Source of the DNA: Gilliamella apicola
GTDB taxonomy: Bacteria; Pseudomonadota; Gammaproteobacteria; Enterobacterales; Orbaceae
Assembly: GCF_003202655.1 (NCBI RefSeq)
Contig: NZ_QGLR01000010.1
Span: forward strand, 164,582-228,581
Direction: 5' to 3'
Length of the DNA stretch: 64,000 nucleotides
Shown here: one piece after another, positions 1 through 64,000 of the stretch
Numbering within the stretch: the stretch's first letter is position 1
Layout of the letters: each line of letters begins with the position of its first letter
The notes under the pieces: model-generated
Seen by the model: only the letters and a program-made list of their open reading frames with translations
The model's database searches: none
Told to the model about the DNA's origin: nothing
Made by a program: the position numbers and the translations under genes

Positions 1-213
1 AAAATTAAGCATTTATATAATACTTTTTAGTATCAATGATATCTTTAAGTTTAAGACATTTTTCATCGGTGATTGACACTATAACCAATTAGAAATAATA
101 AATATTCTTTAAATCAAAAAAATAAGATTTAGTAAAAAAATCAGCAATAATTGAAAACTAGATATTCTAAAAATCTAAAAAAGACATAACATATCCGTAA
201 TTATTGAACAATA

Positions 214-1023
214 TTAGTTTATTTCTGATTCTACTTGATTTTCAAGCTCTTGCTGAAAAGCATGAGCAATTTGTAATGAAATTCCTTCCATCATCGACAT
301 CTCCACCACTATCATCACATTTTTATAAATCCACACAAAATTTCCGCTCAAATATGTAGATTTAGCCGAAAAGGTTCCAAGATTATCCATCTTTTCAAAC
401 AAAGGCATGGGAAATGAATTACGAGATTCGAGATACTCAAGTAGTTCTTGTTCTGTTCGTAAATAGGCTTGTTTTATATTTTTCGACTCATTTATCGTAA
501 CAGATATTTCGGTTTCTCCCAGTATGTTATTATTATCATCAGTTAAAATAATCTTATAATGGTGAATAATAGCATCATTTCGGTTTTCAATTACTTCTGG
601 TTCTGTTCCAAGAATTCCAATTAGTACTGGTTTTAATCGCCTAGAGCCCTCAAATTCGAGCTTTAAATGTACATCAGTTTTAGCCAATGCCTTTTTTAAT
701 AATTGCATTACTTGTTCTTGGCGAAAAGAGTAGTTAGCCAACTTATTTCCTTGCTCAAATGGAGTTATAAACTGTAAATACTCATCGACTTCAATATAAT
801 GCTTAATGTTCCAATCTTCATAATTTGGATCTATTTTTTCAAAACCTGTTGTAACAATTTCTTTTAATATTTTCTTTTTATTTTCTTTCTCAACATCACG
901 ACCAATATTGGCAGCTACAATAGATGAGAATACAATTGCAATTGATAATATAAATATTTTTAATAAATTAATATAAGTCATCCGTTTCAGTTTTATCCTT
1001 CTAGTTAAATACCAATAGCACAT
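214..1023 (-). CDS. Hypothetical protein with an N-terminal hydrophobic anchor or signal sequence. The likely true start is the internal Met (MTYINLLKIF...) near 981.
   Basis: Six-frame ORF. Hydrophobic N-terminal segment ILSIAIVFSSIVAA. No recognisable catalytic motifs. AT-rich flanks. Confidence 0.4.
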   Translation of the reverse strand: MCYWYLTRRIKLKRMTYINLLKIFILSIAIVFSSIVAANIGRDVEKENKKKILKEIVTTGFEKIDPNYEDWNIKHYIEVDEYLQFITPFEQGNKLANYSFRQEQVMQLLKKALAKTDVHLKLEFEGSRRLKPVLIGILGTEPEVIENRNDAIIHHYKIILTDDNNNILGETEISVTINESKNIKQAYLRTEQELLEYLESRNSFPMPLFEKMDNLGTFSAKSTYLSGNFVWIYKNVMIVVEMSMMEGISLQIAHAFQQELENQVESEIN

Positions 1024-1293
1024 TCTTTAATGTTCCCAACATAACATTTTGAATATCTTAGTTAAAGTTTGTAACTTTTTTAATCTTAATACTAAAAATA
1101 ATGAGTGACAAAATGATTTGATGAACAACTATCGATTTTGATTTGTAAAAAATCTAGACGAGTTAGAAAGTGTGTATAATTATCTATAATTTAATATTTA
1201 AATAAAATAACCTCAAAATATTATTTAATTTAAAGTAAAGCTACATACTAATTTATCGCTATAAATAGTTTATAGTTAATAAACTATTTATAA

Positions 1294-1743
1294 TTAATTG
1301 TTAATTATGAATTTTTCATACTCGTCTTTAAAATCAATAAGATCAACAATTCGGTATTTTCTATTTTCATGATTATATAACAAAGCCCACCAAAACGAAT
1401 TCGAATTGTTATTTTCTATTTGTCGTAATTCACCATTTTTTTGTTGATAAAAAAAAGTTGTATCATCATGTTTATTTAAATAGGGTTGATGTATGTCTGA
1501 TAAATAATCGTAAATTAACGACCTATAATAATTGGCATCATCAGCCATAACATAAAAATCGTCTCCGTCTTCCATGATACTTTTCAAATGTTCTATAGTG
1601 TTCTCGCTTGGACTAATCAAAATGACCATATCTTTATCTAAAATGAATTTTGATTCTGTCGGTAATAATTTATTTTGTTCGGCAATGCTAGTTCCAAAAG
1701 GCAAAATTATTAAGAATAAAAACATAGATATAACTTTTTTCAT
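1294..1743 (-). CDS. Hypothetical small secreted protein
   Basis: Typical Sec signal peptide MKKVISMFLFLIILPFGTSIA followed by a hydrophilic domain. No family recognised. Confidence 0.4.
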   Translation of the reverse strand: MKKVISMFLFLIILPFGTSIAEQNKLLPTESKFILDKDMVILISPSENTIEHLKSIMEDGDDFYVMADDANYYRSLIYDYLSDIHQPYLNKHDDTTFFYQQKNGELRQIENNNSNSFWWALLYNHENRKYRIVDLIDFKDEYEKFIINN

Positions 1744-2275
1744 TTTACTCTAAACCTTATTATTAATTAGAATATTTGTGTATTAACACGTTTAATCACC
1801 AATCATGATTTAATTTAAATGTTTTATAGGTTATTTGTAGCTAAATTATATATTAATTAGCTCTTGTTTAATAACAATGCAACTATAAGTAAAGATATTA
1901 TCTCTTTACCTTAATTGTTTTTATTCAACTTCAAAGCTTTTTAACTTAAGTATGTTATAAATTATAGCTTAGAATTTTTTATTATTTATTTACCGATTAT
2001 TGATTATGTTTAAAACGTAAAGCAAAAAATTTATTTAAGTAACAAACACTCAATTTAGGTTATATGTTTGTTAGTAATGATCTTGATGGCATCGCCTAAG
2101 AGTTTATGCCACAGATACGTCAAAATTTGAGTGAGGTTTACTATTAGATTGTATAGTAGGGAACGCATTATAGGTTCCCTTTTAATGATTATTCTATTGA
2201 AGAATAAACAAGCTAGAAGCGTTGATAGTCACATAGCTTACTTATATAGTTAGATAACATAACTAGATAGCATAA

Positions 2276-4315
2276 CTAGATAGCATAGTTAACATCTACA
2301 CCACGAATATTATGTGCTCGACTTCTTTCTATAGATTGAATAGCAGCGATAACATCACGACCTTCTCGCATTCCATCAATTAATTTTCTTGCTTGTTTGC
2401 AATCACCAATTTGTTGGAATTGATAGTGGTTTTTATCGGCATGTTGTCGGAATTGTTCAGTAAATTCTGACACAGGGGTTAAACCTAAGCAGACAAATCC
2501 ATAATCGAAATCGAGTTCTTCAATTTGACCATTTCGAGAAACAATAAAGCGGTCTTCTTTAACTTCTTGTAATGTAGTTTCTAACATTACGTTGACGTGA
2601 TTATCATCAATCATTCTCATCATTGATAAACGGCCAATCATATCTAAGTCTTTTGCTAATGCCGTCTGCATTTCAACAATAGTGGTACTTTTGGCTTTAT
2701 TTTCAGAGAAATATTCAACCACATCTAAACCAACAGCCCCTCCTCCGATGACGACAATTTTTTTATCAGGAATATCAGTAAAGTATTCAAAATTGTCCAT
2801 AAGATCAAAAATTGAGAAGACGTTGCGTTTCTCTTTTGCTAATTGTTCATGTAATCCTTTGATAGGAGGCAATAGAGCCTTAGCACCTGTGGCTGCAACA
2901 ACCAGATCAGGGTGATGACTAGCCACCATTTCTGGCGTTGCTTTGGTATTTAAATGGATTGTGACATTATCTAATTTGTTAATACGGTTGATCAAAAATT
3001 TTGGAAGATCCGCTATACGACGTTTATAAGGAAAACGAGAAATAATGGATGATAAGCCACCAAGAAATGATTTTTCTTCATATAGGGTTACGTTACAACC
3101 AACTTCAGCTGCGGTGGCAGCAGCTTCAAGCCCAGCAGTCCCGCCCCCTATAACCACAACATTAAGTGGTGCGGTTATTTGATAACGTTTATAATCTTCA
3201 TAACTGATAATATCAGGATTTACTGTACAGCGTATTGGTTTAGATTTGGCAATTCGATGATCAGCACATCCGATATTACATGAAATACAACGTCTTAAGG
3301 TATCAATTTCGTTATTTTTAACTTTTTCAACCCAATAAGGTTCGGCAATTAAACCTCGTCCCATTACAACAAAATCGGCAACGCCGTTTGCTATGGTATC
3401 AGCAATAATTTTTGGATCACGGAAATTTCCTGAGGCAATAGTTGGTTTGTTGAATTTATCTTTTACTGCTTTCGCCATATATGAGCGCCAACCATCTGGT
3501 AAGTTCATTTGATCTATTTGCATAAATAAAGTGTCATTTTGAGCTGCTGATACGTCAAAGATATCAACACCTTCATTTAAGTATTCTAGAATTTCTAATG
3601 TATCTTCTAAACTATTACCGCCTTCAATAAAATCATCAGCACTAAAACGTAACATGATTAAAAAATTAGGACCAACATGTTTACGAATTTCATCGATGAC
3701 CATACGAACAATTCGCGCACGATTTTCGACACTTCCACCGAATTCGTCAGTACGTTTGTTAAATAATGGTGATAAGAATTGACTGAGTAAGTAGGAGTGT
3801 CCGGCATGAATTTCGACAGCATCAAATCCTGCTCGTTGTACTCTTGATGCTGCTAAGCCATATTGTTTTACCACATAATAAATTTCATCGACTGACATAG
3901 GTCTTGGAGCATTGCCACCCGTTTTTGATGGAATATTTGATGCAGAAATAGGCTGCAAGCCGTTTAGTCGGCCAAAATAGGCTGAGGCCCCAGCATGGTT
4001 GATTTGTACTGCGACGGTTGCGCCGTGTTTATGCATCCGTTCAGTAAATCGAAATAGTCCTGGTATATACTGGTCATTATCAATGCGCAGTTGTGTTGTC
4101 CCATTTGTACCATATGGATAATCAATACAGACGTTTTCCAGAATAATTAATCCCGTTCCCCCTTTGGCTCGTTGTTCATAATACTGTATATGATCATCAA
4201 CAAATTCACCACTTAGGGTTGCAAAGTTAGTTCCAATCGGTGGCATTACAATTCGATTTTTAATCGTGGTGCGTTTAATTGTGATAGGTTGAAAAATTGA
4301 AGAGAAATCGCTCAT
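2276..4315 (-). CDS. NADH:flavin oxidoreductase / 2,4-dienoyl-CoA reductase (FadH)-like protein. It has an Old Yellow Enzyme TIM barrel, a 4Fe-4S cysteine cluster and a C-terminal FAD/NAD(P) domain.
   Basis: The N-terminal OYE-like region has a Cys motif CISCNIGCADH...C. The C-terminus carries a Rossmann GxGxxG motif (VVVIGGGTAGLEAAATAA). The 679-aa length matches the E. coli FadH architecture. Confidence 0.7.
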   Translation of the reverse strand: MSDFSSIFQPITIKRTTIKNRIVMPPIGTNFATLSGEFVDDHIQYYEQRAKGGTGLIILENVCIDYPYGTNGTTQLRIDNDQYIPGLFRFTERMHKHGATVAVQINHAGASAYFGRLNGLQPISASNIPSKTGGNAPRPMSVDEIYYVVKQYGLAASRVQRAGFDAVEIHAGHSYLLSQFLSPLFNKRTDEFGGSVENRARIVRMVIDEIRKHVGPNFLIMLRFSADDFIEGGNSLEDTLEILEYLNEGVDIFDVSAAQNDTLFMQIDQMNLPDGWRSYMAKAVKDKFNKPTIASGNFRDPKIIADTIANGVADFVVMGRGLIAEPYWVEKVKNNEIDTLRRCISCNIGCADHRIAKSKPIRCTVNPDIISYEDYKRYQITAPLNVVVIGGGTAGLEAAATAAEVGCNVTLYEEKSFLGGLSSIISRFPYKRRIADLPKFLINRINKLDNVTIHLNTKATPEMVASHHPDLVVAATGAKALLPPIKGLHEQLAKEKRNVFSIFDLMDNFEYFTDIPDKKIVVIGGGAVGLDVVEYFSENKAKSTTIVEMQTALAKDLDMIGRLSMMRMIDDNHVNVMLETTLQEVKEDRFIVSRNGQIEELDFDYGFVCLGLTPVSEFTEQFRQHADKNHYQFQQIGDCKQARKLIDGMREGRDVIAAIQSIERSRAHNIRGVDVNYAI

Positions 4316-4762
4316 GTTACTCCCTCATACCATCACACAACTCTGGAGTTGTGCTTACTTTTAATTTTAAATTGATATTCGATTACCCCTATTATACACA
4401 ATTTATCAATAAATATATTCTTTATTTTTCAATTAATTTATATATTTTTTCTATAGATGAATTAAAAATAGAGTTATTATTTATCAAATGTTTATGAGTT
4501 TTTGGTTCTATTTTAGTAACAAAATTAGCTTAATTTACCTGTTACTAAATGAATTAAAAATTTTCAATACAACAAGTTACAATCATTATTGAATGATCAC
4601 ATGCAAATGTGTTTCAAACAAAATTAAGTTTATTTTTTATTGAATTTATAAATATTTTTTATATTTTTTATTTATTTTTTAAATAGAAAACACCACTCTT
4701 TAAGTGGTGTTATGGTAAAAATTGATCTAATTAAGGTTAGATAATGAGAGGATTGCGGGCGT

Positions 4763-5602
4763 TTAGCTTTTATTCGCTTGACGTGAATTAATAGCAAATT
4801 GACGGCGCCCACCAGGTCTTGGCACTAAGTCACCTAACATGATTTCATAACCGCCATCGACAACTAATTCTGTACCATTAGAATAATCCGAACGTTTGCT
4901 GGCTAAATATAAAACAGCATTTGCAATATCAATTGTTTCACCAATACGACGACTGGCAATCATTCGTGTACGGCCTTCTTCTACTTCTTTATCTTCATAG
5001 AATTTTTTTGATAATGGAGTTTTAACAAAACATGGGCAAACAGCGTTAGAACGAATGCCAAATTGTCCCCATTCGGCAGCAATTTGTTTTGATAACATGG
5101 AAATAGCAGCTTTCGTTGGGCTATATGCGCCACTATAGGTTTCTGGCGTATGTGAAGCTACGGTTGAAATATGCACCATGCGACCAGATTTTTGTTCGAT
5201 CATCATACGACCAAAACGTTGAGACATAAGGAAGTAACCAGTCATGTTGACATCAATAGTTAATTGCCATTCATCAAGCGGTAAATCTTCCAACGGACAG
5301 AATTTTAAAATAGCAGCAGTATTAACCAGTACATCACACCGGCCGAACTGTTGCTTAACTAAAGCAACGGCATTATCCACACTTTTTTCATCAGTGGTAT
5401 TACAAGCCAAACCTATGGCTTTGATGCCGTATTCTTTGGCTAATTCAGAGGCAAAATCTTGGCATTTGGCTTCATTAAGATCGATCAGTACTAAATTTGC
5501 TTTTTGTTTAGCAAATTCCCGGCAAATTTCCGCCCCCATACCACCGACCGCACCAGTGATGACACAGACATCACCCTCTAAACCTAACCAATTATTATTC
5601 AT
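4763..5602 (-). CDS. Short-chain dehydrogenase/reductase (SDR) family oxidoreductase
   Basis: TGAVGGMG glycine-rich NAD(P)-binding motif near the N-terminus. Catalytic YxxxK (YSGAYSPTK). Length is typical of SDRs. Confidence 0.75.
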   Translation of the reverse strand: MNNNWLGLEGDVCVITGAVGGMGAEICREFAKQKANLVLIDLNEAKCQDFASELAKEYGIKAIGLACNTTDEKSVDNAVALVKQQFGRCDVLVNTAAILKFCPLEDLPLDEWQLTIDVNMTGYFLMSQRFGRMMIEQKSGRMVHISTVASHTPETYSGAYSPTKAAISMLSKQIAAEWGQFGIRSNAVCPCFVKTPLSKKFYEDKEVEEGRTRMIASRRIGETIDIANAVLYLASKRSDYSNGTELVVDGGYEIMLGDLVPRPGGRRQFAINSRQANKS

Positions 5603-5747
5603 ACAGACTCCTAATATTATCTTTATATTAATCGTCGTTATTTACGATTAATCATTTTAACTTGACGGTTTATATCTTTGACTTGCTTCACGACAAACTT
5701 TTTAATCACTTAATCTTTTTAGATTATTTGTAAGAAAGTCATTATTT

Positions 5748-6512
5748 TTAAGCTAAACTTCTATGCAAAATATTCAAAATTTGTCTTAGCTCTTTAACAT
5801 CAAGCTGCCCGGGTGCTGAAGCATTTTTTGCTGCACCAAAGGTAAGGTCAGAACCAAAGGTTTCACCAGCAACTCGACTAATTGCGCCTTTTCCTGCCAT
5901 TGACATGGTAATGAGTGGTTTACGCGCATATTTGTCTTTCATTTCAGCTGTTGCGGCCAGTAAGTTAATGACATCTTCACGCGAACGCGGCATTACTGCG
6001 ATTTTCGGAATGTCTACACCGAGATCTTGCATTTTGCGTAATCTTGCGACAATTTCATCTTTTGCTGGTGTCTTATCAAAATCATGATTTGAAGCAATAA
6101 CTAAAACGTTATGTTGATGAGCTAATTCAACAATTTCTTCAACATATTGATCACCAGTGAAAACTTCGATATCGACAAGATCTATCAAGCCAGTTTTAAT
6201 CATCTGTTTATTTAGATTGATATAAAATTCCACCGGAGCTGGATAGACACCGCCTTCATTAGCGGTTCGAAATGTGAATAAAATTGGTTTGTGACCAATG
6301 ATTGCGTGTAATTTGTTTGCTGTTTGTTTTACTTTTTCAACATCATCAACATGTTGAAAATGATCCACTCGCCATTCAACCATATCGAAATCGATTTGCG
6401 TTAAAAATTCAGCTTCATTTACTAACTCTTGTTCTGTTTTACCTACAATTGGAACGATAATCTTAGGCGCTCCAACGCCTATATCTAAACCTTTTACTGT
6501 AATCTTTGTCAT
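5748..6512 (-). CDS. aroD: 3-dehydroquinate dehydratase type I
   Basis: Close colinear similarity to E. coli AroD along the whole length (KGLDIGVGAPKIIVPIVG..., EWRVDHF, SNHDF..TP, IPKIAVMP, SMAGKGAISR). Lies next to ydiB as in E. coli. Confidence 0.9.
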   Translation of the reverse strand: MTKITVKGLDIGVGAPKIIVPIVGKTEQELVNEAEFLTQIDFDMVEWRVDHFQHVDDVEKVKQTANKLHAIIGHKPILFTFRTANEGGVYPAPVEFYINLNKQMIKTGLIDLVDIEVFTGDQYVEEIVELAHQHNVLVIASNHDFDKTPAKDEIVARLRKMQDLGVDIPKIAVMPRSREDVINLLAATAEMKDKYARKPLITMSMAGKGAISRVAGETFGSDLTFGAAKNASAPGQLDVKELRQILNILHRSLA

Positions 6513-6619
6513 CTGATCACCAATTTATTTTTTTCTTTACTCTTAATCAAAATTATTAAGAGGATAATTTATGCTGATATTAATATTTATATTAATTATA
6601 TTAAGTTAACTAAAATTTT

Positions 6620-7492
6620 TTAGTCATTAAAACCCATTTTTTCTTTTACATAATCAATCGGAGCATCTTGTCCTGTCCAAATTTTTATTTGTGCATGACC
6701 TTGCCATAACATCATTCCGATACCGTTTAAAGTTTTACAACCTTGTGCTTCGGCAATTTCCAGTAATTTTGTTTTACGTGGGCTATAAATACAATCGGTT
6801 ACAACGAGATCTTTCCTTAACATGCTAGGATCGGTAATCAGACTCTGTCCTTCTAACGGTTTCATACCGACACCAGTAGCATTGCATAATACGGCACTTT
6901 CAGCAATTTCTTGACGCAATTTAGCTTGATCATCTAAATCATAAACCGTGGCTTTACAATCAGTTTTTTCATTGATTCGCTTAGCTATTTCAACAATTTT
7001 ATCAAAGCACTCATCTTTTTGGTTGAAAATAGAAATCGCTTTAACGCCGTCGAGTGCAGCCTGTACAGCAATAGCGCTTGCGGCACCACCACCACCAAGT
7101 AATGTCATTTTTTTACCAATAATATCAACACCTGCCTCTTTTAATGAACGCATGTATCCCATTCCATCCGTGTTATATCCGGTTAGAACACCGTCATCAT
7201 TAGAAATGGTATTACAAGCGCCAATAAGCTCAACAGCCGGTGTTAATTTATCTAAATATTGGCAGACCAGTTGTTTATTTGGCATTGATACCGCACTACC
7301 TCGTAAACCTAATGCGCGTAATCCTTTTATCGCATCAGGTAATTTTTCTTGTGTCACCTCAAAAGCTAAATAGACATAAGGAACGTCTAGTTTAGAATAA
7401 ATTATATTTTGCATTTTCGGTGATAAGCTATGTCGAATTGGATAAGCCATTAGTCCGATTAATAAAAAATGTCCATCGATGTTTGCTCTCAT
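6620..7492 (-). CDS. ydiB: Quinate/shikimate 5-dehydrogenase (YdiB-type, NAD(P)-dependent)
   Basis: Strong similarity to E. coli YdiB (LIGLMAYPIRHSLSP, SMPNKQ, GYNTDG, GGGGAASAI, YVKEKMGF). The start was moved to the second Met (MRANID), which has a GGAGAG RBS. The first ATG of the tracked ORF sits inside that RBS. Confidence 0.88.
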   Translation of the reverse strand: MRANIDGHFLLIGLMAYPIRHSLSPKMQNIIYSKLDVPYVYLAFEVTQEKLPDAIKGLRALGLRGSAVSMPNKQLVCQYLDKLTPAVELIGACNTISNDDGVLTGYNTDGMGYMRSLKEAGVDIIGKKMTLLGGGGAASAIAVQAALDGVKAISIFNQKDECFDKIVEIAKRINEKTDCKATVYDLDDQAKLRQEIAESAVLCNATGVGMKPLEGQSLITDPSMLRKDLVVTDCIYSPRKTKLLEIAEAQGCKTLNGIGMMLWQGHAQIKIWTGQDAPIDYVKEKMGFND

Positions 7493-7514
7493 ACTTCTCT
7501 CCAATTAGTTATTA

Positions 7515-8336
7515 TTAAGATTCAGCGACTTGTTTAAGTAATTTTTTGGTATCTTCAAGATACATTTTAGCTCGTTCAATTGGAGAATGACTCAACGCAA
7601 ATTCATCATTACAACATTCAATTGAAATCGGCATTTCTGGTAAAGCTTTTAATAATGATACTAAATCAATGCCGCCACGTCCCGGTGATAATCGATAATT
7701 TCTTGCCTGATAAAGTAATCCTTCGGTATCTTTTGGTTTCTCTTTAGTTCCATCGCATAATTGCATATAGCGCCAACAATCCTTAGGTACTTTCTGCAAG
7801 TTCTCCAGAGTATTAGCTCCACGATCAAAATGCAATGGATCAATAATCATACCTTGATTGTTTTGGTTGGCGGCTTTGAGTAATTCTACCCCAGAATTAA
7901 CGGTAGGAATATCTGTCCAAGGCATTGGTTCAATATTGATTGCGATACCTAATGGGGCTGCAATTTCACATAACCGTGCAAAATTATCAGCTAAACGATT
8001 TTTATCAGGATCATTACCGGCTAATAATACTTGGCTTGCGCCTAAGCGAGCTCCTGTTTCTAATACCGGCAAAAAGTTGATAACTCGGGTATCTGGTTTG
8101 AGCCGAAAAATTTCAATATCTAAAACTTTGATACCTGTCTCTTTTAATCGTCGTTCCACTTCCCGAATTAATGGGGTATCACCAACTGTTGCATAAACCG
8201 GCTCAGTAGGTGTGGCAGGAATAAGTCTTAAACCAACATGAGTATAACCAGCTTCTGCGGCCACAATAACTTGATTTGCTGGAGATACATCTAATACCGT
8301 TAAGGCCGCAAGCCCTATAGGACGTTCAATTGCCAT
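7515..8336 (-). CDS. Xylose-isomerase-like TIM-barrel protein (sugar phosphate isomerase/epimerase family). It could be a dehydratase or isomerase of a hydroaromatic pathway.
   Basis: Family-level resemblance to AP-endonuclease-2/xylose-isomerase-like TIM barrels. It is first in the minus-strand cluster with ydiB and aroD. The specific activity is not supported by the sequence alone. Confidence 0.5.
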   Translation of the reverse strand: MAIERPIGLAALTVLDVSPANQVIVAAEAGYTHVGLRLIPATPTEPVYATVGDTPLIREVERRLKETGIKVLDIEIFRLKPDTRVINFLPVLETGARLGASQVLLAGNDPDKNRLADNFARLCEIAAPLGIAINIEPMPWTDIPTVNSGVELLKAANQNNQGMIIDPLHFDRGANTLENLQKVPKDCWRYMQLCDGTKEKPKDTEGLLYQARNYRLSPGRGGIDLVSLLKALPEMPISIECCNDEFALSHSPIERAKMYLEDTKKLLKQVAES

Positions 8337-8692
8337 GCAATCCTCCTGAAATTTTAAATAATTTAGCTGAATTTAGTAAAAATAAGATGCTAATAATGTA
8401 AAACAATAAAATAAATTTATCTATAGATTTTGTTATTTTAATTTATTTTTTTTATAAATTTATACATAATAAATAAAATAATCGCTAAAATTATTTAGGT
8501 AAGATTATGGAATGAAGAAATAAAAAAAATCTATTTCACTGATTTATAGAAATAAAACGATATTAATTACTCAGTAATCAGATGCGAATTAAATTATCGG
8601 TAACTAACAAACTATTTTATAAAATAAATTGTTTTTAATAATTGGAATGACATAACAGTTGTAAAATTAAATTATTCAACAAAGGATGCACT

Positions 8693-9913
8693 ATGAAAAA
8701 TAACTATATCCCTACTTCGATATGCTTATACATGAACTATTTTGTTCATGGTATGGGGGCAATCATTCTTGCCCAAAATATGAATTATTTGGCTAATCAA
8801 TTCAATACTGATAGTGAGGGGATTGCTTATGTAATCTCAGGTTTGGGAATTGGACGCTTAATAGTTTTGTTTGTTATGGGGGCGTTATCTGACAAATTTG
8901 GACGTAAACCATTTGTTTTTTTGGGTGGTATATTTTATATAGGCTTTTTGCTAGGTATTTTGATTAGTCCAAATCTCCAAGTCGCATTTATGTTTGCTGT
9001 TTTAGGCGGTATTGCTAATTCAACGCTAGACGCAGGTACTTACCCAGCATTAATGGAATCATTTCCTAAGGCAACCGGAACCGCATCCATTTTAACCAAA
9101 GCGGCCATTGCTGGTGGACAATTTGTGTTACCGATTGTGATGACGATAATTATCGTTTCTAATGCTTATTATGGTTGGTCATTCCTTTTCTGCGTTGCTA
9201 TTTTAGCCCTTAATGCTTTAGCTGTATTAAAAATGCCTTTCCCAAATCATAAACAACCAATAGCTGAAGAAATTGCAAAAGAATCCGTCGAACAAGAGAC
9301 CAAACCATTACCAAAATTAAAACAAAAAGCTAACTTTTGGATTGAAGGTGTTTGTTTTATCATTATTGGTTATACATCCACCGCGACATTTTATTTAGTA
9401 TCAATATGGTTACCTAAATTCTCTGAATCGGTTGCAATGATGAGTCCTTCTGCATCTGCGCAAACTATTAGTTATTATGCTATTGGGACATTAGCCAGTG
9501 TTATTTTAACCTCAATATTAGTTAAAAGCTGGATTCGTCCGGTTTATATAGTGTTTGTTTATCCTTGTTTATCGGCAATTATGTTGTTCGTTTTATTCTT
9601 GTTCCCTTCGCCAACTTTATGTATTGCTGGTGGATTTATTTTAGGATTTACAGCAGCTGGGGGAGTTTTACAATTAGCATTAACCACCATGTCAGAATTT
9701 TATCCTGAAGGTAAAGGTAAAGTCCTTGGTATTTTCTTTACCTCTTCTAGTTTAGCTACTTTCTCTATACCAGTTGTGACCGGAATTATTTCCAAAACCA
9801 GTATCGCTAATATTATCTTGTTTGACGCCTTTATCGCGGTATTAGGGGCAATTTTAGCCTTGGTGATTATTGCTAGATATCATAAAATTTTTGAACTACC
9901 AAATCGTAGATAA
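8693..9913 (+). CDS. MFS transporter (YdiM/YdiN-like)
   Basis: About 12 predicted TM segments. MFS signature G-x-L-S-D-K-F-G-R-K-P. Paralogous to the ORF at 10520..11719. E. coli keeps the MFS genes ydiM/ydiN next to ydiB-aroD. Confidence 0.8.
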   Translation: MKNNYIPTSICLYMNYFVHGMGAIILAQNMNYLANQFNTDSEGIAYVISGLGIGRLIVLFVMGALSDKFGRKPFVFLGGIFYIGFLLGILISPNLQVAFMFAVLGGIANSTLDAGTYPALMESFPKATGTASILTKAAIAGGQFVLPIVMTIIIVSNAYYGWSFLFCVAILALNALAVLKMPFPNHKQPIAEEIAKESVEQETKPLPKLKQKANFWIEGVCFIIIGYTSTATFYLVSIWLPKFSESVAMMSPSASAQTISYYAIGTLASVILTSILVKSWIRPVYIVFVYPCLSAIMLFVLFLFPSPTLCIAGGFILGFTAAGGVLQLALTTMSEFYPEGKGKVLGIFFTSSSLATFSIPVVTGIISKTSIANIILFDAFIAVLGAILALVIIARYHKIFELPNRR

Positions 9914-10030
9914 GATTGTGTTATCAATTACAATCAACAATGATTAACTAATAAAAAGCCACAAGTATGCTGAGTAAGACTTGTGGTTAATCATTCAACA
10001 ACCTTCCGTAGATAATCTCTTAATAAAATA

Positions 10031-10412
10031 TTATAAATATAGGTATCGATAAACGATTTGTATCGATAGCATAACAATCCCAAATATCAAAGATAATAAA
10101 CCAACGTATTGGATCGGAATGGCAAAAAAATTGTATTTAGTATCTTTCACTTTAATGTAATTAGTGCCACTAGAAATTATAGATGGTGCAATAAACTCTT
10201 TTTTATAATTTAGTTTAAGTCCTAGAAAGTATATATATCCCATATATTATCCACAGGATAGGCATTAAAAAATAGGAACCAATTTTCGCATGTGAACCAT
10301 AAATATGGCTGAAATTAGGATAGATAATATCAATAATTATCTCAAGGATTACTGACAAAACTAGATAGCTACCTATTAAAATCCAACTTGATTTTGTTTT
10401 GGGAATAACCAT
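10031..10412 (-). pseudogene. Possible frameshifted small hydrophobic membrane protein. Two overlapping ORFs, 10031..10243 and 10215..10412.
   Basis: Two consecutive hydrophobic ORFs overlap by 29 nt in different frames, between two convergent MFS genes. This could be a frameshift remnant or noise. Confidence 0.2.
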
Positions 10413-10519
10413 AAAGTTAATAATGCTGATGCCGATTATTTTGCAGTAACATTATTATGAATGGTAAAGCACCTTATTGCAATAAGATGCTTTTTTAAAA
10501 TTATGACGCAAATAAGTTA

Positions 10520-11719
10520 TTAAATTTTCTTCATATCAATAACTTTTTTGAAACGTGAATAAACAATTAAACCTAATATTACACTTGTTGATGCGATGAC
10601 AAGATCAACTAAGATGGCGTAACTAACATTTGTTACTGCTAATTTTGGTACCACTAAAGGGATAACAATAAATGATAGGCCACTTAGGGTATACATGGTT
10701 CCAACTGCAAAGCCTTTATGATTAGGAAATAATTGTTGCATAACAACCAGGGTAAGTTGTAATACACCTCCGGCTGCTGTCAATCCCATGCCAATTGCCG
10801 CTATTAAGCTCATTGTCGAATTAAGATTAAAGAGGAACATTAATAAAATTAATGCTGATAGTAGGGGCAGAATAATAATACAATAAATTGGTTTTATGAA
10901 TTTTTTAACAATATAAGCAGTAGTAAACACGGAAATTATTGATGCAATACTATAATAGCTAATCAATTGTTTAGAGGCGATTGGATCCATTCCAATACCT
11001 TTTTCGGCAATCGCTGGTAACCACTGTAAAATGATGATAAAAGTAGCTGTAGTGGTAAAGCCCATAATAATTAATAAAAATCCTTCAAACAAAATATTTG
11101 GCTTGCCAATAAAATAGTCACTATGACCTTCATTGCCACAGATAACCGTATTTTTAGAAGGAAATTTTCTTGGTGTTAAAAATAAGAAATTTATAACAAT
11201 ACAAGCGACAAAACCAAGGAAAGCATAACCATACCATAAATCATAAGCATGGAATAGAGTAACAATAAATGGTAAGACTAATGTACCCATTGAGATAAAT
11301 GCTTTAATTAAAACACTCGCTGTGCCTGCGGAACGCGGAAAGCATTCGGTTAATGCTGGCATTGAACCTGTATCTAAAAATGAGTTCCCTGCCCCAATAA
11401 ACATAGCCAAAAAGAATGCAACATCTATATTATGACAAAAAAGCATCCCAATAAAAAAGATTATGTAACAACACATCCCCATAAGGATAAATGGTTTACG
11501 TCCAAATTTGTCAGAGAGTATTCCACCAATAAACATTAACAATATTTTACCTACACCTATTCCTGAAGCAACATAACCTACACCAACTATATCAGTGTTA
11601 AGTTGCGCTGAAATTTCGACAGAAAATTGCATAATTACGATTAAAGCGATACTTTGAATAATGTAATTAGCATAGATAGACCCTGCTATGGAACAGGAGC
11701 TGCTCTTATAGTCATTCAT
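10520..11719 (-). CDS. MFS transporter (YdiM/YdiN-like paralog)
   Basis: Same MFS signature (LSDKFGRKPF) and TM topology as 8693..9913. Confidence 0.8.
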   Translation of the reverse strand: MNDYKSSSCSIAGSIYANYIIQSIALIVIMQFSVEISAQLNTDIVGVGYVASGIGVGKILLMFIGGILSDKFGRKPFILMGMCCYIIFFIGMLFCHNIDVAFFLAMFIGAGNSFLDTGSMPALTECFPRSAGTASVLIKAFISMGTLVLPFIVTLFHAYDLWYGYAFLGFVACIVINFLFLTPRKFPSKNTVICGNEGHSDYFIGKPNILFEGFLLIIMGFTTTATFIIILQWLPAIAEKGIGMDPIASKQLISYYSIASIISVFTTAYIVKKFIKPIYCIIILPLLSALILLMFLFNLNSTMSLIAAIGMGLTAAGGVLQLTLVVMQQLFPNHKGFAVGTMYTLSGLSFIVIPLVVPKLAVTNVSYAILVDLVIASTSVILGLIVYSRFKKVIDMKKI

Positions 11720-11941
11720 TAGTTAATACTCCATTATTAATTTAAAAATTTTATAAATCTATTTAAGTTAATATTAGCGGTAAATGTGTTTTAATAAAAG
11801 AAAAAATAACCTTAGGAATTGTGCCATTAATTAATTATTATTTATATTCAATTAGTTATAATAAATAATAATATTTAAAATGGGCAAACGGAGGAATTTC
11901 ATCTCAATGGTAATGAATTAATCATTAAAAAAACAAATTTT

Positions 11942-12457
11942 TTAGTCGATATTGAGCACTTCTAAAAATTGCCCTAATATTTGCATCTCCGGACAATCAA
12001 CATTGATTACATGACTTGCGCAATCCATATAGAGATGATGACGATCTTCAAGTACTTTTTCCATCTCGTCAACAATAGATAAACCTGTTAACGAAGGGCG
12101 TTGAGCAATATTCGGATCTTTCATTAAACGTTCTGCTAGAATGTTTGCTGGAGCCGATAAAAAGAATACTATCCCCCTTTTTTGCATATGAAGACGATTT
12201 TGATCAGCTAAAATCATTCCGCCACCGGTTGCTATAACTCGACATGGTAGGGTAACATCCTTTAAAACTTGGCTTTCTTGCTTTCTAAAACCTTCCCATC
12301 CCTCTTTTTCTACTATTTCAGCCACAGTTTGTTTGGTGGTTTCATATAGGTAAACATCGGTATCAATAAATGAGTAATGTAATTTTTCAGCAAGTAAACG
12401 CCCCATTGTTGTTTTTCCTGACGCTCGCGCTCCAACGAGAAAGATGGTTTTATTCAT
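11942..12457 (-). CDS. aroL: Shikimate kinase (AroL-like, shikimate kinase II)
   Basis: Walker A GARASGKTT. Colinear with E. coli AroL (FLVGARASGKTT..., VIATGGGMIL, RPSLTG). Confidence 0.85.
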   Translation of the reverse strand: MNKTIFLVGARASGKTTMGRLLAEKLHYSFIDTDVYLYETTKQTVAEIVEKEGWEGFRKQESQVLKDVTLPCRVIATGGGMILADQNRLHMQKRGIVFFLSAPANILAERLMKDPNIAQRPSLTGLSIVDEMEKVLEDRHHLYMDCASHVINVDCPEMQILGQFLEVLNID

Positions 12458-12847
12458 TTTTAAAATCTCATATCAATAACCTAGTACACTTATATGTTAT
12501 TCTTTATATACATAATTGCAACAATTATTTACATATAACCATAAAATATTATAAACAGCAATTATATCAAACAATTAAACAACAAATATCTGTAAACATT
12601 TTATTACAACCAAAACAGTTTTATTAATAACTACTGGTGATTTAATTAAAATAAAAATTAGGTATCAATATTAAAAAAAATTAAAAACTGCTAGATGTGA
12701 CAGATTAATTCAGCCATGAGAAACAATTTATAGGAAAGTTTTCTAACTAGAAGGGAGATAAGAATATGTAATCTTAATTTAATAACTTAAATAACGTTTT
12801 AAAATTGTTCTAAGAAATAAAGCATTAGAGATTACATATGTTATATT

Positions 12848-13687
12848 TTAAAAACCATTTTTTTGATAAACATCATCAGGATTTGGGCCTGTTCTAAAGT
12901 TTTCATTCAAACTATCGATTTGCAGCATTTCATCTTCAGTGAGTTCGAAATCAAAAATTTGTCTATTTTCCGCTATACGCTTAGGGTTAACCGATTTAGG
13001 GATAACAATAAGATCTTTTTGCACATGCCAACGTAATGTTACTTGTGAAGCAGATTTTTGATATTTTTTACCAATATTTATTAATAAAGGTTCATCAACA
13101 ACCCGACCTCGAGCTAACGGACTCCAAGCCTCGATCGCAATTTGTTCTTTATTTAAGTATTCGATTAACTCTTTTTGTACTAAATAAGGATGAATCTCAA
13201 TTTGGTTAATCATTGGCTTGATATTTGCTTTCGTTTTTAACAATTCAAAATGAGATTGATGAAAGTTACAAACACCAATTACCCGAGCCATTTTTGTTTC
13301 ATAAATTTTTTCTAGCGCTTTCCAAGTATCGAAAAAATGATTTTTTAATGGCCAATGGACTAAGAACAGGTCTAGATAGTCTGTTTGTAAATCTTTTAAG
13401 GATTGTTCAACGGATTTTAACGTTAGTTCATAACCTTGATTGAGGTTACTTACCTTAGTGGTTAAAAATAGGTCTTGCCTAGCGACACCCGAATTAGCAA
13501 AAGCTTCGCCAAGTATTTTTTCATTATTATAAAGTTGAGCCGTATCAAATGAGCGATAACCATCGTTTAAGGCCGTCATGATAGCGTTATTGGCTTCTTG
13601 CTGATCAACAATTTTAAAAGTACCAAAACCTAACTGTTCAATTGATACAGAATTGCTTAAGCTAATTTTTTTAATTAATGGTGTCAT
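12848..13687 (-). CDS. Aldo/keto reductase (DkgA/2,5-diketo-D-gluconate reductase-like)
   Basis: AKR family hallmarks (LGFGTFK, catalytic D/Y/K/H context, HWP motif LFLVHWP). About 279 aa. Confidence 0.8.
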   Translation of the reverse strand: MTPLIKKISLSNSVSIEQLGFGTFKIVDQQEANNAIMTALNDGYRSFDTAQLYNNEKILGEAFANSGVARQDLFLTTKVSNLNQGYELTLKSVEQSLKDLQTDYLDLFLVHWPLKNHFFDTWKALEKIYETKMARVIGVCNFHQSHFELLKTKANIKPMINQIEIHPYLVQKELIEYLNKEQIAIEAWSPLARGRVVDEPLLINIGKKYQKSASQVTLRWHVQKDLIVIPKSVNPKRIAENRQIFDFELTEDEMLQIDSLNENFRTGPNPDDVYQKNGF

Positions 13688-13837
13688 TTTTCTCTCATCA
13701 AATTATTCTAGCTACCGAAATTAATCAATTTTTAAAACAACATATGTTGTTTTAAGTTTATCATTTAACAAATATATTTAAATTATCTATGTAAATAACA
13801 ACATTTATTAAATAATTATATGAATAGTAGCACAAAA

Positions 13838-14740
13838 TTAATTATTAAAAAAACTATCTCCACAATATTGGGTTAAAAATCGATAAAATTTTTGCGCTAC
13901 CGGCATCAGTGGTCTGTTTTTAACGGTTGCGACATAAATTTCACGTTTTTGACGATTTTTATTCATTGGTATCAATGAAACATTTGCTTGTTCTGGAACA
14001 GGTACGTTTATCATCATGCCTATACCGTAATTGATGGATACTAAACCAATCATGGCGTTTTCACTTTCAACATGACTAACCACATTGGTCAGTTTAACCC
14101 CTGATTCGCTAATAATACTATCCAGATAACCTTTCATACCGCTACGCTCGGTATATAAAATTACCGGCTCATTAGCGATATCTTTTAGATCTAATTTTTT
14201 GCGTTTAGATAGCGGATGTTCATTTGAGATAATAAAAACAATTTCTTGCTTAGCTAAACGCGTGAATTCTATTTCGGGATCATCATGCAAATAAGAGCAT
14301 AATCCGATATCATAACGTTTACTTTTGAGCTCTTGCACAATATTAGCGCTTAAATCTTCATAAAAAGAAAATGAAATATTTTTATATTCCGGTAAGCTAG
14401 TAAACGCTTTAATAATTTTGGGTACATACCCCATACATAATGAATAAACAAAAGCTAATCGGATATGTCCATGCGATATGCTAGTTAATTCTTTTATAAA
14501 TTGTTCACCTTCATTTAACGATTGTAATGCTTGATTTACGTAGAGGAGATACTGTTCCCCTTCTTTAGTCAACTCTACATTACGTCCCTTCTTCTGAAAT
14601 AACTTAATACCAACCTCTTTCTCTAATTCAGCAATAGCATGACTAAGACTTGGTTGACTAATAGAAAAATATTCGGAAGTGTAAGTATAGTGTTGATTTT
14701 TAGCGAGTATCTGAAAGTATTTAAGTTGTTTTATATTCAT
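13838..14740 (-). CDS. LysR-family transcriptional regulator
   Basis: N-terminal LysR HTH (IKQLKYFQILAKNQHYTYTSEYFSISQPSLSHAIAELEKEVGIKLFQKKGR) followed by a LysR substrate-binding domain. About 300 aa. Confidence 0.85.
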   Translation of the reverse strand: MNIKQLKYFQILAKNQHYTYTSEYFSISQPSLSHAIAELEKEVGIKLFQKKGRNVELTKEGEQYLLYVNQALQSLNEGEQFIKELTSISHGHIRLAFVYSLCMGYVPKIIKAFTSLPEYKNISFSFYEDLSANIVQELKSKRYDIGLCSYLHDDPEIEFTRLAKQEIVFIISNEHPLSKRKKLDLKDIANEPVILYTERSGMKGYLDSIISESGVKLTNVVSHVESENAMIGLVSINYGIGMMINVPVPEQANVSLIPMNKNRQKREIYVATVKNRPLMPVAQKFYRFLTQYCGDSFFNN

Positions 14741-14982
14741 GAATGCATTACTCTAATCAATGATTTGTTTATATTATAAGATGGTTAACACTAAAATGGA
14801 AAGTTTCAAGATTTTCTTAAATTGAATTGCTTGTTTGCTGACTAAAAGAATATTTATTAGTAATCAAATTTCATCATCAATTAAGAAAATCAAAAAATTT
14901 AATTTTATTCAAAATGATAATCTTTAAATGGTCTGGTTACTTTGCATAAAATAGCTTAATTAAATCTTTTATTCTATCGTTT

Positions 14983-15930
14983 TCAATTTAATTGAGACTT
15001 GTAATAAGATTTAAGGAGTTTTTCACTACGTTGAATTATTTGCTCTCGGACATGTTCCGGCTCTAAACAAATGCAGTTAGGTCCAAAACTCATTAAGATA
15101 CCATAACTGTAATCATCATCAATAAAGTCAAAATTCACTAGATATTGTGCATCATTAAGTTTTTCAATATCTTTTTCAGCGCAATAATCTAATACCCGCT
15201 CTAAGATAGAATGATCGATTAATAATTTTATTTTAAAGATTTTTTGTTGCATGTTGCTTTTAAATCCCGCGAACATGTCAGGAACTGATTTGCGAATAAA
15301 CTTGATTTCTGTTTTGTTGATGTCAGACATGTTAGATAGTTTGAATATCCGAAAATCTTTTTTAGCCAAACAATAACCCTGTAAATACCACTGTCTCTCT
15401 TTAAATAGCAGTTTGTAAGGCTCAACTGTACGCAAAACTTTTTCATTTTTTATTTTTATATAATTGAAAGATAACAGCAACTGTTCTTGTAACGCCATTT
15501 TAATGATGGCTATTTTGTTGTTAATATTTTCCTTCGAAAACCATGGTGATAAATCTATAGCTAGTTTGCCTACATCATCTCCTACTTGATTGAACTCTTG
15601 TTGAGTTAACAAGCATTTAATTTTCTCTAGTGTGGCTGATTTTTCATTTTCGTTTAATATTGGCGAAGATAATAAATTAAGTCCTTTTAATAAAATAATA
15701 ACATCATCCTTAGTAAATAACCCTTTGCTGATTTTATAATCTTTTAGGATGCTAATCCCGCCATGACTTCCTCTAAAAGTGATAATCGGTATACCTGCAT
15801 TTTCAACAACCTCTATGTCTCGATAGATTGTTCGTAAAGATACAGCAAATTTATCAGCCAACGCCTTAGCACTTATTTTCTCTTTTTGAAGCAATATCAT
15901 GATGATAGTGATGATGCGGTTAATTTTCAT
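14983..15930 (-). CDS. HTH-WYL domain transcriptional regulator (YafY-like)
   Basis: N-terminal DeoR-like HTH (RIITIIMILLQKEKISAKALADKFAVSLRTIYRDIEVVENAGIPI) followed by a WYL-type domain. About 315 aa. Confidence 0.75.
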   Translation of the reverse strand: MKINRIITIIMILLQKEKISAKALADKFAVSLRTIYRDIEVVENAGIPIITFRGSHGGISILKDYKISKGLFTKDDVIILLKGLNLLSSPILNENEKSATLEKIKCLLTQQEFNQVGDDVGKLAIDLSPWFSKENINNKIAIIKMALQEQLLLSFNYIKIKNEKVLRTVEPYKLLFKERQWYLQGYCLAKKDFRIFKLSNMSDINKTEIKFIRKSVPDMFAGFKSNMQQKIFKIKLLIDHSILERVLDYCAEKDIEKLNDAQYLVNFDFIDDDYSYGILMSFGPNCICLEPEHVREQIIQRSEKLLKSYYKSQLN

Positions 15931-16065
15931 ATGTTAGGTCATTAAAATAATCAATAAGTAATTTTAAATATGACAAACTGTTGTCACTATTACTCCATCA
16001 TAATACAGAGAATGTAATTTATATATTTTAATTTGTTTAATAGCAATATATTTAAAGGAGCCAAA

Positions 16066-16446
16066 ATGTTTAAACCGAATAGCATAATTATTTATGTTAA
16101 AAACGTCGATATAAGTACTGACTTTTATACAAAACTATTTGCACAAGAACCTATAGAAACTTATCCTGGATTCGCAGTTTTTTTGTTGAAAGATGAATTT
16201 GTTTTGGGATTACAACAAGCAGATGAAATAACCCCTAAAGCACCAAAGCATTACGGTGGTTTTGAACTATCTTTAAGTGATGTAACAAAAGATGAAGTAG
16301 ATAAAATTTATTCTGAATGGAGAAAGCTTAACTTAAAAATTGAACTTGAACCACAAATGCTCGATTTTGGTTATACGTTTGTTGCTAATGATCCTGATGG
16401 TCATCGTTTAAGGGTTTGTGCCACTGATACCTCAAATTTTGCTTAA
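16066..16446 (+). CDS. VOC/glyoxalase-bleomycin resistance family protein
   Basis: Small VOC-fold protein. The start was moved to the Met preceded by an AAAGGAG RBS at 16052-16058. Divergent from the WYL regulator. Confidence 0.7.
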   Translation: MFKPNSIIIYVKNVDISTDFYTKLFAQEPIETYPGFAVFLLKDEFVLGLQQADEITPKAPKHYGGFELSLSDVTKDEVDKIYSEWRKLNLKIELEPQMLDFGYTFVANDPDGHRLRVCATDTSNFA

Positions 16447-16557
16447 TATAACAAAGGAAGTTTTAACTCAAAGTAGGACTTTTTGTACACCAATAATCAT
16501 GATTTACTAGAGTCCTTATAGAAAGTATGCTTATCATGCATACTTTTATCGAATTAC

Positions 16558-18618
16558 TTAAGGAAATCGAGATTTTATAAAAGTTAGGATCTCATTTGCT
16601 TGAGTTGCGGTGTTTAATATTTCATAAAAATCGGGCATCTCAAGCAAAGCAACCAGCTCTGACATTGCGTTAATATGGCTAGTCTTATTAACTGCTGCTA
16701 AAGTAAAAATATATTGCGTGGGAATTTTATCATTCTTGAAAAGCATTGGTTTTTTTAATACTGTTATGCTCAATGACAGAGAGTTAACACCATCTTCTGG
16801 TTTTGCATGAGCCAGAGAGACATTTTTGCTTATCAAGAAACTGGTTCTATTTGAATTAACATTATCAATTATTTTCTCAATGTAACTTCGATTAATATAA
16901 TCCTTTTGCAATAATGGCAATGCAGCTGTAAATAAGGCACTTTGCCAATCATTAGCAGAGACATTTATTTGAATCAAATCTTCTTGAATCAAGTGACGAA
17001 TACCTAAACTTGGGTTTTCGATAGTGTTATTTTTATCTGTTTTATAAAAATATTGATAAAGCTCTTTTCTGATACCATTTTCGTTGGAAATTGTGCCGTA
17101 CTTTTTAAAAATATCGAGCAAGTCAGTTATCTTAGGATAGGTCAAATATGAGTTAATTTGCGAATAAACGCGTTCCAGTAATAAATACTCTTCCTCATCG
17201 GACATGATTGGCGATACGATGAAAAAAGGTTTATCTTGGTTATAAAAAACCAAATTATTTACAGTACTAAAGATTATATCGAAAAAATTTGTTAACGCTA
17301 AGGCTTCGGCTGTTTCCATTGGTCCTAAAAATAGAAAATCAGGGAAAAGAAACTTCAATCTATTATAGACAATGGAAGAACTACCAATACCATTTTGACA
17401 AACAATTACGGCAACGATTTGTTGATTGGTTGATATTTTATTTTCGTCGAGAATTGCCGCAAAATAGATGGTTAAAAAGGATATTTCATCATCTGGGATA
17501 TCATTATTAATGATCGGACAGATAATTTTTAAGGTTTCTTTAACAATCAAAAATAGTTTATTAAACTCTCCTTTTACTTTATCTAAAATTGGATTAATGA
17601 TTGGCAAACGAAAAAGTATTCGGTAATAAGCGGGTCTAAAATGGCTATAGAGTTTTTTCGAAATATCATCATTGTTATCAAATTTTATGCCTAAAAGCTG
17701 TTCAAATCTCGATATGATGATTTGCACAATATTTAAAATTAACTCCTGATCAACCGTCTTTATATCACGGTTCCCAACCGAATTGCCTAATAGCAAAGAA
17801 GTTAAGTATTGCACTTCATAAGTGTTATCATCTATTTTATATAATTTGAGCAACTCTGATGATATATGATACTCTTGCAACTTTATTATGATTTTATTTG
17901 GCATTGAGATAACAGGAATATATTCCAGTTTTTTAGTCATTCTTGGTAATAGGAATATCACTGTATAGATAAATTCTTTTTTCCTCTTTTCACCTAAAAA
18001 AATTTCATTTTTTAGCATAATTTCATTGATATCGTTTTTGATATCAAGGTAGTCAACCTTTTCTTGGTTTAAAAACAGATCATACAAGAATGTATCATCT
18101 AAATTATTGGATAAATCTTTGAGTAAATTTCTGAGAAAAAAATTACGGATCGATAATTCATCTCCAACTAACGAATACCCTTTTTCTCTAGTATAAGTGA
18201 TTAAAATGTCTTCGGAACTTAATAAAAGTCCTAGCTGTTTGATATCATTATTTAAAGTTGTTTTACTAATATTTAATGCTGATAAAAAATGTAATGAAGA
18301 GAGATAAGTATTTACATGATAGAGCAACATTAAAAAAATATATTTTTGTCTTTCCTCTGTTGAAAAAATATAATTTTTGCCGATTTTTCCGTTAATTAGA
18401 TTCTTAATTAGAAACACTTTACTTTTATCAGGCAAAGAGTAGTACGAGGTATTTTGCACAACCACACTTTGTTCATTTGAGGAGAGGTATTTATTGATTT
18501 TTAAAATTGAATAATCTAATTGTCGTTTAGTTATATTTAATAAATTCAATAAATACGTCTGTTCACAAGATTTTTCAATCAAAGTTAGGATAATTTTCTT
18601 TGATTTTAAGTCAATCAT
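16558..18618 (-). CDS. PRD/PTS-regulatory-domain transcriptional activator (MtlR/LicR/ManR-type) with a C-terminal EIIA(2) domain
   Basis: N-terminal HTH. The 686-aa length is typical of the HTH-Mga-PRD-PRD-EIIB-EIIA architecture. The C-terminal about 140 aa resemble PTS EIIA type 2 (LAHAKPEDGV...). Last gene of the PTS sugar-acid operon. Confidence 0.7.
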   Translation of the reverse strand: MIDLKSKKIILTLIEKSCEQTYLLNLLNITKRQLDYSILKINKYLSSNEQSVVVQNTSYYSLPDKSKVFLIKNLINGKIGKNYIFSTEERQKYIFLMLLYHVNTYLSSLHFLSALNISKTTLNNDIKQLGLLLSSEDILITYTREKGYSLVGDELSIRNFFLRNLLKDLSNNLDDTFLYDLFLNQEKVDYLDIKNDINEIMLKNEIFLGEKRKKEFIYTVIFLLPRMTKKLEYIPVISMPNKIIIKLQEYHISSELLKLYKIDDNTYEVQYLTSLLLGNSVGNRDIKTVDQELILNIVQIIISRFEQLLGIKFDNNDDISKKLYSHFRPAYYRILFRLPIINPILDKVKGEFNKLFLIVKETLKIICPIINNDIPDDEISFLTIYFAAILDENKISTNQQIVAVIVCQNGIGSSSIVYNRLKFLFPDFLFLGPMETAEALALTNFFDIIFSTVNNLVFYNQDKPFFIVSPIMSDEEEYLLLERVYSQINSYLTYPKITDLLDIFKKYGTISNENGIRKELYQYFYKTDKNNTIENPSLGIRHLIQEDLIQINVSANDWQSALFTAALPLLQKDYINRSYIEKIIDNVNSNRTSFLISKNVSLAHAKPEDGVNSLSLSITVLKKPMLFKNDKIPTQYIFTLAAVNKTSHINAMSELVALLEMPDFYEILNTATQANEILTFIKSRFP

Positions 18619-18669
18619 ACCATCTTCCTTACTAATAATATCAATGATTTACATAATTTATTAGTAATA

Positions 18670-19308
18670 TCAAGGATGTCTTTCCTTATATTTCTTCAAT
18701 GCATTTGCAAGACTAATTGCATTTTTACTTATGTCCTCAACCGATCCTTTAGTTAATAAGGAACCAATACCAATACATTCAATATCCGTATTTAGCCAAT
18801 CATCAACATTTTCTAACGTAACGCCACCCGAAGACAGAATAGGCACATATGGCATCGGCGTTTTAATCATATTAACTAAAGAGTTACCATAATAATTTGA
18901 AATCGGAAAAGCTTTAATCATAGCGGCGCCATTTTCTAAAGCCGTGACAATTTCCGTCATGGTGGTACAACCAGGCATATAGGGGATTTGATAACGATTG
19001 CATATTTTGCATACAGCATCACTATAATTAGGGGCTATGATAAATTTGGCACCGGCAAGAATTGCTAATCGGGCGGTTTCACTATCCAGTACTGTTCCTG
19101 CGCCAACTAAAATTTTGTCACCATATTCTTGGTTAAGTTGCTGAATTATTTGCCCAGCATTATTGTTTGTGTAACTAATTTCTACACAGTCAATTCCACC
19201 GGCTAAAATACCCTCAATGATTTCTTGTGCTCTTTTGAATGTTTCAACTCTAGCTATCACTAAAAATTTACTTTGTTCTAACCGAGTAACTATATTGGTT
19301 TTAAACAT
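18670..19308 (-). CDS. KDPG/KHG aldolase (Eda family)
   Basis: Eda-family fold signature (VIARVETFKRAQE, GIDCVEISYT, GAGTVL, FIIAPN, P-G-TTMTE). 212 aa. Confidence 0.8.
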   Translation of the reverse strand: MFKTNIVTRLEQSKFLVIARVETFKRAQEIIEGILAGGIDCVEISYTNNNAGQIIQQLNQEYGDKILVGAGTVLDSETARLAILAGAKFIIAPNYSDAVCKICNRYQIPYMPGCTTMTEIVTALENGAAMIKAFPISNYYGNSLVNMIKTPMPYVPILSSGGVTLENVDDWLNTDIECIGIGSLLTKGSVEDISKNAISLANALKKYKERHP

Positions 19309-19326
19309 GATAATTCCCCGCTCTAT

Positions 19327-20208
19327 TTATAAGTGATAATAGTTCTTTATCGTATTGACTATGTCTTGATTATCATCTGGACTGGTGACAGGTAAGACAG
19401 GTAATCGAGGTAAGCCAACATCAATACCAGCTAAAGATAAACTTTGTTTAAGAACAGAAGGAGTAGAAGCATATTTTAAAATCCGGCGAAATTCTTCAAG
19501 AGATTGTTGCCATTGTTCAGCTTTATCTAAATTACCGGCAATAAATTGCTTATATATTTGAACGTTGTTGGTGGTCAGTAAATTAGATGTAGCTGAAATA
19601 GCACCTGTAGCACCTAGTTTCAATGCCTTAAGAATAAGGGAGTCAGAACCAGAAAGAACCGAAAACTCATCTCTGGATGTGTTATCTATATAGCCAGCTA
19701 TATTGTTAATATCACCACTGCTATCTTTTATGCCAATGATATTACTGATTTTAGATAGTTTAGACACCAGCTCAAAGGATAAATTGATGCCGGTATTTTT
19801 AGGTATATTATAAAGGACTATTGGGATAGCAAGGTTTTCGGCAATCATTTGATAATGATTATATAATTCATTTTCTTTCAATGAAACAAAGTACGGCGTA
19901 ATTACCGATAACGCATCCACCCCGACAGCTATCATTTGCTTACCCAGTTTAATGACTTCGTCAGTGGAGTTACCACCAGCGCCCGCATGAACCGGCAATC
20001 TTTTAGCCACTATTTCTACAACTTTTTTAGCAAATTTAATTTTCATATCATTTTCTATAACATGAAATTCGCCATTGGTCCCCAATACAAAAATACCTTG
20101 AACACCATTTGCAATTAATTTTTCAATTAAAATTTCTGTTGCTTTAATATCAATATTTCCAGAGGATTCGAATGGTGTAACCATTGCAGTTATAATTCCA
20201 TTTAACAT
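19327..20208 (-). CDS. DapA/NanA-family (class I aldolase/dehydratase) protein
   Basis: GIITAMVTPF and GTNGE motifs and a Schiff-base lysine region, typical of the dihydrodipicolinate synthase / N-acetylneuraminate lyase family. The tracked ORF has a spurious 35-aa N-terminal extension. The real start is the ATG at 20208 with a GGAGGA RBS. Confidence 0.8.
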   Translation of the reverse strand: MLNGIITAMVTPFESSGNIDIKATEILIEKLIANGVQGIFVLGTNGEFHVIENDMKIKFAKKVVEIVAKRLPVHAGAGGNSTDEVIKLGKQMIAVGVDALSVITPYFVSLKENELYNHYQMIAENLAIPIVLYNIPKNTGINLSFELVSKLSKISNIIGIKDSSGDINNIAGYIDNTSRDEFSVLSGSDSLILKALKLGATGAISATSNLLTTNNVQIYKQFIAGNLDKAEQWQQSLEEFRRILKYASTPSVLKQSLSLAGIDVGLPRLPVLPVTSPDDNQDIVNTIKNYYHL

Positions 20209-20798
20209 ACTTTTCCTCCTCTTAGAGAAGCACCTAAACTGCCACCTGGATGCCATTGATAATACATATTTTCGGTTAAGCCTACAGCTTCTTGGAGTTT
20301 TATTGATAAACACTGTAAAATAATCACTTCAGCAAGTATGGATATTCGCGGGGGTTTGTTTAAGTTGTCCCCTTCTTGTTTTACCCCAGCAAATAAAAAT
20401 ATGTCGCAATGTTGAGCTAACCAAGAATTGTTATTGCCCGCAACCCCGATAATTTGTGTACCTAATTTTTGCAAAGTACAAATTGCTTTTTTTAACTCTT
20501 CTGTTTCACCACTATTGGAAATTGCAATCACGATATCACCTGATAAAACCTGCCCTGCCGAACCATGAATAGTTTCAGTTCCATCTAGAAAATAAGAAGG
20601 TATTCCTATTGATGAGAATAGCGAAGCAATATAATGAGCAACATAAGAAGGTTTACCAATTCCGGTAACATGTAGCCGACTGCCTTCATTTTTTTTGCTG
20701 ATGATTAAATCCTTTGCTTTATTTAAATTTTCTTCGCCAATATATTTAATATATTCTGACAATTCCGATTTGATACAATCAATATATTTTTCTAACAT
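20202..20798 (-). CDS. SIS-domain sugar-phosphate isomerase (6-phospho-3-hexuloisomerase/HxlB-like)
   Basis: SIS domain motifs (HVTGIGKPSYVA, ISNSGETEE). About 198 aa. Overlaps the next gene by 7 nt, so the two are likely translationally coupled. Confidence 0.7.
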   Translation of the reverse strand: MLEKYIDCIKSELSEYIKYIGEENLNKAKDLIISKKNEGSRLHVTGIGKPSYVAHYIASLFSSIGIPSYFLDGTETIHGSAGQVLSGDIVIAISNSGETEELKKAICTLQKLGTQIIGVAGNNNSWLAQHCDIFLFAGVKQEGDNLNKPPRISILAEVIILQCLSIKLQEAVGLTENMYYQWHPGGSLGASLRGGKVC

Positions 20799-20873
20799 AC
20801 AATTCCTCTATTTACTCAATGCTATGAAAAAATTAGCTATTTTTCAAAACATCTTTAATCAAACCGCTATACA

Positions 20874-22123
20874 CTACATGGTGAAACGAAGTATTTTTTC
20901 TAAGAAAATACCCACAATGTTGTAGTCTATATTTGGGAAGGTTGAGCCTTCTATTCCCATATTGCCGAATATCGGATATAAAACGGTAGGTAAAAAAGCT
21001 AATAAGAGTCCAACCACAAAAGAACCTAACATAGCGCCACGCCAACCACCGGTTGAATTACCAAATACACCTGCAGTACCGCCAGAGAAAAAACAGATAT
21101 GAGCGGCAGGAATAATGACAACTGGAAAATCCAATGCAACCATTGTGGTTACACCAACTAAACCAGCCGCATAAGAACAAAGGAAACCGATAATTACAGC
21201 CGTTGGTGCAAAAGGAAATACAGTTGGAACATCCAACGCTGGGCGTGAGTTTGGTATGAATTTTTCAGAAATAGAGACGAATGCAGCGGTGATCTCTGCT
21301 AAGAACATTCTTACACCAGTCATTAAAATTGACATTCCTGCGGTAAAAGTAAATGCTTGAATAAAAGGAAATACCAACCAGTGTACTTTCCTTGAGTAAA
21401 GGTCTCGCCAGCTTTAAATGCTGAAATATAGAATAAGACAAGCATAACAACTGCAACCCCCATTAAGAAATCGCGGAAGAAAGATAACCATTTAGGGAAA
21501 TGAATATCTTCTGTTGTTTTGTCGCTATATTTGCTAAATACTTTGCCTAATAGACCAGAAAGTGCATAGCCGAACATATTAAAATGACCGATAGCTTGCA
21601 CATCACTGCCAGTAATTCTTCGCATAAATGGTTGACATAATTGCGGCAATGCACTTGACGCGAAACCTAAAATCGTTCCACCGATTAAAATAGCGGCGGT
21701 ATTAGATAAACCATAAGATTTTAGGATTAGTGATAATACACAAGCAAAGAATAGACTATGGCCAGTGGTGAAAAAGATATTTTTAAACGGCGTAATTCTG
21801 GCAAAAACTAAATTCATCGCAAAACCTAATATTAGCGTAACAGAAGTCACTAAAGCGTATTCTGTTTGCGCCATACCTGCTGCTGCTTCTGGTGATGCAA
21901 CGATGCCAACGATATGGAAACCTTCTTGAAATAATTTATTAAAATTTTGTAGAGCACTTGTCATAAGCGCCCCACCAGCACTAAAAATTAAAAAACCAAT
22001 GGTTGTTTTAAATGTGCCAGTAAAAACTTCTACCAACTGTTTCTTTTGCGCTAACAAGCCAACAAACGCAACCACGCCGAGTAAAACAGCTGGAGTGCTA
22101 AGAAAACTAATTATAAAATCCAT
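20874..22123 (-). pseudogene. ulaA: PTS ascorbate-family EIIC (UlaA/SgaT-like) disrupted by a frameshift near 21375
   Basis: The two ORFs (21323..22123 and 20874..21377) are colinear with the N- and C-terminal halves of E. coli UlaA (RRITG..GH, KWLSFFRDF, GVRMFLAEI). They overlap in different frames, which indicates a single indel. The alternative explanation is a sequencing error. Confidence 0.7.
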
Positions 22124-22140
22124 TTTAGACCCCTTAACAA

Positions 22141-22431
22141 TTAAATTAACCCATCTTCTTTAAGAGCAAACTCTAATTTTTCTTTTATTTCGTTTTTATC
22201 CATAATATTTTGGATTCCGATAATACGTTGTGGAAGATTCTTCTTTTCTAAATCTTCGGCTACATCAGGTAACGTAATGATATATTTACCATTAAATCCA
22301 GGAACACCATCTAATGAAGAGTGTTCAAGAGCAATTGGAAAGCTATTTTCTTTGATAACTTCATTCAATTTAATTTTTAACATTAAACTTGACCCAACTC
22401 CTGCACGGCAGGCAACTAATGCTTTAATCAT
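22141..22431 (-). CDS. ulaB: PTS EIIB (UlaB/SgaB-type)
   Basis: Active-site Cys context VACRAGVGSS, matching UlaB-like CGNGQGSS. About 96 aa from the second Met. Confidence 0.75.
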   Translation of the reverse strand: MIKALVACRAGVGSSLMLKIKLNEVIKENSFPIALEHSSLDGVPGFNGKYIITLPDVAEDLEKKNLPQRIIGIQNIMDKNEIKEKLEFALKEDGLI

Positions 22432-22888
22432 TTTCGGTACTCCTCTCAAAGTTTTCTAAAAAATCTATAAAATCACGCGGTTTTTTCACAGCTTGTATAA
22501 AAGCTAAAAATTGCTCATCACTAAATAAAGATACTAATTCTGATAATGCGGTTAAATGATCGTCCCCGGTCGGTGAACTTAAGCTAAACAAAAACTTGAC
22601 TGGATCATTGGCTGAATTTCCTGAAACAATAGCGTTCTTCAATCTAGTAAATCCTATAGCCAGTTTCTTGGCGCCGGATTCCGATGGGGCATGAGGAATG
22701 GCAATATTTTTAGTAATGACGATATATGGACCAATTTCCCTTAATATAGCGATAACTTTATCGACGTAATCAGTCGTAACCACCTCATCGATAACTAATG
22801 GTGACATCGCTAATTCTATTGCTTCCTCAAAGCTACTGGCTTCAATATCAAGTTGAATATAAGCAACTTTGATAAGTTTAGTTAACAA
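22424..22888 (-). CDS. ulaC: PTS EIIA type 2 (UlaC/SgaA-like)
   Basis: About 154 aa with a conserved histidine region (NIAIPHAPSE) typical of mannitol/ascorbate-family EIIA. First gene of the operon. Confidence 0.7.
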   Translation of the reverse strand: MLTKLIKVAYIQLDIEASSFEEAIELAMSPLVIDEVVTTDYVDKVIAILREIGPYIVITKNIAIPHAPSESGAKKLAIGFTRLKNAIVSGNSANDPVKFLFSLSSPTGDDHLTALSELVSLFSDEQFLAFIQAVKKPRDFIDFLENFERSTEND

Positions 22889-23379
22889 AGGTTTTCTCCT
22901 TTAAAAAATCCATTTCGATTTGATTATACGAAGGCCTTGCTATTAGACAATGATTATTGGGGTTACTTTTTGTTGGAAAAAAACTGATAAAAAACAAAAT
23001 GTGATTCGTAAAAGGAAAAACAAATAGTCGATGCTAATGATTAAAAATTTGCTTGCCAAAGACCAAAAGTCAGGTCAGTCAAATTTATCTAGATTGTGCT
23101 GAATGGTATTTGATATTGATTGATTATCTGTAACTAAGAGGCGATTAATCGAGAATAACTAACATTCATAGACGATATTAAAATAATAGCGTCGCCATGT
23201 TAGAGAACTTTTTATGTTTAACTATAAGCAAAAATAGAGAATTACTAAACCAATATGACTACAGAATCGAAAACATTCACGCCAATATTTTAGCATTAAT
23301 AATATTTCAATAATCTTTCCGAGGAAAATGTTAGATGAAATAACGAGAGTATTTTTTATTATTTTTGGATATTTGAAAT

Positions 23380-23455
23380 TGGAGCGGGAAACGAGGTTCG
23401 AACTCGCGACCTCAACCTTGGCAAGGTTGCGCTCTACCAACTGAGCTATTCCCGC
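23380..23455 (-). tRNA. tRNA-Gly (anticodon GCC)
   Basis: The reverse complement reads GCGGGAATAGCTCAGTTGGTAGAGCGCAACCTTGCCAAGGTTGAGGTCGCGAGTTCGAACCTCGTTTCCCGCTCCA. This is a cloverleaf with a GCC anticodon and CCA end, near-identical to E. coli glyV/W. Confidence 0.95.
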
Positions 23456-23472
23456 ATAAGAGGTGTTTTAAA

Positions 23473-23560
23473 TGGTGCCCGGGGCGAGACTTGAACTCGC
23501 ACGGCCAAAAAGGCCGAGGGATTTTAAATCCCTTGTGTCTACCGATTTCACCACCCGGGC
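23473..23560 (-). tRNA. tRNA-Leu (anticodon UAA)
   Basis: The reverse complement reads GCCCGGGTGGTGAAATCGGTAGACACAAGGGATTTAAAATCCC...CACCA. It has a long variable arm and a UAA anticodon, resembling E. coli leuZ. Confidence 0.95.
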
Positions 23561-23760
23561 GCAAAACTTAGTTCCGAAAGGTAACTGCGTTTTGGATGCT
23601 GTGCATTTTACCGATCTTAAATCTTACGTCAATAGAAAATTTAAAATAATTGTTTAACTGCTCAATGTTTGTCACATTTGAGGGAATTTTTAATCAATCC
23701 CCTCAAAAATTGGTTTAAATATGAATAATAATGAAAATTTAATTAACGATTAAGAGTTGA

Positions 23761-24099
23761 TTAAACACTGAAAGATGAACCACAACCACAAGTGGTGGTT
23801 GCATTTGGGTTATCTACCACAAAACGTGAACCTTGCAATCCTTCAACATAGTCTATTGTGCCACCGACAAGGTATTGTAGGCTCATAGGGTCAATAAGAA
23901 GTGAGACACCATTTTTTTCGATCGCTAGATCATCTTCATTAACTTTTTCGTCAAAGGTAAAACCATACTGGAATCCACTACACCCACCACCGGTGATATA
24001 AACTCGTAATTTAAGATTCGGGTTTTCTTCTTCCGTTACTAGCGTTTTTACTTTATTTGCAGCGGCATCAGTAAAGTTAATTGGTAAGGCATCGCTCAT
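23761..24099 (-). CDS. erpA: Iron-sulfur cluster insertion protein ErpA
   Basis: Near-identical motif structure to E. coli ErpA ([23 protein letters not shown]..., CGCGSSF). Confidence 0.95.
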
Positions 24100-24256
24100 T
24101 TTATTCTCCTACTTTAAGTACTCTCATATTATATACTCTTGGAAAAAGAAAATACAAAATGAAAACATCAATTAGTTAAATTTGTATGGCTTGCTTGAAT
24201 TTAAGTTAATTTTATGAATAAATACGACAACAATTTCTACAGAGAAGACCATAATT

Positions 24257-25549
24257 ATGCTTAAAACATTTAAATCAGAAAAACTTTACCACGAAGCATT
24301 AACTTTAATGCCAGGAGGGGTTAATTCGCCCGTACGTGCCTTTAATGGAGTTGGTGGAACACCGTTATTCATTGAAAAAGCTGATGGTGCTTATATTTAT
24401 GATGTTGATGAAAAAGCATATATTGATTATGTTGGATCTTGGGGACCAATGATTTTAGGTCATAATGATGCCGATGTAGCAGAGGCTGTGATTAATGCTG
24501 TTCGTAAAGGTTTAAGCTATGGGGCACCAACCGAAATTGAAACCAAAATGGCCAACCTCGTTACTCAATTGATGCCATCTATAGAGATGCTACGTATGGT
24601 AAATTCAGGTACTGAGGCAACCATGAGTGCAATACGCCTTGCCCGCGGCTATACTGGTCGTGACAAAATAATCAAATTTGAAGGCTGTTATCATGGACAT
24701 GCGGATTATTTATTAGTTAAAGCGGGTTCTGGAGCACTTACTTTTGGTCACCCGACCTCTCCTGGGGTACCGCAAGATTTTGTTAAACATACCTTAGTCT
24801 GTGATTATAACAATTTAGAATCGGTAAAAAGACAATTTGAGCAGTTTCCGGATCAGATAGCCGCGATTATCATTGAGCCTGTTGCCGGTAATATGAACTG
24901 TGTTCCCGCTAAAAAGTCATTCTTACAAGGATTAAGAAGTTTATGTGATAATTATGGTGCTTTATTAATTATTGATGAGGTAATGACTGGCTTTAGAGTT
25001 GCCTTAGGTGGCGCGCAAGAATATTACGATGTTATTCCAGATTTGACATGCTTAGGTAAAATTATCGGTGGTGGTATGCCGGTCGGTGCTTTTGGTGGTC
25101 GAAGCGAAATCATGCAACAATTGGCACCAACTGGACCAATTTATCAAGCGGGAACCCTTTCTGGTAATCCAGTAGCTATGGCGGCTGGTTATACCACTTT
25201 GACCAAATTGATGGATGTAGGTATTTATCAAGAATTAGAGGAGAAAACCGCTACACTAGTTAATGGTCTATTGTCTGCAGCAAGACGTTTTAATGTACCA
25301 TTTGTGGTTAATCATGCAGGAGGGATGTTTGGATTTTTCTTTACAACTGCTTTAGAAGTGAGCAGTTATAAGGATGTAATGAATTGTAATGTTGAATTAT
25401 TCAAAAAATTCTATCATCATATGCTCGCTGAAGGAGTTTACTTTGCGCCCTCAGCTTTCGAAGCTGGTTTCATGTCACTTATGCACACAGATAAAGAGAT
25501 CGATCTAACAATTGATGCAGCAAGCCGTTTTTTTAAAAACATAAGTTAA
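24257..25549 (+). CDS. hemL: Glutamate-1-semialdehyde 2,1-aminomutase
   Basis: Class III aminotransferase. HemL hallmarks ([15 protein letters not shown]-lysine region [15 protein letters not shown]). 430 aa. Confidence 0.93.
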
Positions 25550-25618
25550 CTTGATAAAATATAGTAAATTATACTCATATCGATTAAAATTTTAACTATT
25601 AACATAGGTAATAAATTT

Positions 25619-26092
25619 ATGGTTAATCCACTAAAAGAAGGTGATAAAGCACCTCTATTTTCTCTACCTGACCAAGATGGCGAGCTTATTAGTTCAAAAG
25701 AGTTTAAAGATCAGCGTATTTTACTCTATTTTTACCCTAAAGCGATGACGCCTGGTTGTACAGTACAAGCGTGTAACTTACGCGATAGTGCTGATGATTT
25801 TAAAAAATATAATGTAGTTGTTATTGGTATTAGTACGGATAAACCGGAAAAATTATCACGTTTTGTTGATAAAGAATTATTAAACTTTACCCTACTTTCA
25901 GATGAAGATCATAAAACTTGTGATGCCTTTGGCGTTTGGGGTGAAAAAGAATTTATGGGAAAAACTTATGATGGTATTCATCGCATAAGTTTTTTGATCG
26001 ATAAAGATGGTAAGATCGAAAAAGTTTTTGATGATTTTAAAACAGCTAACCATCACACTATTGTTTTAGATTATCTAAAAAATAATAGTTAA
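25619..26092 (+). CDS. bcp: Thiol peroxidase Bcp (peroxiredoxin)
   Basis: Peroxiredoxin motif FYPKAMTPGCT, with the resolving Cys in a Bcp-type context. 157 aa. Confidence 0.9.
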   Translation: MVNPLKEGDKAPLFSLPDQDGELISSKEFKDQRILLYFYPKAMTPGCTVQACNLRDSADDFKKYNVVVIGISTDKPEKLSRFVDKELLNFTLLSDEDHKTCDAFGVWGEKEFMGKTYDGIHRISFLIDKDGKIEKVFDDFKTANHHTIVLDYLKNNS

Positions 26093-26104
26093 TTTTTCAG
26101 ATTA

Positions 26105-26130
26105 AAGCAGATTAATCATTTAATCTGCTT
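26105..26130. terminator. Bidirectional intrinsic terminator between bcp and the AI-2E transporter gene
   Basis: Hairpin AAGCAGATTAA-tcat-TTAATCTGCTT flanked by T/A runs on both strands. Confidence 0.6.
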
Positions 26131-27204
26131 TTTTTCATTTTTTATATTATTTATCTCTTCCAAATTCGGCCACGCATTAATAATTGCTTTAACTAATGTT
26201 GCTAAGGGTATAGCAAAAAATACGCCCCAAAATCCCCATAATCCGCCAAAAATGATTACCGCTACAATGATAACTAATGGATGCAAATTAAGTTTTTCAG
26301 AAAAAAGATAAGGAACTAATAAATTACCATCAAGAGCTTGAATAAGAATATAAAAGAAAATTAAATAACTAAATTGCGCCGTGAAACCCCATTGCGAAAG
26401 CGCAATTAACACCACCGGAATACTGGAAATAATAATGCCAATGTAGGGGATTAGCACTGAAAGACCAACTAAAACGGCTAACAATAATCCATAATCCAAG
26501 CCGAAATACCAAAAAGGTATATAAACACAGACGGACAAAATAATGATATGTAAAACATTACCGACGATGTAATTCGATATTTGTTGATCCATCTCGGTAG
26601 CAACTTTATTTAATATAGTTCGATTTTTGGGTAAAGCCTTAGAACAATATCCCCATATTTTCGATTTATCTTTTAATAAGAAAAACATAATAATCGGTAC
26701 TAAGACGGCATTAATAACCACCGAAACTAAACCAAATAAAGAGCTAATTGAAAACTGTAATAATGAGTTGCCGGTTTGCACCACTTTACTGGTTATGCCT
26801 TGAATTATCGAATCAAATAATCCAACATCAATAAGTTCAGGATAATGTTCAGGCAGAGAGGTAATAAATTTGTTGGCAAAATTCAACATTGTTGGAATAT
26901 TAGTAATTAAACTAACACCTTGTTGCCAAATCAAAGGAAGTAAAATCATCATCCCAGCTAAACCAACTAACATAAACACTAATAACACGATAACGACGGC
27001 TAATGTATGCGGAACTTTTTTTTGTTGTAGATAATTGACCGGTCTATCAAGCAGATAAGATAAAACAATGGCAATTAAAATAGGCAGCAAAATTTTATTG
27101 AAGAAATAGATGATAAAAAATAACACAATGATAACAATCATTAGCGATACCACATGTGGATCGCTAAAGCGTTTTTTGTACCATTCAATAAACAATTTTA
27201 ACAT
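26116..27204 (-). CDS. AI-2E family transporter (PerM/YhhT-like)
   Basis: Multi-TM protein of about 362 aa with the typical AI-2E/UPF0118 topology. Confidence 0.7.
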   Translation of the reverse strand: MLKLFIEWYKKRFSDPHVVSLMIVIIVLFFIIYFFNKILLPILIAIVLSYLLDRPVNYLQQKKVPHTLAVVIVLLVFMLVGLAGMMILLPLIWQQGVSLITNIPTMLNFANKFITSLPEHYPELIDVGLFDSIIQGITSKVVQTGNSLLQFSISSLFGLVSVVINAVLVPIIMFFLLKDKSKIWGYCSKALPKNRTILNKVATEMDQQISNYIVGNVLHIIILSVCVYIPFWYFGLDYGLLLAVLVGLSVLIPYIGIIISSIPVVLIALSQWGFTAQFSYLIFFYILIQALDGNLLVPYLFSEKLNLHPLVIIVAVIIFGGLWGFWGVFFAIPLATLVKAIINAWPNLEEINNIKNEKKQIK

Positions 27205-27250
27205 CTATAACTCCTTAAGTTTTTTGCCGTTTATCTGCTAGTTATTTAAC

Positions 27251-28774
27251 TTATTTTTTAAAACCACCCAAGATCCCTCGTGTAATTTGTCTGCCAATTT
27301 GATTAACCATTTGTCTAGTTGCACTTTTGGCAACGGATTGAACTATCCCGTCATGTTGTCCGCCTTTTGACCCAGTCCTGCCAAAAAAAATTGAACTTAA
27401 AAAATCCATTACACCACCGTGCTCATCTTGATTTGTAGAGCTTTGTGTTGAATTGCTTTCTGCTGGATTTTGATCATTGGCCGTATTGATAGTAAAACCT
27501 TGTTTGAGTTTTTCGTAGGCTGATTCACGATCGATGGTTGTTGAATATTTGTCATAAAAGTGGGATTGATGAATGATCGACAGCTGATTATCACTATCCA
27601 TTGGTCCCATTTTAGAACCTGGGGCAATGATCATGCCTCGTTGAACGATATTCGGTCGCCCCTTCTCATCTAAAAATGAAATAAGTGCCTCGCCGACACC
27701 GAGCTCCATGATAGCTTTTTCGGTATCAAAATTTGGGTTAGCTCGCATAGTTTGCGCGGCAACTTTAACCGCTTTTTGATCTTTAGGGGTAAATGCCCGT
27801 AATGCGTGCTGGACACGATTACCTAATTGCCCAAGGATAGTTTCAGGAATATCGGTTGGGCTTTGGGTGGCAAAATAGACACCTACCCCTTTAGAACGAA
27901 TTAGACGAACAACTTGTTCGATTTTTTCTAATAAAGCCGGGGAAATATCATTAAAAAGCAGATGTGCTTCATCAAAAAAGAATACCAGTTTAGGCTTATC
28001 AAGATCACCTACTTCCGGTAAATGTTCAAACAGTTCGGATAATAACCACAATAGGAAAACTGAATATAATTTTGGGGAATTATATAATTTATTGGCGGAT
28101 AAAATATTGATAACTCCATGACCTTCTGCATTAGTTTGCAACAAATCATGAATATCGAACATTGGTTCACCTAGGAAGAATTCTGCGCCTTGCTGTTGTA
28201 AAGTAAGTAATCCTCGCTGAATAGCTCCTATTGTTGCTGAACTGATATTGCCATATTGAGTAGTAAATTTTTTAGCATTATCACCAATAAATTGGATAAA
28301 AGTCCTTAAATCTTTAAAATCGAGTAATAATAAACCATTATCATCAGCAATTTTAAAAACTAATTGTAAAACGCCAGATTGAATGTCGTTTAGATTTAAG
28401 AGTCGTCCCAATAAAATCGGACCAATATCAGAAACCGTACTGCGAACTGGAATACCTTTTTCGCCAAATACATCCCATAATTCTAAAGGTGATGACGTAG
28501 GTAACCAATCAGTTACCCCAATATTTGCTAGCCGTGATTGTAATTTTTCCGATAATACGCCTTTTTCACCAAGGCCGGTTAGATCACCTTTTACATCAGC
28601 AAGAAATACTGGTACACCGATTTGCGAAAACTTTTCCGCCATTTTTTGTAGGGTTACGGTTTTACCGGTACCTGTTGCACCAGTAATTAAACCATGGCGA
28701 TTAGCCAAAGATGCAAGGATGTATAAATCATTACCTTCACTTTTGGCAATAACGATCTTTTCACTCATAAACAT
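27251..28774 (-). CDS. DUF853/YjgR-like P-loop NTPase (HerA/FtsK-like ATPase fold)
   Basis: Walker A GATGTGKT near the N-terminus. About 500 aa, matching the length and organisation of E. coli YjgR-family proteins. Confidence 0.7.
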
Positions 28775-28870
28775 CTCCCATTCAAAAATTGCTATTAAAA
28801 CAATTAAGAATATTGTAAGCTGATTTAGAAATAACTGCTATTATTTTAACTAATCTTGTAAGGGGGCTGT

Positions 28871-29086
28871 ATGTTTCCAGAATATCGTGACTTAATTTCT
28901 AAATTAAAAAAATCCGATTTGCGTTTTCAAAAATTATTTGATGAACACAATGATCTTGATCAAAAAATTAAAAACATTGAATCGGGTATTGCTGTTGATA
29001 CTTCAGAAAGTATTGAGAATCTAAAAAAACAGAAACTAAAATTAAAAGATCAACTTTATGAGATTTTGAAAAAAGCTTCGGCGTAA
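28871..29086 (+). CDS. DUF465/YdcH-like small protein
   Basis: 71-aa coiled-coil protein resembling E. coli YdcH (DUF465). Confidence 0.6.
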   Translation: MFPEYRDLISKLKKSDLRFQKLFDEHNDLDQKIKNIESGIAVDTSESIENLKKQKLKLKDQLYEILKKASA

Positions 29087-29125
29087 TTTATTAAATTAAG
29101 CGTTGTCGATCTTTATTATGTGAGA

Positions 29126-29154
29126 AAAAACCCCAAGTTATGGGGTTTAATTTT
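29126..29154. terminator. Bidirectional intrinsic terminator between the ydcH-like gene and mgtA
   Basis: AAAACCCCA-agtta-TGGGGTTT hairpin with a GC-rich stem, followed by a T-run and preceded by an A-run. Confidence 0.75.
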
Positions 29155-29453
29155 ATTACAATTTTACACAAATCATTAGGTAAATCGTTATTTATTCACT
29201 TTTTCTTGTGCTTTTTTCAATTTACGGTTTTTGATTAGTGTAATTAAATTTTTATGTGGGGTTTTCATTTTTTACTCCTCTTGTTGTTATATAAATGCGC
29301 CTTAAATTGATATTTAAAGCGTTTTGTTGCTATATAAATATTGTCATCCGTGATGTTTTCAATAATGTTTAATTAAACACTATAACACATTAGTTTAATA
29401 TTTATACTTTTTTAGTTAATGATGTAAGCATAACTTACATCAAGTTTATTATT

Positions 29454-32162
29454 TTAGAACCATTGTCCAAAGCGTTTGATGTAAATCTTTTTCATTATTT
29501 GGGCTACGACACAGTAACTCAATAATGTTGCAACCAACCATGGGAAATAGGACCAAGGTAAAGGTTGAAGACCAATTAAGCTGCCAATTGGTGAAAATGG
29601 AATATAAATACCCACCGCCATAATTAGCATAGTCATAACAATCACTGGGAATGCCGCCGTGCTCTGAATAAATGGAATTTTTTGTGTTCTTAGCATATGT
29701 ACCACTAAGGTTTGGGATAACAACCCTTCGATAAACCAACCTGAATGGAACAGCGATTCAGCTGCTACACTATTAGCACTAAAAACAAACCACATTAATG
29801 CATAAGTTGTTATGTCAAAAATAGAAGATGTTGGGCCGATCCAGATCATAAAGCGTCCAATATTTGGCGCATCCCATTTACGTGGTTTTTGTAAAAACTC
29901 TTCATCCATCTTATCCCAAGGTAATGATAGTTGTGAAATATCATATAATAAATTTTGGATAAGCAGATGAATCGCAAGCATTGGTAAAAACGGTAAAAAC
30001 GCACTTGCCACCAATACAGAGAAGATATTACCAAAATTTGAACTAGCGGTCATATTAAGATATTTCATAATATTACCGAAGGTTTCACGACCACATATTA
30101 CCCCCTCTTCTAATACCATCAAGCTTTTTTCCAGCAAAATAATATCGGCCGATTCTTTAGCAATATCAGTTGCGGTATCCACCGAAATACCAACATCGGC
30201 ATCACGTAACGCTGGAGCATCATTAATACCATCGCCTAAAAAACCAACTGTATGACCGTTATCTTGTAATAATCGAATTATGCGAGATTTTTGTAACGGA
30301 GTTAACTTAGCAAAAATAGTGCGTTGTTCGATCTGCTCTTTTAACTCAGCATCATCCATGTTTTCAATTTCGCTGCCAAGTAAAGGAATACCGGGTTCTA
30401 AACCAACTTCTCGGCATACTTTAATCGTAATAATTTCATTGTCACCGGTTAAAACTTTAACCCCAACTCCATGTTCATTTAAAGCAGAAATTGCTTCATA
30501 AGCACTCTCTTTAGGTGGATCGAGGAAGGTTAAAAATCCACGAATGGCTAATGCTTTCTCGTCTTGCACACTGTATTGGGTTTTAGTTTGTGATCCTGAA
30601 ATCTCTTTCACACCTACCGCTAATACTCTGAAACCATCTTTATTATAGTTGTGGGCTAGTTCAATCAATGCTTGTTTGCGATTTTCATCCAACGGTAAAT
30701 ATTCACCATTTTCATAAACGAAATCCGAAATAGATAGCATTTCTTCAACGGCACCTTTACAGATCATTAAGTGATTATCATCATTGCCTTGCACAACTAC
30801 AGATAAACGACGACGAACAAAATCAAACGGTAATTCATCAATTTTACTATATAGACCAACACCAACTTTTTTAACGCTGGTTTTTTCTTCAGCAAAACGG
30901 ATGATTGCTTTATCCATCAAGTTTTTCATTCCGCTTTGATAGTAACTATTGAGCCACGCCAGTTGTAACACCGATGGATCAACTTGGCCGTTAATGTCTA
31001 AATGATGTTCTAAAATAATTTTATCTTGGGTTAAGGTACCGGTTTTATCAGTACATAAAATATCCATCGCACCAAAATTTTGTATTGCGTTTAACCTTTT
31101 AACCACCACTTTGCGTTTTGCCATTCCTACCGCACCTTTGGCTAGATTTGCACTAACAATCATCGGCAACATTTCAGGCGTTAAACCAACAGCCACAGCC
31201 AAAGCAAATAAGGCTGCTTCGCCCCAATCGCCTTTGGTAAAGCCGTTTATTAACAACACAATCGGCACCATCACTAACATAAAGCGTATCAACAACCAAC
31301 TTACGCTATTTACCCCACGATCAAATGAGGTTTCTGCCCTTGAGCCTACAATTGATTTGGCTAATGAACCAAAATGGGTATCAGCACCGGTAGCAACAAC
31401 AATCGCTTTTGCGGTACCACTTACTACATTGGTGCCCATAAAGCAGATATTATTGACATCAAGTAGATTATCTTTATCAATCTCAGATGGATTTACCTCA
31501 TCTGTGGTTTTTTGTGATACGGCACCTAAGGTGTCATATTTTTCAACCGGAATTGATTCACCAGTCAATACCGCTTGACTGACAAATAGATCGCGCGATT
31601 CGATTAAACGAATGTCTGCCGGAATCATATCCCCAGCTGATAACAGCACTATATCGCCAGGAACGATATCACTTAAAGGAACTTCGATATGTTCAGCCGG
31701 CATATTTTTATTTGGCCGACGCAACACCGTGGCTGTAGTTCGGATCATTGATTTTAAAGCTTCAGCAGCTTTATTTGAACGAAACTCCTGCCAAAAACGC
31801 AGTAAGCCACTTAGTGTAACCATTGTTAAAATAATGATAATACTGGTGAGATCAGTCTCCTCACCGTTTTGTAATGGTAACCAGTAATCAGTGACAAAAC
31901 TAACCGCGGCCAATATTAACAAAACAAAGATAAAAGGATTTTTAAAAGCTAACAGCAGCTGCACAAAGGCCGAAGGAACTTTTTCTCGAGCCACTTCATT
32001 TTTACCATATTGTTCCAATCGAGATTTGGCATTCTCTTGGGTTAGCCCAGAGAGGCTTGATTGAAATTTAGATAAAATGTTATCCAAACTGTTTTGCGCT
32101 TCTTCAAGTGCTTTAGTGTTTAAAGTATTTTCTGTCTTTACTTTAGATGTGTTTTTAATCAT
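29454..32162 (-). CDS. mgtA: Magnesium-translocating P-type ATPase
   Basis: 902 aa. P-type ATPase phosphorylation motif DKTGTLT, plus TGES, GDGINDAP and MgtA-type N- and C-terminal TM organisation. Confidence 0.92.
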   Translation of the reverse strand: MIKNTSKVKTENTLNTKALEEAQNSLDNILSKFQSSLSGLTQENAKSRLEQYGKNEVAREKVPSAFVQLLLAFKNPFIFVLLILAAVSFVTDYWLPLQNGEETDLTSIIIILTMVTLSGLLRFWQEFRSNKAAEALKSMIRTTATVLRRPNKNMPAEHIEVPLSDIVPGDIVLLSAGDMIPADIRLIESRDLFVSQAVLTGESIPVEKYDTLGAVSQKTTDEVNPSEIDKDNLLDVNNICFMGTNVVSGTAKAIVVATGADTHFGSLAKSIVGSRAETSFDRGVNSVSWLLIRFMLVMVPIVLLINGFTKGDWGEAALFALAVAVGLTPEMLPMIVSANLAKGAVGMAKRKVVVKRLNAIQNFGAMDILCTDKTGTLTQDKIILEHHLDINGQVDPSVLQLAWLNSYYQSGMKNLMDKAIIRFAEEKTSVKKVGVGLYSKIDELPFDFVRRRLSVVVQGNDDNHLMICKGAVEEMLSISDFVYENGEYLPLDENRKQALIELAHNYNKDGFRVLAVGVKEISGSQTKTQYSVQDEKALAIRGFLTFLDPPKESAYEAISALNEHGVGVKVLTGDNEIITIKVCREVGLEPGIPLLGSEIENMDDAELKEQIEQRTIFAKLTPLQKSRIIRLLQDNGHTVGFLGDGINDAPALRDADVGISVDTATDIAKESADIILLEKSLMVLEEGVICGRETFGNIMKYLNMTASSNFGNIFSVLVASAFLPFLPMLAIHLLIQNLLYDISQLSLPWDKMDEEFLQKPRKWDAPNIGRFMIWIGPTSSIFDITTYALMWFVFSANSVAAESLFHSGWFIEGLLSQTLVVHMLRTQKIPFIQSTAAFPVIVMTMLIMAVGIYIPFSPIGSLIGLQPLPWSYFPWLVATLLSYCVVAQIMKKIYIKRFGQWF

Positions 32163-32929
32163 AGTTAGTACCTATCTATTTTTTTTAGACAAAAGAATCC
32201 CGCTCTTAGTTAACGTTAAACTAGGAGTGAATAAGTTCTTATTGACTAAAATTTAAACGCAAAGCAATAACTAGCCATTAAAGCTAATGCTTGGCATAAA
32301 ATATAATGATAAAAATAAAAATTAGTTAAGAGTTAGATACAACTAGGTGGCTCTAAATGCTTATCTGTAAGATATAACACTCGCAAAAGCACTTTGTGAG
32401 CGCAATGGTGTTTTGAATTTGTGTGATCGCGTGTAGAAAACTGCATATCGTTCACCGTTACCGTTTTATCAATTTCGGCTTGTGAACTGAAAAAATAACT
32501 ATTTAGACAGGTTCATTAACCGATAATGATGTGTTTGAATTTATCTCCCCACATTTTGGGGTGACCCGATTGAGTGTCCATATTTCTCCTGTAAATTGAA
32601 CTCATCACTTTGTATTTCAACTTTCCTTAACCCTCATTTTTAACCACCTTTTATCGTTAAAAAAGTAAGAAAAGCTCAAAAGCGTGGACTTTATACGCTT
32701 TTGCCCTCAAGAAGTCAACCAATTAGCTAAAAATAGTGGTGTAAATGACTAAAAACAGCACTAATGATATGAGTTCATATACAATTAATCGCCGTTTTCG
32801 ATGCTGTTTATCGCAACGGTTAACCGCCCTAGTTATTTGCCAAATTTAAGAGTTAACCTACACGGTTTAGATTATGTTTAAACTAATCAACGCTGACAAT
32901 TTTCAATAAATCGTTACAAATTTACTTCA

Positions 32930-33760
32930 CGCAAGGAAAAATACCGACACATTAATCTATCGGAATTAATCTATCAGAATTAACTATCTAATTATTCAAA
33001 ATAAAGAATGCCTTACGTTATAAAATTCTTAATTATATTTACAAAATTTTTAACTTACTGATATTAAAAGATGTTGAAAGTATTTATCAATAATGAATAA
33101 ACTTCTTAATTAACATCAATAAAAATCATCTTACGCTATGGAATTCTTAATTATTTTTAAATGACTGAAATTAAAAGATATCGAAAGCATTTATCTTCAG
33201 TAAATTAACGCTTTAATTATCTTCAATAAAGATCGCCTTACGCTATAAAATTCTTAATGATATTTACAAAATTTTTAACTTACTGATATTAAAAATATGT
33301 TAAAAGCACTTATCATTCACTGAATTAGCGCTCTAATTATTTTCAATAAAGACCGTATTACGATATAGAACGCTTAATTATCTTTACAGATATTTTACTT
33401 TCTGATATTAAAAGATATCGAAAGTATTTATCAACAATGAATTAACTTTTTAATGAACATCACTAAAAATCACCTTACGCTATAAAATTCTTAATGATAT
33501 TTACAAAATTTTTAACTTACTGATATTAAAAATATGTTAAAAGCATTTATCATTCACTGAATTAGCGCTCTAATTATTTTCAATAAAGACAGCCTTACGC
33601 TATAGAATTCTCAATTATTTTTAACTGACTGAAATTAAAATATGTCGAAAGCATTTATCTGCGCTAAATTAACTGTGATTATTCTCAATAATGCTCAGCT
33701 CTCGGTATAGATTCCGCATTATTTTTACAGGAAATTTAAGCTACACATTAAATAATAAAT
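32930..33760. repeat. Tandem array of about seven 107-120 bp AT-rich repeat units in the topB-mgtA intergenic region. It has a higher-order A/B structure with a period of about 237 bp.
   Basis: Unit starts (cttacgctat...) fall at 33012, 33130, 33237, 33356, 33474, 33594 and about 33700. Units 3 and 5 are nearly identical. Each A unit contains a TTTACA-18 nt-TATTAA promoter-like motif and an AATTAGcgctCTAATT hairpin plus T-run. Confidence 0.85.
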
Positions 33761-33954
33761 TTATACTTAAAAAAGAAAATAAAGTCTTGGTAAATATATT
33801 GATTAACTGTCAAAGTAGAGATCTCTTACTAATTGAGAAGCAAAATTATAAGTATAGCGTCGATAATCAATATAAAAATTACTATTTATAATTGATGATT
33901 AACTAGACGATAGATAATTGTCATATTGTTTATACTGTTATTGATAAGTGGGGA

Positions 33955-35847
33955 TCAGGATTGAATTTTCAATCGTGAATTTTTTAACTGTTCGATCAAT
34001 GTGAGTAAAGAGCAATTTAGTTGATACATAAATTGTTGATAACTGAACTCTTTTTTACTAATTTCTTCGAGTTGTAACTCCCAATGTGCGGTCATATCTG
34101 GCATTGAAACACTTTCTGGTAATGATAAAATTAGGTTTTTACCAATCTGGGTTGCACGGATGGTTTTACCTTGTCGCGTCAAAAATTGGCGTTTAAATAA
34201 CAGCTCAATGATACCAGCTCGTGTTGCCTCAGTACCTAAGCCATCTGTTTCGCGTAGTATTTTTTTAATCTCTGGATCTTTAACAAATCTTGCAATACCT
34301 GTCATAGCTGACAATAAGGTAGCATCAGTAAAATATTTGGGTGGCTGAGTTTCTTTGCTAAGTAACTCAGTATCGGTACATTGGACTGATTCGCCTTTTT
34401 TAACCAGTTTCGTCAATAAGCCATTATTTTCGTTGCTATCTGCTTCGTTGTCAGTTTGATAATTTTTGCTTCTGAACAGTACTTTCCAACCTTCATTTAA
34501 CATCTGATTGGCTTTCGAGATAAATTTTCCACCACTAATATCAACATCAATCTGTAATTCAGCATATTTATAAGCGGGATAAAATTGGGCTAAATATTGT
34601 GTCGCAACCACTTGATATACAGCTTGCTCCTTACTGGATAAACTATCCATATTAACTTTACGCAACGTTGGGATAATCGCGTGATGAGCCTCTACTTTTT
34701 TATCATTCCAGGCTTTAGAACGTAAAGCGAAATCAGCATTATTAATAGCAGTTTGCAATTCTGGGCAATTACTCTCAATCGCTGATTTTACCCCTTGAAT
34801 CTGTTTTAAATGGTCTTCAGGCAGAAAACGACAATCAGAGCGAGGATAAGTAATTAACTTATGCTTTTCATATAGTGATTGGCAAATATCAAGTACTTCT
34901 TGGGCACTTAGACTATTGCGTTTCGCCATTTCAATTTGTAACGCAGATAAATTAAATGGCATCGGTGGCGCTAGCTCTTTCTTTTTATTGCTAACTTTAT
35001 TAATAATGCCGGTCTGACCTTGAATTCGTTGGCATACATTTTCGGCTAATGCTTTAACTAATACTCGACCTTCCTCATCCTGATAAGGGGCACAAGCCTC
35101 GCTTGGTTGCCATTTTGCTTTAAAGGTTTCATTATGTTTGGTTTGCAATATGGCATAGACTTCATAAAAAGGTTTAGGAACAAATTGGGCAATCTCTAAA
35201 TCCCGCCTAACCACTAAACCCAAAATAGGTGTTTGGACTCGGCCAATGGAGAGAACCCCGCGATAACCGCTACGTTGTCCTGCGAGCGTGCAGACACGGC
35301 TCATGTTCATGCCATACAACCAATCAGCTCGAGCTCTAGCTAATGCCGAGGTCGACAACGGGATAAAATCTTGATTATTTCTTAATTTTTCCAGTGATTT
35401 TTCAACTGCGCTAGCATTTAAATCACTGATTAAACAACGTTGAATTTTTTTGCGTTTTTCCGTAGGCAACTGACAATAATTGAGTACTTCATCTACCAAC
35501 AGCTGCCCTTCTCTATCAGGGTCACCTGCATGAACAATTTGATCGGCTGATTTGATTAATTCCACTAAAATATTAAATTGTTTCTGAGTACTGTTTTTCG
35601 GCAACAAAATCCATTTTTCAGGAACAATCGGTAAATCATCTAATGTCCACTTTTTATAGCGTTCATCATATATTTCCGGAGTTGCTTGTTCTAATAAATG
35701 CCCTATACACCAACTAACAACATCGCCGTTGCCAGCTTTGATAAACCCATTCCCCTTTTGGTGAGGTTTAGGCAAAACATCAGCAATAGCTCGTGCTAAG
35801 CTAGGCTTTTCGGCGATAAATAGACGATATGATTGGTTAGTTGGCAT
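33955..35847 (-). CDS. topB: DNA topoisomerase III
   Basis: Colinear with E. coli TopB over about 600 aa ([71 protein letters not shown]). Confidence 0.95.
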
Positions 35848-35862
35848 AATCTTTAATATTAT

Positions 35863-36234
35863 TCATAAGTTGCAAACGACATAGGTTTGATAAGGTATAT
35901 TCAAAGTTAAATCTAACTGACTAATAAGTTTTACCGTCGTTAGGTTATCTATAGCGCAGTAAGCTGTTATCTGCTGCACTACCCAAGTTAAAACTAACGT
36001 TACCACGCAAATCAGTGTAAGTTGTTTAGCTGTATTCTCCGCGTAGGTAGCAACTTTAATTTCAATGTTACTGTTATTATCGATATTATGGATTAAATAA
36101 GATGATGCTTTACAAACAATAACATTATCTATCAAAATAACAAATTCTAATCCGGATTTTGCTACATCAATTGATGAATTAAAATCTTTATACCACTGTT
36201 TAACGCGTTTAAGTTCTATTATTTGCTGATACAT
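35863..36234 (-). CDS. Hypothetical protein
   Basis: ORF only. No recognisable motifs. Lies immediately upstream of topB on the same strand. Confidence 0.25.
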   Translation of the reverse strand: MYQQIIELKRVKQWYKDFNSSIDVAKSGLEFVILIDNVIVCKASSYLIHNIDNNSNIEIKVATYAENTAKQLTLICVVTLVLTWVVQQITAYCAIDNLTTVKLISQLDLTLNIPYQTYVVCNL

Positions 36235-36670
36235 TTTTTCATCAATTACGTTTAATTGATTGATTTAATATAATTTTAAACAATTAAGTTTAGTTTCGGC
36301 TATCAAACAGCATATTCAGATAGCAATAATAATGGATCATTTTCTTATCATTGTTGCAATATAGAGTTTCAATCTTGTTTTGCCACTTTTTATCAGTAAC
36401 AATAAGAATTAACTCATCCTCACTATCTACTTTTGCAAGCTAGCAAAACACATTTTGATTTGGCTGACCAGCTAATAAAAATAAGCGACCAATTTTAATT
36501 ATAACTGAACTTGGTGGCAATAGATTATTAGTATCAGATACTCGATATTTGCTTGCCAACAAACAAAATAAATGTTCGCTTTACAACCTGAGATAGCAGT
36601 TAAACCGCTTGTTAATCTATTAATTCAGGAATGTATATCAAAATATCGTCTGATTTTTAAATTTACGCTT

Positions 36671-37684
36671 TTACCACCATTTTTTTAGTTTAAGCCATAC
36701 TACAGAAACGATACTAATAACAATCAACAATAATATTAAGCCTACAAAAGACCACTCTTTTTCATTGAAAGGGATCCCGGCCAAATTAACACCCAGCAAG
36801 CTAGTAATAAAAGTAATTGGCGTAAAAATAATTGTAAAGAGCGACATTAAATAGATGCGTTTATTGGTAGATTCAGCCAAAATACTATTAATTTGTTCCA
36901 TTAATGAACCAATTCTAATCAGGCAACTATCAATTTCAGACACATAGTGATTTTGTTGATTTGAGATATCATGTAATCGCTGGCGGTCGTTGTCATCGAT
37001 CCAAGATATTCTTTCCGTTGATATTTTGACAAAAATATCACGTTGCGGTGATAGTAAACGCCTTAATATGAAGAGTTGTTTACGAACTCGACCGATTTCT
37101 TTATGCGAAAAAATTCGTTGATTGAGTAATAAATCTTCCAATTTGATAATTTTATTATGCACACCGTCAAAAGATAAATTGACCTGATCACAAATTAACT
37201 CTGAGAGTTGAATTAGCCAATCAGCGACATCTACCGGACCAATCCCTTTTTCTAAATTTTCTTTTAGTTTGATGATAGCATCAATTTTTTGGTGTCTAGT
37301 CGAAATAATGAAATTATCGGTAATATAAAAACGGAAAGTGACAATCGGATCGGGTAACTCATTTGGTGTAAAGTTAACCCCTTTAAGCACCACTAAAATA
37401 CCGGAATCACAACGAATTTCTTTAGGAAATTGATTCGGTTTGATTAACTCATTTTTGACAAGATCAGGAATGAGATTGGTTTGATTAATCCAATTAATGG
37501 TTTCACTGTTGGCAAAATCAAGATGTATCCAATAAGGTTGTTTGACTGAAACTTCCGTTTGTTCACTCAAAGGATTAGCTTTACCTTTGCCATCCAATTG
37601 ACAACTAAAAACAGGTTGTGCTGCAAGTAGCTCTGAAACCAAAATAGAATTATTGCTATTTTCATTACTCATCATCAGCCCCAT
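36671..37684 (-). CDS. zntB: Zinc transporter ZntB (CorA superfamily)
   Basis: Two C-terminal TM helices with a GVNLAGIP (GxN-type) motif matching ZntB GVNLGGIP. About 330 aa with a CorA-like cytoplasmic domain. Confidence 0.8.
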   Translation of the reverse strand: MGLMMSNENSNNSILVSELLAAQPVFSCQLDGKGKANPLSEQTEVSVKQPYWIHLDFANSETINWINQTNLIPDLVKNELIKPNQFPKEIRCDSGILVVLKGVNFTPNELPDPIVTFRFYITDNFIISTRHQKIDAIIKLKENLEKGIGPVDVADWLIQLSELICDQVNLSFDGVHNKIIKLEDLLLNQRIFSHKEIGRVRKQLFILRRLLSPQRDIFVKISTERISWIDDNDRQRLHDISNQQNHYVSEIDSCLIRIGSLMEQINSILAESTNKRIYLMSLFTIIFTPITFITSLLGVNLAGIPFNEKEWSFVGLILLLIVISIVSVVWLKLKKWW

Positions 37685-37758
37685 TGGTTAAGTTTTTTTA
37701 ATTATATACTGATTTTGAGCAAAAATGCAGCGCGCCAATGATTTTCTAGTTCTAATAT

Positions 37759-38532
37759 TTAAGGGTTCAAATAAATTTGCGGTATCGATGTATGATGTGG
37801 ATGATTAAAAATACCGATTTCAACACCATACCATCGATGGATATTTTCAACCGTTAACACCTCGGTTGGTGCCCCTTGTTCAACAATTTTTCCTTGGTTA
37901 ACCAAAATTATTTTGTCAGCATATAAAGCAGCTAAATTCAGATCATGCAAGATGCAACACACAGCTAATTGCTGCTTAACTGCTAATTGCTTCAATAAGC
38001 GTAAAGTATGTTGTTGATGGTAGAGATCAAGCGCTGAGGTAGGTTCATCTAAAAACAGTAATTTTTCATTCGGTTCAGGTTGCCATAATTGGGCTAAAAC
38101 TCTAGCCAATTGAACTCTTTGTTGTTCGCCACCGGATAAACCTCGATAATCTCGGTCGGCAAATTGCAAACAATCGGTTTGAACCATCACTTCATGAATT
38201 GATTGATCAAAATGGGTTTTACCATAAGGCGCTCGCCCCATTGCAATAACTTCTTTTACTTTAAATGGAAAAGTAAGTTGGCTTTGTTGCAGCATTACGG
38301 TTCTTATTTTTGCCAATTGCTTTTGTGGCCACTGTGCTACTGGACGACCTTGTAAATAACACTCACCTGATAGCGGTTTTTGATAACCAGTTAATAGACG
38401 CAATAAGGTCGACTTACCAGCGCCATTAGGACCGATGATAATAACAATTTCGCCGGCATTTATTGATAAAGATACATCATTAATGATCATGCGACTGCCA
38501 TAACCAAAGGTTAAATTTTTAGCGGTTAACAC
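37759..38532 (-). CDS. hmuV: Heme/hemin ABC transporter ATP-binding protein
   Basis: Walker [13 protein letters not shown] signature LSGGEQQRV, Walker B LLFLDEP. Adjacent to the FecCD-type permease. Confidence 0.85.
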
Positions 38533-38548
38533 AATAAATCTCCATGCG

Positions 38549-39535
38549 TTATTTATGTCTCAGAATAAGCCAAAGAAAATATGGGCCACCAATTAAACTG
38601 GTTAAAAGACCAACAGGGATTTCCGTTGGTGCGACCAATGTTCTCGCTAAAGTATCTGCTAATAAGAGCAAACATGCGCCACCGAGTGCCGAACCCGGTA
38701 TTAACCATTTATGATTGGCACCGATTTGTAAACGAATCATATGAGGTACAACTAAGCCAACAAAAGCAATAATGCCACTCACCGCCACTGAGGTACCAAT
38801 TAACACGGCACAAAGTAATAAGAGATAACGTTTAATACGTTCAACATTGATACCTAAGTAATGGGCATCTTCATCGCCAAGTTGTAATATGTTGAGCTGA
38901 TGAGCCAGTTTGATGACGCCAAATAGTGCAGGAAAAATTAAAGAAATAGATACGAATACCAGATCCCAAGACCCTTTACCTAAATGTCCCATTGACCATA
39001 ACGAAAGTTGACGTAATTGTGACTCATCACTGATGTAACTAAGTCCGCCCATTACTGCGCCAATGATGGCATTAATCGCTACACCTAACAGAATCATTTT
39101 CGCAAGGTTGCATTGCTCATTAAGACTATAAAGATAGATCAAAACGCAAATAAATAAACTACCAGCAAAAGCTGCTACCATTTTGCCATAAAGCATCATA
39201 ATCGGCGGAAAAACAGCAGGAAATAAGATTGTTATACCCACCATAAGGCTTGCGCCACTGCTAATACCTAATAACCCCGGATCGGCTAAAGGATTTCTGA
39301 ATAATCCCTGCATAACAGCGCCAGCACTCGCTAATGCCATGCCGACCACTACCGCGAGTATAATTCTAGGTAATCGGATATTGCACCAAATATTCCATAG
39401 AGGATCATCAAATGACATACTCATTAATTGAGTAAAGGATAATTTTAATGCTCCCGAGTTTGCTGAATAGATTATTAAGATTAACAATAAAGCGAATAAT
39501 CCCAATAACAATATTTGTGGACTAGATTTGCGCAC
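38549..39535 (-). CDS. hmuU: Heme ABC transporter permease (FecCD family)
   Basis: About 10 TM segments with FecCD/BtuC-type motifs. 328 aa. Confidence 0.85.
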
Positions 39536-39556
39536 CGATTAACCTCATAAATTTAA

Positions 39557-40210
39557 TTAATAATTTACCGTAAGGCTTGGGTCAACAACACTATATGCAC
39601 GATTATCAAATTGTTGATTTGCAATTTTATCCATGATTATTTTGGCTAATTCTTTACGATATACGAAACCGTGAACTTCTTGAGCAAAATAGCATTGACC
39701 GTTATTGGTTAGTTCGCCATCGCGTAAACCGCCGGGTCTTAAGATCACATAATTCAAGGTACTCGTTTGTAACCAAACTTCAGCCAAGGATTTTTCGCGC
39801 ACCGCATTACCAAATGCTTGTTTAGCTCGTAAGGATAAGGTTGACCATGAATCACCACAACCAAGTGAGGTCACCAATACCATTTGTTTGATTCCTACTT
39901 GTTCTGCGCAATCAATGATATTGCGCTGCGCAATATAATTGCCGGTTTCGCCACCCAAAGTTGAAATAATGGTTGCATCACAACCAGCTTGCTTACCGAT
40001 TTCCTTTACTAATTCAACGTCGGTTGCATCACCTACATAGGTTTCAATATTTTGTTGAGCTAATTGTTTTGCAAAGTCAGCATCGCGGACTAAAGCAATA
40101 CAACGCCACTCTGGGTGGCATTGTTTGATTAATTGCGATACTTGATAACCAGTTCCTAACTTGGCGCTAACACCAAAAATAATTACTGTTTTCATGTTAT
40201 TATTCTTCAA
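39557..40210 (-). CDS. chuY: NAD(P)H-binding protein, ChuY-like (anaerobilin reductase candidate)
   Basis: N-terminal Rossmann motif VIIFGVSAKLGTG. About 217 aa. Lies directly downstream of the chuW/chuX homologs, as in E. coli O157 chuWXY. Confidence 0.6.
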   Translation of the reverse strand: MKNNNMKTVIIFGVSAKLGTGYQVSQLIKQCHPEWRCIALVRDADFAKQLAQQNIETYVGDATDVELVKEIGKQAGCDATIISTLGGETGNYIAQRNIIDCAEQVGIKQMVLVTSLGCGDSWSTLSLRAKQAFGNAVREKSLAEVWLQTSTLNYVILRPGGLRDGELTNNGQCYFAQEVHGFVYRKELAKIIMDKIANQQFDNRAYSVVDPSLTVNY

Positions 40211-40211
40211 A

Positions 40212-40712
40212 TTAATTAATTTTTTCTGCTAACGCTCTAAATTTTTCTAGCTGATCGGCTTTTAATTGATGCTTTTCATCACGGCCAACGAAAATTTTAA
40301 ACATGGATTGGCCTAAATGGTTGAGGAAAATCATTGAAGCCGTCGACATTTTCATAAATTTTCTTTCGATAAATGCAATATATTGACAATGTTCTGCTTT
40401 GATATGACCGCTTAACCCTTTTTGGTGACGTAAATTAAAGTATTTTTGGCTATGTGTTCCCGGTGGTAATTCACCTGAAATTTCAGCAATAACGTCACCA
40501 GTGTGAACTAAAAATAACACATCACCCCAAGTGGTTACTTCTTGCCAAATTTCATCAAAATGGCTGCCATCAACAATTTTAGCATCTGGTATTGCTTGGA
40601 TTACTTGTGTTAGCGTGACTTTATGATCTTGAGCGATTTTTTCTAACAGTTCTTCTGGATTAGATTGCATATAAGCTGCAAGGTTATCTAAAAGGGTTTG
40701 TTTTTCTGCCAT
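40212..40712 (-). CDS. chuX: Heme utilization protein ChuX/HutX family
   Basis: 166 aa. Colinear with ChuX (WGDVLFLVHTGDVIAEISGELPPG, YFNLRHQKGLSGHIKAEHCQYIAFIERKFM). Confidence 0.8.
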   Translation of the reverse strand: MAEKQTLLDNLAAYMQSNPEELLEKIAQDHKVTLTQVIQAIPDAKIVDGSHFDEIWQEVTTWGDVLFLVHTGDVIAEISGELPPGTHSQKYFNLRHQKGLSGHIKAEHCQYIAFIERKFMKMSTASMIFLNHLGQSMFKIFVGRDEKHQLKADQLEKFRALAEKIN

Positions 40713-40723
40713 AGTAATTTCCT

Positions 40724-42151
40724 TTAATTTTTTGTTTTTACTTGGATGTTTTGCATATGTGGATGAGATTTAGGCATACCATTACCTTGTTGCATGGCTT
40801 GTCTAGCTTGGGCCATCTTCTGTTGTAATTCGATATGTTCTGGATTATTAAGTTGCAATAACAATTGCTGCAATGCTTGAACTATATTACTCGACCAAAA
40901 ACGTCCTGATAAAGTTAGGCGTAAACAACGATCTTCATTTTGCAGCAAACCGACTTCATGCCATTGCTTGATAAGTGGGTCAAAGAGTTCAGCTTGATTG
41001 GTTAGTTGCGTTAAATCTACTCGCCCTTTTTCTATACCAGCTTGTAATTTATGCAACCAGTCACCCACTAAAGGTTTACCGGTTAACATCATCAACGGTT
41101 TTTTACCTTGGTCTAATAAAGCATAATATTGACTCAAATCTCGATGGATCATAAAAGATTGTCCGTCTAGCTTTCCACCTGCACATGAACCGAATGCAAA
41201 AAAGTGAGAGCCTTGTTTTATCAGAAAATTATATAAATTTCGTTCGCGACTGGTTTTTGCCCAATGAGCATTAGTTAAATGGGTCCAACCTTGTTTAGCT
41301 AAATATTCAGCACCTTGATGGTAAAAATTGCACTTATCAGTAACCGATGGGATCGCAATTCGATTATTTTCCACCCCTTTAGCTAATGGTGTTGTCGGCA
41401 AGAGATTTAAAGAATAAAGATCAACCCCGTCAAGTGGCAATTGATCAGCAATTTCTAAATCTCTTTGCCATGTAGCCGGTGTCTGGTTAGGTAAGCCAAA
41501 CATCAGGTCACAAACTAATGCAACACTATCACGCGCAGCAATACGTTCAAAACCTTGAATAATCTCTTTTTCTGATGATTGGCGTCCTAATCGTTGTCTA
41601 ATTGCGGTATTGAAGGTTTGAATACCTATCGAAAAACGATTTGCACCAGCTTCAATATAACTATCAATTTTATCTTCATCAAAATCAGAAATTCGCCCTT
41701 CGACTGTAATTTCACAATCTGGCGCTAATGGCGCATGCTGTTTAAAATAACTTATTACTCGCGCTAATTGTCCTGCCGCTAACGCAGAAGGTGTACCTCC
41801 ACCAAAATAAATAGCGTGAATTGGCGCCGACTGCATAGCTTTATTATTGATTTCGAGGGATATTTCTTGTAATAAATAATCAATATAAGTTTTGGTATCA
41901 AACTTTTTTAATGGGTTTTGATAAAATCCACAAAACTGACAATGAATATCACAAAAAGGGATATGAATGTAGATCAGTCGTTTTTTTCCAGATAAATCTG
42001 AATTTTGCAAGATACTCCATTGCGGCTCTAATTCTTGTGGTGATACTGGTAGGCTTGCTTGTAATGGCATCATTGCCCAACGATCTTTAAAAGGTAAAAC
42101 TGAATTTGAAGCGTAAAACGCACTTACATCAAATGATTTCATAACATCCAT
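40724..42151 (-). CDS. chuW: Radical SAM heme-degrading enzyme ChuW/HutW (HemN-like)
   Basis: Radical SAM CxxxCxxC (IPFCDIHCQFCGF). HemN-like length of 475 aa. Sits in a heme-uptake locus. Confidence 0.8.
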   Translation of the reverse strand: MDVMKSFDVSAFYASNSVLPFKDRWAMMPLQASLPVSPQELEPQWSILQNSDLSGKKRLIYIHIPFCDIHCQFCGFYQNPLKKFDTKTYIDYLLQEISLEINNKAMQSAPIHAIYFGGGTPSALAAGQLARVISYFKQHAPLAPDCEITVEGRISDFDEDKIDSYIEAGANRFSIGIQTFNTAIRQRLGRQSSEKEIIQGFERIAARDSVALVCDLMFGLPNQTPATWQRDLEIADQLPLDGVDLYSLNLLPTTPLAKGVENNRIAIPSVTDKCNFYHQGAEYLAKQGWTHLTNAHWAKTSRERNLYNFLIKQGSHFFAFGSCAGGKLDGQSFMIHRDLSQYYALLDQGKKPLMMLTGKPLVGDWLHKLQAGIEKGRVDLTQLTNQAELFDPLIKQWHEVGLLQNEDRCLRLTLSGRFWSSNIVQALQQLLLQLNNPEHIELQQKMAQARQAMQQGNGMPKSHPHMQNIQVKTKN

Positions 42152-42174
42152 TCATAAAAATAATCTCGGTGAAT

Positions 42175-42200
42175 TAAATAATAATTATTATCATTTATCA
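42175..42200. promoter_or_regulatory. Putative Fur box in the divergent chuW / hmuT promoter region
   Basis: AAATAATAATTATTATCATTTATC matches about 13 of 19 positions of the GATAATGATAATCATTATC Fur consensus. It lies between divergently transcribed heme genes. Confidence 0.45.
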
Positions 42201-42421
42201 ATATTTTTTTAATTTTTTTGCTGTTTATTTATCCTGAACTAAGTATTTATTTAATAACTGTTCAATATCCATCCTAGATTTGGGTGTTTTTTGAAAATTT
42301 TATTCAATCCCTACCCTACTTTGTCGTGGTTGATATTGATAATTGTTTTCATTATAGTGTTTTGTCTGATTTAAATTTGAGGTCTATAACTCAAGTGATA
42401 AATAAAAATTTCATAAACAAA

Positions 42422-43249
42422 ATGTGGTTATTTTTGTTGCTCTTTAGCCTAAATAGCTTAATCAATTTCAGCTCAGCAAATGAAAGAATTGTTGTTGCAG
42501 GTAGTACTTTGACAGAAATCGTTTTTGCCCTAGGTGCTGGAGAAGATATCGTTGGGGTGGATAATAGCAGTCGATATCCAAAACAAGTTACCCAATTACC
42601 ACAAATTGGTAATGTAAAATTGTTAAATATTGAATCAGTTTTATCCCTCACGCCCTCCTTAGTTATTAGTTTTGATGATGCGGAAATCGCTAACGTACTG
42701 AAACAAATTTCCCAAGCAAAAATCGAAATTTTACCCCTGAAACGTGAACCAAGTACAGTCGAATCGCTGTATGAAAATATCAGTAAAATTGCCGCTAAAT
42801 TAGATAGAGCAAAGGAAGGACAAAAACTGATTAAGCGAATCAAAAATGATCTTTCGCTAATTCAAAACAGAACTGCCACTCGTCGGCAAAAAACTAAAGT
42901 TTTATGCCTCATGAATATGGAGAGAAACATTTTCATAGTAGGAAAAAATACCGCTATCGATGCATTAATTACCATCGCTGGTGGTGAGAATTTGGCAACA
43001 CATAATAGTGTTAGAACTTATACTAGTGAATCACTAACTGCTATGAATCCCGAAGTTATTATTTTAACTAACCATTCGATCGAAGAGTTAGGTGGCTTTG
43101 ACAAAATTAATACCATTGCTGGTATTACCGAAACAGATGCATATAAAAACCATGGCATTGTTATTATCGATGATAGCTATTTATTTACAATCGGACCGAG
43201 AGTTGTTGAGGAAGTATTTAAACTGTTTAACGGCTTTTACCCTGAGTAA
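42422..43249 (+). CDS. hmuT: Heme ABC transporter periplasmic substrate-binding protein (copy 1)
   Basis: Signal peptide MWLFLLLFSLNSLINFSSA. The start was moved from the tracked 42284 to 42422. Paralog of 45000..45848, sharing ERIVVAGSTLTEIVFALGAG. Confidence 0.8.
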   Translation: MWLFLLLFSLNSLINFSSANERIVVAGSTLTEIVFALGAGEDIVGVDNSSRYPKQVTQLPQIGNVKLLNIESVLSLTPSLVISFDDAEIANVLKQISQAKIEILPLKREPSTVESLYENISKIAAKLDRAKEGQKLIKRIKNDLSLIQNRTATRRQKTKVLCLMNMERNIFIVGKNTAIDALITIAGGENLATHNSVRTYTSESLTAMNPEVIILTNHSIEELGGFDKINTIAGITETDAYKNHGIVIIDDSYLFTIGPRVVEEVFKLFNGFYPE

Positions 43250-43357
43250 AACCTCATTAAGTAATTTTTCTATTTTATTAATATTTTTATCAATTGAAGC
43301 AAGAGATGAGTATTTTTTTAATAAATTATGTTGGAAAGGACTAACATGATAAATGTT

Positions 43358-44632
43358 AACTGTTTACAAAAACTAGCTCGTTAATAAAAGGCTTATCATT
43401 AGCACTACCCGCTCTCTACTGACCAAACTAAGGGAAAAAAATAAGAATGAAAAAAGGTTGATACCTTACTAGTATTAGCTCGGGAAACCAACAAAAAACT
43501 GGGAACAACGACTGAAATTTCCGAGCAAGATATTCGTCGTGATGGCGGTGATAATTTTGCTAGCATTATGCGTTACCAACCGCTCATTTTCGCGTCATGA
43601 AACATTTCTGGCTCGGATGGCGGCAAAAGCAGTTGGAACCATGGTAGCCTTAGTTGTTGGTGAGGCCAATCTTAAAAAGGAAATCTGTGATAATTTTGAA
43701 ACAGGTTTGATCTGAAATAGTTTTGAAAGAACTGCCAATTGCTGGCATCACCCTTCCATCTTCAGCTTTTACAATAGATATAAAAATTTCATTGCTTATA
43801 CCCGTTATAAAAACGACTTTTGGGCTAGGAGTAATCGCATGGTTTATCTAGCTGAAAACCGAGATAAAGTTTATATTTATGGCTCAGAATTAAGCAGGAA
43901 ATTCAATATCAGCAAGTGGATTGAACCGCCTAACGGCTTATGGAAATAGGTTTAAAGAACTGCCAATTACTGGCGTCACCCTTTCATCTTCAGCTTTTTA
44001 CAATAGATATAAAATTTCATTGCTTATACCCGTTATAAAAACAACTTTTGGGCTAGGAGTAATCGCATGGTTTATCCAGCTGAAAACCAAGATAAAGTTT
44101 ATATTTATGGCTTAGAATTAAGCAGGAAATTCAATATCAGCAAGTGGATTGAATTGCCTAACGGCTTAAGCGTTAGGTTGGCAATTGGTTATAACCAAGA
44201 TAAATCACAAACAAGCTACTTAGCTGATAAATACCTTGAAATGGATTCCATAACACTCATGAAGTGGTTATTGGATTATAGCATGGAATGATGTAAATAA
44301 ATTTCATAGGGTAGCGCTTACTGCCACACTGCAAAAAAGAGAAAAGCCAAAGCGATATTTCGCAAAATTTATCGCAATCAAGGTAAACCACTCCTAATTT
44401 CGACGACGATTATTTGCCAATAGCCGACCATAGCACCGTGGATATAACCGTTAATATCAATATCAGCAAAAATATGAAATTAAGTGGCGGAATCTATAAT
44501 TTTACCGTTCTAAAATATTGGGATTATCTCAGTCGTAATAAATTGTATCTTACTGCCGTCCATAACTATCTATATGTGTTTACCTCGTCAGGTAGAACTT
44601 TTCAGTTAGGTTTGAAGATTGATTATTAATTG
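43358..44632 (+). pseudogene. Decayed TonB-dependent heme receptor gene (hmuR/chuA-like remnant)
   Basis: Fragments in several frames are colinear with the N-terminus (EISEQDIRRDGG..FASIMRYQPL), the middle (VTLSSSAFYN.YK; KVYIYG.ELS..FNISKWIE..NGLS.R.AIGYNQ.KS) and the C-terminus (KLSGGIYNFT..KYWDYLS.NKLY; GRTFQLGLKIDY) of the intact receptor at 45943..48243. The start region has a stop after 12 codons. An internal segment of about 229 bp is tandemly duplicated at 43726..43954 and 43955..44183. Confidence 0.85.
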
Positions 44633-44999
44633 AAAACACCAACAATAACATCTGCAACTTTTGGAGGTGTTTGTTTAAAGTTTATTTTTCGAGTTAAAAA
44701 AGGATTTAAGATTAGTTATAAATAGCCATTTTTTAATAGATTAATCTCCAATGTTAACCATAAAGCTAATTATTGAGATATAAATTGCGACTATTTTTAT
44801 AAAATAACTGTATATTATTTTGCCAAAATATTGATTATAAATTTATTATTTATTTGAAAAAAAGTTTTGTTAGCGTCTTATATTCATCAAGATTGCATCA
44901 AATTATTATCAAATAATCCTATATTTTAGGTTGATAATGGTTCTCATTTTCACTATATTACCCAATCTAAATGGAAAACCATGGTAGGTAAATTAGCTC

Positions 45000-45848
45000 A
45001 TGAAGAAGTTTGTAAAAAAGATTAGCCTATTTTTGCTAATTTTTAGTATCAATAGTCTTATCAACCTTAGTTCAGCAAACCAACGAATTGTTATTGCGGG
45101 TGGATCTTTAACTGAAATTGTCTTTGCATTAGGCGCTGGTGATGAGGTTGTCGGCGTTGATAAAACCAGTAGTTACCCTGAAAAAGTTAAGCAATTGCCA
45201 CAGATCGGCTATTGGAAGTTATTAAATATTGAAGGCGTATTATCACTTAAACCAACCCTATTTATAACTTTAAATGATGTAGAGCCTGATAATGTTATCG
45301 AAAAAGTATCTGAATCTAAAGTAGATGTATTAGCCTTACAACGTGTGCCAGGTACTATTGAACTGTTATATGAAAATATTGGTAAAATTGCCTCTAAATT
45401 GAACAAACAAAAAGAAGGTGAATTATTAATCAACAGAATTAAAACCAATCTTGCCGATATTCAAACTAAAATCGCAACTCACCCGCAAAAAACGAAAGTC
45501 CTATCACTAATGAGTATGAGTGGCACCAATTCGGTAGCCGGCAAAAACACCACCATTGATGCATTAATTGCTATTGCCGGCGGTGAGAATCTAGCAAAAC
45601 ATAATAGTTTCAAAAGCTATACTGCTGAATCAATCATTGCTATTAACCCAGAAGTTATCATCCTAAATAAATATTCGATTGATCAACTTGGTGGATTAGA
45701 CAAAATTGCTACTATTCCGGGGATAACTGAAACAGCTGCATTTAAAAATAATCGTATCACTATTATTGATGATAGTTACTTATTTGGAATTGGTCCACGA
45801 GTTGATGAAGCAGCAAAATTGTTATTCCAAAGCTTTTACCCTGAATAA
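45000..45848 (+). CDS. hmuT: Heme ABC transporter periplasmic substrate-binding protein (copy 2)
   Basis: Signal peptide MKKFVKKISLFLLIFSINSLINLSSA. About 60% identical by eye to copy 1. Confidence 0.85.
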   Translation: MKKFVKKISLFLLIFSINSLINLSSANQRIVIAGGSLTEIVFALGAGDEVVGVDKTSSYPEKVKQLPQIGYWKLLNIEGVLSLKPTLFITLNDVEPDNVIEKVSESKVDVLALQRVPGTIELLYENIGKIASKLNKQKEGELLINRIKTNLADIQTKIATHPQKTKVLSLMSMSGTNSVAGKNTTIDALIAIAGGENLAKHNSFKSYTAESIIAINPEVIILNKYSIDQLGGLDKIATIPGITETAAFKNNRITIIDDSYLFGIGPRVDEAAKLLFQSFYPE

Positions 45849-45942
45849 TGTAGTCCAATAATTTTAATAATATTTTTTATTAATTGAAGCAATAAATGCA
45901 TACATTTGTTATTAAGCATATTAAGTATGAAAGGATATAAAG

Positions 45943-48243
45943 GTGAATTTTAAAAAATTAAAAAAGACAAGTTCATTAGCCATAGGCTTAACATTAGCGT
46001 TACCCGCTCTCGCTACTGATAAGCATAATGATGAAAAAGATATTGACACTATTACAGTAACCGCTCATGAAGCCACCAAAAAACCGGGAATGAATACCGA
46101 AATTTCCGAGCAAGATATTCGCCGTGATGGTGGGACTAATTTTGGTAGCATTATGCGTTATCAACCATTAATTTCGGCACCGGGTAATATTTCTGGCTCA
46201 GGTAGTGGCAAAAGTAGTTGGGACCGTAGTGGCTTTACTGGCTACAATATTCGTGGTTTAGATGCCAACCGAGTATCTATCGACATTGATGGTATGCCTT
46301 TACCTATCGCTCAAGGTCGTGTTAACTCGGTTGGTCGTGCTGGATTTGGATCTTATGGAATTGGTCGCGATTATATTGATACTTATATGTACAATAAAGT
46401 GGATATCGAATCTGGTGCAACTTCAGTAAGTAATGCCAATAATGCTTTAGGTGGTTCGGTTTCCTTCCAAACTAAAACGGCAAGCTATTACCTCTATCCA
46501 GGTAAAACCACCTACTTTGGTTTCCAAAACAACTACGATAGCTCAGACCGTAGTTATCACCAAGGTATAACGATGGCGGCGGGTGATGATTATCTAAATG
46601 GGATTGTGGTGTTAAGTCGCCGAGATGGACAACAAACACGTAATCATGGTGATTCTATTAATAGTTACCCAGAAAATTGGCACTCCAACTCGATTTTAGC
46701 TGGTTTTGGTTGGCAAATGACAGAAGAACATTTAATCAATACTACTGTCGATTACAATAGTAAAACCAAAAATTCTCACTATGATTCATGGGATAGATAC
46801 GGTAAAAAAATCGAATCATATGATCATCAAAGAAGCAAAAACAATCGTTTTAATTTGGCATTCAAAGATCAATGGAAACCGACTAATATCAGTTGGATAG
46901 ATAGCTTAACAACTCAATTAAACTATCAACGTACCAATGTATTTGACGATACTGATCTTCGTCATACTACCAGAGGCAATTTTAATACCCAAACTAACTA
47001 CAATACTAAAGCTTATAACTTTATTACTACCTTAGTAAAAAATTATGAAAACCAAAGATTTAGTGCTGGTTTAAATGGTAAATGGAGTGAAGATGAATCG
47101 CCATTCTTCTCATCAGCTAAGTCACCACATGCCATAGTATTTCCTGATGGTGACTATAGTAAACCACAAGCCGATAGCCGTAGTTATCAGCTAGGCGGAT
47201 TTTTTGAAGATCGTATAAGCTTTAATTTTAATGACAGCAATAATTTTTATTTAGTTCCCGGTGTTAGAGCAGTTTATCAAAATACTAAACCTCGTAACCT
47301 CGAAAATATGTCATTAACCAAACTAAGTAGCAGTCAATTAGGAAAACAGTATAAAGGTAATAGCGATTTTAAAGTGTTACCTTCAATGGCATTTATGTAT
47401 GATATCAACCCTGACTTCACTGCTTATTTACAATACAAACGTGGAGCACAGATGCCTAATCAGAACCAACTATATGGCTCTTACTTAGCACACAGCAACA
47501 TGTATGTCTTAGTTGGCGATTCGAATCTAAAAACTGAAACAAGTGATAATTTTGAATTAGGTTTAAAAGGCCACCCGGTTTCTGGTGTGACCCTCTCATC
47601 TTCAGCGTTTTACAACAAATATAAAAACTTTATTGCCTATACCCGCTATAGGAAAAATTTTGTTGGAATTGGTAATCGTTTAGTTTATCAATCTGAAAAC
47701 CGCGACAAAGCCTATATTTATGGTGCTGAGTTAAGCAGTGAATTCAATATCGGTAAATGGGTTGAATCAGCTAACGGCTTAAGCGCAAGATTTGCAATTG
47801 GTTATAACCAAGGTAAATCTAAGTCAAGCTATTTAGGTGATAAATATGTGGAAATGGATTCGATCGCGCCGATGAAAACTACTGTAGGTTTAGCATGGGA
47901 TGATCCAAATAGAGTTTATGGAGTGGCAGTTACTGCTACATTCCAAAAAGGCAAAAAAGCTGAAGCGACATCTCGTGAGACTTATAATAACGAAGGTACA
48001 CCAATTTCACACTCTAATGACGATTATTTTAGAATTGCGGGGCATGGTATAGTGGATTTAACAAGTTATATTCACATCACCAAGAACGTGAAATTAAATG
48101 GTGGGATCTACAACCTTACCGATCAGAAATATTGGGATTACTTAAGTAATAATAAATTGTATAGCACATCAGATCATAAATATCTAGATATGTTTACTGC
48201 GCCTGGCAGAACATTCCAAGTAGGTTTAGATATTGATTTCTAA
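45943..48243 (+). CDS. TonB-dependent outer-membrane heme/hemoglobin receptor
   Basis: GTG start with an AAGGA RBS. Signal peptide ...ALPALA. TonB box-like DTITVTA. Plug domain and 22-strand barrel length (766 aa). C-terminal terminal-Phe motif (...VGLDIDF). Confidence 0.88.
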   Translation: MNFKKLKKTSSLAIGLTLALPALATDKHNDEKDIDTITVTAHEATKKPGMNTEISEQDIRRDGGTNFGSIMRYQPLISAPGNISGSGSGKSSWDRSGFTGYNIRGLDANRVSIDIDGMPLPIAQGRVNSVGRAGFGSYGIGRDYIDTYMYNKVDIESGATSVSNANNALGGSVSFQTKTASYYLYPGKTTYFGFQNNYDSSDRSYHQGITMAAGDDYLNGIVVLSRRDGQQTRNHGDSINSYPENWHSNSILAGFGWQMTEEHLINTTVDYNSKTKNSHYDSWDRYGKKIESYDHQRSKNNRFNLAFKDQWKPTNISWIDSLTTQLNYQRTNVFDDTDLRHTTRGNFNTQTNYNTKAYNFITTLVKNYENQRFSAGLNGKWSEDESPFFSSAKSPHAIVFPDGDYSKPQADSRSYQLGGFFEDRISFNFNDSNNFYLVPGVRAVYQNTKPRNLENMSLTKLSSSQLGKQYKGNSDFKVLPSMAFMYDINPDFTAYLQYKRGAQMPNQNQLYGSYLAHSNMYVLVGDSNLKTETSDNFELGLKGHPVSGVTLSSSAFYNKYKNFIAYTRYRKNFVGIGNRLVYQSENRDKAYIYGAELSSEFNIGKWVESANGLSARFAIGYNQGKSKSSYLGDKYVEMDSIAPMKTTVGLAWDDPNRVYGVAVTATFQKGKKAEATSRETYNNEGTPISHSNDDYFRIAGHGIVDLTSYIHITKNVKLNGGIYNLTDQKYWDYLSNNKLYSTSDHKYLDMFTAPGRTFQVGLDIDF

Positions 48244-48277
48244 AAGACTAAATTAAAGTTCCATCTTTAACATTAAC

Positions 48278-48298
48278 TAACCCGCATTTTGCGGGTTA
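48278..48298 (+). terminator. Intrinsic terminator after the TonB-dependent receptor gene
   Basis: AACCCGCA-tttt-GCGGGTT hairpin followed by a T-rich tract. Confidence 0.7.
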
Positions 48299-48463
48299 GT
48301 TATTCATACCTACTTCTGAACGCCTTTCCGATATTTAAATTATTGTTAAACATTAAGTTAAGTTATTGTTAAAATAATCCCATAAAATATTACATGTAAT
48401 ATTTACATGTAAGAAGAATGTGTTAATATAAGTCGTATAAAAACTTAAAAACACTAAATTTTT

Positions 48464-49105
48464 ATGAATAAAAGTAAACAAACAAAAAGTTCAGCATTTT
48501 ATCAACAACAATACCGGCAACGCTTAAGAGAACAAGGTTTGATAAAAAAAGAAGTTTGGATTTTACCGGAAAATAGTGATGAGTTACTTGAAATTGAAAA
48601 AGTATTTCGCCAACCAGCTATAGCGAATAAATCTTTTTTTTGCCATGTGAAGGAAAACAATGAAATGAAAAATAGAGATATCTGGAAAATTAATGATCTT
48701 TACCAAGAATTAAAGCAAACTGACTTAGTCAAACAAGGTTTCGCTAGCGTTGAAATGATCGATGGTATCGATGCCTGTTTACATATCATTATGCATGAAT
48801 ATGGTGATTTACCACTTTTTTTAAGTGTTTCAAATCAACAAATAATGGTTGAAGCGCTCCTTTGGCCAGTTTCACTAATTAAAAATCCTTCATCATTTAA
48901 TGAAGAGATTCTATGTGCTAGAAAACTATTTGCTTTATCAACTATAGCAATTGAAAAAACTGGCGATGGTGAAGTTAATTACATTATGTATGGTGCACTG
49001 AGTTCATCATCAACCTTAAACAATATTGTTTATGAGCTTGAAACTTTATCCGACAATGTGATCAAAGCGACTGAAGCTTATGAACATTTTTTCAATATTG
49101 AATAA
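48464..49105 (+). CDS. Hypothetical protein. The C-terminal about 140 aa are possibly YjfI/DUF2170-like. The N-terminal about 60 aa are basic and may be a separate extension or a wrong start.
   Basis: ORF with no RBS at the annotated start. An internal Met (NNEMKNRD) is an alternative start. It lies directly upstream of a PspA/IM30-family gene, as in the E. coli yjfI-yjfJ arrangement. The similarity assignment comes from memory and is not verified. Confidence 0.45.
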   Translation: MNKSKQTKSSAFYQQQYRQRLREQGLIKKEVWILPENSDELLEIEKVFRQPAIANKSFFCHVKENNEMKNRDIWKINDLYQELKQTDLVKQGFASVEMIDGIDACLHIIMHEYGDLPLFLSVSNQQIMVEALLWPVSLIKNPSSFNEEILCARKLFALSTIAIEKTGDGEVNYIMYGALSSSSTLNNIVYELETLSDNVIKATEAYEHFFNIE

Positions 49106-49135
49106 TTAAAGTAAAAATCCTAAAAGGAGTTAATT

Positions 49136-49828
49136 ATGGTTATCTTCAAAAAATTGGTAACAGCATTACGCGGTGGAATAAATGAAGTTGGTGAATCAAT
49201 CGTTGATTCTCAAGCATTACGCATATTAGACCAAGAAATCCGAGATGCTGATGAAGAATTAAAACAAGCAAAAGAATCATTGGCCAGTATCTTAGCAGAA
49301 CAAAAATTAGCTGAAAAACAAGTTGCATCAACACAAGCTCAAATAACTGAATATGAAGCATATGCAATTAAAGCACTGGAAAATAACAATGAAGAATTAG
49401 CTTTGGAAGTCGCTGAAAAACTTTCAGTCCTTGAAAATCAACATGCTAATAATAAAAAACAGGCTGATTATTTTACCGATAGTGTTAAAAATTTGCGACA
49501 AACTATCTCACAATCTGAAATTAATATTCGCAATTTAAAGCAACAAGTTGATATCGTTAAAGCGACGGAAAGTGTCCAAAAAGCCCAATCCGCTGTCGCA
49601 CATCGTTATGGTGGTTCAACAGCTAAATTACATACCGCCCTTGATTCATTAGACAGGATCAAAAAACGCCAAGAGAAAGCAGCTGCTACTTTTGAAGCAA
49701 AAAAAGAGTTAGCAGGAACTGAAAATGCTGATTCACTTGATAGCAAATTAGAAGCGGCAGGTATTAAAGTTGGTAATCAAAATGCGGCATCAATTTTAGC
49801 TAGATTAAAAGAAAAACAGACAAATTAA
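49136..49828 (+). CDS. PspA/IM30 (Vipp1/ESCRT-III-like) family protein, YjfJ-like
   Basis: 230-aa all-helical coiled-coil protein. The N-terminus has the PspA-like pattern (ALRGGINEVGESIVDSQALRILDQEIRDADEELKQAKESLA). Strong AAGGAG RBS. Confidence 0.75.
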   Translation: MVIFKKLVTALRGGINEVGESIVDSQALRILDQEIRDADEELKQAKESLASILAEQKLAEKQVASTQAQITEYEAYAIKALENNNEELALEVAEKLSVLENQHANNKKQADYFTDSVKNLRQTISQSEINIRNLKQQVDIVKATESVQKAQSAVAHRYGGSTAKLHTALDSLDRIKKRQEKAAATFEAKKELAGTENADSLDSKLEAAGIKVGNQNAASILARLKEKQTN

Positions 49829-49925
49829 ATTTTTCGCTTTTTGATATTTTTAAGTTAAAATATCAAAAAACAAGTATAAAATAATTAATTAGTTAAAATA
49901 TTGTTGTCGAGATGAAGGGAATATA

Positions 49926-50576
49926 ATGGAACTATTTTTGGGAATATTTTTTTCTTTTCCCGTGATTATCTTTAGTGCATTGTTAACAATCTGTATCTTA
50001 TATTGGTTTGTTACCGCATTAGGATTATTAACTATTGACTGTCTGGATTTTGATATTAGTGTCACTGATACATGTAGTGATATGCCACCGGCTGGATTCG
50101 GTGGTTTATTAATGAAATATGGCTTCAATGAAGTACCAATGACACTCATTATTACATTAATATCTTTAATTGGCTGGTCAATTTGTTATTTCGCATTTCG
50201 TCTATTAATCCTACCTTTGTATGATCTTACCTTATTTTATTATTTAGCTGGCATAGTACTGTTAATTATCGCATTCATCTTAGCTGTCTACTTGACTGCC
50301 ATTATTATTAAACCAATTCGTCCACTATTTAAAAAGATGTTGATTACCCATAATCATAAATCATTATTAGGACAAGTTATCGAAATTCGTTCAAGTACTG
50401 TAACCAAAACTAAGGGACAAGCTATCTGTGAAGATGGTGGTGCTGGTCTTATTTTGGAAGTAAGATGCGATGAATCTTATCAGTTTAATCGCGGTGATAA
50501 AGCTGTCATCCTCAACTATGATGAAAATACTAATTGTTATGAGATAATTAGCCTAAAAGATTTTAATGGACAATAA
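49926..50576 (+). CDS. NfeD-like membrane protein (YqiJ/DUF1449-like). It has multi-TM helices plus a C-terminal OB-fold beta domain.
   Basis: Four or five hydrophobic helices, then a soluble C-terminal domain (GQVIEIRSSTVTKTKGQAICEDGGAGLILEVRCDE...GDKAVILNYD) typical of NfeD partners of SPFH proteins. Lies immediately upstream of the flotillin gene. Confidence 0.65.
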   Translation: MELFLGIFFSFPVIIFSALLTICILYWFVTALGLLTIDCLDFDISVTDTCSDMPPAGFGGLLMKYGFNEVPMTLIITLISLIGWSICYFAFRLLILPLYDLTLFYYLAGIVLLIIAFILAVYLTAIIIKPIRPLFKKMLITHNHKSLLGQVIEIRSSTVTKTKGQAICEDGGAGLILEVRCDESYQFNRGDKAVILNYDENTNCYEIISLKDFNGQ

Positions 50577-50601
50577 AAGTTAATTTGGAGAAGGAAAAAA
50601 T

Positions 50602-52770
50602 ATGTTTACAAACAATGATACTATAATATACTTTTTGGTAATTGTTGGAAGTTTATTCTTATTAATTGTTGGATTCTTCGTATTATTTAAAGCGTTTTAT
50701 ATAAAAGTTCCGCAAGGTACCGCGCTTATCGTTAATGACATGACGTCAAAACCTAAAGTCCATTTTACTGGAGCATTAGTTTATCCAATCATCTACAAAA
50801 AAGAGTTCATGAAAATTTCGTTGATCACTTTTGATGTAGAACGAAGAGGTAAAGATGGTTTAATTTGTCAAGATAACCTTCGTGCTGATATTTGTGTCGC
50901 TTTCTATTTGCGGGTTAATGAAACCACCGAAGATGTTCTTAAAGTTGCCAAATCAATCGGTGTTGATCGCGCATCAGATCAGAAAGCAGTTAGTACATTA
51001 TTTAGTGCTAAATTTTCAGAAGCATTAAAAACCGTAGGAAAACAATTTGAACTGGCAAAACTATTTGAAGACCGCTTGAATTTCCGTGAACGTATCATTG
51101 ATGTAATTGGCAAAGACCTTAACGGTTATGCCCTTGAAGATGTTGCTATCGATTATTTAGAACAAACTCCAATTAAATCGCTTGATCCGGATAATATTTT
51201 TGATGCCGAAGGTATCAACAAAATTACAGCCATCACTGCTGTCCATAAAGATGAAACTAATAAACGTGAACGTGACTTAGAGCTGGCGCTGAAAAAGAAA
51301 GATACGGAAACTATCGAAGCCAAACTTGAACTTGAACGACAACAAGCTGACGCTGAAGCTCGTCAAAAACGTGAAATTGAAACAATTCGAGCCAGAGAAG
51401 CCGCTGAAACATTGAAAGTCCAAGAAGAAGAACGTTTAAAAGCGGAACAAGCTAGAATTCAAACCCAACAAGAAATTGAAGTAAGAGAGGAAAATCGCTT
51501 ACGTGAAGTTGAGGTTGCCCAAAACAATCGCCTAAGAGCAATCGCGATTGAAGAAGAACGGGTTACTCGTGCTCGTTCACTTGAAATCGTAGCTCGTGAA
51601 CGTGAAGTAGAGCTACAACGAATTGAAAAAGACAAAGTGCTAGAAGAAGAAAAAAAACAGATAGCCAATGTTATTCGTGAACGTATAGCGGTTGAGAAAA
51701 CAGTTGCCGTTGAAGAAGAACACATTAAAGAAGTACGTGAAGTTTCCAAAGCCGATCGAGAAAAACAGACTACGATTATTGTAGCAGAAGCTAGAGCAGA
51801 ACAAGAGCTGGTTAAACAAGTAAAACAAGCTGAAGCAGATGAACAATCATCAAAACATCGTGCGGTTGAAATTAGCATTATGGCACAAGCTGAATTAGAA
51901 GCCGCGGCAAAACAAGCCGAAGCGAAAAAACAACTGGCTCAAGGTATCGAAGCCGAAGAAGCAGCAATTGGTCTGGCTGAAGCTAAAGTTCGTAAAGCAG
52001 CAGCTGAAGCTGAAGAAAAAGAAGGCTTAGTCAAAGCTAATATTACCGCTGAAACCTTATTAGCAGAAGCCAAAGGTAATCAAGAAATAGGTTTAGCAGA
52101 AGCCAAAGTAATTGAAGCTAAAGCTATTGCTATTGAAAAAGAAGGTTTAGTTAAAGCCAACATTACCGCTGAAACATTATTAGCAGAAGCAAGAGGTAAT
52201 CAAGAAAAAGGTTTTGCAGAAGCCAAAGTAATTGAAGCCAAAGCCAATGCTATTGAAAAACAAGGTTTAACTGAAGCAAAAGTACTAGAAGAAAAACTTT
52301 CTGCTCAAGCTCGTGGTGAAGCATTAGTCATTCGTGAAAAATTAACTGCCGAAGCTAATGGGTTAGTTGAGAAGTTCCAAGCAATGGGTAACATGAATGA
52401 ACAATCACAAAATCATGAAGAGTTCCGCTTAGCACTTGAAAAAGGCTTTGAACAAGCTATGGCTGCGATTGCTGCTAACAAAGAGATCGCTAGAGAACAA
52501 GCTGATGTTCTTGCTGCGGCATTCAGTAAGGCAAATATTGAAATTGTCGGTGGTAATGATAACTTCTTCAATAGCTTCTCGAAAGCTATCAGCGTTGGTA
52601 AAGCGATTGAAGGAACTGTTAACCAAAGTCCAGTACTGCAATCAGCATTACAATCAGTACTAGCTCGCTTATCGGGAAACAAAAAAATCAATTTAAAAGA
52701 GACGTTGCAAAACACTGATTTAAAAGCGTTAGCACAACAATTTTTGTCATCCGATAATGAGAATGAGTAA
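50602..52770 (+). CDS. SPFH/band-7 flotillin-like protein (YqiK/FloT-like) with a long repetitive coiled-coil (EA-rich) C-terminal region
   Basis: N-terminal TM anchor, an SPFH domain (KVPQGTALIVNDMTSKP..., LITFDVERRGKDGLICQDNLRADICVAFYLRV) and about 450 aa of E/A/K/R-rich coiled coil. An in-frame 117-nt tandem duplication lies at 52021..52254. Confidence 0.85.
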   Translation: MFTNNDTIIYFLVIVGSLFLLIVGFFVLFKAFYIKVPQGTALIVNDMTSKPKVHFTGALVYPIIYKKEFMKISLITFDVERRGKDGLICQDNLRADICVAFYLRVNETTEDVLKVAKSIGVDRASDQKAVSTLFSAKFSEALKTVGKQFELAKLFEDRLNFRERIIDVIGKDLNGYALEDVAIDYLEQTPIKSLDPDNIFDAEGINKITAITAVHKDETNKRERDLELALKKKDTETIEAKLELERQQADAEARQKREIETIRAREAAETLKVQEEERLKAEQARIQTQQEIEVREENRLREVEVAQNNRLRAIAIEEERVTRARSLEIVAREREVELQRIEKDKVLEEEKKQIANVIRERIAVEKTVAVEEEHIKEVREVSKADREKQTTIIVAEARAEQELVKQVKQAEADEQSSKHRAVEISIMAQAELEAAAKQAEAKKQLAQGIEAEEAAIGLAEAKVRKAAAEAEEKEGLVKANITAETLLAEAKGNQEIGLAEAKVIEAKAIAIEKEGLVKANITAETLLAEARGNQEKGFAEAKVIEAKANAIEKQGLTEAKVLEEKLSAQARGEALVIREKLTAEANGLVEKFQAMGNMNEQSQNHEEFRLALEKGFEQAMAAIAANKEIAREQADVLAAAFSKANIEIVGGNDNFFNSFSKAISVGKAIEGTVNQSPVLQSALQSVLARLSGNKKINLKETLQNTDLKALAQQFLSSDNENE

Positions 52771-52811
52771 GTTACTATCTCAATAGTTATTTATTCAACG
52801 ACCAATCGGTT

Positions 52812-52838
52812 TTAGGTAGGATTAAATGCCTACCTAAA
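52812..52838 (+). promoter_or_regulatory. Stem-loop between the flotillin gene and the giant AAA+ gene. It may be a partial terminator or attenuator.
   Basis: TTAGGTAGG-attaaatgc-CCTACCTAA, a 9-bp perfect stem with no strong T-run. Confidence 0.4.
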
Positions 52839-52874
52839 CGTTAAGTATTTGAGTATCATTTCAACGAGTAAAAC

Positions 52875-55800
52875 ATGTCAGAAATCCAAGACCAGCAACA
52901 AACATCAATTGATAAAGCCGTCGCGGAAGGCGGAGCTTATGAAATTCTTCGTAAACGTTTAACCTCTTTAGGACAAGAACTTAATCAAAAGACGGAAGCC
53001 CTTAATCAACAAAGGCTATCTGAGTTTGGTAAAAGTGACATGTCCATCATTAGTCGTATTCGAATTAGAACTGAAAATAATTGTGTCGCACGGGATATTG
53101 TTCGTTTTGGTGACTGGCTATTATTTGGTTATAACGTCTATTTAGGATTAAAAAAAGGAACCAAAATAGAGGATGTATTTTCCCTTTATCAATTAGTAGA
53201 ACGTGATGGCTCTTATGAGGCTGATCCAGTTGATTTGTCTAATACATTCTTAAATATAGATCGATTTATCCAAGATTTTAATGAGCTGTATACTTATTAT
53301 AAAAATGCTCAACTACTCCAGCTTGTTGAACGTGATGGAAAACTACTCGCTAGTTTTCAAATTGGTGAGCGAATCAGTGATATTCGAGTTTTTAGATGGT
53401 CCATATCAAGTGACAAAAAGACCATTGAGTATATCGATAATCGGGGTGAACGAGACATCGCATTACCACCCGCATATGATTTTGAATGGATCGAAACAAC
53501 CCGTGAAAATATTGTTAATGGTCGATTTCCACATGTTAATGTTCTTGATACGGTATTTGTTGAAACCATCGGTGGCGACTTAACCATAAAATGTGAAAAT
53601 AACACCAATGATGGTTTAGGTATTTATCGAGAGGAAGTTGTTGATCAGAATCAATCAATTAATGACGCGAAAATAGAATATGCTAAAGTGGGATCATTAA
53701 TCTTATTAAAAGTCCTACCTTACCGAGAAGAAAATTGGCGTTATCTTGTATATAACACCTTAACTCAACAAGTCCATCGTATAGACTTTATTGGACAGGC
53801 ATGTATTCAACTTCCTGAAGATCATGGGATTATATTTCCTGGTGGATATTACTTACAAAATGGTGATTATAAAACTTTTGACCATTCGATGTCAGGCATG
53901 CGTTTTCGACGTATTCGCCGTTCACCAAATGGTGAGGATGTGTTATATATTTTCTATGATCCAACTAACGGTCGATTAGCATTATTTAATTATAATATGA
54001 TCGAACGAAAACTGGATAATCCGATATTAGGACATGGATATGCGGTTTTTGAAGATGGTCGAATGGTGGTCTTTGAAGGTGAAAATGATGAACCAACTCG
54101 GGTACATCCAATGCAGATTTGGCAAACACCTTTTTATAGTGATGAATTTGCCGCACAACAACCAACTAATAACAGCTTCCTTGGCAAAATAGGTAATGCC
54201 GAACTGGTTCGCGGCATTTCAGATCTTTACTTTATTTCGCGTGAAATCGATAACCAAACCGTCTCTTCACAGCTATATAGCAAACTTAGTGAGGATACCA
54301 AGAGACTTTTCGATAACTATTTTTGGCTCAATGACGATAAACATTTAGCCTTCTCCCCTATTCTGCGTAATATTACCCAAACGAGTGAACTGGTTATTGA
54401 TGAATATGAAAAAGTCGAAAGTATTCGTCGTCAATCAGAAAGCGCGATGCGTGAGGCTCTCTCTAATCAGCAAGATTTATTAAGCAAACTTTATCCGGAT
54501 AGTTGGCACGAAACCCAAGAATTTGTTGATGCATTAAATGCCATAAAAATGCAACTTGGCAGTTTAGTCACGTTAAGAACTTATCGTTACATCGATTTAA
54601 ATCAAATCGATAAAATGGAAAATGAACTAAAAACCAGACAGAGTGAGGTTTCATTAGCCACTGCTGAATTTTTAGGAAGTGATAAAGCGCTTGAACCATT
54701 CAATGTTAAAATTGACAATATCGAGCAGCAGCTTAGCAAAGCAGATACGGTAGCGAAATTACTCAATTCGGTAGAAATTACAGAAACCATGTCTGCTGAT
54801 TTGGATATGCTTTCACAATTAATCGCAACCCTAAAATTTGATGATGTTACTTTACAAACCAGAATCATCGAATCCATTGCCGAAGTCTATGCAAAACTCA
54901 ACCAAACAAAGGCTAAGATCCAACAAAAACGAAAAAATTTAGCCAATGTTGAAATGGTTGCACAATTTGGCGCCCAATTTAAATTATTTGGTCAAAGCAT
55001 TGCCAATGCCCTAAGTATGGCAACCACGCCAGAAAAATGTGATGATGAGCTATCTCGTCTTTTACTACAACTAGAAGAGCTTGAGAACCAATTTAGTGAA
55101 AGTGAGGAATTTCTTAATGATATTCTAACTAAACGTGAAGAAATCCTAGAATCATTCGAAACACATAAACAAGCGTTATTAGAGGATAGAACCAGACGGA
55201 CGGATGCCCTACTAACCGCTGCACAACGTATTTTAGACAGCATCCCAAGAAGAACCGCTAAATTTGCCGATCAAAATGAACTTAACGCTTTCTTTGTTGC
55301 TGACCCATTGGCGCAAAAAATCCGTGAAATTGTCGAAAAATTAAGAGCACTTTTTGATAATGTTAAAGCCGATGATATTGAGTCCAAATTTAAAAGTGCC
55401 CAAGATCAAGCCATACGATCCTTACGAGATAAATCGGAAATATTTGAATCTGGTGGAAATGTCATTAAACTAGGTCCACGGCATAAATTTAGTGTTAATA
55501 CCCAAGAGCTTGATTTAACCATAGTGCCTAAAGATCAGCATCTGTTTATGCAATTAACTGGGACTGAGTTTCAAGAAAAAATAATCAATGAGCAATTAGA
55601 AGCCTATAAGCCATTTTGGACGATTTCATTAGAATCAGAATCACCATCGGTATACCGTGCAGAGTATCTCGCCTATTCGATCATTACTGCTGCTTTACAA
55701 AAAGAGAGTGGATTAACTTATGTCGATTTAGCTAACCAGTTAAATCAACCTGAAACGCTTAATAAAACAGTGCGTGATTTTGCCACAATGCGCTATCGTG

Positions 55801-57809
55801 AAGGTTATGAAAAAGGGATTCATGACCACGATGCGGCTAAAATTCTAACAAAATTGATTCCTCTTGGCGAAGCGGCTGGTTTACTGCGCTATAACCCGTT
55901 AGCACGAAGCTTAGCCATTATTTATTGGCACTATAACCAAAAAAATGATATTGCCAAATTCTGGCCAGAACGTGCGAAAACTTGTATGGATATCCGAAAG
56001 TTATTCAGTCATGATGAAGGAATAATTAATCTTCAAGCGGAAATCTCTCAACAATTGACAGAATTTTTCAATGATAATCCAATTGCTCATCAGCCATTCC
56101 ATATTAAACAAGCGTCTGAATATCTTTGCTATGTATTAGCTCAAACGCCACAACAATTTATTTTCAGTAAATATAGCAAACAATTATTTGATGGATTAAA
56201 AAATCAACTTGAACAATCGCATATGTGGGGTGATTTCAATCAATCACAAAATAATCTTAATGAAAGATTAGCAGAACGTTGGAATCTAATCGAAAGTTGG
56301 CTTAAAGGGCTTTGCACATTACCTCTGTATAGCAAACTAAACAATTATATTGCTGAAGCTGTAATTTTAAATATCTTGGATAAAGCAGATAGCCTAACAA
56401 TCAGTGAGGTTGAACTTGAAGTATCGATTACCGATCTACTCGGTGAACACCCAACCATTAATCAAGGCGTGTTAAATATTAATTTAGATGACTTCTTTAG
56501 CCGTATGCGTTATCAATATAAAGTGGTTATCCCACAATTCCAACACTACCAAAGTTTACGTCAAGAAATATTAGTAAACCAACGTGAAGCACTCCATCTT
56601 GATGAATTCAAGGCTAAACCACTTAGCTCATTTGTTCGTAATAAACTGATAAATCAAGTTTATTTACCAATCATTGGCGACAATCTAGCCAAACAAATGG
56701 GTACCGTCGGAGAAACGCGTCGTAGTGATTTAATGGGATTATTACTCCTCATTTCACCACCTGGCTATGGTAAAACCACATTAATGGAATATGTTGCTAA
56801 TCGTTTAGGTTTAATTTTTATGAAAATTAACGGGCCGGCATTAGGTCACAGTGTATTGTCGTTTGATCCTGAACAAGCACCAAATGCAACCGCTCGTCAG
56901 GAGTTAGAAAAACTCAATTTAGCACTGGAAATGAGCAATAACGTTATGCTCTACATTGATGATATTCAACATACCAATCCAGAATTTTTACAGAAGTTTA
57001 TCTCATTATGTGATGGTTCTCGCCGTATCGAAGGGGTTTGGAAAGGTAAAACCAAAACCTATGATCTGAGAGGTAAAAAATTCTGTGTAATAATGGCTGG
57101 TAACCCTTACACAGAATCTGGCGAAGTATTCAAAATACCTGACATGCTAGCCAACCGAGCTGATATCTATAATTTAGGTGAAGTACTCGGCGGTATGGAT
57201 GAAGTATTTGCAACCAGTTATATTGAAAATTGCTTAACCTCTAATGCAACATTATCACCATTAGCCTTACGCGATTTAAATGATCTCTATCAGTTTATTG
57301 ACCATGCACAAGGCAAACCACTTAATACCAATGAGATGAGTTATAGCTATAGCCAAGCAGAAATTAGTGAAATTGTCGCCGTAATACGTCATTTATTAAA
57401 AATTCGTGAAGTGGTATTTAAAGTTAATCAGCAATATATTGCAAGCGCGGCTCAATCAGACAAATATCGAACTGAACCTGCGTTTAAACTGCAAGGAAGT
57501 TATCGAAATATGAATAAACTTGCTGAAAAAGTGTCATCCGTCATGAATGATGCAGAGCTCAATCAAATTATTGATGATCACTACCTCGGTGAGGCACAAC
57601 TACTCACCAATGGCGCAGAAGAGAACTTACTGAAACTGGCTGAAATTCGTGGAGTAATGACGGAAGATGAGACTAATCGCTGGCAACAAATAAAAAGTGA
57701 CTTTATGCGCAATAAAAGTTTAGGTGGCGATGATGCGAATACCGGCTCACAAATTGTCACCCAACTTGCCGATTTAGTGCAAAGTGTGCAAGCGTTGAAA
57801 TTACAGTAG
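52875..57809 (+). CDS. Very large (1644 aa) multidomain protein with a C-terminal AAA+ ATPase domain. Function unknown.
   Basis: One Walker A (LLLISPPGYGKTTL, about aa 1290), Walker B (VMLYIDDIQ), a sensor/arginine region (KFCVIMAGNPYTE...IPDMLANRADIYNL) and a central coiled-coil-rich region. No TM segments. The N-terminal about 450 aa are not recognisable. It begins 105 nt after the flotillin gene. Confidence 0.8.
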   Translation: MSEIQDQQQTSIDKAVAEGGAYEILRKRLTSLGQELNQKTEALNQQRLSEFGKSDMSIISRIRIRTENNCVARDIVRFGDWLLFGYNVYLGLKKGTKIEDVFSLYQLVERDGSYEADPVDLSNTFLNIDRFIQDFNELYTYYKNAQLLQLVERDGKLLASFQIGERISDIRVFRWSISSDKKTIEYIDNRGERDIALPPAYDFEWIETTRENIVNGRFPHVNVLDTVFVETIGGDLTIKCENNTNDGLGIYREEVVDQNQSINDAKIEYAKVGSLILLKVLPYREENWRYLVYNTLTQQVHRIDFIGQACIQLPEDHGIIFPGGYYLQNGDYKTFDHSMSGMRFRRIRRSPNGEDVLYIFYDPTNGRLALFNYNMIERKLDNPILGHGYAVFEDGRMVVFEGENDEPTRVHPMQIWQTPFYSDEFAAQQPTNNSFLGKIGNAELVRGISDLYFISREIDNQTVSSQLYSKLSEDTKRLFDNYFWLNDDKHLAFSPILRNITQTSELVIDEYEKVESIRRQSESAMREALSNQQDLLSKLYPDSWHETQEFVDALNAIKMQLGSLVTLRTYRYIDLNQIDKMENELKTRQSEVSLATAEFLGSDKALEPFNVKIDNIEQQLSKADTVAKLLNSVEITETMSADLDMLSQLIATLKFDDVTLQTRIIESIAEVYAKLNQTKAKIQQKRKNLANVEMVAQFGAQFKLFGQSIANALSMATTPEKCDDELSRLLLQLEELENQFSESEEFLNDILTKREEILESFETHKQALLEDRTRRTDALLTAAQRILDSIPRRTAKFADQNELNAFFVADPLAQKIREIVEKLRALFDNVKADDIESKFKSAQDQAIRSLRDKSEIFESGGNVIKLGPRHKFSVNTQELDLTIVPKDQHLFMQLTGTEFQEKIINEQLEAYKPFWTISLESESPSVYRAEYLAYSIITAALQKESGLTYVDLANQLNQPETLNKTVRDFATMRYREGYEKGIHDHDAAKILTKLIPLGEAAGLLRYNPLARSLAIIYWHYNQKNDIAKFWPERAKTCMDIRKLFSHDEGIINLQAEISQQLTEFFNDNPIAHQPFHIKQASEYLCYVLAQTPQQFIFSKYSKQLFDGLKNQLEQSHMWGDFNQSQNNLNERLAERWNLIESWLKGLCTLPLYSKLNNYIAEAVILNILDKADSLTISEVELEVSITDLLGEHPTINQGVLNINLDDFFSRMRYQYKVVIPQFQHYQSLRQEILVNQREALHLDEFKAKPLSSFVRNKLINQVYLPIIGDNLAKQMGTVGETRRSDLMGLLLLISPPGYGKTTLMEYVANRLGLIFMKINGPALGHSVLSFDPEQAPNATARQELEKLNLALEMSNNVMLYIDDIQHTNPEFLQKFISLCDGSRRIEGVWKGKTKTYDLRGKKFCVIMAGNPYTESGEVFKIPDMLANRADIYNLGEVLGGMDEVFATSYIENCLTSNATLSPLALRDLNDLYQFIDHAQGKPLNTNEMSYSYSQAEISEIVAVIRHLLKIREVVFKVNQQYIASAAQSDKYRTEPAFKLQGSYRNMNKLAEKVSSVMNDAELNQIIDDHYLGEAQLLTNGAEENLLKLAEIRGVMTEDETNRWQQIKSDFMRNKSLGGDDANTGSQIVTQLADLVQSVQALKLQ

Positions 57810-58136
57810 AGGGCGATTAATCAGTGTCTTTATATAGGTTATAAATATAATTTTAGGCTTGATTTTTAATGTTTTTACTCACTATGTTGAGGAAATTGCT
57901 AGAAGATAAGCCTCAAAACCTTTATTAAACCTCGACAGTTGATAAGAGTTGAGCACAAACACTACAGTTACAATATTGTGTAACAATTAAAAACAGTTAC
58001 ACAATTGTAAATTTAAGCCTTTGTGCTTACTACTATCATCCTAAATCGGTAGTCTATTTATCTAAATTTAATCAAAAATAGAACTGGTTTATTGAATAAA
58101 AAGTTAACATTTGAAATATTGGTTTGGAGAAAATAA

Positions 58137-58514
58137 TTAATGATTTTTAATCTTGTAGATATTAACTGTTCCTCGTTTTCTCATGATTATTTCTGCTACT
58201 AATACCATCTTTTGCAAAAGCGCCATATCAAATTCCTTTCCATTTTCAAAATAGATTCTAGCTAGACCTGATATGTAATTTTTTATCGTATCATCATTTT
58301 TTAAATTATTAATTTGAAGAGTATAATTGTTAACAAAATCATCAAATATATGCTTTTCATCATAATTTATTTTATCAATTTCTTTTTGAGACAGATTCTT
58401 TAATACATCTAATCCATATCCATCAGTGGCTAATGGCTGTTCATTCAAATATTTTCTTTGAAATTCTGCAAATCTCAGCAAAATTTCATTAATACTTTCT
58501 ATTAAATTATCCAT
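58137..58514 (-). CDS. Hypothetical small protein in the AT-rich island
   Basis: 125-aa ORF. A paralog-like remnant of its N-terminus (DNLVRVISNECL versus DNLIESINEIL) lies at about 58900..59040 on the same strand. Confidence 0.4.
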   Translation of the reverse strand: MDNLIESINEILLRFAEFQRKYLNEQPLATDGYGLDVLKNLSQKEIDKINYDEKHIFDDFVNNYTLQINNLKNDDTIKNYISGLARIYFENGKEFDMALLQKMVLVAEIIMRKRGTVNIYKIKNH

Positions 58515-59516
58515 AAATTTTGAAATTATCTTGATGCTATTAGATTACCTATATCTTTGCACTAATAATTAGTGCAATTGATATGATAAAAGTTTTCGAA
58601 CTACAGCAACTTTTAATAATATTCCTGTCTTATTCTTTGTTAACCGAGCTACTTTGCAACGGTTATTATAGTTTTTTACTACTTTTATTACCGTTATTCA
58701 ATGCTTAGTATTGGCAGATCTCGTACCAATTAGATCTATTCTTCTACCAAAGCATCCTAATTAAAATCTATCATTTTGAATTTTCGATAATAAAATAAAT
58801 ATTATTTTTATTACATAATTTTTCTAACAATCCTACTCACTCATTCCTGAGAATGAAATGGGTTCTTAGCAAAGCTGGATATTTAACGAAAAACTTCAAT
58901 TTTGCATTTCATCATCGCTATCAAGATATTCTTTAATGATACTTTTTATATTATTGAAATACGTGTAGTTGCTAAGACATTCATTAGATATTACTCTGAC
59001 TAAATTATCTAAATCCTTAAATTTTAGTACTTCTCTATCATTATAAATTTTTTATTTAGCGTTTATATAATGTTACTTTTTCTATTTATCAGTACTGATA
59101 TAACTTATATTTTATCAGTATTGATTATCATCATAGACATATACTTTTATAACCTTTACATCAAAAGTTGAAATCTTTTTATGATTATTATTAATATCAT
59201 CAATTATTGAATTCTCAATATTGTTGCAATTCCACCTAGTTAGTGCCTATTAAACGCTACCATTGTAATTTTAATTGCATGTCATTAAATTGAAACTCTA
59301 TTTTCCTAACTATACAGTCTATCCTAGTTTAGATTTAAATATCAAAGTATTGCTTTATATGCAAAAACACATTGTTTTGCCAAAGATAACCATAAATGTT
59401 ATTACTATAAATCTTATTACTACAAATATTTACACGTTTTTATTCCTGGCGATAATCTTGAACTTATCACTAAGCTGAACACCTAAATAGTTTAGTCAAT
59501 TTAATCAAGTTAGTTT

Positions 59517-59984
59517 TTATTTTATTATTTCAATTATTCCCAAAAATAAAATTACGTATCTACCAGAATTCAGTTCTGAAACCGCAAAACAAAATAATAA
59601 CCACCTGTTTTTTATACTTTTAAAAGTAAAACACGGCGAGAAATCCATATTTTTGACATAATAACATTTGAATTCATCAGGATTGTTATATTTAGGCGTT
59701 TTAGATTTCAATTTTAATTGGTCTACTATTTGATTATAAAACAATTTTTTATCTTCTATATTGATCAAATTTCTTCTTATCAAAATAGATTGGCTAAATA
59801 ATGAAAATGTTGAAAGGTAATTATTGGCAAAATCGGAAAAAATAATTTCAATTTGCTCATTATCTATATCATAGATAAAAGTCTGTTTATACAATAACTC
59901 TAATGTCCCATCAAATAATGTTTCATATTTGATATATTTTTTATTCTGTATTCTTTTTATCTGCATTGTATACGATTTAAACAC
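59517..59984 (-). CDS. Hypothetical small protein in the AT-rich island
   Basis: 155-aa ORF with no motifs recognised. GC content is very low. Confidence 0.35.
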   Translation of the reverse strand: MFKSYTMQIKRIQNKKYIKYETLFDGTLELLYKQTFIYDIDNEQIEIIFSDFANNYLSTFSLFSQSILIRRNLINIEDKKLFYNQIVDQLKLKSKTPKYNNPDEFKCYYVKNMDFSPCFTFKSIKNRWLLFCFAVSELNSGRYVILFLGIIEIIK

Positions 59985-60064
59985 CCATCTTCACTATGTA
60001 AATATCCGATTGTTAGTACATAAATCAACGAGAAAATTATGCCATTTTGTCTGCAATATAAGCC

Positions 60065-60559
60065 CTAATAAGGGATACCTTTAATACTCTCTAGCCATTT
60101 TTGATAGTATTGATGTAATTCCATAACAGTTATAATTTTATCTGAACTCTCTTCAGGCGAAAAAATATTAATTTTTATAGGATTTTTTGATAATCTTTCA
60201 CCTAAATCTAATTTGACAGTATAAAGTGAATAATTAGCTCTAGGTATCATAAAATATCCATATGAACAGCCTTTTATAAGCATTTTTATGCTATTTTTTT
60301 CAACTTTAGTACACAAACCATAAAAAGCATTACTCAGCCTATCTGAACTATTCACAAAAATATTACCAAGTTCATCCATATATTTCATAAAATAAATTGT
60401 ATAAGTACCTGTAAATTTATATTTTTTATTAAAAATCAGATCATATATTTCGGGATCATCAGTTTTTTGTGTCCATAAACTGATTGTGGCTTTTATGCTT
60501 TGATTTTTGGAATCTAAACAAGCTAAATTAAAGCTTTGACAATTTTCTTTATTGTTCAT
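60065..60559 (-). CDS. Hypothetical small protein in the AT-rich island
   Basis: 164-aa ORF with no motifs recognised. Confidence 0.35.
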   Translation of the reverse strand: MNNKENCQSFNLACLDSKNQSIKATISLWTQKTDDPEIYDLIFNKKYKFTGTYTIYFMKYMDELGNIFVNSSDRLSNAFYGLCTKVEKNSIKMLIKGCSYGYFMIPRANYSLYTVKLDLGERLSKNPIKINIFSPEESSDKIITVMELHQYYQKWLESIKGIPY

Positions 60560-61335
60560 TATTTTTATATTACTCGTTGTTTTTTCGATTCATAACTACA
60601 AATTTTGTTATCAGGATAAGAACTATAACCCTTTAAAATTTTATTTAGATCAAATCGTTTACTATCATCAATTTCAATTTTTTAAAGGAAATCTTTTCTT
60701 GCATAATAATTGGTTATAAATTCCAATTCATATTCTAAACAATAACGATATATTAAGCACACAGAATCGAAAATACTTTATCGGCAATTTTAACTCATAC
60801 TGCAATGTCGACACTTCTTCATACAACAAAGTTGAAGGATAACGTTTTGTTAAATGCCGTCGCATCAAAAAACTAGTGAGGAATGCAGCGGATTGTTGTA
60901 GTACCAATATGCATAAGCAGAAAAACCTTGTCTGGATTCATTGTTTTAGTTCATTGGTTTAGTTCATTGGTATCGGTGAATACCTTATTTTTGACAAATT
61001 AAGTTGTAATTGTCTTAAATGTCACTTTAGTAACAACATTATCGTAAGGACATGCTTTGTGGCTGAATGAGCAAGTGATAGCCAATAACTCAAATCAACT
61101 ATCAATTAATTATCAAACCCTTTTCCTCGGCCAAAATGACATAGTACGATTGAGGATAATGGTGCTTTAATTGGGCTTAGCTGGCTCAACAAGTTCGGCT
61201 ATTTTATGTTGCCCGACACTGAATCCGACTATTTTTCATGTCGAGAGTTTTAGTAATACACAATGATAATGATCTCATACTTATTTGTTAAATTTTTTTG
61301 TGTAATGCGTTACCTTGCTCGGCCGCTTTTGTATA

Positions 61336-61554
61336 CTAATAAAACGCCTTTTGCTTATCTTGCTCTGTGCCCTCACCATCATCATACATATAGTCTAAAA
61401 AAAATTGGGCTTCAGCATTACCTTGCTCAGCATCTTTCTTACAGGGAGTAAAGGCTTTTTTGTAATTTTCCTTGTACCAATATTCACTGCATTGATTTGC
61501 ATACCCGGCAAAAGAAAATAAGAGTGATAATATGACTAATAATCCTTTTTTCAT
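61336..61554 (-). pseudogene. Truncated Sel1-repeat lipoprotein/secreted protein paralog. It has a nonsense mutation in the first repeat.
   Basis: Signal peptide MKKGLLVILSLLFSFAGYA plus a first Sel1 motif identical in pattern to 61858..63330. The reading frame ends at a TAG exactly where the paralogs have TGG (AFYW/YTKAAEQG). Homology breaks off about 15 codons later. Confidence 0.7.
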
Positions 61555-61777
61555 GATTTTCCTTTTATTATATTTATATTAATAACGAAAACTTACTTAC
61601 GCTTTTTAAGTGTTATTTTAGGAATTAACTATCAATGTATTTATAAAATTTATACAAAATTATTAATAGGATTTTTTATAAAAAATCTAAGAAAACTATA
61701 ACGAGTTTTTCATAAAAAATCATTGATAGAATGGCTATTTTGAGCCAAATTAAAAATGCATCAACGCATGATTGTTC

Positions 61778-61812
61778 TGTGGAAAAAAAGAAAAAGCACT
61801 CATTGAGTGCTT
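61778..61812. terminator. Intrinsic terminator downstream of the Sel1 gene. An identical module lies at 63556..63590.
   Basis: AGCACTCA-t-TGAGTGCT hairpin flanked by A/T runs. It is part of a roughly 300-bp intergenic module duplicated with each Sel1 gene copy. Confidence 0.65.
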
Positions 61813-61857
61813 TTTTGTGAAAAATGGTGATTTAAAGCGTTTTTTTAAATAATTTAA

Positions 61858-63330
61858 TTATTCTGTTAGTTGCTCTAATTTATTACAAGCCTTTCCAAGA
61901 TGCCCTTCACAAGCTAGTTGGTAATACTTTTTCGCTAAAGATTTATCTTGCTCAATACCATCACCTTTATCATACATACGCGCTAAACGATATTGTGCTT
62001 CAGCATCACCTTGTTCTGCTACTTTTGTATACCAATAGGCAGCTTTAACTTTATCCTGCGCTGTGCCTTCACCTTCATAATAGATAATCGCTAAATTATA
62101 TTCAGCGTCAGCATTACCTTGCTCTGCCGATTTTGTATACCAATAAAGCGCCTTTTGCTTATTTTGCGCTGTACCATCACCGAAATAATACATATTCCCT
62201 AAATTTTTTTGTGCAATGGGGGAACCTTGCTCCGCCGCTTTTGTAAACCAATATAACGCCTTTTGCTTATCTTGCTCTATGCCATCACCCTTATAATACA
62301 TATTCCCTAAATTGTTTTGCGCCGCAAACTGGCCTTGCTCCGCGGCTTTTGTATACCAATAAAACGCCTTTTGTTTATCCTGCTCTATGCCGTTTCCTTC
62401 ATCGTAAATAAGCGCTAAGTTATATTGGGATTCAGCATCATCTTGTTCTGCTGCTTTTGTATACCAATATACCGCCTTTTGCTTATCTTGCTCGGTACCA
62501 TCACCATGACTATACATAAACGCTAAATTTTTTTGTGCTTTGGCGTAACCTTGCTCTGCCGATTTCGTATACCAATAAAACGCCTTTTGTTTATCTTGTT
62601 CTGTGTCATCACCTTCATCATACATATACGCTAAATTAAATTGGACTTCAGCATTGCCTTGTTCTGCTGCTTTTGTATACCAATATACTGCTTTTTGTTT
62701 ATCTTGTTCTATACCATCGCCTTTACTATATATAACCGCTAAATTATTTTGTGCGCTAAATTCACCTTGTTCTGCTGCTTTTGTATACCAATATACTGCC
62801 TTTTGTTTATCTTGCTCTATGCCTTCACCGTCACTATACATAAGCGCTAAATTATATTGGCCGTGAGTATTACCTTGTTCTGCTGCTTTTGTATACCAAT
62901 AAAACGCTTTTTGTTTATCTTGCTCGGTGCCTTCACCGTAATAATACTTATTCGCTAAGATGTTTTGAGCGATGGAGTTACCTTGTTCCGCTACTTTTGT
63001 ATACCAATATAATGCCTTTTGTTTATCTTGTTCCAAGCCATCACCTTTATCATAAATGACCGCTAAATTATATTGGGCGTCAGCATTGCCTTGTTCTGCT
63101 GCTTTTGTATACCAATATACCGCCTTTTGCTTATTTAGTTCGATGTCATCACCTTCATCATACATATATGCTAAAAAAAATTGGGCTTCAGCATTACCTT
63201 GCTCAGCTTCTTCTTTACAGGAAGTAAAAGCTTCTTCACTACTTCCCATAAGCCAATATATTTTACATTGATTTGCATAAACAATAGAAGAAAGTAAGAG
63301 TGATAATATGATTAATAATCCTTTTTTCAT
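61858..63330 (-). CDS. Secreted Sel1-like repeat (SLR/HcpA-like) protein with about 12 tandem Sel1 repeats
   Basis: Signal peptide MKKGLLIILSLLLSSIVYA. Reiterated 36-aa units (AEQGNAEAQYNLAxMYxxGxGxEQDKQKAVYWYTKA). C-terminal Cys-containing tail. Confidence 0.85.
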   Translation of the reverse strand: MKKGLLIILSLLLSSIVYANQCKIYWLMGSSEEAFTSCKEEAEQGNAEAQFFLAYMYDEGDDIELNKQKAVYWYTKAAEQGNADAQYNLAVIYDKGDGLEQDKQKALYWYTKVAEQGNSIAQNILANKYYYGEGTEQDKQKAFYWYTKAAEQGNTHGQYNLALMYSDGEGIEQDKQKAVYWYTKAAEQGEFSAQNNLAVIYSKGDGIEQDKQKAVYWYTKAAEQGNAEVQFNLAYMYDEGDDTEQDKQKAFYWYTKSAEQGYAKAQKNLAFMYSHGDGTEQDKQKAVYWYTKAAEQDDAESQYNLALIYDEGNGIEQDKQKAFYWYTKAAEQGQFAAQNNLGNMYYKGDGIEQDKQKALYWFTKAAEQGSPIAQKNLGNMYYFGDGTAQNKQKALYWYTKSAEQGNADAEYNLAIIYYEGEGTAQDKVKAAYWYTKVAEQGDAEAQYRLARMYDKGDGIEQDKSLAKKYYQLACEGHLGKACNKLEQLTE

Positions 63331-63633
63331 AATTTTCCTTTTATTATATTTATATTAACAACGAAAACTTACTTATGCTTTTTAACTGATTTTTAGGGAT
63401 ATTAACTACCAATGTATTTAGAAAATTTATACAAAATTATTATTAAGATTTTTATAAAAAATCTAAGAAAACTATAACGAGTTTTTCATAAAAAATCATT
63501 AATAGAATGGCTATTTTGAGCCAAATTAAAAATGCATCAACGCATTATTGTTCTGTGGGAAAAAAAGAAAAAGCACTCATTGAGTGCTTTTTGTGAAAAA
63601 TGGTGATTTAAAGCGTTTTTTTAAACAATTTAA

Positions 63634-64000
63634 TTATTCTGTTAGTTGCTTTAATTTACTACAAGCCTCTTGAGAATCTCCATCGCAGGCTTGTTGATAA
63701 TAGCTTTGTGCTAAGGTTCTATTTTGCTCAACACCATCACCTTTATCATACAAAAGCGCTAAATTGTATTGGGCTTCAGCATCACCTTGTTCCGCCGCTT
63801 TTGTATACCAATATACCGCCTTTTGCTTATCTTGCTCTATGCCATCACCTTTATCATACATAACCGCTAATTCATATTGTACCCCAACATTACCTTGTTC
63901 CGCTACTTTTGTATACCAATATACAGCTTTTTGTTTATCTTGTTCTAAGCCATCACCTTTATCATACTTAACTGCTAATTCATATTGGGCGAAATCAAAA
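63634..64000 (-). CDS. Sel1-like repeat protein, a third tandem paralog. This is the C-terminal part; the gene continues beyond the window end.
   Basis: Same repeat units and C-terminal tail (ACSKLKQLTE) as 61858..63330, preceded by the same duplicated terminator/intergenic module. Confidence 0.75.
   Translation of the reverse strand, partial: FDFAQYELAVKYDKGDGLEQDKQKAVYWYTKVAEQGNVGVQYELAVMYDKGDGIEQDKQKAVYWYTKAAEQGDAEAQYNLALLYDKGDGVEQNRTLAQSYYQQACDGDSQEACSKLKQLTE

Follow-up and report, generated by a model that had tools for sequence, protein, structure and literature searches.

Five co-oriented genes of a Gilliamella-like, bee-gut Orbaceae bacterium are, as judged from their sequences, the ortholog of bacABCDE of Pseudomonas aeruginosa, a cluster whose architecture has already been published. 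Within this cluster BacC, BacD and BacE form an evolutionarily fixed core, and BacA and BacB are an accessory module. It is reasonably probable that the operon encodes a membrane machine of BacC, BacD and BacE, in which BacE would perform remodelling at the flotillin scaffold, with BacA and BacB as accessory components and BacA acting on its own expression. The genes span positions 48464-57809 of the window (the whole 64-kb stretch of DNA that was analysed):

48464..49105, plus strand: bacA ortholog (gene 1), 213 aa; basic N-terminal module of ~50 aa (RQRLREQGLIKKEVWILPE) and a DUF2170/YjfI domain with CesT-like chaperone fold
49136..49828, plus strand: bacB ortholog (gene 2), 230 aa; PspA/IM30 protein (bacterial ESCRT-III superfamily) of the YjfJ type
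49926..50576, plus strand: bacC ortholog (gene 3), 216 aa; 3-TM membrane protein with C-terminal OB-fold, YqiJ/DUF1449-like (short NfeD-like)
50602..52770, plus strand: bacD ortholog (gene 4), 722 aa; YqiK-type flotillin
52875..57809, plus strand: bacE ortholog (gene 5), 1644-aa DUF3686-family AAA+ ATPase

The intergenic gaps of 30, 97, 25 and 104 nt in the ORF listing are those given in the preliminary description of this DNA. Shine-Dalgarno-like motifs were found at gene 2 (AAAGGAG), gene 3 (GAAGGG) and gene 4 (GGAGAAGGA), which agrees with the strong ribosome-binding sites claimed there for the PspA, NfeD and flotillin genes. The site of gene 5 is weak, and no such motif was found ahead of gene 1. 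Every related locus examined shows the same gene order, so the adjacency is not due to chance and the five genes represent one conserved module. This module is delimited by DNA homology to Gilliamella sp. Choc5-1, which extends from 48382 (8 nt before the putative operator described below) to 57803, with unrelated flanks. The chromosomal site of the module differs between two related Orbaceae. The next gene past bacE is convergent (58137-58514, minus strand).

BacA matches DUF2170 in Pfam (E 4e-45, residues 74-210), shares 37% identity with YjfI of E. coli and scores 283.6 bits against the NCBIfam model 'biofilm formation regulator BacA', slightly under the cut-off of 300 bits. BacB belongs to the PspA/IM30 family by a full-length match to PF04012 (PspA_IM30; E 2e-51, residues 3-229 on profile positions 2-219 of 220), and is 34% identical to E. 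coli YjfJ and 60% to PA3731. Its score against TIGR02977, the equivalog-level PspA model, is 24 bits at a cut-off of 243, and PspB, PspC and PspF domains of the classical Psp system (pspF-pspABC) were not found in the cluster with Pfam and NCBIfam. BacC shows three hydrophobic segments and 44% identity to PA3730. A Pfam search of BacC gave no match and pairwise BLASTP against YqiJ was not significant; a profile of 72 orthologs aligned with YqiJ homologs in hhalign (probability 97.4%, E 1e-11) over 130 columns that cover the TM region and the OB-fold. This similarity, and the position of the gene directly upstream of the flotillin gene, place BacC by sequence in the NfeD/YqiJ (DUF1449) family. 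BacD has a single TM segment at its N-terminus, followed by an SPFH region, a long coiled coil containing E/A-rich repeats, and finally a C-terminal domain. It had no Pfam match even at E<=10, the Band_7 and Flotillin models included. Its membership in the SPFH/flotillin family (YqiK type) follows from homology to E. coli YqiK (BLASTP E 7e-46; the alignment of 483 aa at 28% identity takes in the N-terminal TM and the SPFH region), and it is 68% identical to PA3729 (PaFlo3, PMC13086221). The comparison with yjfI-yjfJ and yqiJ-yqiK drawn in the preliminary description is thus sound. In E. coli these homologs of genes 1-2 and 3-4 form unlinked pairs, and neither the K-12 yqiJK locus nor the yjfIJ pair, which lies within a polyamine-type yjfIJKLMC context, has an ATPase gene. 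E. coli YjfI also lacks the N-terminal basic module of BacA.

The five proteins (BacA to BacE) share 47, 60, 44, 68 and 61% identity with those of P. aeruginosa, essentially over their full length, and the genes are collinear on one strand. The combination, first thought to match no named system, therefore has a name: bac, the biofilm-associated cluster of P. aeruginosa (Mace 2008, PMC2587700; Wallart 2024, PMC10948618). The P. aeruginosa operon (bacABCDEF = PA3732-PA3727 region / PA14_16140-16200) has the same five-gene order and orientation, in a host unlike the Orbaceae bacterium with its 33% GC. It also contains bacF, coding for a PLDc_2 hydrolase, which was not found anywhere in the window by tblastn of BacF; the occurrence of bacF in only 17 of 71 related loci (from the best 80 of at least 582 matches) marks it as accessory. 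Co-transcription of bacA-F in P. aeruginosa was demonstrated by RT-PCR over every junction, and BacB-F were up 6-13-fold in a bacA::Tn mutant (PMC10948618). This rise could be due to polarity or read-out from the MAR2xT7 cassette and not to a lost repressor. Phenotypes on record relate to biofilm, swarming, rhamnolipid, osmotic shock and virulence (PMC10948618 among the sources). In PMC13086221, a paFlo3 (bacD) mutant lost only ~20% of its biofilm, and the core phenotypes are thus mild. The class described by Ravi et al. 2024 (PMC11237479) comprises a CesT/Tir-like chaperone, PspA, a TM-band-7-flotillin protein, a YqiJ/YuaF-like 3-TM protein, a novel AAA+ ATPase with beta-propeller and sometimes a PLD protein, and the window cluster does not differ from it in kind. 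What is added here are counts, structure models, a clade assignment for the AAA+ domain and a link between operator and N-terminal domain.

The conservation of the genes was assessed in genome loci drawn from the best 80 of at least 582 matches, a sample biased toward relatives of the query. An upstream flank of 4.5 kb or more was available for 71 of these loci. All 71 carry bacC, bacD and bacE in the same orientation, and the D-E gap has a median of 103 nt; bacA and bacB are found in 40 of the 71. The C-D-E triad also occurs in four distant members (28-34% identity), including two Bacteroidota and one Lachnospiraceae. In total, the ATPase gene directly follows YqiJ-like and flotillin genes in 75/75 loci with enough upstream flank, and the chaperone-PspA dyad adjoins it in only 42 of these 75 (71 from the best 80 of at least 582 matches, plus the four distant ones). 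The constant partner of the ATPase is therefore the flotillin scaffold and not PspA. The other 33 C-D-E loci have no adjacent PspA gene; among the matches listed they include the closest non-Orbaceae relatives of the query ATPase, from Xenorhabdus, Providencia and Limnobaculum. In 31 of the 33 no PspA gene occurs within 10 kb, and in one it lies 6 kb downstream. The present loci bear out the observation of Ravi et al. (PMC11237479) that the shortened flotillin-YqiJ-ATPase operons have the wider distribution. In the two Bacteroidota loci a different CesT family (PF22550) and PspA occupy the same position, so the link to PspA is recurrent. An XRE/S24-like regulator adjoins both of these versions.

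BacE matches DUF3686 (E 2e-203), DUF7902 and an AAA domain in Pfam. Two AF2 models (pLDDT 89 and 91.5), which cover the residues before 700 and after 1090, predict a helix (residues 2-51), a beta-propeller (57-417), helical bundles (423-699), the AAA+ module (~1280-1460) and a helical C-terminus. The motor is encoded as follows:

56712..57254, plus strand: AAA+ core of bacE, ~residues 1280-1460, with a beta-hairpin between Walker B and sensor 1

Walker A and B, sensor 1 and the arginine that follows it are all present in a confidently modelled AAA+ domain, and GYGKT, YIDD, N1410 and R1428 are invariant across 21 diverse members. The hairpin strands (294-299 and 302-307 by DSSP, model numbering) come after the Walker B strand (267-272) and before the sensor-1 strand (313-319). 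In the structural comparison RuvB is the best match, CbbQ/NorQ and MCM are also at the top, and the AAA+ matches reach E 2e-7. In the models the AAA+ fold is therefore RuvB/MoxR/MCM-like with a pre-sensor-1 hairpin, and not of the classical Vps4/p97 clade; sequence matches to p97 are limited to the P-loop region. Domain searches found no MIT domain, the N-terminus being made of propeller and helical bundles. An identity of BacE as a Vps4-type ATPase of the classical clade (ESCRT-IV) was rejected, as these searches found no MIT domain, the pre-sensor-1 hairpin is present and the nearest structures are not Vps4, katanin or p97.

These data bear on the possibility that the giant ATPase serves specifically to disassemble or remodel polymers of PspA (BacB), with flotillin and NfeD as a mere platform. 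ESCRT-III/Vps4 of archaea and eukaryotes and PspA/PspF of E. coli likewise pair an ESCRT-III-superfamily protein with an AAA+ ATPase, ATP-dependent remodelling was suggested by Ravi et al. (PMC11237479) for PspA-AAA+ associations, and a 2025 review (PMC7619361) states that bacterial PspA has no known Vps4-like ATPase, so that the niche is open. The adjacency of PspA in 42 of the 75 loci, the two Bacteroidota with their other CesT-type family included, indicates a link kept or acquired repeatedly. However, PspA is only a facultative neighbour, missing beside the triad in 33 of the 75 loci (71 of them from the best 80 of at least 582 matches) and there in the Xenorhabdus, Providencia and Limnobaculum relatives; BacE never occurs without flotillin in the same loci; and fold, hairpin and the MIT search point away from Vps4. 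BacE also differs from PspF in having no sigma-54 activator or HTH domains. A PspA-dedicated ATPase is thus unlikely, and the ESCRT-III/Vps4 analogy proposed earlier is weakened.

A role in phage or toxin defence, also raised in the preliminary description, would make BacE a sensor of infection in an abortive-infection-like system whose response the membrane proteins execute. The patchy spread over phyla, the different chromosomal sites in two related Orbaceae, the PLD-family hydrolase sometimes attached and the XRE/S24-like regulator of the Bacteroidota versions would fit such a role. A PADLOC-DB 2.0 search yielded nothing significant; its P-loop and coiled-coil matches were marginal (E 6e-4 to 1e-2). 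The 61-68% identity of BacD and BacE between Orbaceae and Pseudomonas is unusual for defence genes, the protein-database cluster of P. aeruginosa BacE holds 3222 member sequences, and the published phenotypes are of another kind; defence is accordingly very unlikely. That BacE is a DNA-repair ATPase with unrelated neighbours, as implied by its database names ('DNA repair ATPase' in NCBI, 'ATPase involved in DNA repair' in Pfam) and by RuvB being the best match of its motor, is hardly credible given the strict adjacency to two membrane-protein genes in 75/75 loci (71 from the best 80 of at least 582 matches), the lack of any recurring repair gene in the neighbourhood of related loci and of any nucleic-acid-binding domain detected by domain searches, and a literature search for DUF3686 that found no paper.

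The following elements were located around and within the cluster:

48274..48302, plus strand: strong GC-rich hairpin 3' of the upstream TonB-receptor gene; -22.2 kcal/mol, z -6.4, 0/200 shuffles as stable
48390..48412, no strand assigned: twin perfect palindromes TTACATGTAA (copies 48390-48399 and 48403-48412), putative operator
48402..48429, plus strand: sigma-70-like promoter, TTTACA-16 nt-TAATAT with extended-10 TG, from a consensus scan only
49839..49868, plus strand: AT-rich hairpin directly 3' of the PspA gene; centroid stem 12 bp, z only -1.6
52812..52837, plus strand: 9-bp hairpin without T-run in the flotillin-ATPase spacer; spacer -22.5 kcal/mol, z -3.5, 0/200 shuffles as stable

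The first hairpin is likely a terminator that shields the cluster from upstream transcription. The hairpin after bacB could conceivably be a partial attenuator or an mRNA-stability element, and the one after bacD is possibly a processing or attenuation element; both could allow differential or partly separate expression. The short gaps, the one promoter-like site and the lack of an internal T-run terminator are compatible with co-transcription, and the region 48382-57809 would form a single transcription unit with a sigma-70-type promoter and an overlapping twin-palindrome operator. The -35 hexamer overlaps the second palindrome. The 290 nt that precede gene 1 contain no sigma-54 (-24/-12) element GG-N10-GC, in contrast to the sigma-54 promoter proposed in the literature for P. 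aeruginosa bac.

The two copies of TTACATGTAA are the only exact ones in the 64-kb window. The P. aeruginosa operon likewise has twin TTACATGT(A/G)A palindromes upstream of bacA, spaced at 22 nt against 13 nt in the window, and loci from Pseudomonas, Cellvibrionaceae, Comamonadaceae and others have an equivalent pair whose distance to the downstream bacA is fixed. Pairs with an ACATGT core are rare, with only 27 in 1.88 Mb of loci, nearly all at these sites. They were found in 24/28 loci with long-type BacA and in 0/12 with short BacA; the other four long-type loci, all Lysobacteraceae, have a variant pair at the same position (TTTCATGTAA...TTACATGAAA in three, more degenerate in locus L023). 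The BacA N-terminal peptide is almost invariant among orthologs and is the same in P. aeruginosa. It may be related to the MazE-like family PF11455, which gave weak matches in 15 of 23 orthologous N-termini (best E 9.5e-4), all under the 22-bit cut-off; the window BacA scored 14.6 bits. A PDB profile search with the N-terminal module found nothing. The reading of this module as MazE-like and DNA-binding comes chiefly from its co-occurrence with the operator, and the tracking of the palindrome with the peptide suggests that BacA represses its own operon. This link may be a new addition to the published architecture.

The data show which genes are present, their orthology and conserved synteny, the domain folds, the intactness of the ATPase motifs and the joint occurrence of operator and BacA N-terminal domain. 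For the preferred membrane machine, we infer all contacts among the proteins and with DNA, what the ATPase acts on and what triggers the system physiologically, as follows. BacD would be expected to form an oligomeric cage or cup at the cytoplasmic face of the inner membrane, as for other SPFH proteins, and BacC would be its YqiJ-like 3-TM/OB-fold partner in a three-protein machine. BacE, a giant cytoplasmic ATPase with predicted beta-propeller, long helical arms and RuvB/MoxR-like motor, would spend ATP on the assembly, remodelling or extraction of proteins at the scaffold of BacC and BacD. HflK/C-FtsH and QmcA-YbbJ, in which an SPFH scaffold of the inner membrane is joined by an NfeD-type protein or by an AAA+ machine, are the best functional analogy for the putative complex of the invariant triad; BacE would follow the logic of the AAA+ protease FtsH inside the HflK/C SPFH cage. 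Unlike FtsH, BacE lacks both a protease domain and a TM segment, and comprises ~1650 aa with propeller and helical arms. The scaffold would recruit or position BacB polymers at damaged or specialised membrane, just as PspA of B. subtilis is linked to the membrane by the SPFH protein YdjI. BacB, the PspA-type, ESCRT-III-like effector, and its CesT-like partner BacA would constitute a stress-responsive accessory module. The chaperone-like domain of BacA would bind BacB, its MazE-like module would repress the operon at the twin palindromes, and operon expression would follow the availability of free BacB.

It is possible, if doubtful, that BacA is a fused autorepressor-chaperone, with an N-terminal MazE/RHH-like module on the palindromes and the CesT-like domain on BacB, which sets operon transcription by free or membrane-engaged BacB, and that BacE is the energy source of a flotillin/ESCRT-III membrane-repair assembly. 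In the case in which this is true, the published start of PA3732 (16 kDa) would give too short a protein, and control by sigma-54, as proposed, would be mistaken or of secondary importance. BacA would then be a partner-switch analogous to PspA-PspF, made of unrelated parts, and a RuvB/MoxR-like ATPase would be the long-sought energy source for bacterial flotillin/ESCRT-III membrane repair.

The cluster consists of five co-oriented genes. Their positions agree exactly with those of the preliminary description, as do the intergenic gaps of 30, 97, 25 and 104 nt. The features of the cluster and of the region in front of it are as follows.

48274-48302: strong hairpin 3' of the upstream TonB-receptor gene (-22.2 kcal/mol, z -6.4)
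48390-48399 and 48403-48412: twin perfect TTACATGTAA palindromes, 13 nt apart, putative operator
48402-48429: predicted sigma-70-like promoter, -35 hexamer overlapped by the second palindrome; transcription start predicted about 7 nt after 48429
48464-49105, + strand: gene 1 (bacA), ORF call, 213 aa
49136-49828, + strand: gene 2 (bacB), ORF call, 230 aa
49839-49868: possible hairpin in the bacB-bacC gap
49926-50576, + strand: gene 3 (bacC), ORF call, 216 aa
50602-52770, + strand: gene 4 (bacD), ORF call, 722 aa
52812-52837: hairpin in the bacD-bacE gap
52875-57809, + strand: gene 5 (bacE), ORF call, 1644 aa

Shine-Dalgarno motifs are good for genes 2-4, in line with the strong ribosome-binding sites first described for the PspA, NfeD and flotillin genes, and weak for gene 5; gene 1 lacks one. 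The cluster is preceded by genes for a periplasmic binding protein and a TonB-dependent receptor. The first gene downstream of bacE is convergent. Directly 3' of the cluster, a very AT-rich stretch at window positions 58001-60000 (GC 0.25) holds small - strand ORFs that are orphans; beyond it, 61858-63330 encode a Sel1-repeat protein of 490 aa (12 repeats).

The protein labels assigned from the sequence proved correct, although two of them are not obtainable from standard domain scans. Pfam scans place DUF2170 at residues 74-210 of the gene 1 product and recognise that of gene 2 as a full-length PspA/IM30 protein (E 2e-51). The proposed likeness to the E. coli pairs yjfI-yjfJ and yqiJ-yqiK was also borne out: the DUF2170 part of gene 1 is 37% identical to YjfI and gene 2 is 34% identical to YjfJ. 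For genes 3 and 4, Pfam and NCBIfam scans were empty even at E<=10 across 72 orthologs, so the identity of gene 4 comes from BLASTP to the flotillin YqiK (E 7e-46, the alignment running from the N-terminal TM across SPFH region and coiled coil) and that of gene 3 from profile-profile comparison. Gene 3 has no significant pairwise BLASTP match to YqiJ; a profile of 72 orthologs matched the YqiJ profile with 97.4% probability (E 1e-11) over the TM region and the C-terminal OB-fold. The Pfam models Band_7, Flotillin, NfeD and YqiJ thus miss the BacC/BacD lineage (window 49926-52770, 72-73 orthologs, E<=10), and automated annotation calls both genes hypothetical. A sequence search of the PDB with genes 3, 4 and 5 and the BacA N-terminus returned no solved relatives except P-loop matches. 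Within the coiled-coil region of BacD, residues ~469-553 (window 52006-52260) form two near-identical E/A-rich repeats of ~41 aa, which read in translation ...LVKANITAETLLAEA(K/R)GNQE...AEAKVIEAKA.AIEK... and are followed by a partial third copy.

Gene 1 scored 283.6 bits against the NCBI equivalog model 'biofilm formation regulator BacA', just below its cut-off of 300 bits, and this match led to the 'biofilm-associated cluster' of P. aeruginosa. Mace et al. 2008 defined pA3732-pA3729 (bacA-D) and found the PspA-like PA3731 to be induced by osmotic shock and required for biofilm, swarming, rhamnolipid production and virulence (PMC2587700). RT-PCR placed all six genes, bacA-F (PA14_16140-16200), in a single operon, and a CesT-like chaperone fold was reported for BacA (Wallart et al. 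2024, PMC10948618). The comparative genomics of Ravi et al. 2024 describes exactly the architecture of this cluster and reports that operons shortened by the lack of PspA are more widespread (PMC11237479). The P. aeruginosa locus (L001), retrieved via its ATPase homolog, has the order DUF2170 (206 aa), PspA (231 aa), a 213-aa and a 688-aa protein, DUF3686-AAA (1746 aa) and PLDc_2 (230 aa). The window proteins are collinear with BacA-E, with 47, 60, 44, 68 and 61% identity, but no counterpart of the PLD-family hydrolase BacF occurs anywhere in the whole window. The window ATPase is 86% identical to a G. apicola protein. The cluster, at first thought to match no named system, is therefore the Orbaceae ortholog of an operon type already named and published, to which the window contributes only one more ortholog, from a bee-gut symbiont.

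DNA homology with Gilliamella sp. Choc5-1 (L004, 5563-14941) covers window positions 48382-57803 at 76-78% identity. It opens 8 nt before the putative operator and closes at the bacE stop, with unrelated flanks. The operon is thus a discrete unit whose chromosomal location differs between related Orbaceae, and the putative operator moves together with the genes.

A pattern scan with one genome per species yielded at least 582 confirmed ATPase relatives. The survey used the best 80; a sample drawn by score in this way leans towards Proteobacteria. ORFs were called in these 80 loci plus that of P. aeruginosa and searched with iteratively built HMMs for six families. Architectures were counted where the upstream flank was 4.5 kb or longer (71 loci).

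Architectures of the ATPase loci (71 loci with adequate upstream flank, from the best 80 of at least 582; A-F, bacA-bacF)
C-D-E: 28/71
A-B-C-D-E: 22/71
A-B-C-D-E-F: 14/71
Divergent A-B beside C-D-E: 4/71
C-D-E-F: 3/71

Among these loci, C-D-E is present throughout (71/71; median D-E gap, 103 nt), A-B in 40 and F in 17. The nearest non-Orbaceae relatives of the query among the best 80 (Limnobaculum, Xenorhabdus and Providencia) have C-D-E only, and C-D-E recurs in four far more distant members with 28-34% identity. Incidental adjacency of the genes is rejected on this synteny, and the functional linkage first proposed is upheld for the ATPase with its flotillin/YqiJ neighbors, which are always beside it. 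It does not extend in the same way to the adjacent PspA, which is often missing; the refuting condition named at the outset, an ATPase gene without PspA or flotillin neighbors, thus has a divided outcome. The conserved unit is the YqiJ-like protein, the flotillin and the ATPase; the flotillin/YqiJ pair is the obligate partner of the ATPase, whereas linkage to PspA is genuine and recurs, but as an accessory feature.

No further conserved neighbor was found in more than 12 of the 81 loci. In 12/81 loci (e.g., L042, 6743-7093) the PspA gene is separated from bacC by an extra ORF of ~115 aa, which the window lacks. In three Marinobacter loci and one of Cellvibrionaceae (L052, L053, L065, L071) a dyad of PspA and short BacA, without the N-terminal extension, is divergent from C-D-E. 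The flotillin-ATPase pair is split by insertions of 3.4 kb in L022 (6564-9956) and 2.0 kb in L031 (7959-9992).

Gene 5 gave Pfam matches to DUF3686 (E 2e-203), DUF7902 and an AAA domain. No paper came up in a literature search for DUF3686. The BacE family is compact (890 clusters at 50% identity, N-terminal 700 aa), and its rate of evolution is low. Walker A (SPPGYGKTT), Walker B (YIDD), sensor-1 N1410 and R1428 are invariant among 21 diverse members. The AlphaFold model of residues 1-700 (pLDDT 89) predicts an N-terminal helix at residues 2-51 and helical bundles at residues 423-699, the latter with generic structural matches only. That of residues 1091-1644 (pLDDT 91.5) contains the AAA+ core, with a predicted beta-hairpin between the Walker B and sensor-1 strands. 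Foldseek, which had been suggested as a check, gave RuvB, the MoxR-type CbbQ and NorQ, and MCM as the top solved matches of the motor (E 2e-7 to 1e-5). Hairpin and matches together place the BacE motor in the pre-sensor-1-hairpin group and outside the classical Vps4/p97 clade. Matches to p97 at sequence level are confined to the P-loop, and domain scans of BacE found no MIT domain. RuvB-like similarity is the probable source of the database name 'DNA repair ATPase'; a DNA repair reading was rejected, as it has no supporting genomic context.

SPFH proteins are described as forming cage-like oligomers, among them HflK/C around the AAA+ protease FtsH, and QmcA-YbbJ; in B. subtilis an SPFH protein is described as linking PspA to the membrane (PMC8581546). 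By analogy, BacE probably acts on or within a BacC/BacD scaffold, to which BacB (PspA) and BacA would be recruited as a stress-effector and regulatory add-on. Alternatively, BacE could take apart PspA polymers in the manner of Vps4 on ESCRT-III, the analogy originally drawn, and reviews report no known dedicated ATPase for bacterial PspA. This is less likely on the synteny counts and the anatomy of the ATPase: the adjacent PspA is often missing from ATPase loci, and the motor is RuvB/MoxR-like, so that the cluster is probably not Vps4-like. A role in defense, also considered at the outset, is not supported, given a negative PADLOC scan and strong sequence conservation.

Exact copies of TTACATGTAA in the window are limited to the two in front of bacA. 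The same pair, TTACATGT(A/G)A, lies upstream of bacA in P. aeruginosa (L001, ~5670-5700), other Pseudomonas, Cellvibrionaceae, Comamonas, Diaphorobacter and others; besides the window and L001 it was found in about 27 other loci of Gamma- and Betaproteobacteria. Measured from the codon for the first Arg in the BacA motif RLREQGLVKKEVWI, its proximal core keeps a fixed position at -70 to -72 nt. This almost invariant peptide is part of the N-terminal extension of ~50 aa, which E. coli YjfI does not have. The ACATGT pair accompanies 24 of 28 extended-BacA loci and none of 12 short-BacA loci, and only 27 such pairs exist in the 1.88 Mb of loci in total. The other four extended-BacA loci are Lysobacteraceae (L018, L019, L023, L029) in which the N-terminal helix of BacA is altered; the equivalent position holds TTTCATGTAA...TTACATGAAA in three of them and a more degenerate pair in L023. 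These half-sites lie about 50-110 nt upstream of bacA, and the helix changes from SAHYQR..R.RLR to ST(L/E)(H/Y).R..R.RMR. The two changes look like protein-DNA co-variation. In 15 of 23 BacA N-terminal segments, Pfam 'Antitoxin MazE-like' gave sub-threshold matches (best E 9.5e-4). Scanning the whole window for sigma-54 sites at three mismatches produced uninformative noise; a targeted check, used instead, found no -24/-12 element in the 290 nt upstream of gene 1.

The co-occurrence of palindromes and extension suggests that BacA may be a DNA-binding autorepressor fused to a chaperone-like domain. In a bacA transposon mutant the levels of BacB-F go up 6-13-fold (PMC10948618), which could instead be a polar effect; Wallart et al. 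2024 make no mention of palindromes, DNA binding or a repressor (PMC10948618). Mace et al. give PA3732 as 16 kDa (PMC2587700), and the conserved P. aeruginosa bacA ORF (L001, 5722-6342) encodes 206 aa, ~23 kDa. As initiation at Met60 within this ORF would account for 16 kDa, the published start probably leaves out the conserved N-terminal module; the crystallised BacA construct is possibly truncated likewise. Two of the four distant members, both Bacteroidota loci, have a different CesT family (PF22550) and PspA ahead of C-D-E, plus a divergent XRE-type regulator. There (L085, 1857-11899; L087, 1890-11851) the PF22550 protein has 132 aa without an N-terminal extension, and the XRE-type HTH gene is directly upstream; in the Flavobacterium locus this gene also gives a faint S24 peptidase signal. 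Bacteroidota may thus have the regulator as a protein of its own, and Proteobacteria as a fusion with the chaperone.

Added here to the published operon are the flotillin/YqiJ partnership, the RuvB/MoxR-like motor group and the putative link between operator and BacA N-terminus. The cluster brings together PspA/ESCRT-III, SPFH/flotillin with NfeD, and AAA+ motors, three membrane-organising families that are much studied but poorly connected with one another. As the flotillin/YqiJ pair is the obligate partner of the ATPase, biochemistry is best begun with BacC-D-E and not with PspA. This 'flotillin first' reading and the operator-BacA link most deserve attention, and the conserved putative operator with the overlooked N-terminal domain of BacA offers a directly testable model of operon control.

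Follow-up and report, generated by a model that had tools for sequence, protein, structure and literature searches.

A probable bacE orthologue at the end of a PspA- and flotillin-containing operon in Gilliamella apicola

The operon and its terminal gene

The window, the whole 64,000-nucleotide stretch of Gilliamella apicola DNA that was analysed, holds a run of co-oriented genes in the order DUF2170/BacA, PspA/BacB, YqiJ-like/BacC, flotillin/BacD and BacE, separated by gaps of 25-104 nt (Table 1). These gaps and the lack of a T-tract terminator are the sole indications of co-transcription in Gilliamella. The product of the bacA-like gene matches the NCBIfam model 'biofilm formation regulator BacA' with E=7e-85 and 283.6 bits, just below the 300-bit cutoff. 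The bacC-like protein has three to four hydrophobic segments and a soluble C-terminal domain according to its hydropathy and no match in Pfam; we assign it to the YqiJ/YuaF type because of a published operon description (PMC11237479), and in 69 loci phmmer finds a homologue of it in the corresponding place of the operon. The bacD-like protein has its TM segment at aa 4-38, and a scan restricted to aa 1-233 gives a Band_7 match (E=1.3e-7) that exceeds the gathering score. Tandem palindromes upstream of the bacA-like gene are a candidate operator/promoter of the operon, as judged from their sequence. A sigma54 -24/-12 motif was also searched for, since such a promoter has been proposed for P. 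aeruginosa bacA; none is found near the operon, and the 24 occurrences observed window-wide, against 25.9 expected, are what chance would give. No PLD ORF (BacF) lies downstream of position 57809 in the window. The key clue had been missed in the first-pass annotation, namely that PspA, YqiJ-like and flotillin genes precede the ORF in the same orientation.

Table 1. Positions of the operon genes and of the BacE domains and motifs within the window
Feature	Position (nt)	Strand	Basis
Tandem palindromes TTACATGTAA-TAT-TTACATGTAA overlapping a sigma70-like -35/-10 (candidate operator/promoter)	48389..48411	.	sequence
bacA-like, DUF2170 / YjfI-type, CesT/Tir-like chaperone fold, 213 aa	48464..49105	+	Pfam DUF2170 E=4e-45
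bacB-like, PspA/IM30 (bacterial ESCRT-III), YjfJ type, 230 aa	49136..49828	+	Pfam PspA_IM30 E=2e-51
bacC-like, YqiJ/YuaF-type membrane protein, 216 aa	49926..50576	+	hydropathy, operon position
bacD-like, flotillin type: N-terminal TM anchor, SPFH/Band-7, long coiled coil, 722 aa	50602..52770	+	Pfam, hydropathy
Very probable bacE orthologue, DUF3686-DUF7902-AAA+ soluble protein, 1644 aa	52875..57809	+	ORF call, Pfam, homologue search
DUF3686 region, aa 35-483: end of N-terminal helical hairpin and predicted beta-propeller	52977..54323	+	Pfam, AlphaFold model 1, Foldseek
Long-helix/coiled-coil stalk, aa ~484-870, including DUF7902 at aa 604-688 (nt 54684-54938)	54324..55484	+	
Middle domain, aa ~880-1240, mainly helical, confidently predicted, without known relative	55512..56594	+	
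Motif G-[VI]-H-D-x-D-A, aa 981-987, at a helix start in the middle domain	55815..55835	+	conservation
AAA+ module, aa ~1250-1600	56622..57674	+	Pfam, conservation profile, fold matches
Walker A SPPGYGKTT, aa 1294-1302	56754..56780	+	invariant in 63/63
Walker B LYIDDIQ, aa 1359-1365, D-D instead of D-E, then invariant Q-H	56949..56969	+	
GNPYTESG...IPDMLANRADIYNL, aa 1409-1434	57099..57176	+	G1409, N1410, P1411, R1428 in 63/63
QGSYRNM, aa 1540-1546, lid domain	57492..57512	+	Q1540, G1541, S1542, Y1543, R1544, M1546 in 63/63

The terminal gene is an ORF that runs from ATG to stop without interruption. Its product aligns collinearly, from end to end, with hundreds of homologues belonging to many phyla, and the N-terminal methionine, M1, is invariant in all 63 family sequences of our conservation set, which reaches down to ~31% identity; a frameshift or a fusion of two ORFs is therefore ruled out, and the single ORF of the first-pass annotation stands. 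Proteins from Gilliamella, Proteus, Pseudomonas and Lysobacter match at 99-100% coverage and 61-100% identity. Entries from Gilliamella named 'DNA repair ATPase' are 85-100% identical to the window protein, which shares a 90% cluster with RefSeq WP_110433733.1, "DNA repair ATPase [Gilliamella apicola]", and for which NCBIfam holds no family model. The P. aeruginosa protein P0107 is 61% identical over the full length. Its locus, L001, has the gene order of the Gilliamella operon followed by PLD, YaeQ, RecJ and M4 peptidase genes, and P0107 therefore occupies the position of PA3728. Judged by sequence and gene order, the ORF is very probably the Gilliamella apicola orthologue of BacE (PA3728 / PA14_16190), the terminal gene of a bac-type operon, and we refer to its product as BacE.

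The search gave more than 5,563 full-length homologues of BacE, and the family has at least 5,500 clusters at 90% identity and at least 441 clusters at 50% identity, from many phyla. Its members are frequent in Gamma- and Betaproteobacteria, in Myxococcota and in further groups, which gives no support to the view of the protein as unusual; nor is it confined to Orbaceae, as had been considered from the sequence at first. The protein matches a catalogued 'DNA repair ATPase' family throughout its length, as the first-pass annotation had allowed for, although this family is not the well-characterised one that had been envisaged. The protein, its family and its operon type are thus already known, from a RefSeq cluster, a Pfam family and a published, named operon, and the significance of the find for a genome scan is small.

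Domain architecture and conserved motifs

The first-pass annotation had described a giant soluble protein of 1644 aa with an AAA+ module as its sole recognisable domain, an unrecognisable and possibly beta-rich N-terminus of about 450 aa and a coiled-coil-rich middle. No hydrophobic segment of the whole protein qualifies as a TM helix by hydropathy, in keeping with the first of these points. The AAA+ module is not alone, since Pfam also identifies DUF3686 (PF12458) at aa 35-483 (model positions 1-448 of 448, E=2.4e-203) and DUF7902 (PF25472) at aa 604-688 (model positions 1-85 of 85, E=4.2e-22). The N-terminal region is therefore recognisable, and it is indeed rich in beta structure, with about 27 strands at aa 58-417 in the AlphaFold model; its Foldseek matches are only to generic beta-propellers (WD40, Kelch, CyRPA) at 7-12% identity. 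Long helices occupy the following ~400 aa of the predicted structure, which agrees with the coiled-coil-rich middle. In the motif of the middle domain G981, H983 and D986 are kept in 63/63 of the divergent family members and D984 in 60/63. When the full set of PDB chains is searched by sequence and by profile, the matches are confined to the Walker A strand, in RuvB, p97 and Rix7, with E of at least 1e-3, and BacE therefore has no solved relative. Literature searches yielded zero papers for 'DUF3686' and, for YqiK/AAA+/propeller and for flotillin/NfeD/AAA+ ATPase/operon, nothing relevant to the BacE family.

In the conservation profile of the family the highest values fall in the AAA+ block. 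In BacE both Pfam AAA (E=1.5e-7) and AAA_5 (E=6e-7) exceed their gathering scores. In the Pfam scans, which took in nine alignment fragments, AAA_5 and PF00004 score about equally; the PF00004 matches, at 32-37 bits, are above the gathering score but often partial (model positions 1-37 to 1-110 of 131). AAA_3 stays below threshold. The fold matches of the module are RuvB, NorQ/CbbQ, MCM and ClpB. Walker A, Walker B and ANRADIYNL, noted earlier in the last quarter of the protein, are found there at aa 1294-1302, 1359-1365 and 1426-1434. The window protein has all of the motifs SPPGYGKT, DDIQH, GNP, NR and QGSYR, none of which varies among the 63 divergent members; around Walker B the invariant residues are D1362, D1363, Q1365 and H1366. 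By analogy with other AAA+ proteins N1410 is a candidate sensor 1, R1428 a candidate arginine finger and R1544 a candidate sensor 2 of the lid domain. With an invariant Walker A, an invariant Walker B acidic pair and these three residues, BacE is predicted to be an active ATPase.

Gene linkage and the published operons

Linkage was counted in 81 loci, which comprise 80 species loci and L001. A flotillin gene lies directly upstream of bacE on the same strand in 71 of them and a YqiJ-like gene is present in 69. In each of the 10 loci that show no flotillin, the sequence available before bacE is shorter than 0.8 kb; in every locus with enough upstream DNA flotillin is directly upstream, and the YqiJ-flotillin-BacE arrangement is found in 69-71 of the 71 informative loci. 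Even two family members that are only 31-32% identical have a BacD-type flotillin directly upstream (E~1e-53). The PspA/DUF2170 pair occurs in only 37-38 of the 81 loci, about half, and it is therefore flotillin, not PspA, that is the constant partner of BacE. A PLD gene follows bacE in 17/81 loci, and the PLD/HKD hydrolase BacF is on this account an optional and non-defining component. The invariant core of the operon across bacteria is the triad of a YqiJ-like membrane protein, flotillin and BacE.

An operon type with 'Betapropeller+Coiled-coil+AAA-ATPase' beside YqiJ/YuaF and Band-7/flotillin has been described computationally by Ravi et al. 2024, who found the flotillin-YqiJ-ATPase version to be more widespread than the one containing PspA (PMC11237479). 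Our count in 81 loci agrees with theirs on this wider spread. Compared with the CesT/Tir-PspA-YqiJ/YuaF-Band-7/flotillin operons of the same study, the window holds a further instance, of the PLD-less version, with no difference in kind. In P. aeruginosa PA14 co-transcription of bacA-F has been demonstrated by RT-PCR (Wallart et al. 2024, PMC10948618), and in a bacA mutant of P. aeruginosa BacB-F are raised 6-13-fold (PMC10948618). A link to stress is seen in the induction of PA3731 by hyperosmotic conditions (PMC2587700) and in the rise of PA3728-PA3732 in all phage-infected samples (PMC12041424). BacE of the P. aeruginosa bacABCDEF ('biofilm-associated cluster') shares with the Gilliamella protein the DUF3686-DUF7902-AAA layout and the place after the DUF2170, PspA, YqiJ-like and flotillin genes. 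With 1644 aa against 1746 aa, the protein from Gilliamella falls short of its P. aeruginosa counterpart by about 100 aa. Its operon differs from the P. aeruginosa cluster in having no bacF (PLD) and in showing a sigma70-like site with tandem palindromes and no sigma54-type promoter.

Possible functions of BacE

The first-pass annotation likened the protein to large remodeller-type ATPases, and remodelling is still the most plausible reading, although the protein is no orphan, as it belongs to a catalogued DUF3686-DUF7902-AAA family. We tentatively propose, as the most likely function, that BacE may use ATP to remodel membrane assemblies of flotillin and/or PspA. In the proposed mechanism, in which physical docking, oligomerisation, substrate and direction of remodelling are all inferred, the flotillin/YqiJ pair would form a scaffold of SPFH type at the inner membrane, on its cytoplasmic side, and this scaffold could recruit the ESCRT-III-like PspA. 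BacE would dock by way of the beta-propeller at its N-terminus and of its long helical stalk, and the C-terminal AAA+ module, probably an oligomeric ring, would spend ATP to assemble, remodel or recycle flotillin and/or PspA polymers. BacE would then correspond in function, though not by homology, to Vps4 in its action on ESCRT-III or to FtsH inside the HflK/C cage. Taken whole, the explanation that the BacE orthologue belongs to a membrane-stress operon and works by this mechanism has, in our estimate, a little less than an even chance of being right. More speculative, and in our view rather doubtful, is the idea that BacE might supply the energy so far missing for the flotillin (SPFH) and PspA scaffolds of bacteria, as a non-homologous Vps4 analogue that docks by its propeller on the flotillin/YqiJ complex and spends ATP to remodel or recycle the scaffold in envelope stress; the invariant H-D-x-D site in the fold-orphan middle domain could add a second activity.

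Vps4/CdvC is a classical AAA ATPase that disassembles ESCRT-III polymers. The likeness to BacE lies in the genetic coupling of an AAA+ ATPase to a protein of the ESCRT-III superfamily (PspA) and to membrane remodelling, and in an N-terminal region ahead of the ATPase that serves, in BacE putatively, to recruit the substrate. The homology, however, is limited to the AAA+ fold, BacE is four times larger and has no demonstrable MIT domain, and its constant partner is flotillin, not PspA. The classical AAA clade (Vps4, Cdc48/p97, katanin, FtsH) has a Walker B of the form hhhhDE and paired arginine fingers in an RPGRFD-like second region of homology, whereas BacE has LYIDD, with Asp at D1363 in 63/63, and IPDMLANRADIYNL with a single invariant R1428; the PDB sequence matches of BacE to p97 and Cdc48 end after Walker A. 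FtsH-HflK/C, an AAA+ protease inside an SPFH cage, sets a precedent for cooperation between an AAA+ protein and a scaffold of the SPFH family at the inner membrane of bacteria. BacE differs from FtsH in having no TM segment and no protease domain, and here too the AAA+ likeness is limited to the fold. A Vps4-like ATPase for PspA/ESCRT-III is said to be absent from bacteria (PMC7619361).

BacE could instead be a nucleotide-dependent, non-processive switch or scaffold of STAND-like or MoxR-like type, in which ATP binding would drive self-oligomerisation on damaged membrane and the middle domain (H-D-x-D) would hold the real catalysis. We consider this unlikely, if worth keeping in mind.

The resemblance of BacE to the MoxR group (NorQ, CbbQ, RavA; Pfam AAA_5/AAA_3) is weak (Foldseek E of at least 2.6e-3), BacE has 1,250 extra N-terminal residues, and a VWA-domain partner, a feature of MoxR proteins, has no match in any operon gene of the window or of L001.

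It seems very improbable to us that the operon serves in anti-phage defence or abortive infection, with BacE as its sensor/effector NTPase and, as nuclease or phospholipase effector, BacF, the PLD protein that the window lacks. Large coiled-coil NTPases in combination with PLD-family proteins are common in defence systems, and the PLD gene seen after bacE in some loci would suit such a role. Infection with either of two virulent phages moreover induces PA3728-PA3732 (PMC12041424), but such induction is equally expected of an envelope-stress (Psp-like) response. No PADLOC model matches BacE beyond the P-loop (E~0.006), and the operon proteins give only P-loop and coiled-coil noise against PADLOC-DB 2.0 (E of at least 7e-4, 11.6-15.5 bits). 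A protein that keeps 61% identity over 1,644 aa from Orbaceae to Pseudomonas, and that has a fixed site between core genes in P. aeruginosa, is also atypical of defence islands.

We give almost no credence to a role of BacE in DNA repair, as an ATPase of the SMC/Rad50/SbcC or RuvB type that works on the chromosome, despite its naming as 'DNA repair ATPase' or 'ATPase involved in DNA repair' in NCBI, UniRef and Pfam, the RuvB match that is the best for the P-loop region both in sequence and in Foldseek, and the presence of recJ three genes downstream in P. aeruginosa: the RuvB likeness spans only about 35-45 residues around Walker A (E~1e-3), Pfam gives no SMC_N, AAA_23, Rad50 or SbcC match, the Walker motifs lie together within aa 1294-1365 of a C-terminal AAA+ fold and are not split by a coiled coil as in an SMC/Rad50 head, no DNA-binding or nuclease domain is detected in BacE, the invariant neighbours of bacE encode membrane proteins, and literature support for the name was not found. 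The name probably stems from annotation transfer driven by the coiled coil. A PspF-type sigma54 enhancer-binding protein was considered as well and rejected, as there is no Sigma54_activat, GAFTGA or C-terminal HTH match in Pfam and NCBIfam and no sigma54 motif upstream.

The BacE family represents a real gap: a ~185-kDa ATPase with about 60% identity between distant Gammaproteobacteria, paired with flotillin and experimentally unstudied, under a database name that is probably wrong. We know of no power source for the dynamics of bacterial flotillins, and BacE is an obvious candidate for powering flotillin or for a Vps4-like role. The operon may help Gilliamella, a symbiont of the bee gut, to tolerate envelope stress there.

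The bac operon and the partners of BacE

Four co-oriented genes lie 5' of the large ORF, separated by successive gaps of 30, 97, 25 and 104 nt. The first encodes a DUF2170 protein (4e-45 in Pfam) that also matches NCBIfam 'biofilm formation regulator BacA' at 7e-85, slightly below cutoff. A PspA/IM30 protein (2e-51) comes second and a 216-aa protein with three to four hydrophobic segments third. The fourth, of 722 aa, carries a TM anchor at its N-terminus, and its residues 1-233 alone exceed the Pfam Band_7/SPFH threshold. Gene order is identical in Pseudomonas aeruginosa (DUF2170, PspA, 213-aa, 688-aa, then the 1746-aa homologue P0107), where a PLDc_2 protein, YaeQ, RecJ and an M4 peptidase follow. 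P0107 corresponds in position to PA3728, because on the PAO1 map lasB is PA3724 and recJ is PA3725. By RT-PCR, Wallart et al. (PMC10948618) showed that a single operon, bacABCDEF, spans PA14_16140-16200. BacA represses it directly or indirectly: BacB-F, including BacE (PA14_16190), are up 6- to 13-fold in a bacA mutant. The same operon class was described by Ravi et al. (PMC11237479), whom we follow in assigning BacC to YqiJ/YuaF. The large ORF and its neighbours are one instance of this published system, in a five-gene version without PLD, and we hold its identity as the BacE orthologue and the operon assignment with high confidence. RefSeq already has the sequence and Pfam the family, and the operon has been described computationally and named experimentally (bacE); the Gilliamella copy is ordinary and nothing new in kind.

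What our analysis adds is, first, a quantified case for the invariant partner of BacE. All ORFs of 81 loci (80 species loci and that of P. aeruginosa) were compared with five window proteins and the P. aeruginosa PLD protein. BacE is present in 81/81; in 71 its immediate upstream neighbour, on the same strand, is a BacD-type flotillin, and in 69 a BacC-type membrane protein precedes the flotillin. All ten loci lacking flotillin are contigs with <0.8 kb upstream of the ATPase gene, and the further two lacking BacC end within the flotillin gene; every locus in which the linkage can be judged thus shows it. Two very distant members, P0231 and P0244 (31-32% identity with the window protein), likewise have a BacD-type flotillin immediately upstream (E~1e-53); in L083 a 214-aa membrane protein lies 5' of this flotillin and a PspA gene ~6 kb downstream. 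DUF2170 and PspA, by comparison, occur in just 37-38 of the 81 loci, and 17 loci have the PLD gene. It is therefore the flotillin/YqiJ pair, rather than PspA, that is the constant functional partner of BacE. In four of the loci with DUF2170 and PspA (L045, L067, L068 and L072, from Cellvibrionaceae and Marinobacter) this pair is transcribed divergently from the YqiJ-flotillin-BacE triad, a sign that pair and triad may be modules that can be separated.

Family, domains and conserved residues

The ORF is uninterrupted and at 4.9 kb cannot have arisen by chance in 36% G+C DNA. The possibility that two ORFs had been fused is ruled out, since more than 5,500 database clusters align over 99-100% of the protein. 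It shares a 90%-identity cluster with RefSeq WP_110433733.1, 'DNA repair ATPase [Gilliamella apicola]', which makes G. apicola or a very close relative the source of the window. Full-length homologues are 78-92% identical in other Orbaceae (Gilliamella, Orbus), 67-70% in Morganellaceae and Budviciaceae (Proteus, Providencia, Morganella, Xenorhabdus, Leminorella, Pragia) and 61-63% in Pseudomonas, Lysobacter and one deltaproteobacterium. At least 564 relatives were confirmed when one genome per GTDB species was scanned; the matches listed include Beta- and Zetaproteobacteria, Myxococcota, Acidobacteriota and contigs labelled Actinomycetota and Clostridia, so that the suggested check for confinement to Orbaceae gave a negative answer. 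Searched exhaustively with HMMER, 1.84 billion 50%-identity representatives yielded 1,355 matches at E<=1e-3, of which 441 reach E<=1e-30. Because full-length members (~1,590-1,930 aa) persist across phyla down to ~26-30% identity, the family is old, large and stable in architecture. Homologues on contigs labelled Phytomonospora sp. (L027, Actinomycetota; 67% identical to the Gilliamella protein) and Clostridia MAG (L070; 51%) could reflect horizontal transfer or contamination/mis-binning.

The AAA+ module had been called the only recognisable domain, which Pfam contradicts: DUF3686 matches aa 35-483 (448/448 model positions, E=2.4e-203) and DUF7902 aa 604-688 (E=4e-22), while AAA and AAA_5 match aa 1290-1417 weakly (~1e-7). 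Other features noted from the sequence held up, namely the absence of TM helices (no TM-like segment in a hydropathy scan), a beta-rich N-terminus and a helical middle. An AlphaFold model of aa 1-740 (40 homologues, mean pLDDT 77) has a helical hairpin (aa 2-51), ~27 beta-strands within aa 58-417 and then long helices. Foldseek against the PDB matched this N-terminal part exclusively to generic beta-propellers (WD40, Kelch, CyRPA, GH43 and prolyl-oligopeptidase types) at 7-12% identity, confirming the predicted propeller and giving no functional lead. A second model (aa 700-1644, mean pLDDT 75) continues the long helices to ~aa 850, followed by a low-confidence linker, a very confident, mainly helical domain (aa ~880-1240, pLDDT ~90), an alpha/beta AAA+ core of moderate confidence (aa ~1287-1420) and a helical C-terminal region. 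No solved structural relative was found, an absence that our analysis likewise adds.

The motifs quoted in the first-pass annotation were all located (SPPGYGKTT, aa 1294-1302; LYIDDIQ, aa 1359-1365; ANRADIYNL, aa 1426-1434). We compared 63 full-length members (31-61% identity with the window protein). Conservation is highest in the AAA+ block (aa ~1241-1440; mean column identity 0.7-0.8), and the list of invariant catalytic-type residues, including the Walker B D-D and an H-D-x-D motif in a fold-orphan domain, is a further addition of our analysis. Kept in 63/63 are the Walker A S1294-P-P-G-Y-G-K-T1301; D1362, D1363, Q1365, H1366 and R1383; G1409-N-P1411; P1422, M1424, L1425, N1427 and R1428; and Q1540-G-S-Y-R1544. 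By analogy with other AAA+ proteins, the two sensors would be N1410 (sensor 1) and R1544 (sensor 2), and R1428 would act as arginine finger. Two features exclude the classical Vps4/Cdc48 clade: throughout the family an Asp replaces the glutamate of Walker B, and the ANRAD motif has a single arginine. A resemblance to MoxR/dynein-type (AAA_5) ATPases lies in the pattern D-D-I-Q-H ... beta-hairpin ... GNP ... G ... P-D-x-L-x-N-R; Pfam does not separate AAA from AAA_5, since both exceed threshold in 7/7 divergent members (E 1e-5 to 1e-9).

Possible modes of action

BacE is a soluble AAA+ protein of several domains in which every nucleotide-binding and -sensing residue is conserved, and its gene is tied across phyla to the flotillin/YqiJ pair and often also to the PspA/DUF2170 pair. 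In P. aeruginosa, phage infection (PMC12041424) and hyperosmotic stress (PMC2587700) induce the operon, and loss of rsmA has one of its strongest effects on PA14_16190 (PMC8855297). SPFH proteins assemble into large cages attached to the membrane, and PspA polymerises in the ESCRT-III manner. According to a 2025 review (PMC7619361), bacteria appear to have no Vps4-like ATPase that acts on PspA. On these grounds we tentatively favour a role for BacE in remodelling or recycling the flotillin scaffold, and PspA in genomes that have it, with energy from ATP; the propeller would serve with the stalk for docking and as a lever. The claim concerns its mode of working, not family membership, since BacE falls outside the Vps4 clade.

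The middle domain has an invariant G981-[VI]-H983-D984-x-D986-A987 at a helix start; D852, G867 and E922 are also invariant outside the ATPase, and R928, R1011, E1161 and H1192 are >=95% conserved. The H-D-x-D region looks like a functional site, and no known fold or enzyme family matching it was found. That BacE is a switch- or scaffold-type NTPase, with the real catalysis in this domain, seems unlikely. A phage-defence module is improbable. Least credible is the 'DNA repair' name, which Pfam also carries for DUF3686 ('ATPase involved in DNA repair'): its sole support is a P-loop resemblance to RuvB limited to 35-45 residues, the label was probably transferred on coiled-coil similarity, and our evidence that it is unfounded is new.

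Regulatory and flanking features

Features of the window (coordinates from the window start)
Position	Strand	Feature
23383-23560	-	Two adjacent tRNA genes; no other Rfam match in the window reaches gathering threshold
37759-42151	-	ABC ATPase/permease pair and radical-SAM-like gene (by eye)
42284-43249; 45000-45848	+	Two paralogous periplasmic-binding-protein-like genes flanking a region (by eye)
45943-48243	+	TonB-dependent-receptor-like gene, 766 aa (by eye), beside that region
48389-48411		Two copies of 10-bp palindrome TTACATGTAA, TAT between, overlapping sigma70-like promoter just 5' of bacA-like gene
~52825-52848		Hairpin AGGTAGG-ATTAAATG-CCTACCT without T-tract, in 104-nt gap between flotillin gene and large ORF
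52875-57809	+	BacE orthologue, ATG to TAG, 1644 aa
57810-60600		G+C falls to ~25%, directly 3' of operon
58137-58514	-	Small ORF; sub-threshold DUF7004 match alone
59517-59984; 60065-60559	-	Small ORFs
61858-63330	-	490-aa secreted-looking protein, nearly all Sel1-like repeats ('QDKQKAxYWYTKAAEQG')

The paired palindromes may be a repressor operator. A sigma54 promoter has been proposed for the P. aeruginosa operon, whereas no sigma54 site is present in the promoter region of the Gilliamella bacA-like gene. The hairpin could modulate read-through or mRNA stability, and hence the BacD:BacE ratio. By eye, the genes at 37759-48243, which lie immediately 5' of the operon, resemble a cluster for haem or iron uptake. 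The low-G+C segment may have been horizontally acquired; in P. aeruginosa its place is taken by the PLD gene bacF.

Follow-up and report, generated by a model that had tools for sequence, protein, structure and literature searches.

The islet described here occupies positions 57810..60746 of the window, which is the whole 64-kb stretch of DNA that was analysed, and is specific to this lineage of the honey-bee gut bacterium Gilliamella apicola. It is located between a giant AAA ATPase operon (PspA/DUF3686 ATPase) and a variable Sel1-repeat array. The islet has a GC content of 0.252, against 0.369 in both flanking genes, and is the minimum-GC 2.9-kb stretch of the window (mean 0.338, s.d. 0.026). 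It contains three intact open reading frames on the minus strand, designated ORF A (58137-58514, 125 aa), ORF B (59517-59984, 155 aa if counted from a GTG start) and ORF C (60065-60559, 164 aa). The three lie in convergent orientation to the ATPase operon, and that operon is kept without them across Gammaproteobacteria. The proteins encoded in the window are identical to G. apicola DKK70_09185-09205; ORFs A, B and C correspond to DKK70_09195-09205, annotated as 'hypothetical proteins'. An initial annotation of this DNA had described an AT-rich island of low coding density extending to 61260. The composition, the three ORFs and the low density (38% of 57810-61260 is coding and 62% non-coding) are as it reported, but the AT-rich part stops at 60746, since the GC content of 60747-61260 is 0.354. 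The segment 60747-61335 bears no similarity to any fetched locus, except for Sel1-repeat remnants from 61277 onward.

None of the three proteins has a significant match in Pfam, NCBIfam, PADLOC, PHROGs or PDB sequences, in agreement with the initial annotation, which had noted the lack of recognisable domains. The search for anti-phage and immunity families that it proposed returned nothing: PADLOC models of anti-phage defence gave zero matches, and no described immunity-protein family (Pfam Imm/SUKH/Smi1 and similar; IFT, Tni2 and RhsI in the PDB) was matched in Pfam, NCBIfam and PDB sequence searches. No Rfam family was matched in the islet, even at E<=1. There is no integrase, recombinase, tRNA or phage gene near the islet, and neither flanking repeats nor the repeat-bounded cassettes and mobile element or recombinase of an acquired interbacterial defence (AID) type mobile cluster were found in or around 57810-61260. 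No intact copy of an Rhs, TNT or ART gene is found in the 64-kb window. The three genes all lack a clear Shine-Dalgarno sequence, which fits a Bacteroidota origin, yet casts doubt on translation in Gilliamella.

A non-coding spacer between ORFs A and B (58727..59454) is dispensable, as these 728 bp are deleted, with a microhomology junction, in the strain variant L130, in which ORFs A, B and C are still present. Within the spacer, no ORF exceeds 67 aa, and most of the between-strain indels fall there. A Pfam scan of stop-to-stop spacer fragments yielded only a sub-threshold LisH-motif match, which was taken as noise. A degenerate paralog of the ORF A N-terminus had been placed inside this stretch, at 58900-59040. 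The resemblance is not significant: a tblastn search of ORF A against the window is empty there even at E<=10, and the segment is devoid of a start codon. The best Smith-Waterman alignment misses the N-terminus of ORF A and is equalled by 16% of shuffles at the protein level and 12% at the DNA level. The idea of cassette duplication and decay thus survives in its second half only, in the form of toxin stubs and indel-ridden spacers, and duplication is without support.

A perfect 10-bp inverted repeat, ATTGTGTAAC/GTTACACAAT, with an 11-nt loop is located between the ATPase gene and ORF A (57975-57984 and 57996-58005). The repeat exists; however, its occurrence is at chance level, with three perfect 10-mer inverted repeats observed against 4.25 expected for loops of up to 200 nt, and two against 0.58 (p about 0.16) for loops of up to 20 nt. 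It lacks the T-run of a canonical terminator. Nor does it mark the island edge, as had been suggested, because synteny with other Gilliamella species already breaks off at the stop codon of the ATPase gene, some 165 bp ahead of the repeat, which is therefore inside the island.

ORF B is most consistently read from the ATG at 59966 (59517..59966, minus strand, 149 aa), the start used by its homologues and by gene callers. The homologues of ORF B share 61-80% identity with it; P0009 is 80% identical in amino acids and 85% in nucleotides, and P0011 is 61% identical. Both begin on or just past the stop codon of a PF14021 TNT gene bearing the end of an Rhs core (TIGR03696, ...DPxGL). In all 16 contigs retrieved with P0009 or P0011, a TNT-domain gene or its remnant is followed directly by the homologue on the same strand, and the full-length versions of the upstream toxin are composed of the Rhs core end and a complete TNT domain. 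The 'Apibacter' label of these contigs is based on the annotation of metagenome-assembled genomes (MAGs) and on the Rhs core end, which is 80-85% identical to the Rhs of Apibacter sp. HY039, and not on an isolate genome. The homology of the window to the toxin-bearing loci begins at 59993 and ends at 59510, 7 nt beyond the stop codon of ORF B. It includes a stub of the TNT toxin gene (59957..59993, minus strand), formed by the last ~12 codons and overlapping the ATG of ORF B; the stub aligns as EDGCLNRIQCR* in the window to EEGYLKRIECK* at the toxin-bearing loci. The AF2 model of ORF B has a pLDDT of 39, is unusable, and gives no structural support. From the position of its homologues directly behind toxin genes, we propose that ORF B is an orphan member of the cognate-immunity family of Rhs-CT TNT (PF14021) toxins, which are NAD+ glycohydrolases, and predict that it neutralises them.

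ORF C (60065..60559, minus strand) has homologues of 41-85% identity. The closest, at 83-85% in amino acids, are from Apibacter sp. HY039 (L120, 9747-10310) and from loci L037 and L121-L124, and the more distant ones, at 41%, are from L029 and L036. The C cassette is 90.7% identical in nucleotides to that of the isolate HY039, across phyla. At every locus with upstream sequence recovered, which leaves out L038 alone, the homologue overlaps a PF22596/PF01375 toxin gene at its 3' end (seen in L037, L029, L036, L120 and L123). In HY039, VgrG is followed by a 444-aa protein, an Rhs of 1439 aa and an immunity gene and, further on, by an orphan ART-CT and the homologue of ORF C. In the window, the 3' part of a dead ADP-ribosyltransferase (ART) toxin gene is present at 60563..60746 on the minus strand, 78.5% identical in nucleotides to HY039 and 73.7% to L037. 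The relic, 53% identical in protein sequence over 47 aa, contains an in-frame stop (TAC to TAA) and is truncated at the 5' side exactly at the codons of the STS motif. The ExE motif has been lost (EKE to DNK), and the end of the toxin is missing through a deletion of 66 nt between two TAATATAAAA repeats. By the same criterion of adjacency, ORF C probably belongs to the cognate-immunity family of Rhs-CT Scabin/Enterotoxin_a-like ART toxins and would be an orphan immunity gene.

The islet is present at 98-99% identity and in the same gene order in more than 25 metagenome contigs. In a comparison of presence and absence in relatives, as suggested by the initial annotation, homology to other Gilliamella species and Frischella ends at the ATPase stop codon (57803-57818), with different genes beyond, and Frischella and five further Gilliamella species or MAGs lack the islet at this position. 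The GC content of the islet, 0.25, differs from the 0.34-0.37 of the host, and that of the Apibacter arrays is 0.23-0.32. In 13 aligned haplotypes, no indel column falls within an ORF and no ORF is interrupted by a stop codon; lineages with 3-11% divergence in flanking DNA retain every ORF full-length. ORFs B and C are kept under purifying selection, with dN/dS of 0.15-0.22 and 0.30-0.42, respectively, values which were obtained mostly against toxin-adjacent copies and so partly reflect constraint in the donor lineage. The polymorphism within Gilliamella comprises small counts, three synonymous and five non-synonymous changes in ORF B and six and 12 in ORF C, which correspond to non-synonymous changes per site at ~0.4 of synonymous for both genes.

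ORF A (58137..58514, minus strand) is a lineage-restricted orphan. All its relatives are at least 86% identical and reside in the same locus, and no homologue was found beside any toxin among 5.8 billion clusters or 1.84 billion representatives. The sole extra HMMER match among the representatives, P0122, is a 1422-aa lipoprotein with ten repeats, and was rejected as spurious because its score is the sum of ten short matches. A phmmer search of ORF A against all small ORFs of Apibacter and Frischella toxin arrays found nothing, and sub-threshold matches are to DUF7004 and to PHROGs of unknown function. The AF2 model of ORF A is a four-helix bundle with a pLDDT of 63, and fold searches match generic helical bundles only. 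ORF A has the lowest SNP density in the islet and no indels in any lineage. Its identity is 98.7% in L133 and 93.4% in L039, compared to 92.8% and 89.2% in the respective flanks, and in L133 mismatches are significantly rarer in it (5/378) than in the spacer next to it (69/963). Purifying selection is partly supported by this conservation relative to the flanks, but dN/dS, calculated from few changes, ranges from 0.33 to 0.9, with ~0.9 against the most divergent copy, that of L039. A perfect palindrome, TTGCACTAAT-A-ATTAGTGCAA (58557..58577), is positioned 43 nt upstream of the ORF A start, between a promoter-like site (58643-58616, minus strand) and the ATG; palindromes of that size are expected by chance.

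In G. apicola, the islet is probably a short chromosomal array of orphan immunity genes, of which ORFs B and C originate from Rhs toxin-immunity modules with toxins reduced to stubs. The window contains no intact cognate toxin, and the toxins adjoining ORFs B and C are dead. ORFs B and C would be derived from modules of Rhs polymorphic toxins, effectors of type VI secretion, whose closest toxin-linked relatives are in VgrG-Rhs loci of Apibacter, bee-gut Bacteroidota, directly behind the toxin domains. Only dead stubs of these toxin parts are left in Gilliamella, beside intact immunity ORFs. Neither B nor C has a signal peptide, and both would therefore be made in the cytoplasm. If expressed, each may bind and block the matching toxin domain injected by a neighbour, as was shown experimentally for other Rhs immunity proteins, the presumed targets being a TNT-type NAD+ glycohydrolase for B and a Scabin/enterotoxin-like ADP-ribosyltransferase for C. 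A cell would in this way be protected without producing the toxin itself. As far as can be judged from sequence, the islet is most likely borrowed protection against the weapons of neighbours. The horizontally acquired, immunity-like orphan cassettes envisaged in the initial annotation are thus upheld for B and C by toxin-adjacent homologues, stubs and absence in sister species, and would extend to ORF A through guilt by association.

By that association, ORF A would most simply be a third immunity gene with an unsampled toxin. The alternative that ORF A, though adjoining two immunity cassettes, is itself no immunity gene but encodes a small regulatory or structural protein peculiar to this lineage, or is open by chance, is a serious one, although we lean somewhat against it. 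It would account for the lack of a toxin-adjacent homologue in either of the large collections, for the absence of similarity to the small ORFs of Apibacter or Frischella arrays, for the generic four-helix fold, and for the palindrome in the leader. However, a chance ORF of 125 codons in 25%-GC DNA is expected at ~1e-5 per start (~9% stops per random codon, from base composition), and ORF A, the least polymorphic and an indel-free part of the islet, has strand and composition in common with B and C. It is also conceivable that the islet as a whole is the decaying wreck of an array transferred in one piece, in which the ORFs are open only through recency, do not protect, and are heading towards pseudogenes. 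Both toxins are stubs, the 62% of non-coding DNA is riddled with indels, ribosome-binding sites are weak or missing, and the dN/dS of ORF A reaches about 0.9 against L039; furthermore, the clusters contain shorter members (a 104-aa variant of C, a 135-aa variant of B, and P0010 with an internal gap), and orphan immunity genes of Snodgrassella alvi can gain nonsense mutations (Steele et al., PMC5727410). We nevertheless consider such a wreck unlikely, since every indel column and the 728-bp deletion spare the three ORFs, which stay full-length in lineages diverged by 3-11% in flanking DNA, ORF A has diverged significantly less than its adjacent spacer in L133, and non-synonymous changes per site in B and C are at ~0.4 of synonymous within Gilliamella.

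The location of the island between the ATPase operon and the Sel1-repeat array, and the weak matches of ORF A to DUF7004 and PHROGs, could also speak for another accessory system gained together with either neighbour, such as a toxin-antitoxin pair, an anti-phage system or a prophage remnant. This is very improbable, because PADLOC or PHROG matches of any weight are missing, no integrase, tRNA or phage gene is nearby, the ORFs run against an ATPase operon that is conserved without them, and B and C have direct toxin-linked homologues. Returning to the orphan immunity array, we tentatively speculate, with somewhat less than even confidence in the complete scenario, that immunity genes of the Apibacter T6SS Rhs arsenal were recently taken up by G. 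apicola, which removed the toxins and retains the antidotes as a free-standing shield in its chromosome. This would be a cross-phylum 'acquired interbacterial defence' in the bee gut, and ORF A would then represent a completely unsampled family of immunity proteins directed at an unknown toxin.

The AID clusters of human-gut Bacteroidales, reportedly described by Ross and colleagues in 2019 (as cited in PMC8125069 and PMC10539506), are said to be horizontally gained, toxin-free arrays of immunity genes, thought to be protective against T6SS effectors of co-resident species. The islet resembles them as a toxin-free array, apparently acquired horizontally, with the same presumed role. Unlike them, it has no recombinase, integrative element or repeat-bounded cassettes, and consists of only two or three genes; its transfer would be from Bacteroidota to Gammaproteobacteria, the reverse direction across phyla.

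Orphan Rhs-immunity elements have already been described in bee-gut bacteria, and the apparent cross-phylum origin of the islet is an interesting twist. Immunity specificity of Rhs was shown in S. alvi (Steele et al. 2017, PMC5727410), and orphan immunity genes with a defensive role were proposed for Gilliamella (Steele and Moran 2021, PMC8125069). The islet shares with these genes the ecosystem, the genus, immunity without cognate toxins, the adjoining pseudogenised toxin remnants and the proposed defensive role. It differs in being away from any Rhs/VgrG locus, alone between housekeeping-type operons, and in that the B and C cassettes are closest to Apibacter modules. For Serratia marcescens Db10, experiments showed that the orphan immunity protein SMDB11_2280 confers protection from a TNT-like Rhs NADase, and blocking of the active site is the common mechanism of otherwise unrelated NADase immunity proteins (Hagan et al. 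2023, PMC10539506). ORF B is predicted to be likewise an orphan immunity protein to a TNT-family Rhs C-terminal NADase; however, its sequence shows no detectable resemblance to immunity proteins in the PDB, and it is remote from any Rhs gene, whereas the Serratia orphan is inside an Rhs locus. Orphan immunity arrays formed by displacement of C-termini or effectors are known from the rhs loci of E. coli and Salmonella and the aux clusters of Vibrio cholerae (Kirchberger et al. 2017, as cited in PMC8125069). Such arrays have in common with the islet the toxin 3' stubs beside kept immunity genes and the microhomology junctions, but are downstream of an intact effector driving recombination, and the islet contains neither an effector nor any Rhs core sequence.

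Whether strains can coexist in a gut is thought to be decided by orphan immunity genes. If protection by the islet were confirmed, defence genes would cross phylum boundaries in the bee gut, and the T6SS of Apibacter would target Gilliamella. In a published survey, Apibacter had few Rhs proteins in common with other genera, and G. apicola shared modules mainly with S. alvi (PMC8125069). The analysis offers a functional annotation for three hypothetical proteins and two testable toxin-antidote pairs from culturable genera of different phyla, Apibacter Rhs-CT TNT against B and Apibacter Rhs-CT ART against C. Cases in which the donor toxin, the stripped cassette of the recipient and their co-occurrence in the same sample can all be named are few. 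Here, the islet and the toxin arrays share the metagenome samples ERZ9515143 (L005 and L036) and ERZ12636452 (L018 and L033).

The AT-rich island separates the gene of a 1644-aa DUF3686/DUF7902/AAA ATPase (52875–57809, plus strand) from a minus-strand Sel1-repeat array that begins at about 61270. It was initially annotated as spanning 57810–61260. Positions 57810–60746 fit this description, with a GC content of 0.252, the minimum among 2.9-kb stretches of the window (mean 0.338, s.d. 0.026), but the GC content climbs to 0.354 from 60747 on. The GC-normal segment 60747–61260 is devoid of ORFs, Rfam matches, and homologs among the fetched loci. It includes a short tandem direct repeat, CATTG(G/T)TTTAGTT, in about 2.7 copies (60939–60975). 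The island carries three intact minus-strand ORFs: A (58137–58514, 125 aa), B (59517–59984 when read from GTG), and C (60065–60559, 164 aa). In homologs of B and in gene calls, the start is instead the ATG at 59966, which gives a protein of 149 aa. Only 38% of 57810–61260 is coding, in agreement with the low density noted initially. The reported lack of recognizable domains was borne out, as none of the three ORFs has a significant match in Pfam, NCBIfam, PADLOC, PHROGs, or PDB sequences. Searches for Rfam families and tRNAs found none in the island.

The genomic contexts of their relatives are decisive for the probable identity of B and C. A search of 5.8 billion protein clusters returned only a handful of relatives of the three ORFs. 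One homolog of B (P0009, labeled uncultured Apibacter sp.) is 80% identical in amino acids and 85% in nucleotides; another (P0011, 61% amino-acid identity) occurs also in Frischella japonica and Gilliamella sp. ESL0441. In 16 of the 16 retrieved contigs, these homologs begin at or just past the stop codon of a gene with a TNT domain (PF14021), an NAD+ glycohydrolase of the tuberculosis-necrotizing-toxin type. Where complete, the TNT proteins upstream of B homologs are classic Rhs C-terminal toxins, since the full TNT domain is preceded by the end of the Rhs core (TIGR03696). These core ends are 80–85% identical to Rhs of Apibacter sp. HY039, and the contigs also contain a PAAR-like DUF4280 gene with an Apibacter label. 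In contigs of the Frischella or Gilliamella ESL0441 type (L021–L028), a 69-nt gap separates a shortened TNT toxin from the 61%-identical B homolog. The toxin appears to be inactivated there too, with the immunity gene retained, because the TNT domain ends prematurely at profile position 65/88.

Homologs of C are preceded by an Rhs core end and a Scabin-like/Enterotoxin_a ADP-ribosyltransferase (ART) domain. The isolate genome of Apibacter sp. HY039 encodes a C homolog with 83% amino-acid identity and 90.7% nucleotide identity over 60059–60572. The gene order in HY039 is VgrG, a 444-aa protein, a 1439-aa Rhs, and an immunity gene, and further on an orphan ART C-terminal toxin domain followed by the C homolog.

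Both cassettes in the window retain toxin remnants on the minus strand. The relic upstream of C (60563–60746) matches the 3′ part of the ART gene, with 78.5% nucleotide identity to HY039. The ART gene is dead because all sequence 5′ of the STS-motif codons is lost, as is the ExE motif, a TAC codon has changed to an in-frame TAA stop, and 66 nt have been deleted between two TAATATAAAA repeats, which took away the toxin end. The TNT gene upstream of B is reduced to its last ~12 codons (59957–59993). Homology of the B cassette to Apibacter-type loci stops 7 nt past the B stop codon, and the terminator hairpin of those loci is not kept. T6SS genes and intact genes for Rhs, TNT, or ART proteins are absent from the rest of the 64-kb window. 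Judged by sequence, B and C can hence be classed as immunity genes parted from their toxins. The initial reading of the island as horizontally acquired orphan immunity cassettes thus stands for B and C, whereas A conforms only in position, strand, composition, and conservation.

Selection estimates indicate constraint on B (dN/dS 0.15–0.22) and C (0.30–0.42). The dN/dS of A alone is uninformative because it ranges from 0.33 against the diverged lineage L133 (5 changes only) to about 0.9 against the diverged lineage L039. ORF A is 98.7% identical without gaps in L133 and 93.4% identical without gaps in L039, while the adjacent spacer is 92.8% and 89.2% identical, respectively, with 11 gap openings in each. 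Among 13 aligned haplotypes, every indel column lies outside the three ORFs, which have no stop codons, and SNP density is lowest in A. In the strain variant L130, 728 bp are missing from the A–B spacer (58727–59454), yet A, B, and C are retained. The odds that A is a third immunity gene are roughly even. Some cluster members are shorter: the C variant P0063 has 104 aa, the B variant P0054 has 135 aa, and P0010 has a gap of 24 residues in its interior. Contig ends may have produced these forms, or the genes may be truly disrupted in some strains.

Two repeat features proposed initially fared less well. The supposed paralog remnant of A (58900–59040) has no detectable similarity to A, lacks a start codon, and lies inside the spacer absent from L130; it was rejected as a duplicated copy. 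The 10-bp inverted repeat exists (arms 57975–57984 and 57996–58005, without a T-run), but it is positioned 165 bp inside the island rather than at its edge and is not above chance, 10-mer inverted repeats being equally frequent in shuffled sequence. A second, equally perfect palindrome is located in the leader of A (58557–58577).

Gilliamella apicola is a honey-bee gut symbiont, and the window proteins are identical to its DKK70_09185–09205. The order Sel1–C–B–A–ATPase is common to more than 25 metagenome contigs with 98–99% nucleotide identity, and recurs in L133 (93%) and L039 (89%). Among species-representative genomes, the island is missing after the ATPase in five other Gilliamella species or MAGs and in Frischella japonica. 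A two-component system follows the ATPase in Gilliamella sp. Choc5-1, with the same synteny break and downstream GC profile in G. intestini; a lipoprotein and phage tail genes follow in one MAG, and unrelated genes in Frischella. The island is lineage-specific and its junction variable, since homology covers the ATPase gene, stops at its stop codon (57803–57818), and gives way to different genes in relatives. A Gilliamella MAG has another AT-rich insert (L043, 11180–13200; GC 0.21–0.26) at this junction, with a 185-aa lipoprotein-like ORF and then phage tail-fibre-like genes. The site looks like a recurrent spot of integration or replacement.

Transfer from an Apibacter-type Rhs array, its direction inferred, is the most economical history because of the low GC content, the near absence of Shine–Dalgarno motifs from the island genes, and the 85–91% nucleotide identity of the B and C cassettes between phyla. 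Apibacter arrays have a matching GC content of 0.23–0.32, and metagenome samples ERZ9515143 and ERZ12636452 each contain both the island and toxin arrays. In two Apibacter-type contigs (L029 and L032, 1457–5960), the TNT-stub/B module adjoins an HTH regulator, a 743-aa DnaG-like primase, and two tyrosine recombinases, which suggests that such modules are also carried by a mobile element, a possible transfer vehicle. Weak ribosome-binding sites could result in poor translation of the island genes.

We hypothesize, from analogy to Rhs systems with experimental data, that B would bind and block an injected TNT-type NADase domain in the cytoplasm, and C an injected ADP-ribosyltransferase domain, and that together they may shield G. 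apicola from neighbors deploying such toxins. An orphan immunity protein of Serratia occludes the active site of a TNT-like Rhs NADase and so protects against it (PMC10539506), and Rhs immunity specificity was studied experimentally in S. alvi (PMC5727410). Orphan Rhs immunity genes of Gilliamella, likewise without toxins, have been described, interpreted as defensive, and likened to Bacteroidales AID clusters (PMC8125069). Unlike in AID clusters, no mobile element or recombinase was found in or around 57810–61260. Its stand-alone site away from Rhs loci, clean toxin-stripped anatomy, and Apibacter link are somewhat new; few Rhs proteins were common to Apibacter and other genera in a published survey (PMC8125069).

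A second very AT-rich stretch (1–2000, GC 0.255) contains minus-strand ORFs 214–1023 (269 aa) and 1294–1743 (149 aa) with hydrophobic, signal-peptide-like N-termini; they have no Pfam match and no similarity to the fetched toxin/immunity loci. The stretch may represent a further acquired accessory islet. About 1.8 kb between P-type ATPase and topoisomerase genes (32163–33954, GC about 0.28) has no ORF longer than 66 aa. The giant ATPase ends a plus-strand five-gene operon (48464–57809) with DUF2170, PspA/IM30, a 216-aa protein, and a 722-aa protein, YqiK-like by UniRef name. Over its last 394 aa, the ATPase has 74–81% identity to counterparts in genera that include Xenorhabdus, Wohlfahrtiimonas, Lysobacter, Stenotrophomonas, and Pseudomonas; this PspA-linked ATPase is widely conserved and poorly characterized. 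In some bacteria, Sel1-like proteins act in the periplasm as T6SS immunity proteins. The Sel1 array (61270–64000, minus strand) comprises a 490-aa protein with 12 repeats and a signal peptide, and truncated copies at 61336–61554 and 63634–63861. Its copy structure differs between strains, as BLAST alignments break at 61261–61270 and other contigs encode the fragment as 88 aa. Sister species lack the array at the site after the ATPase, and it may thus belong to one variable region together with the island.
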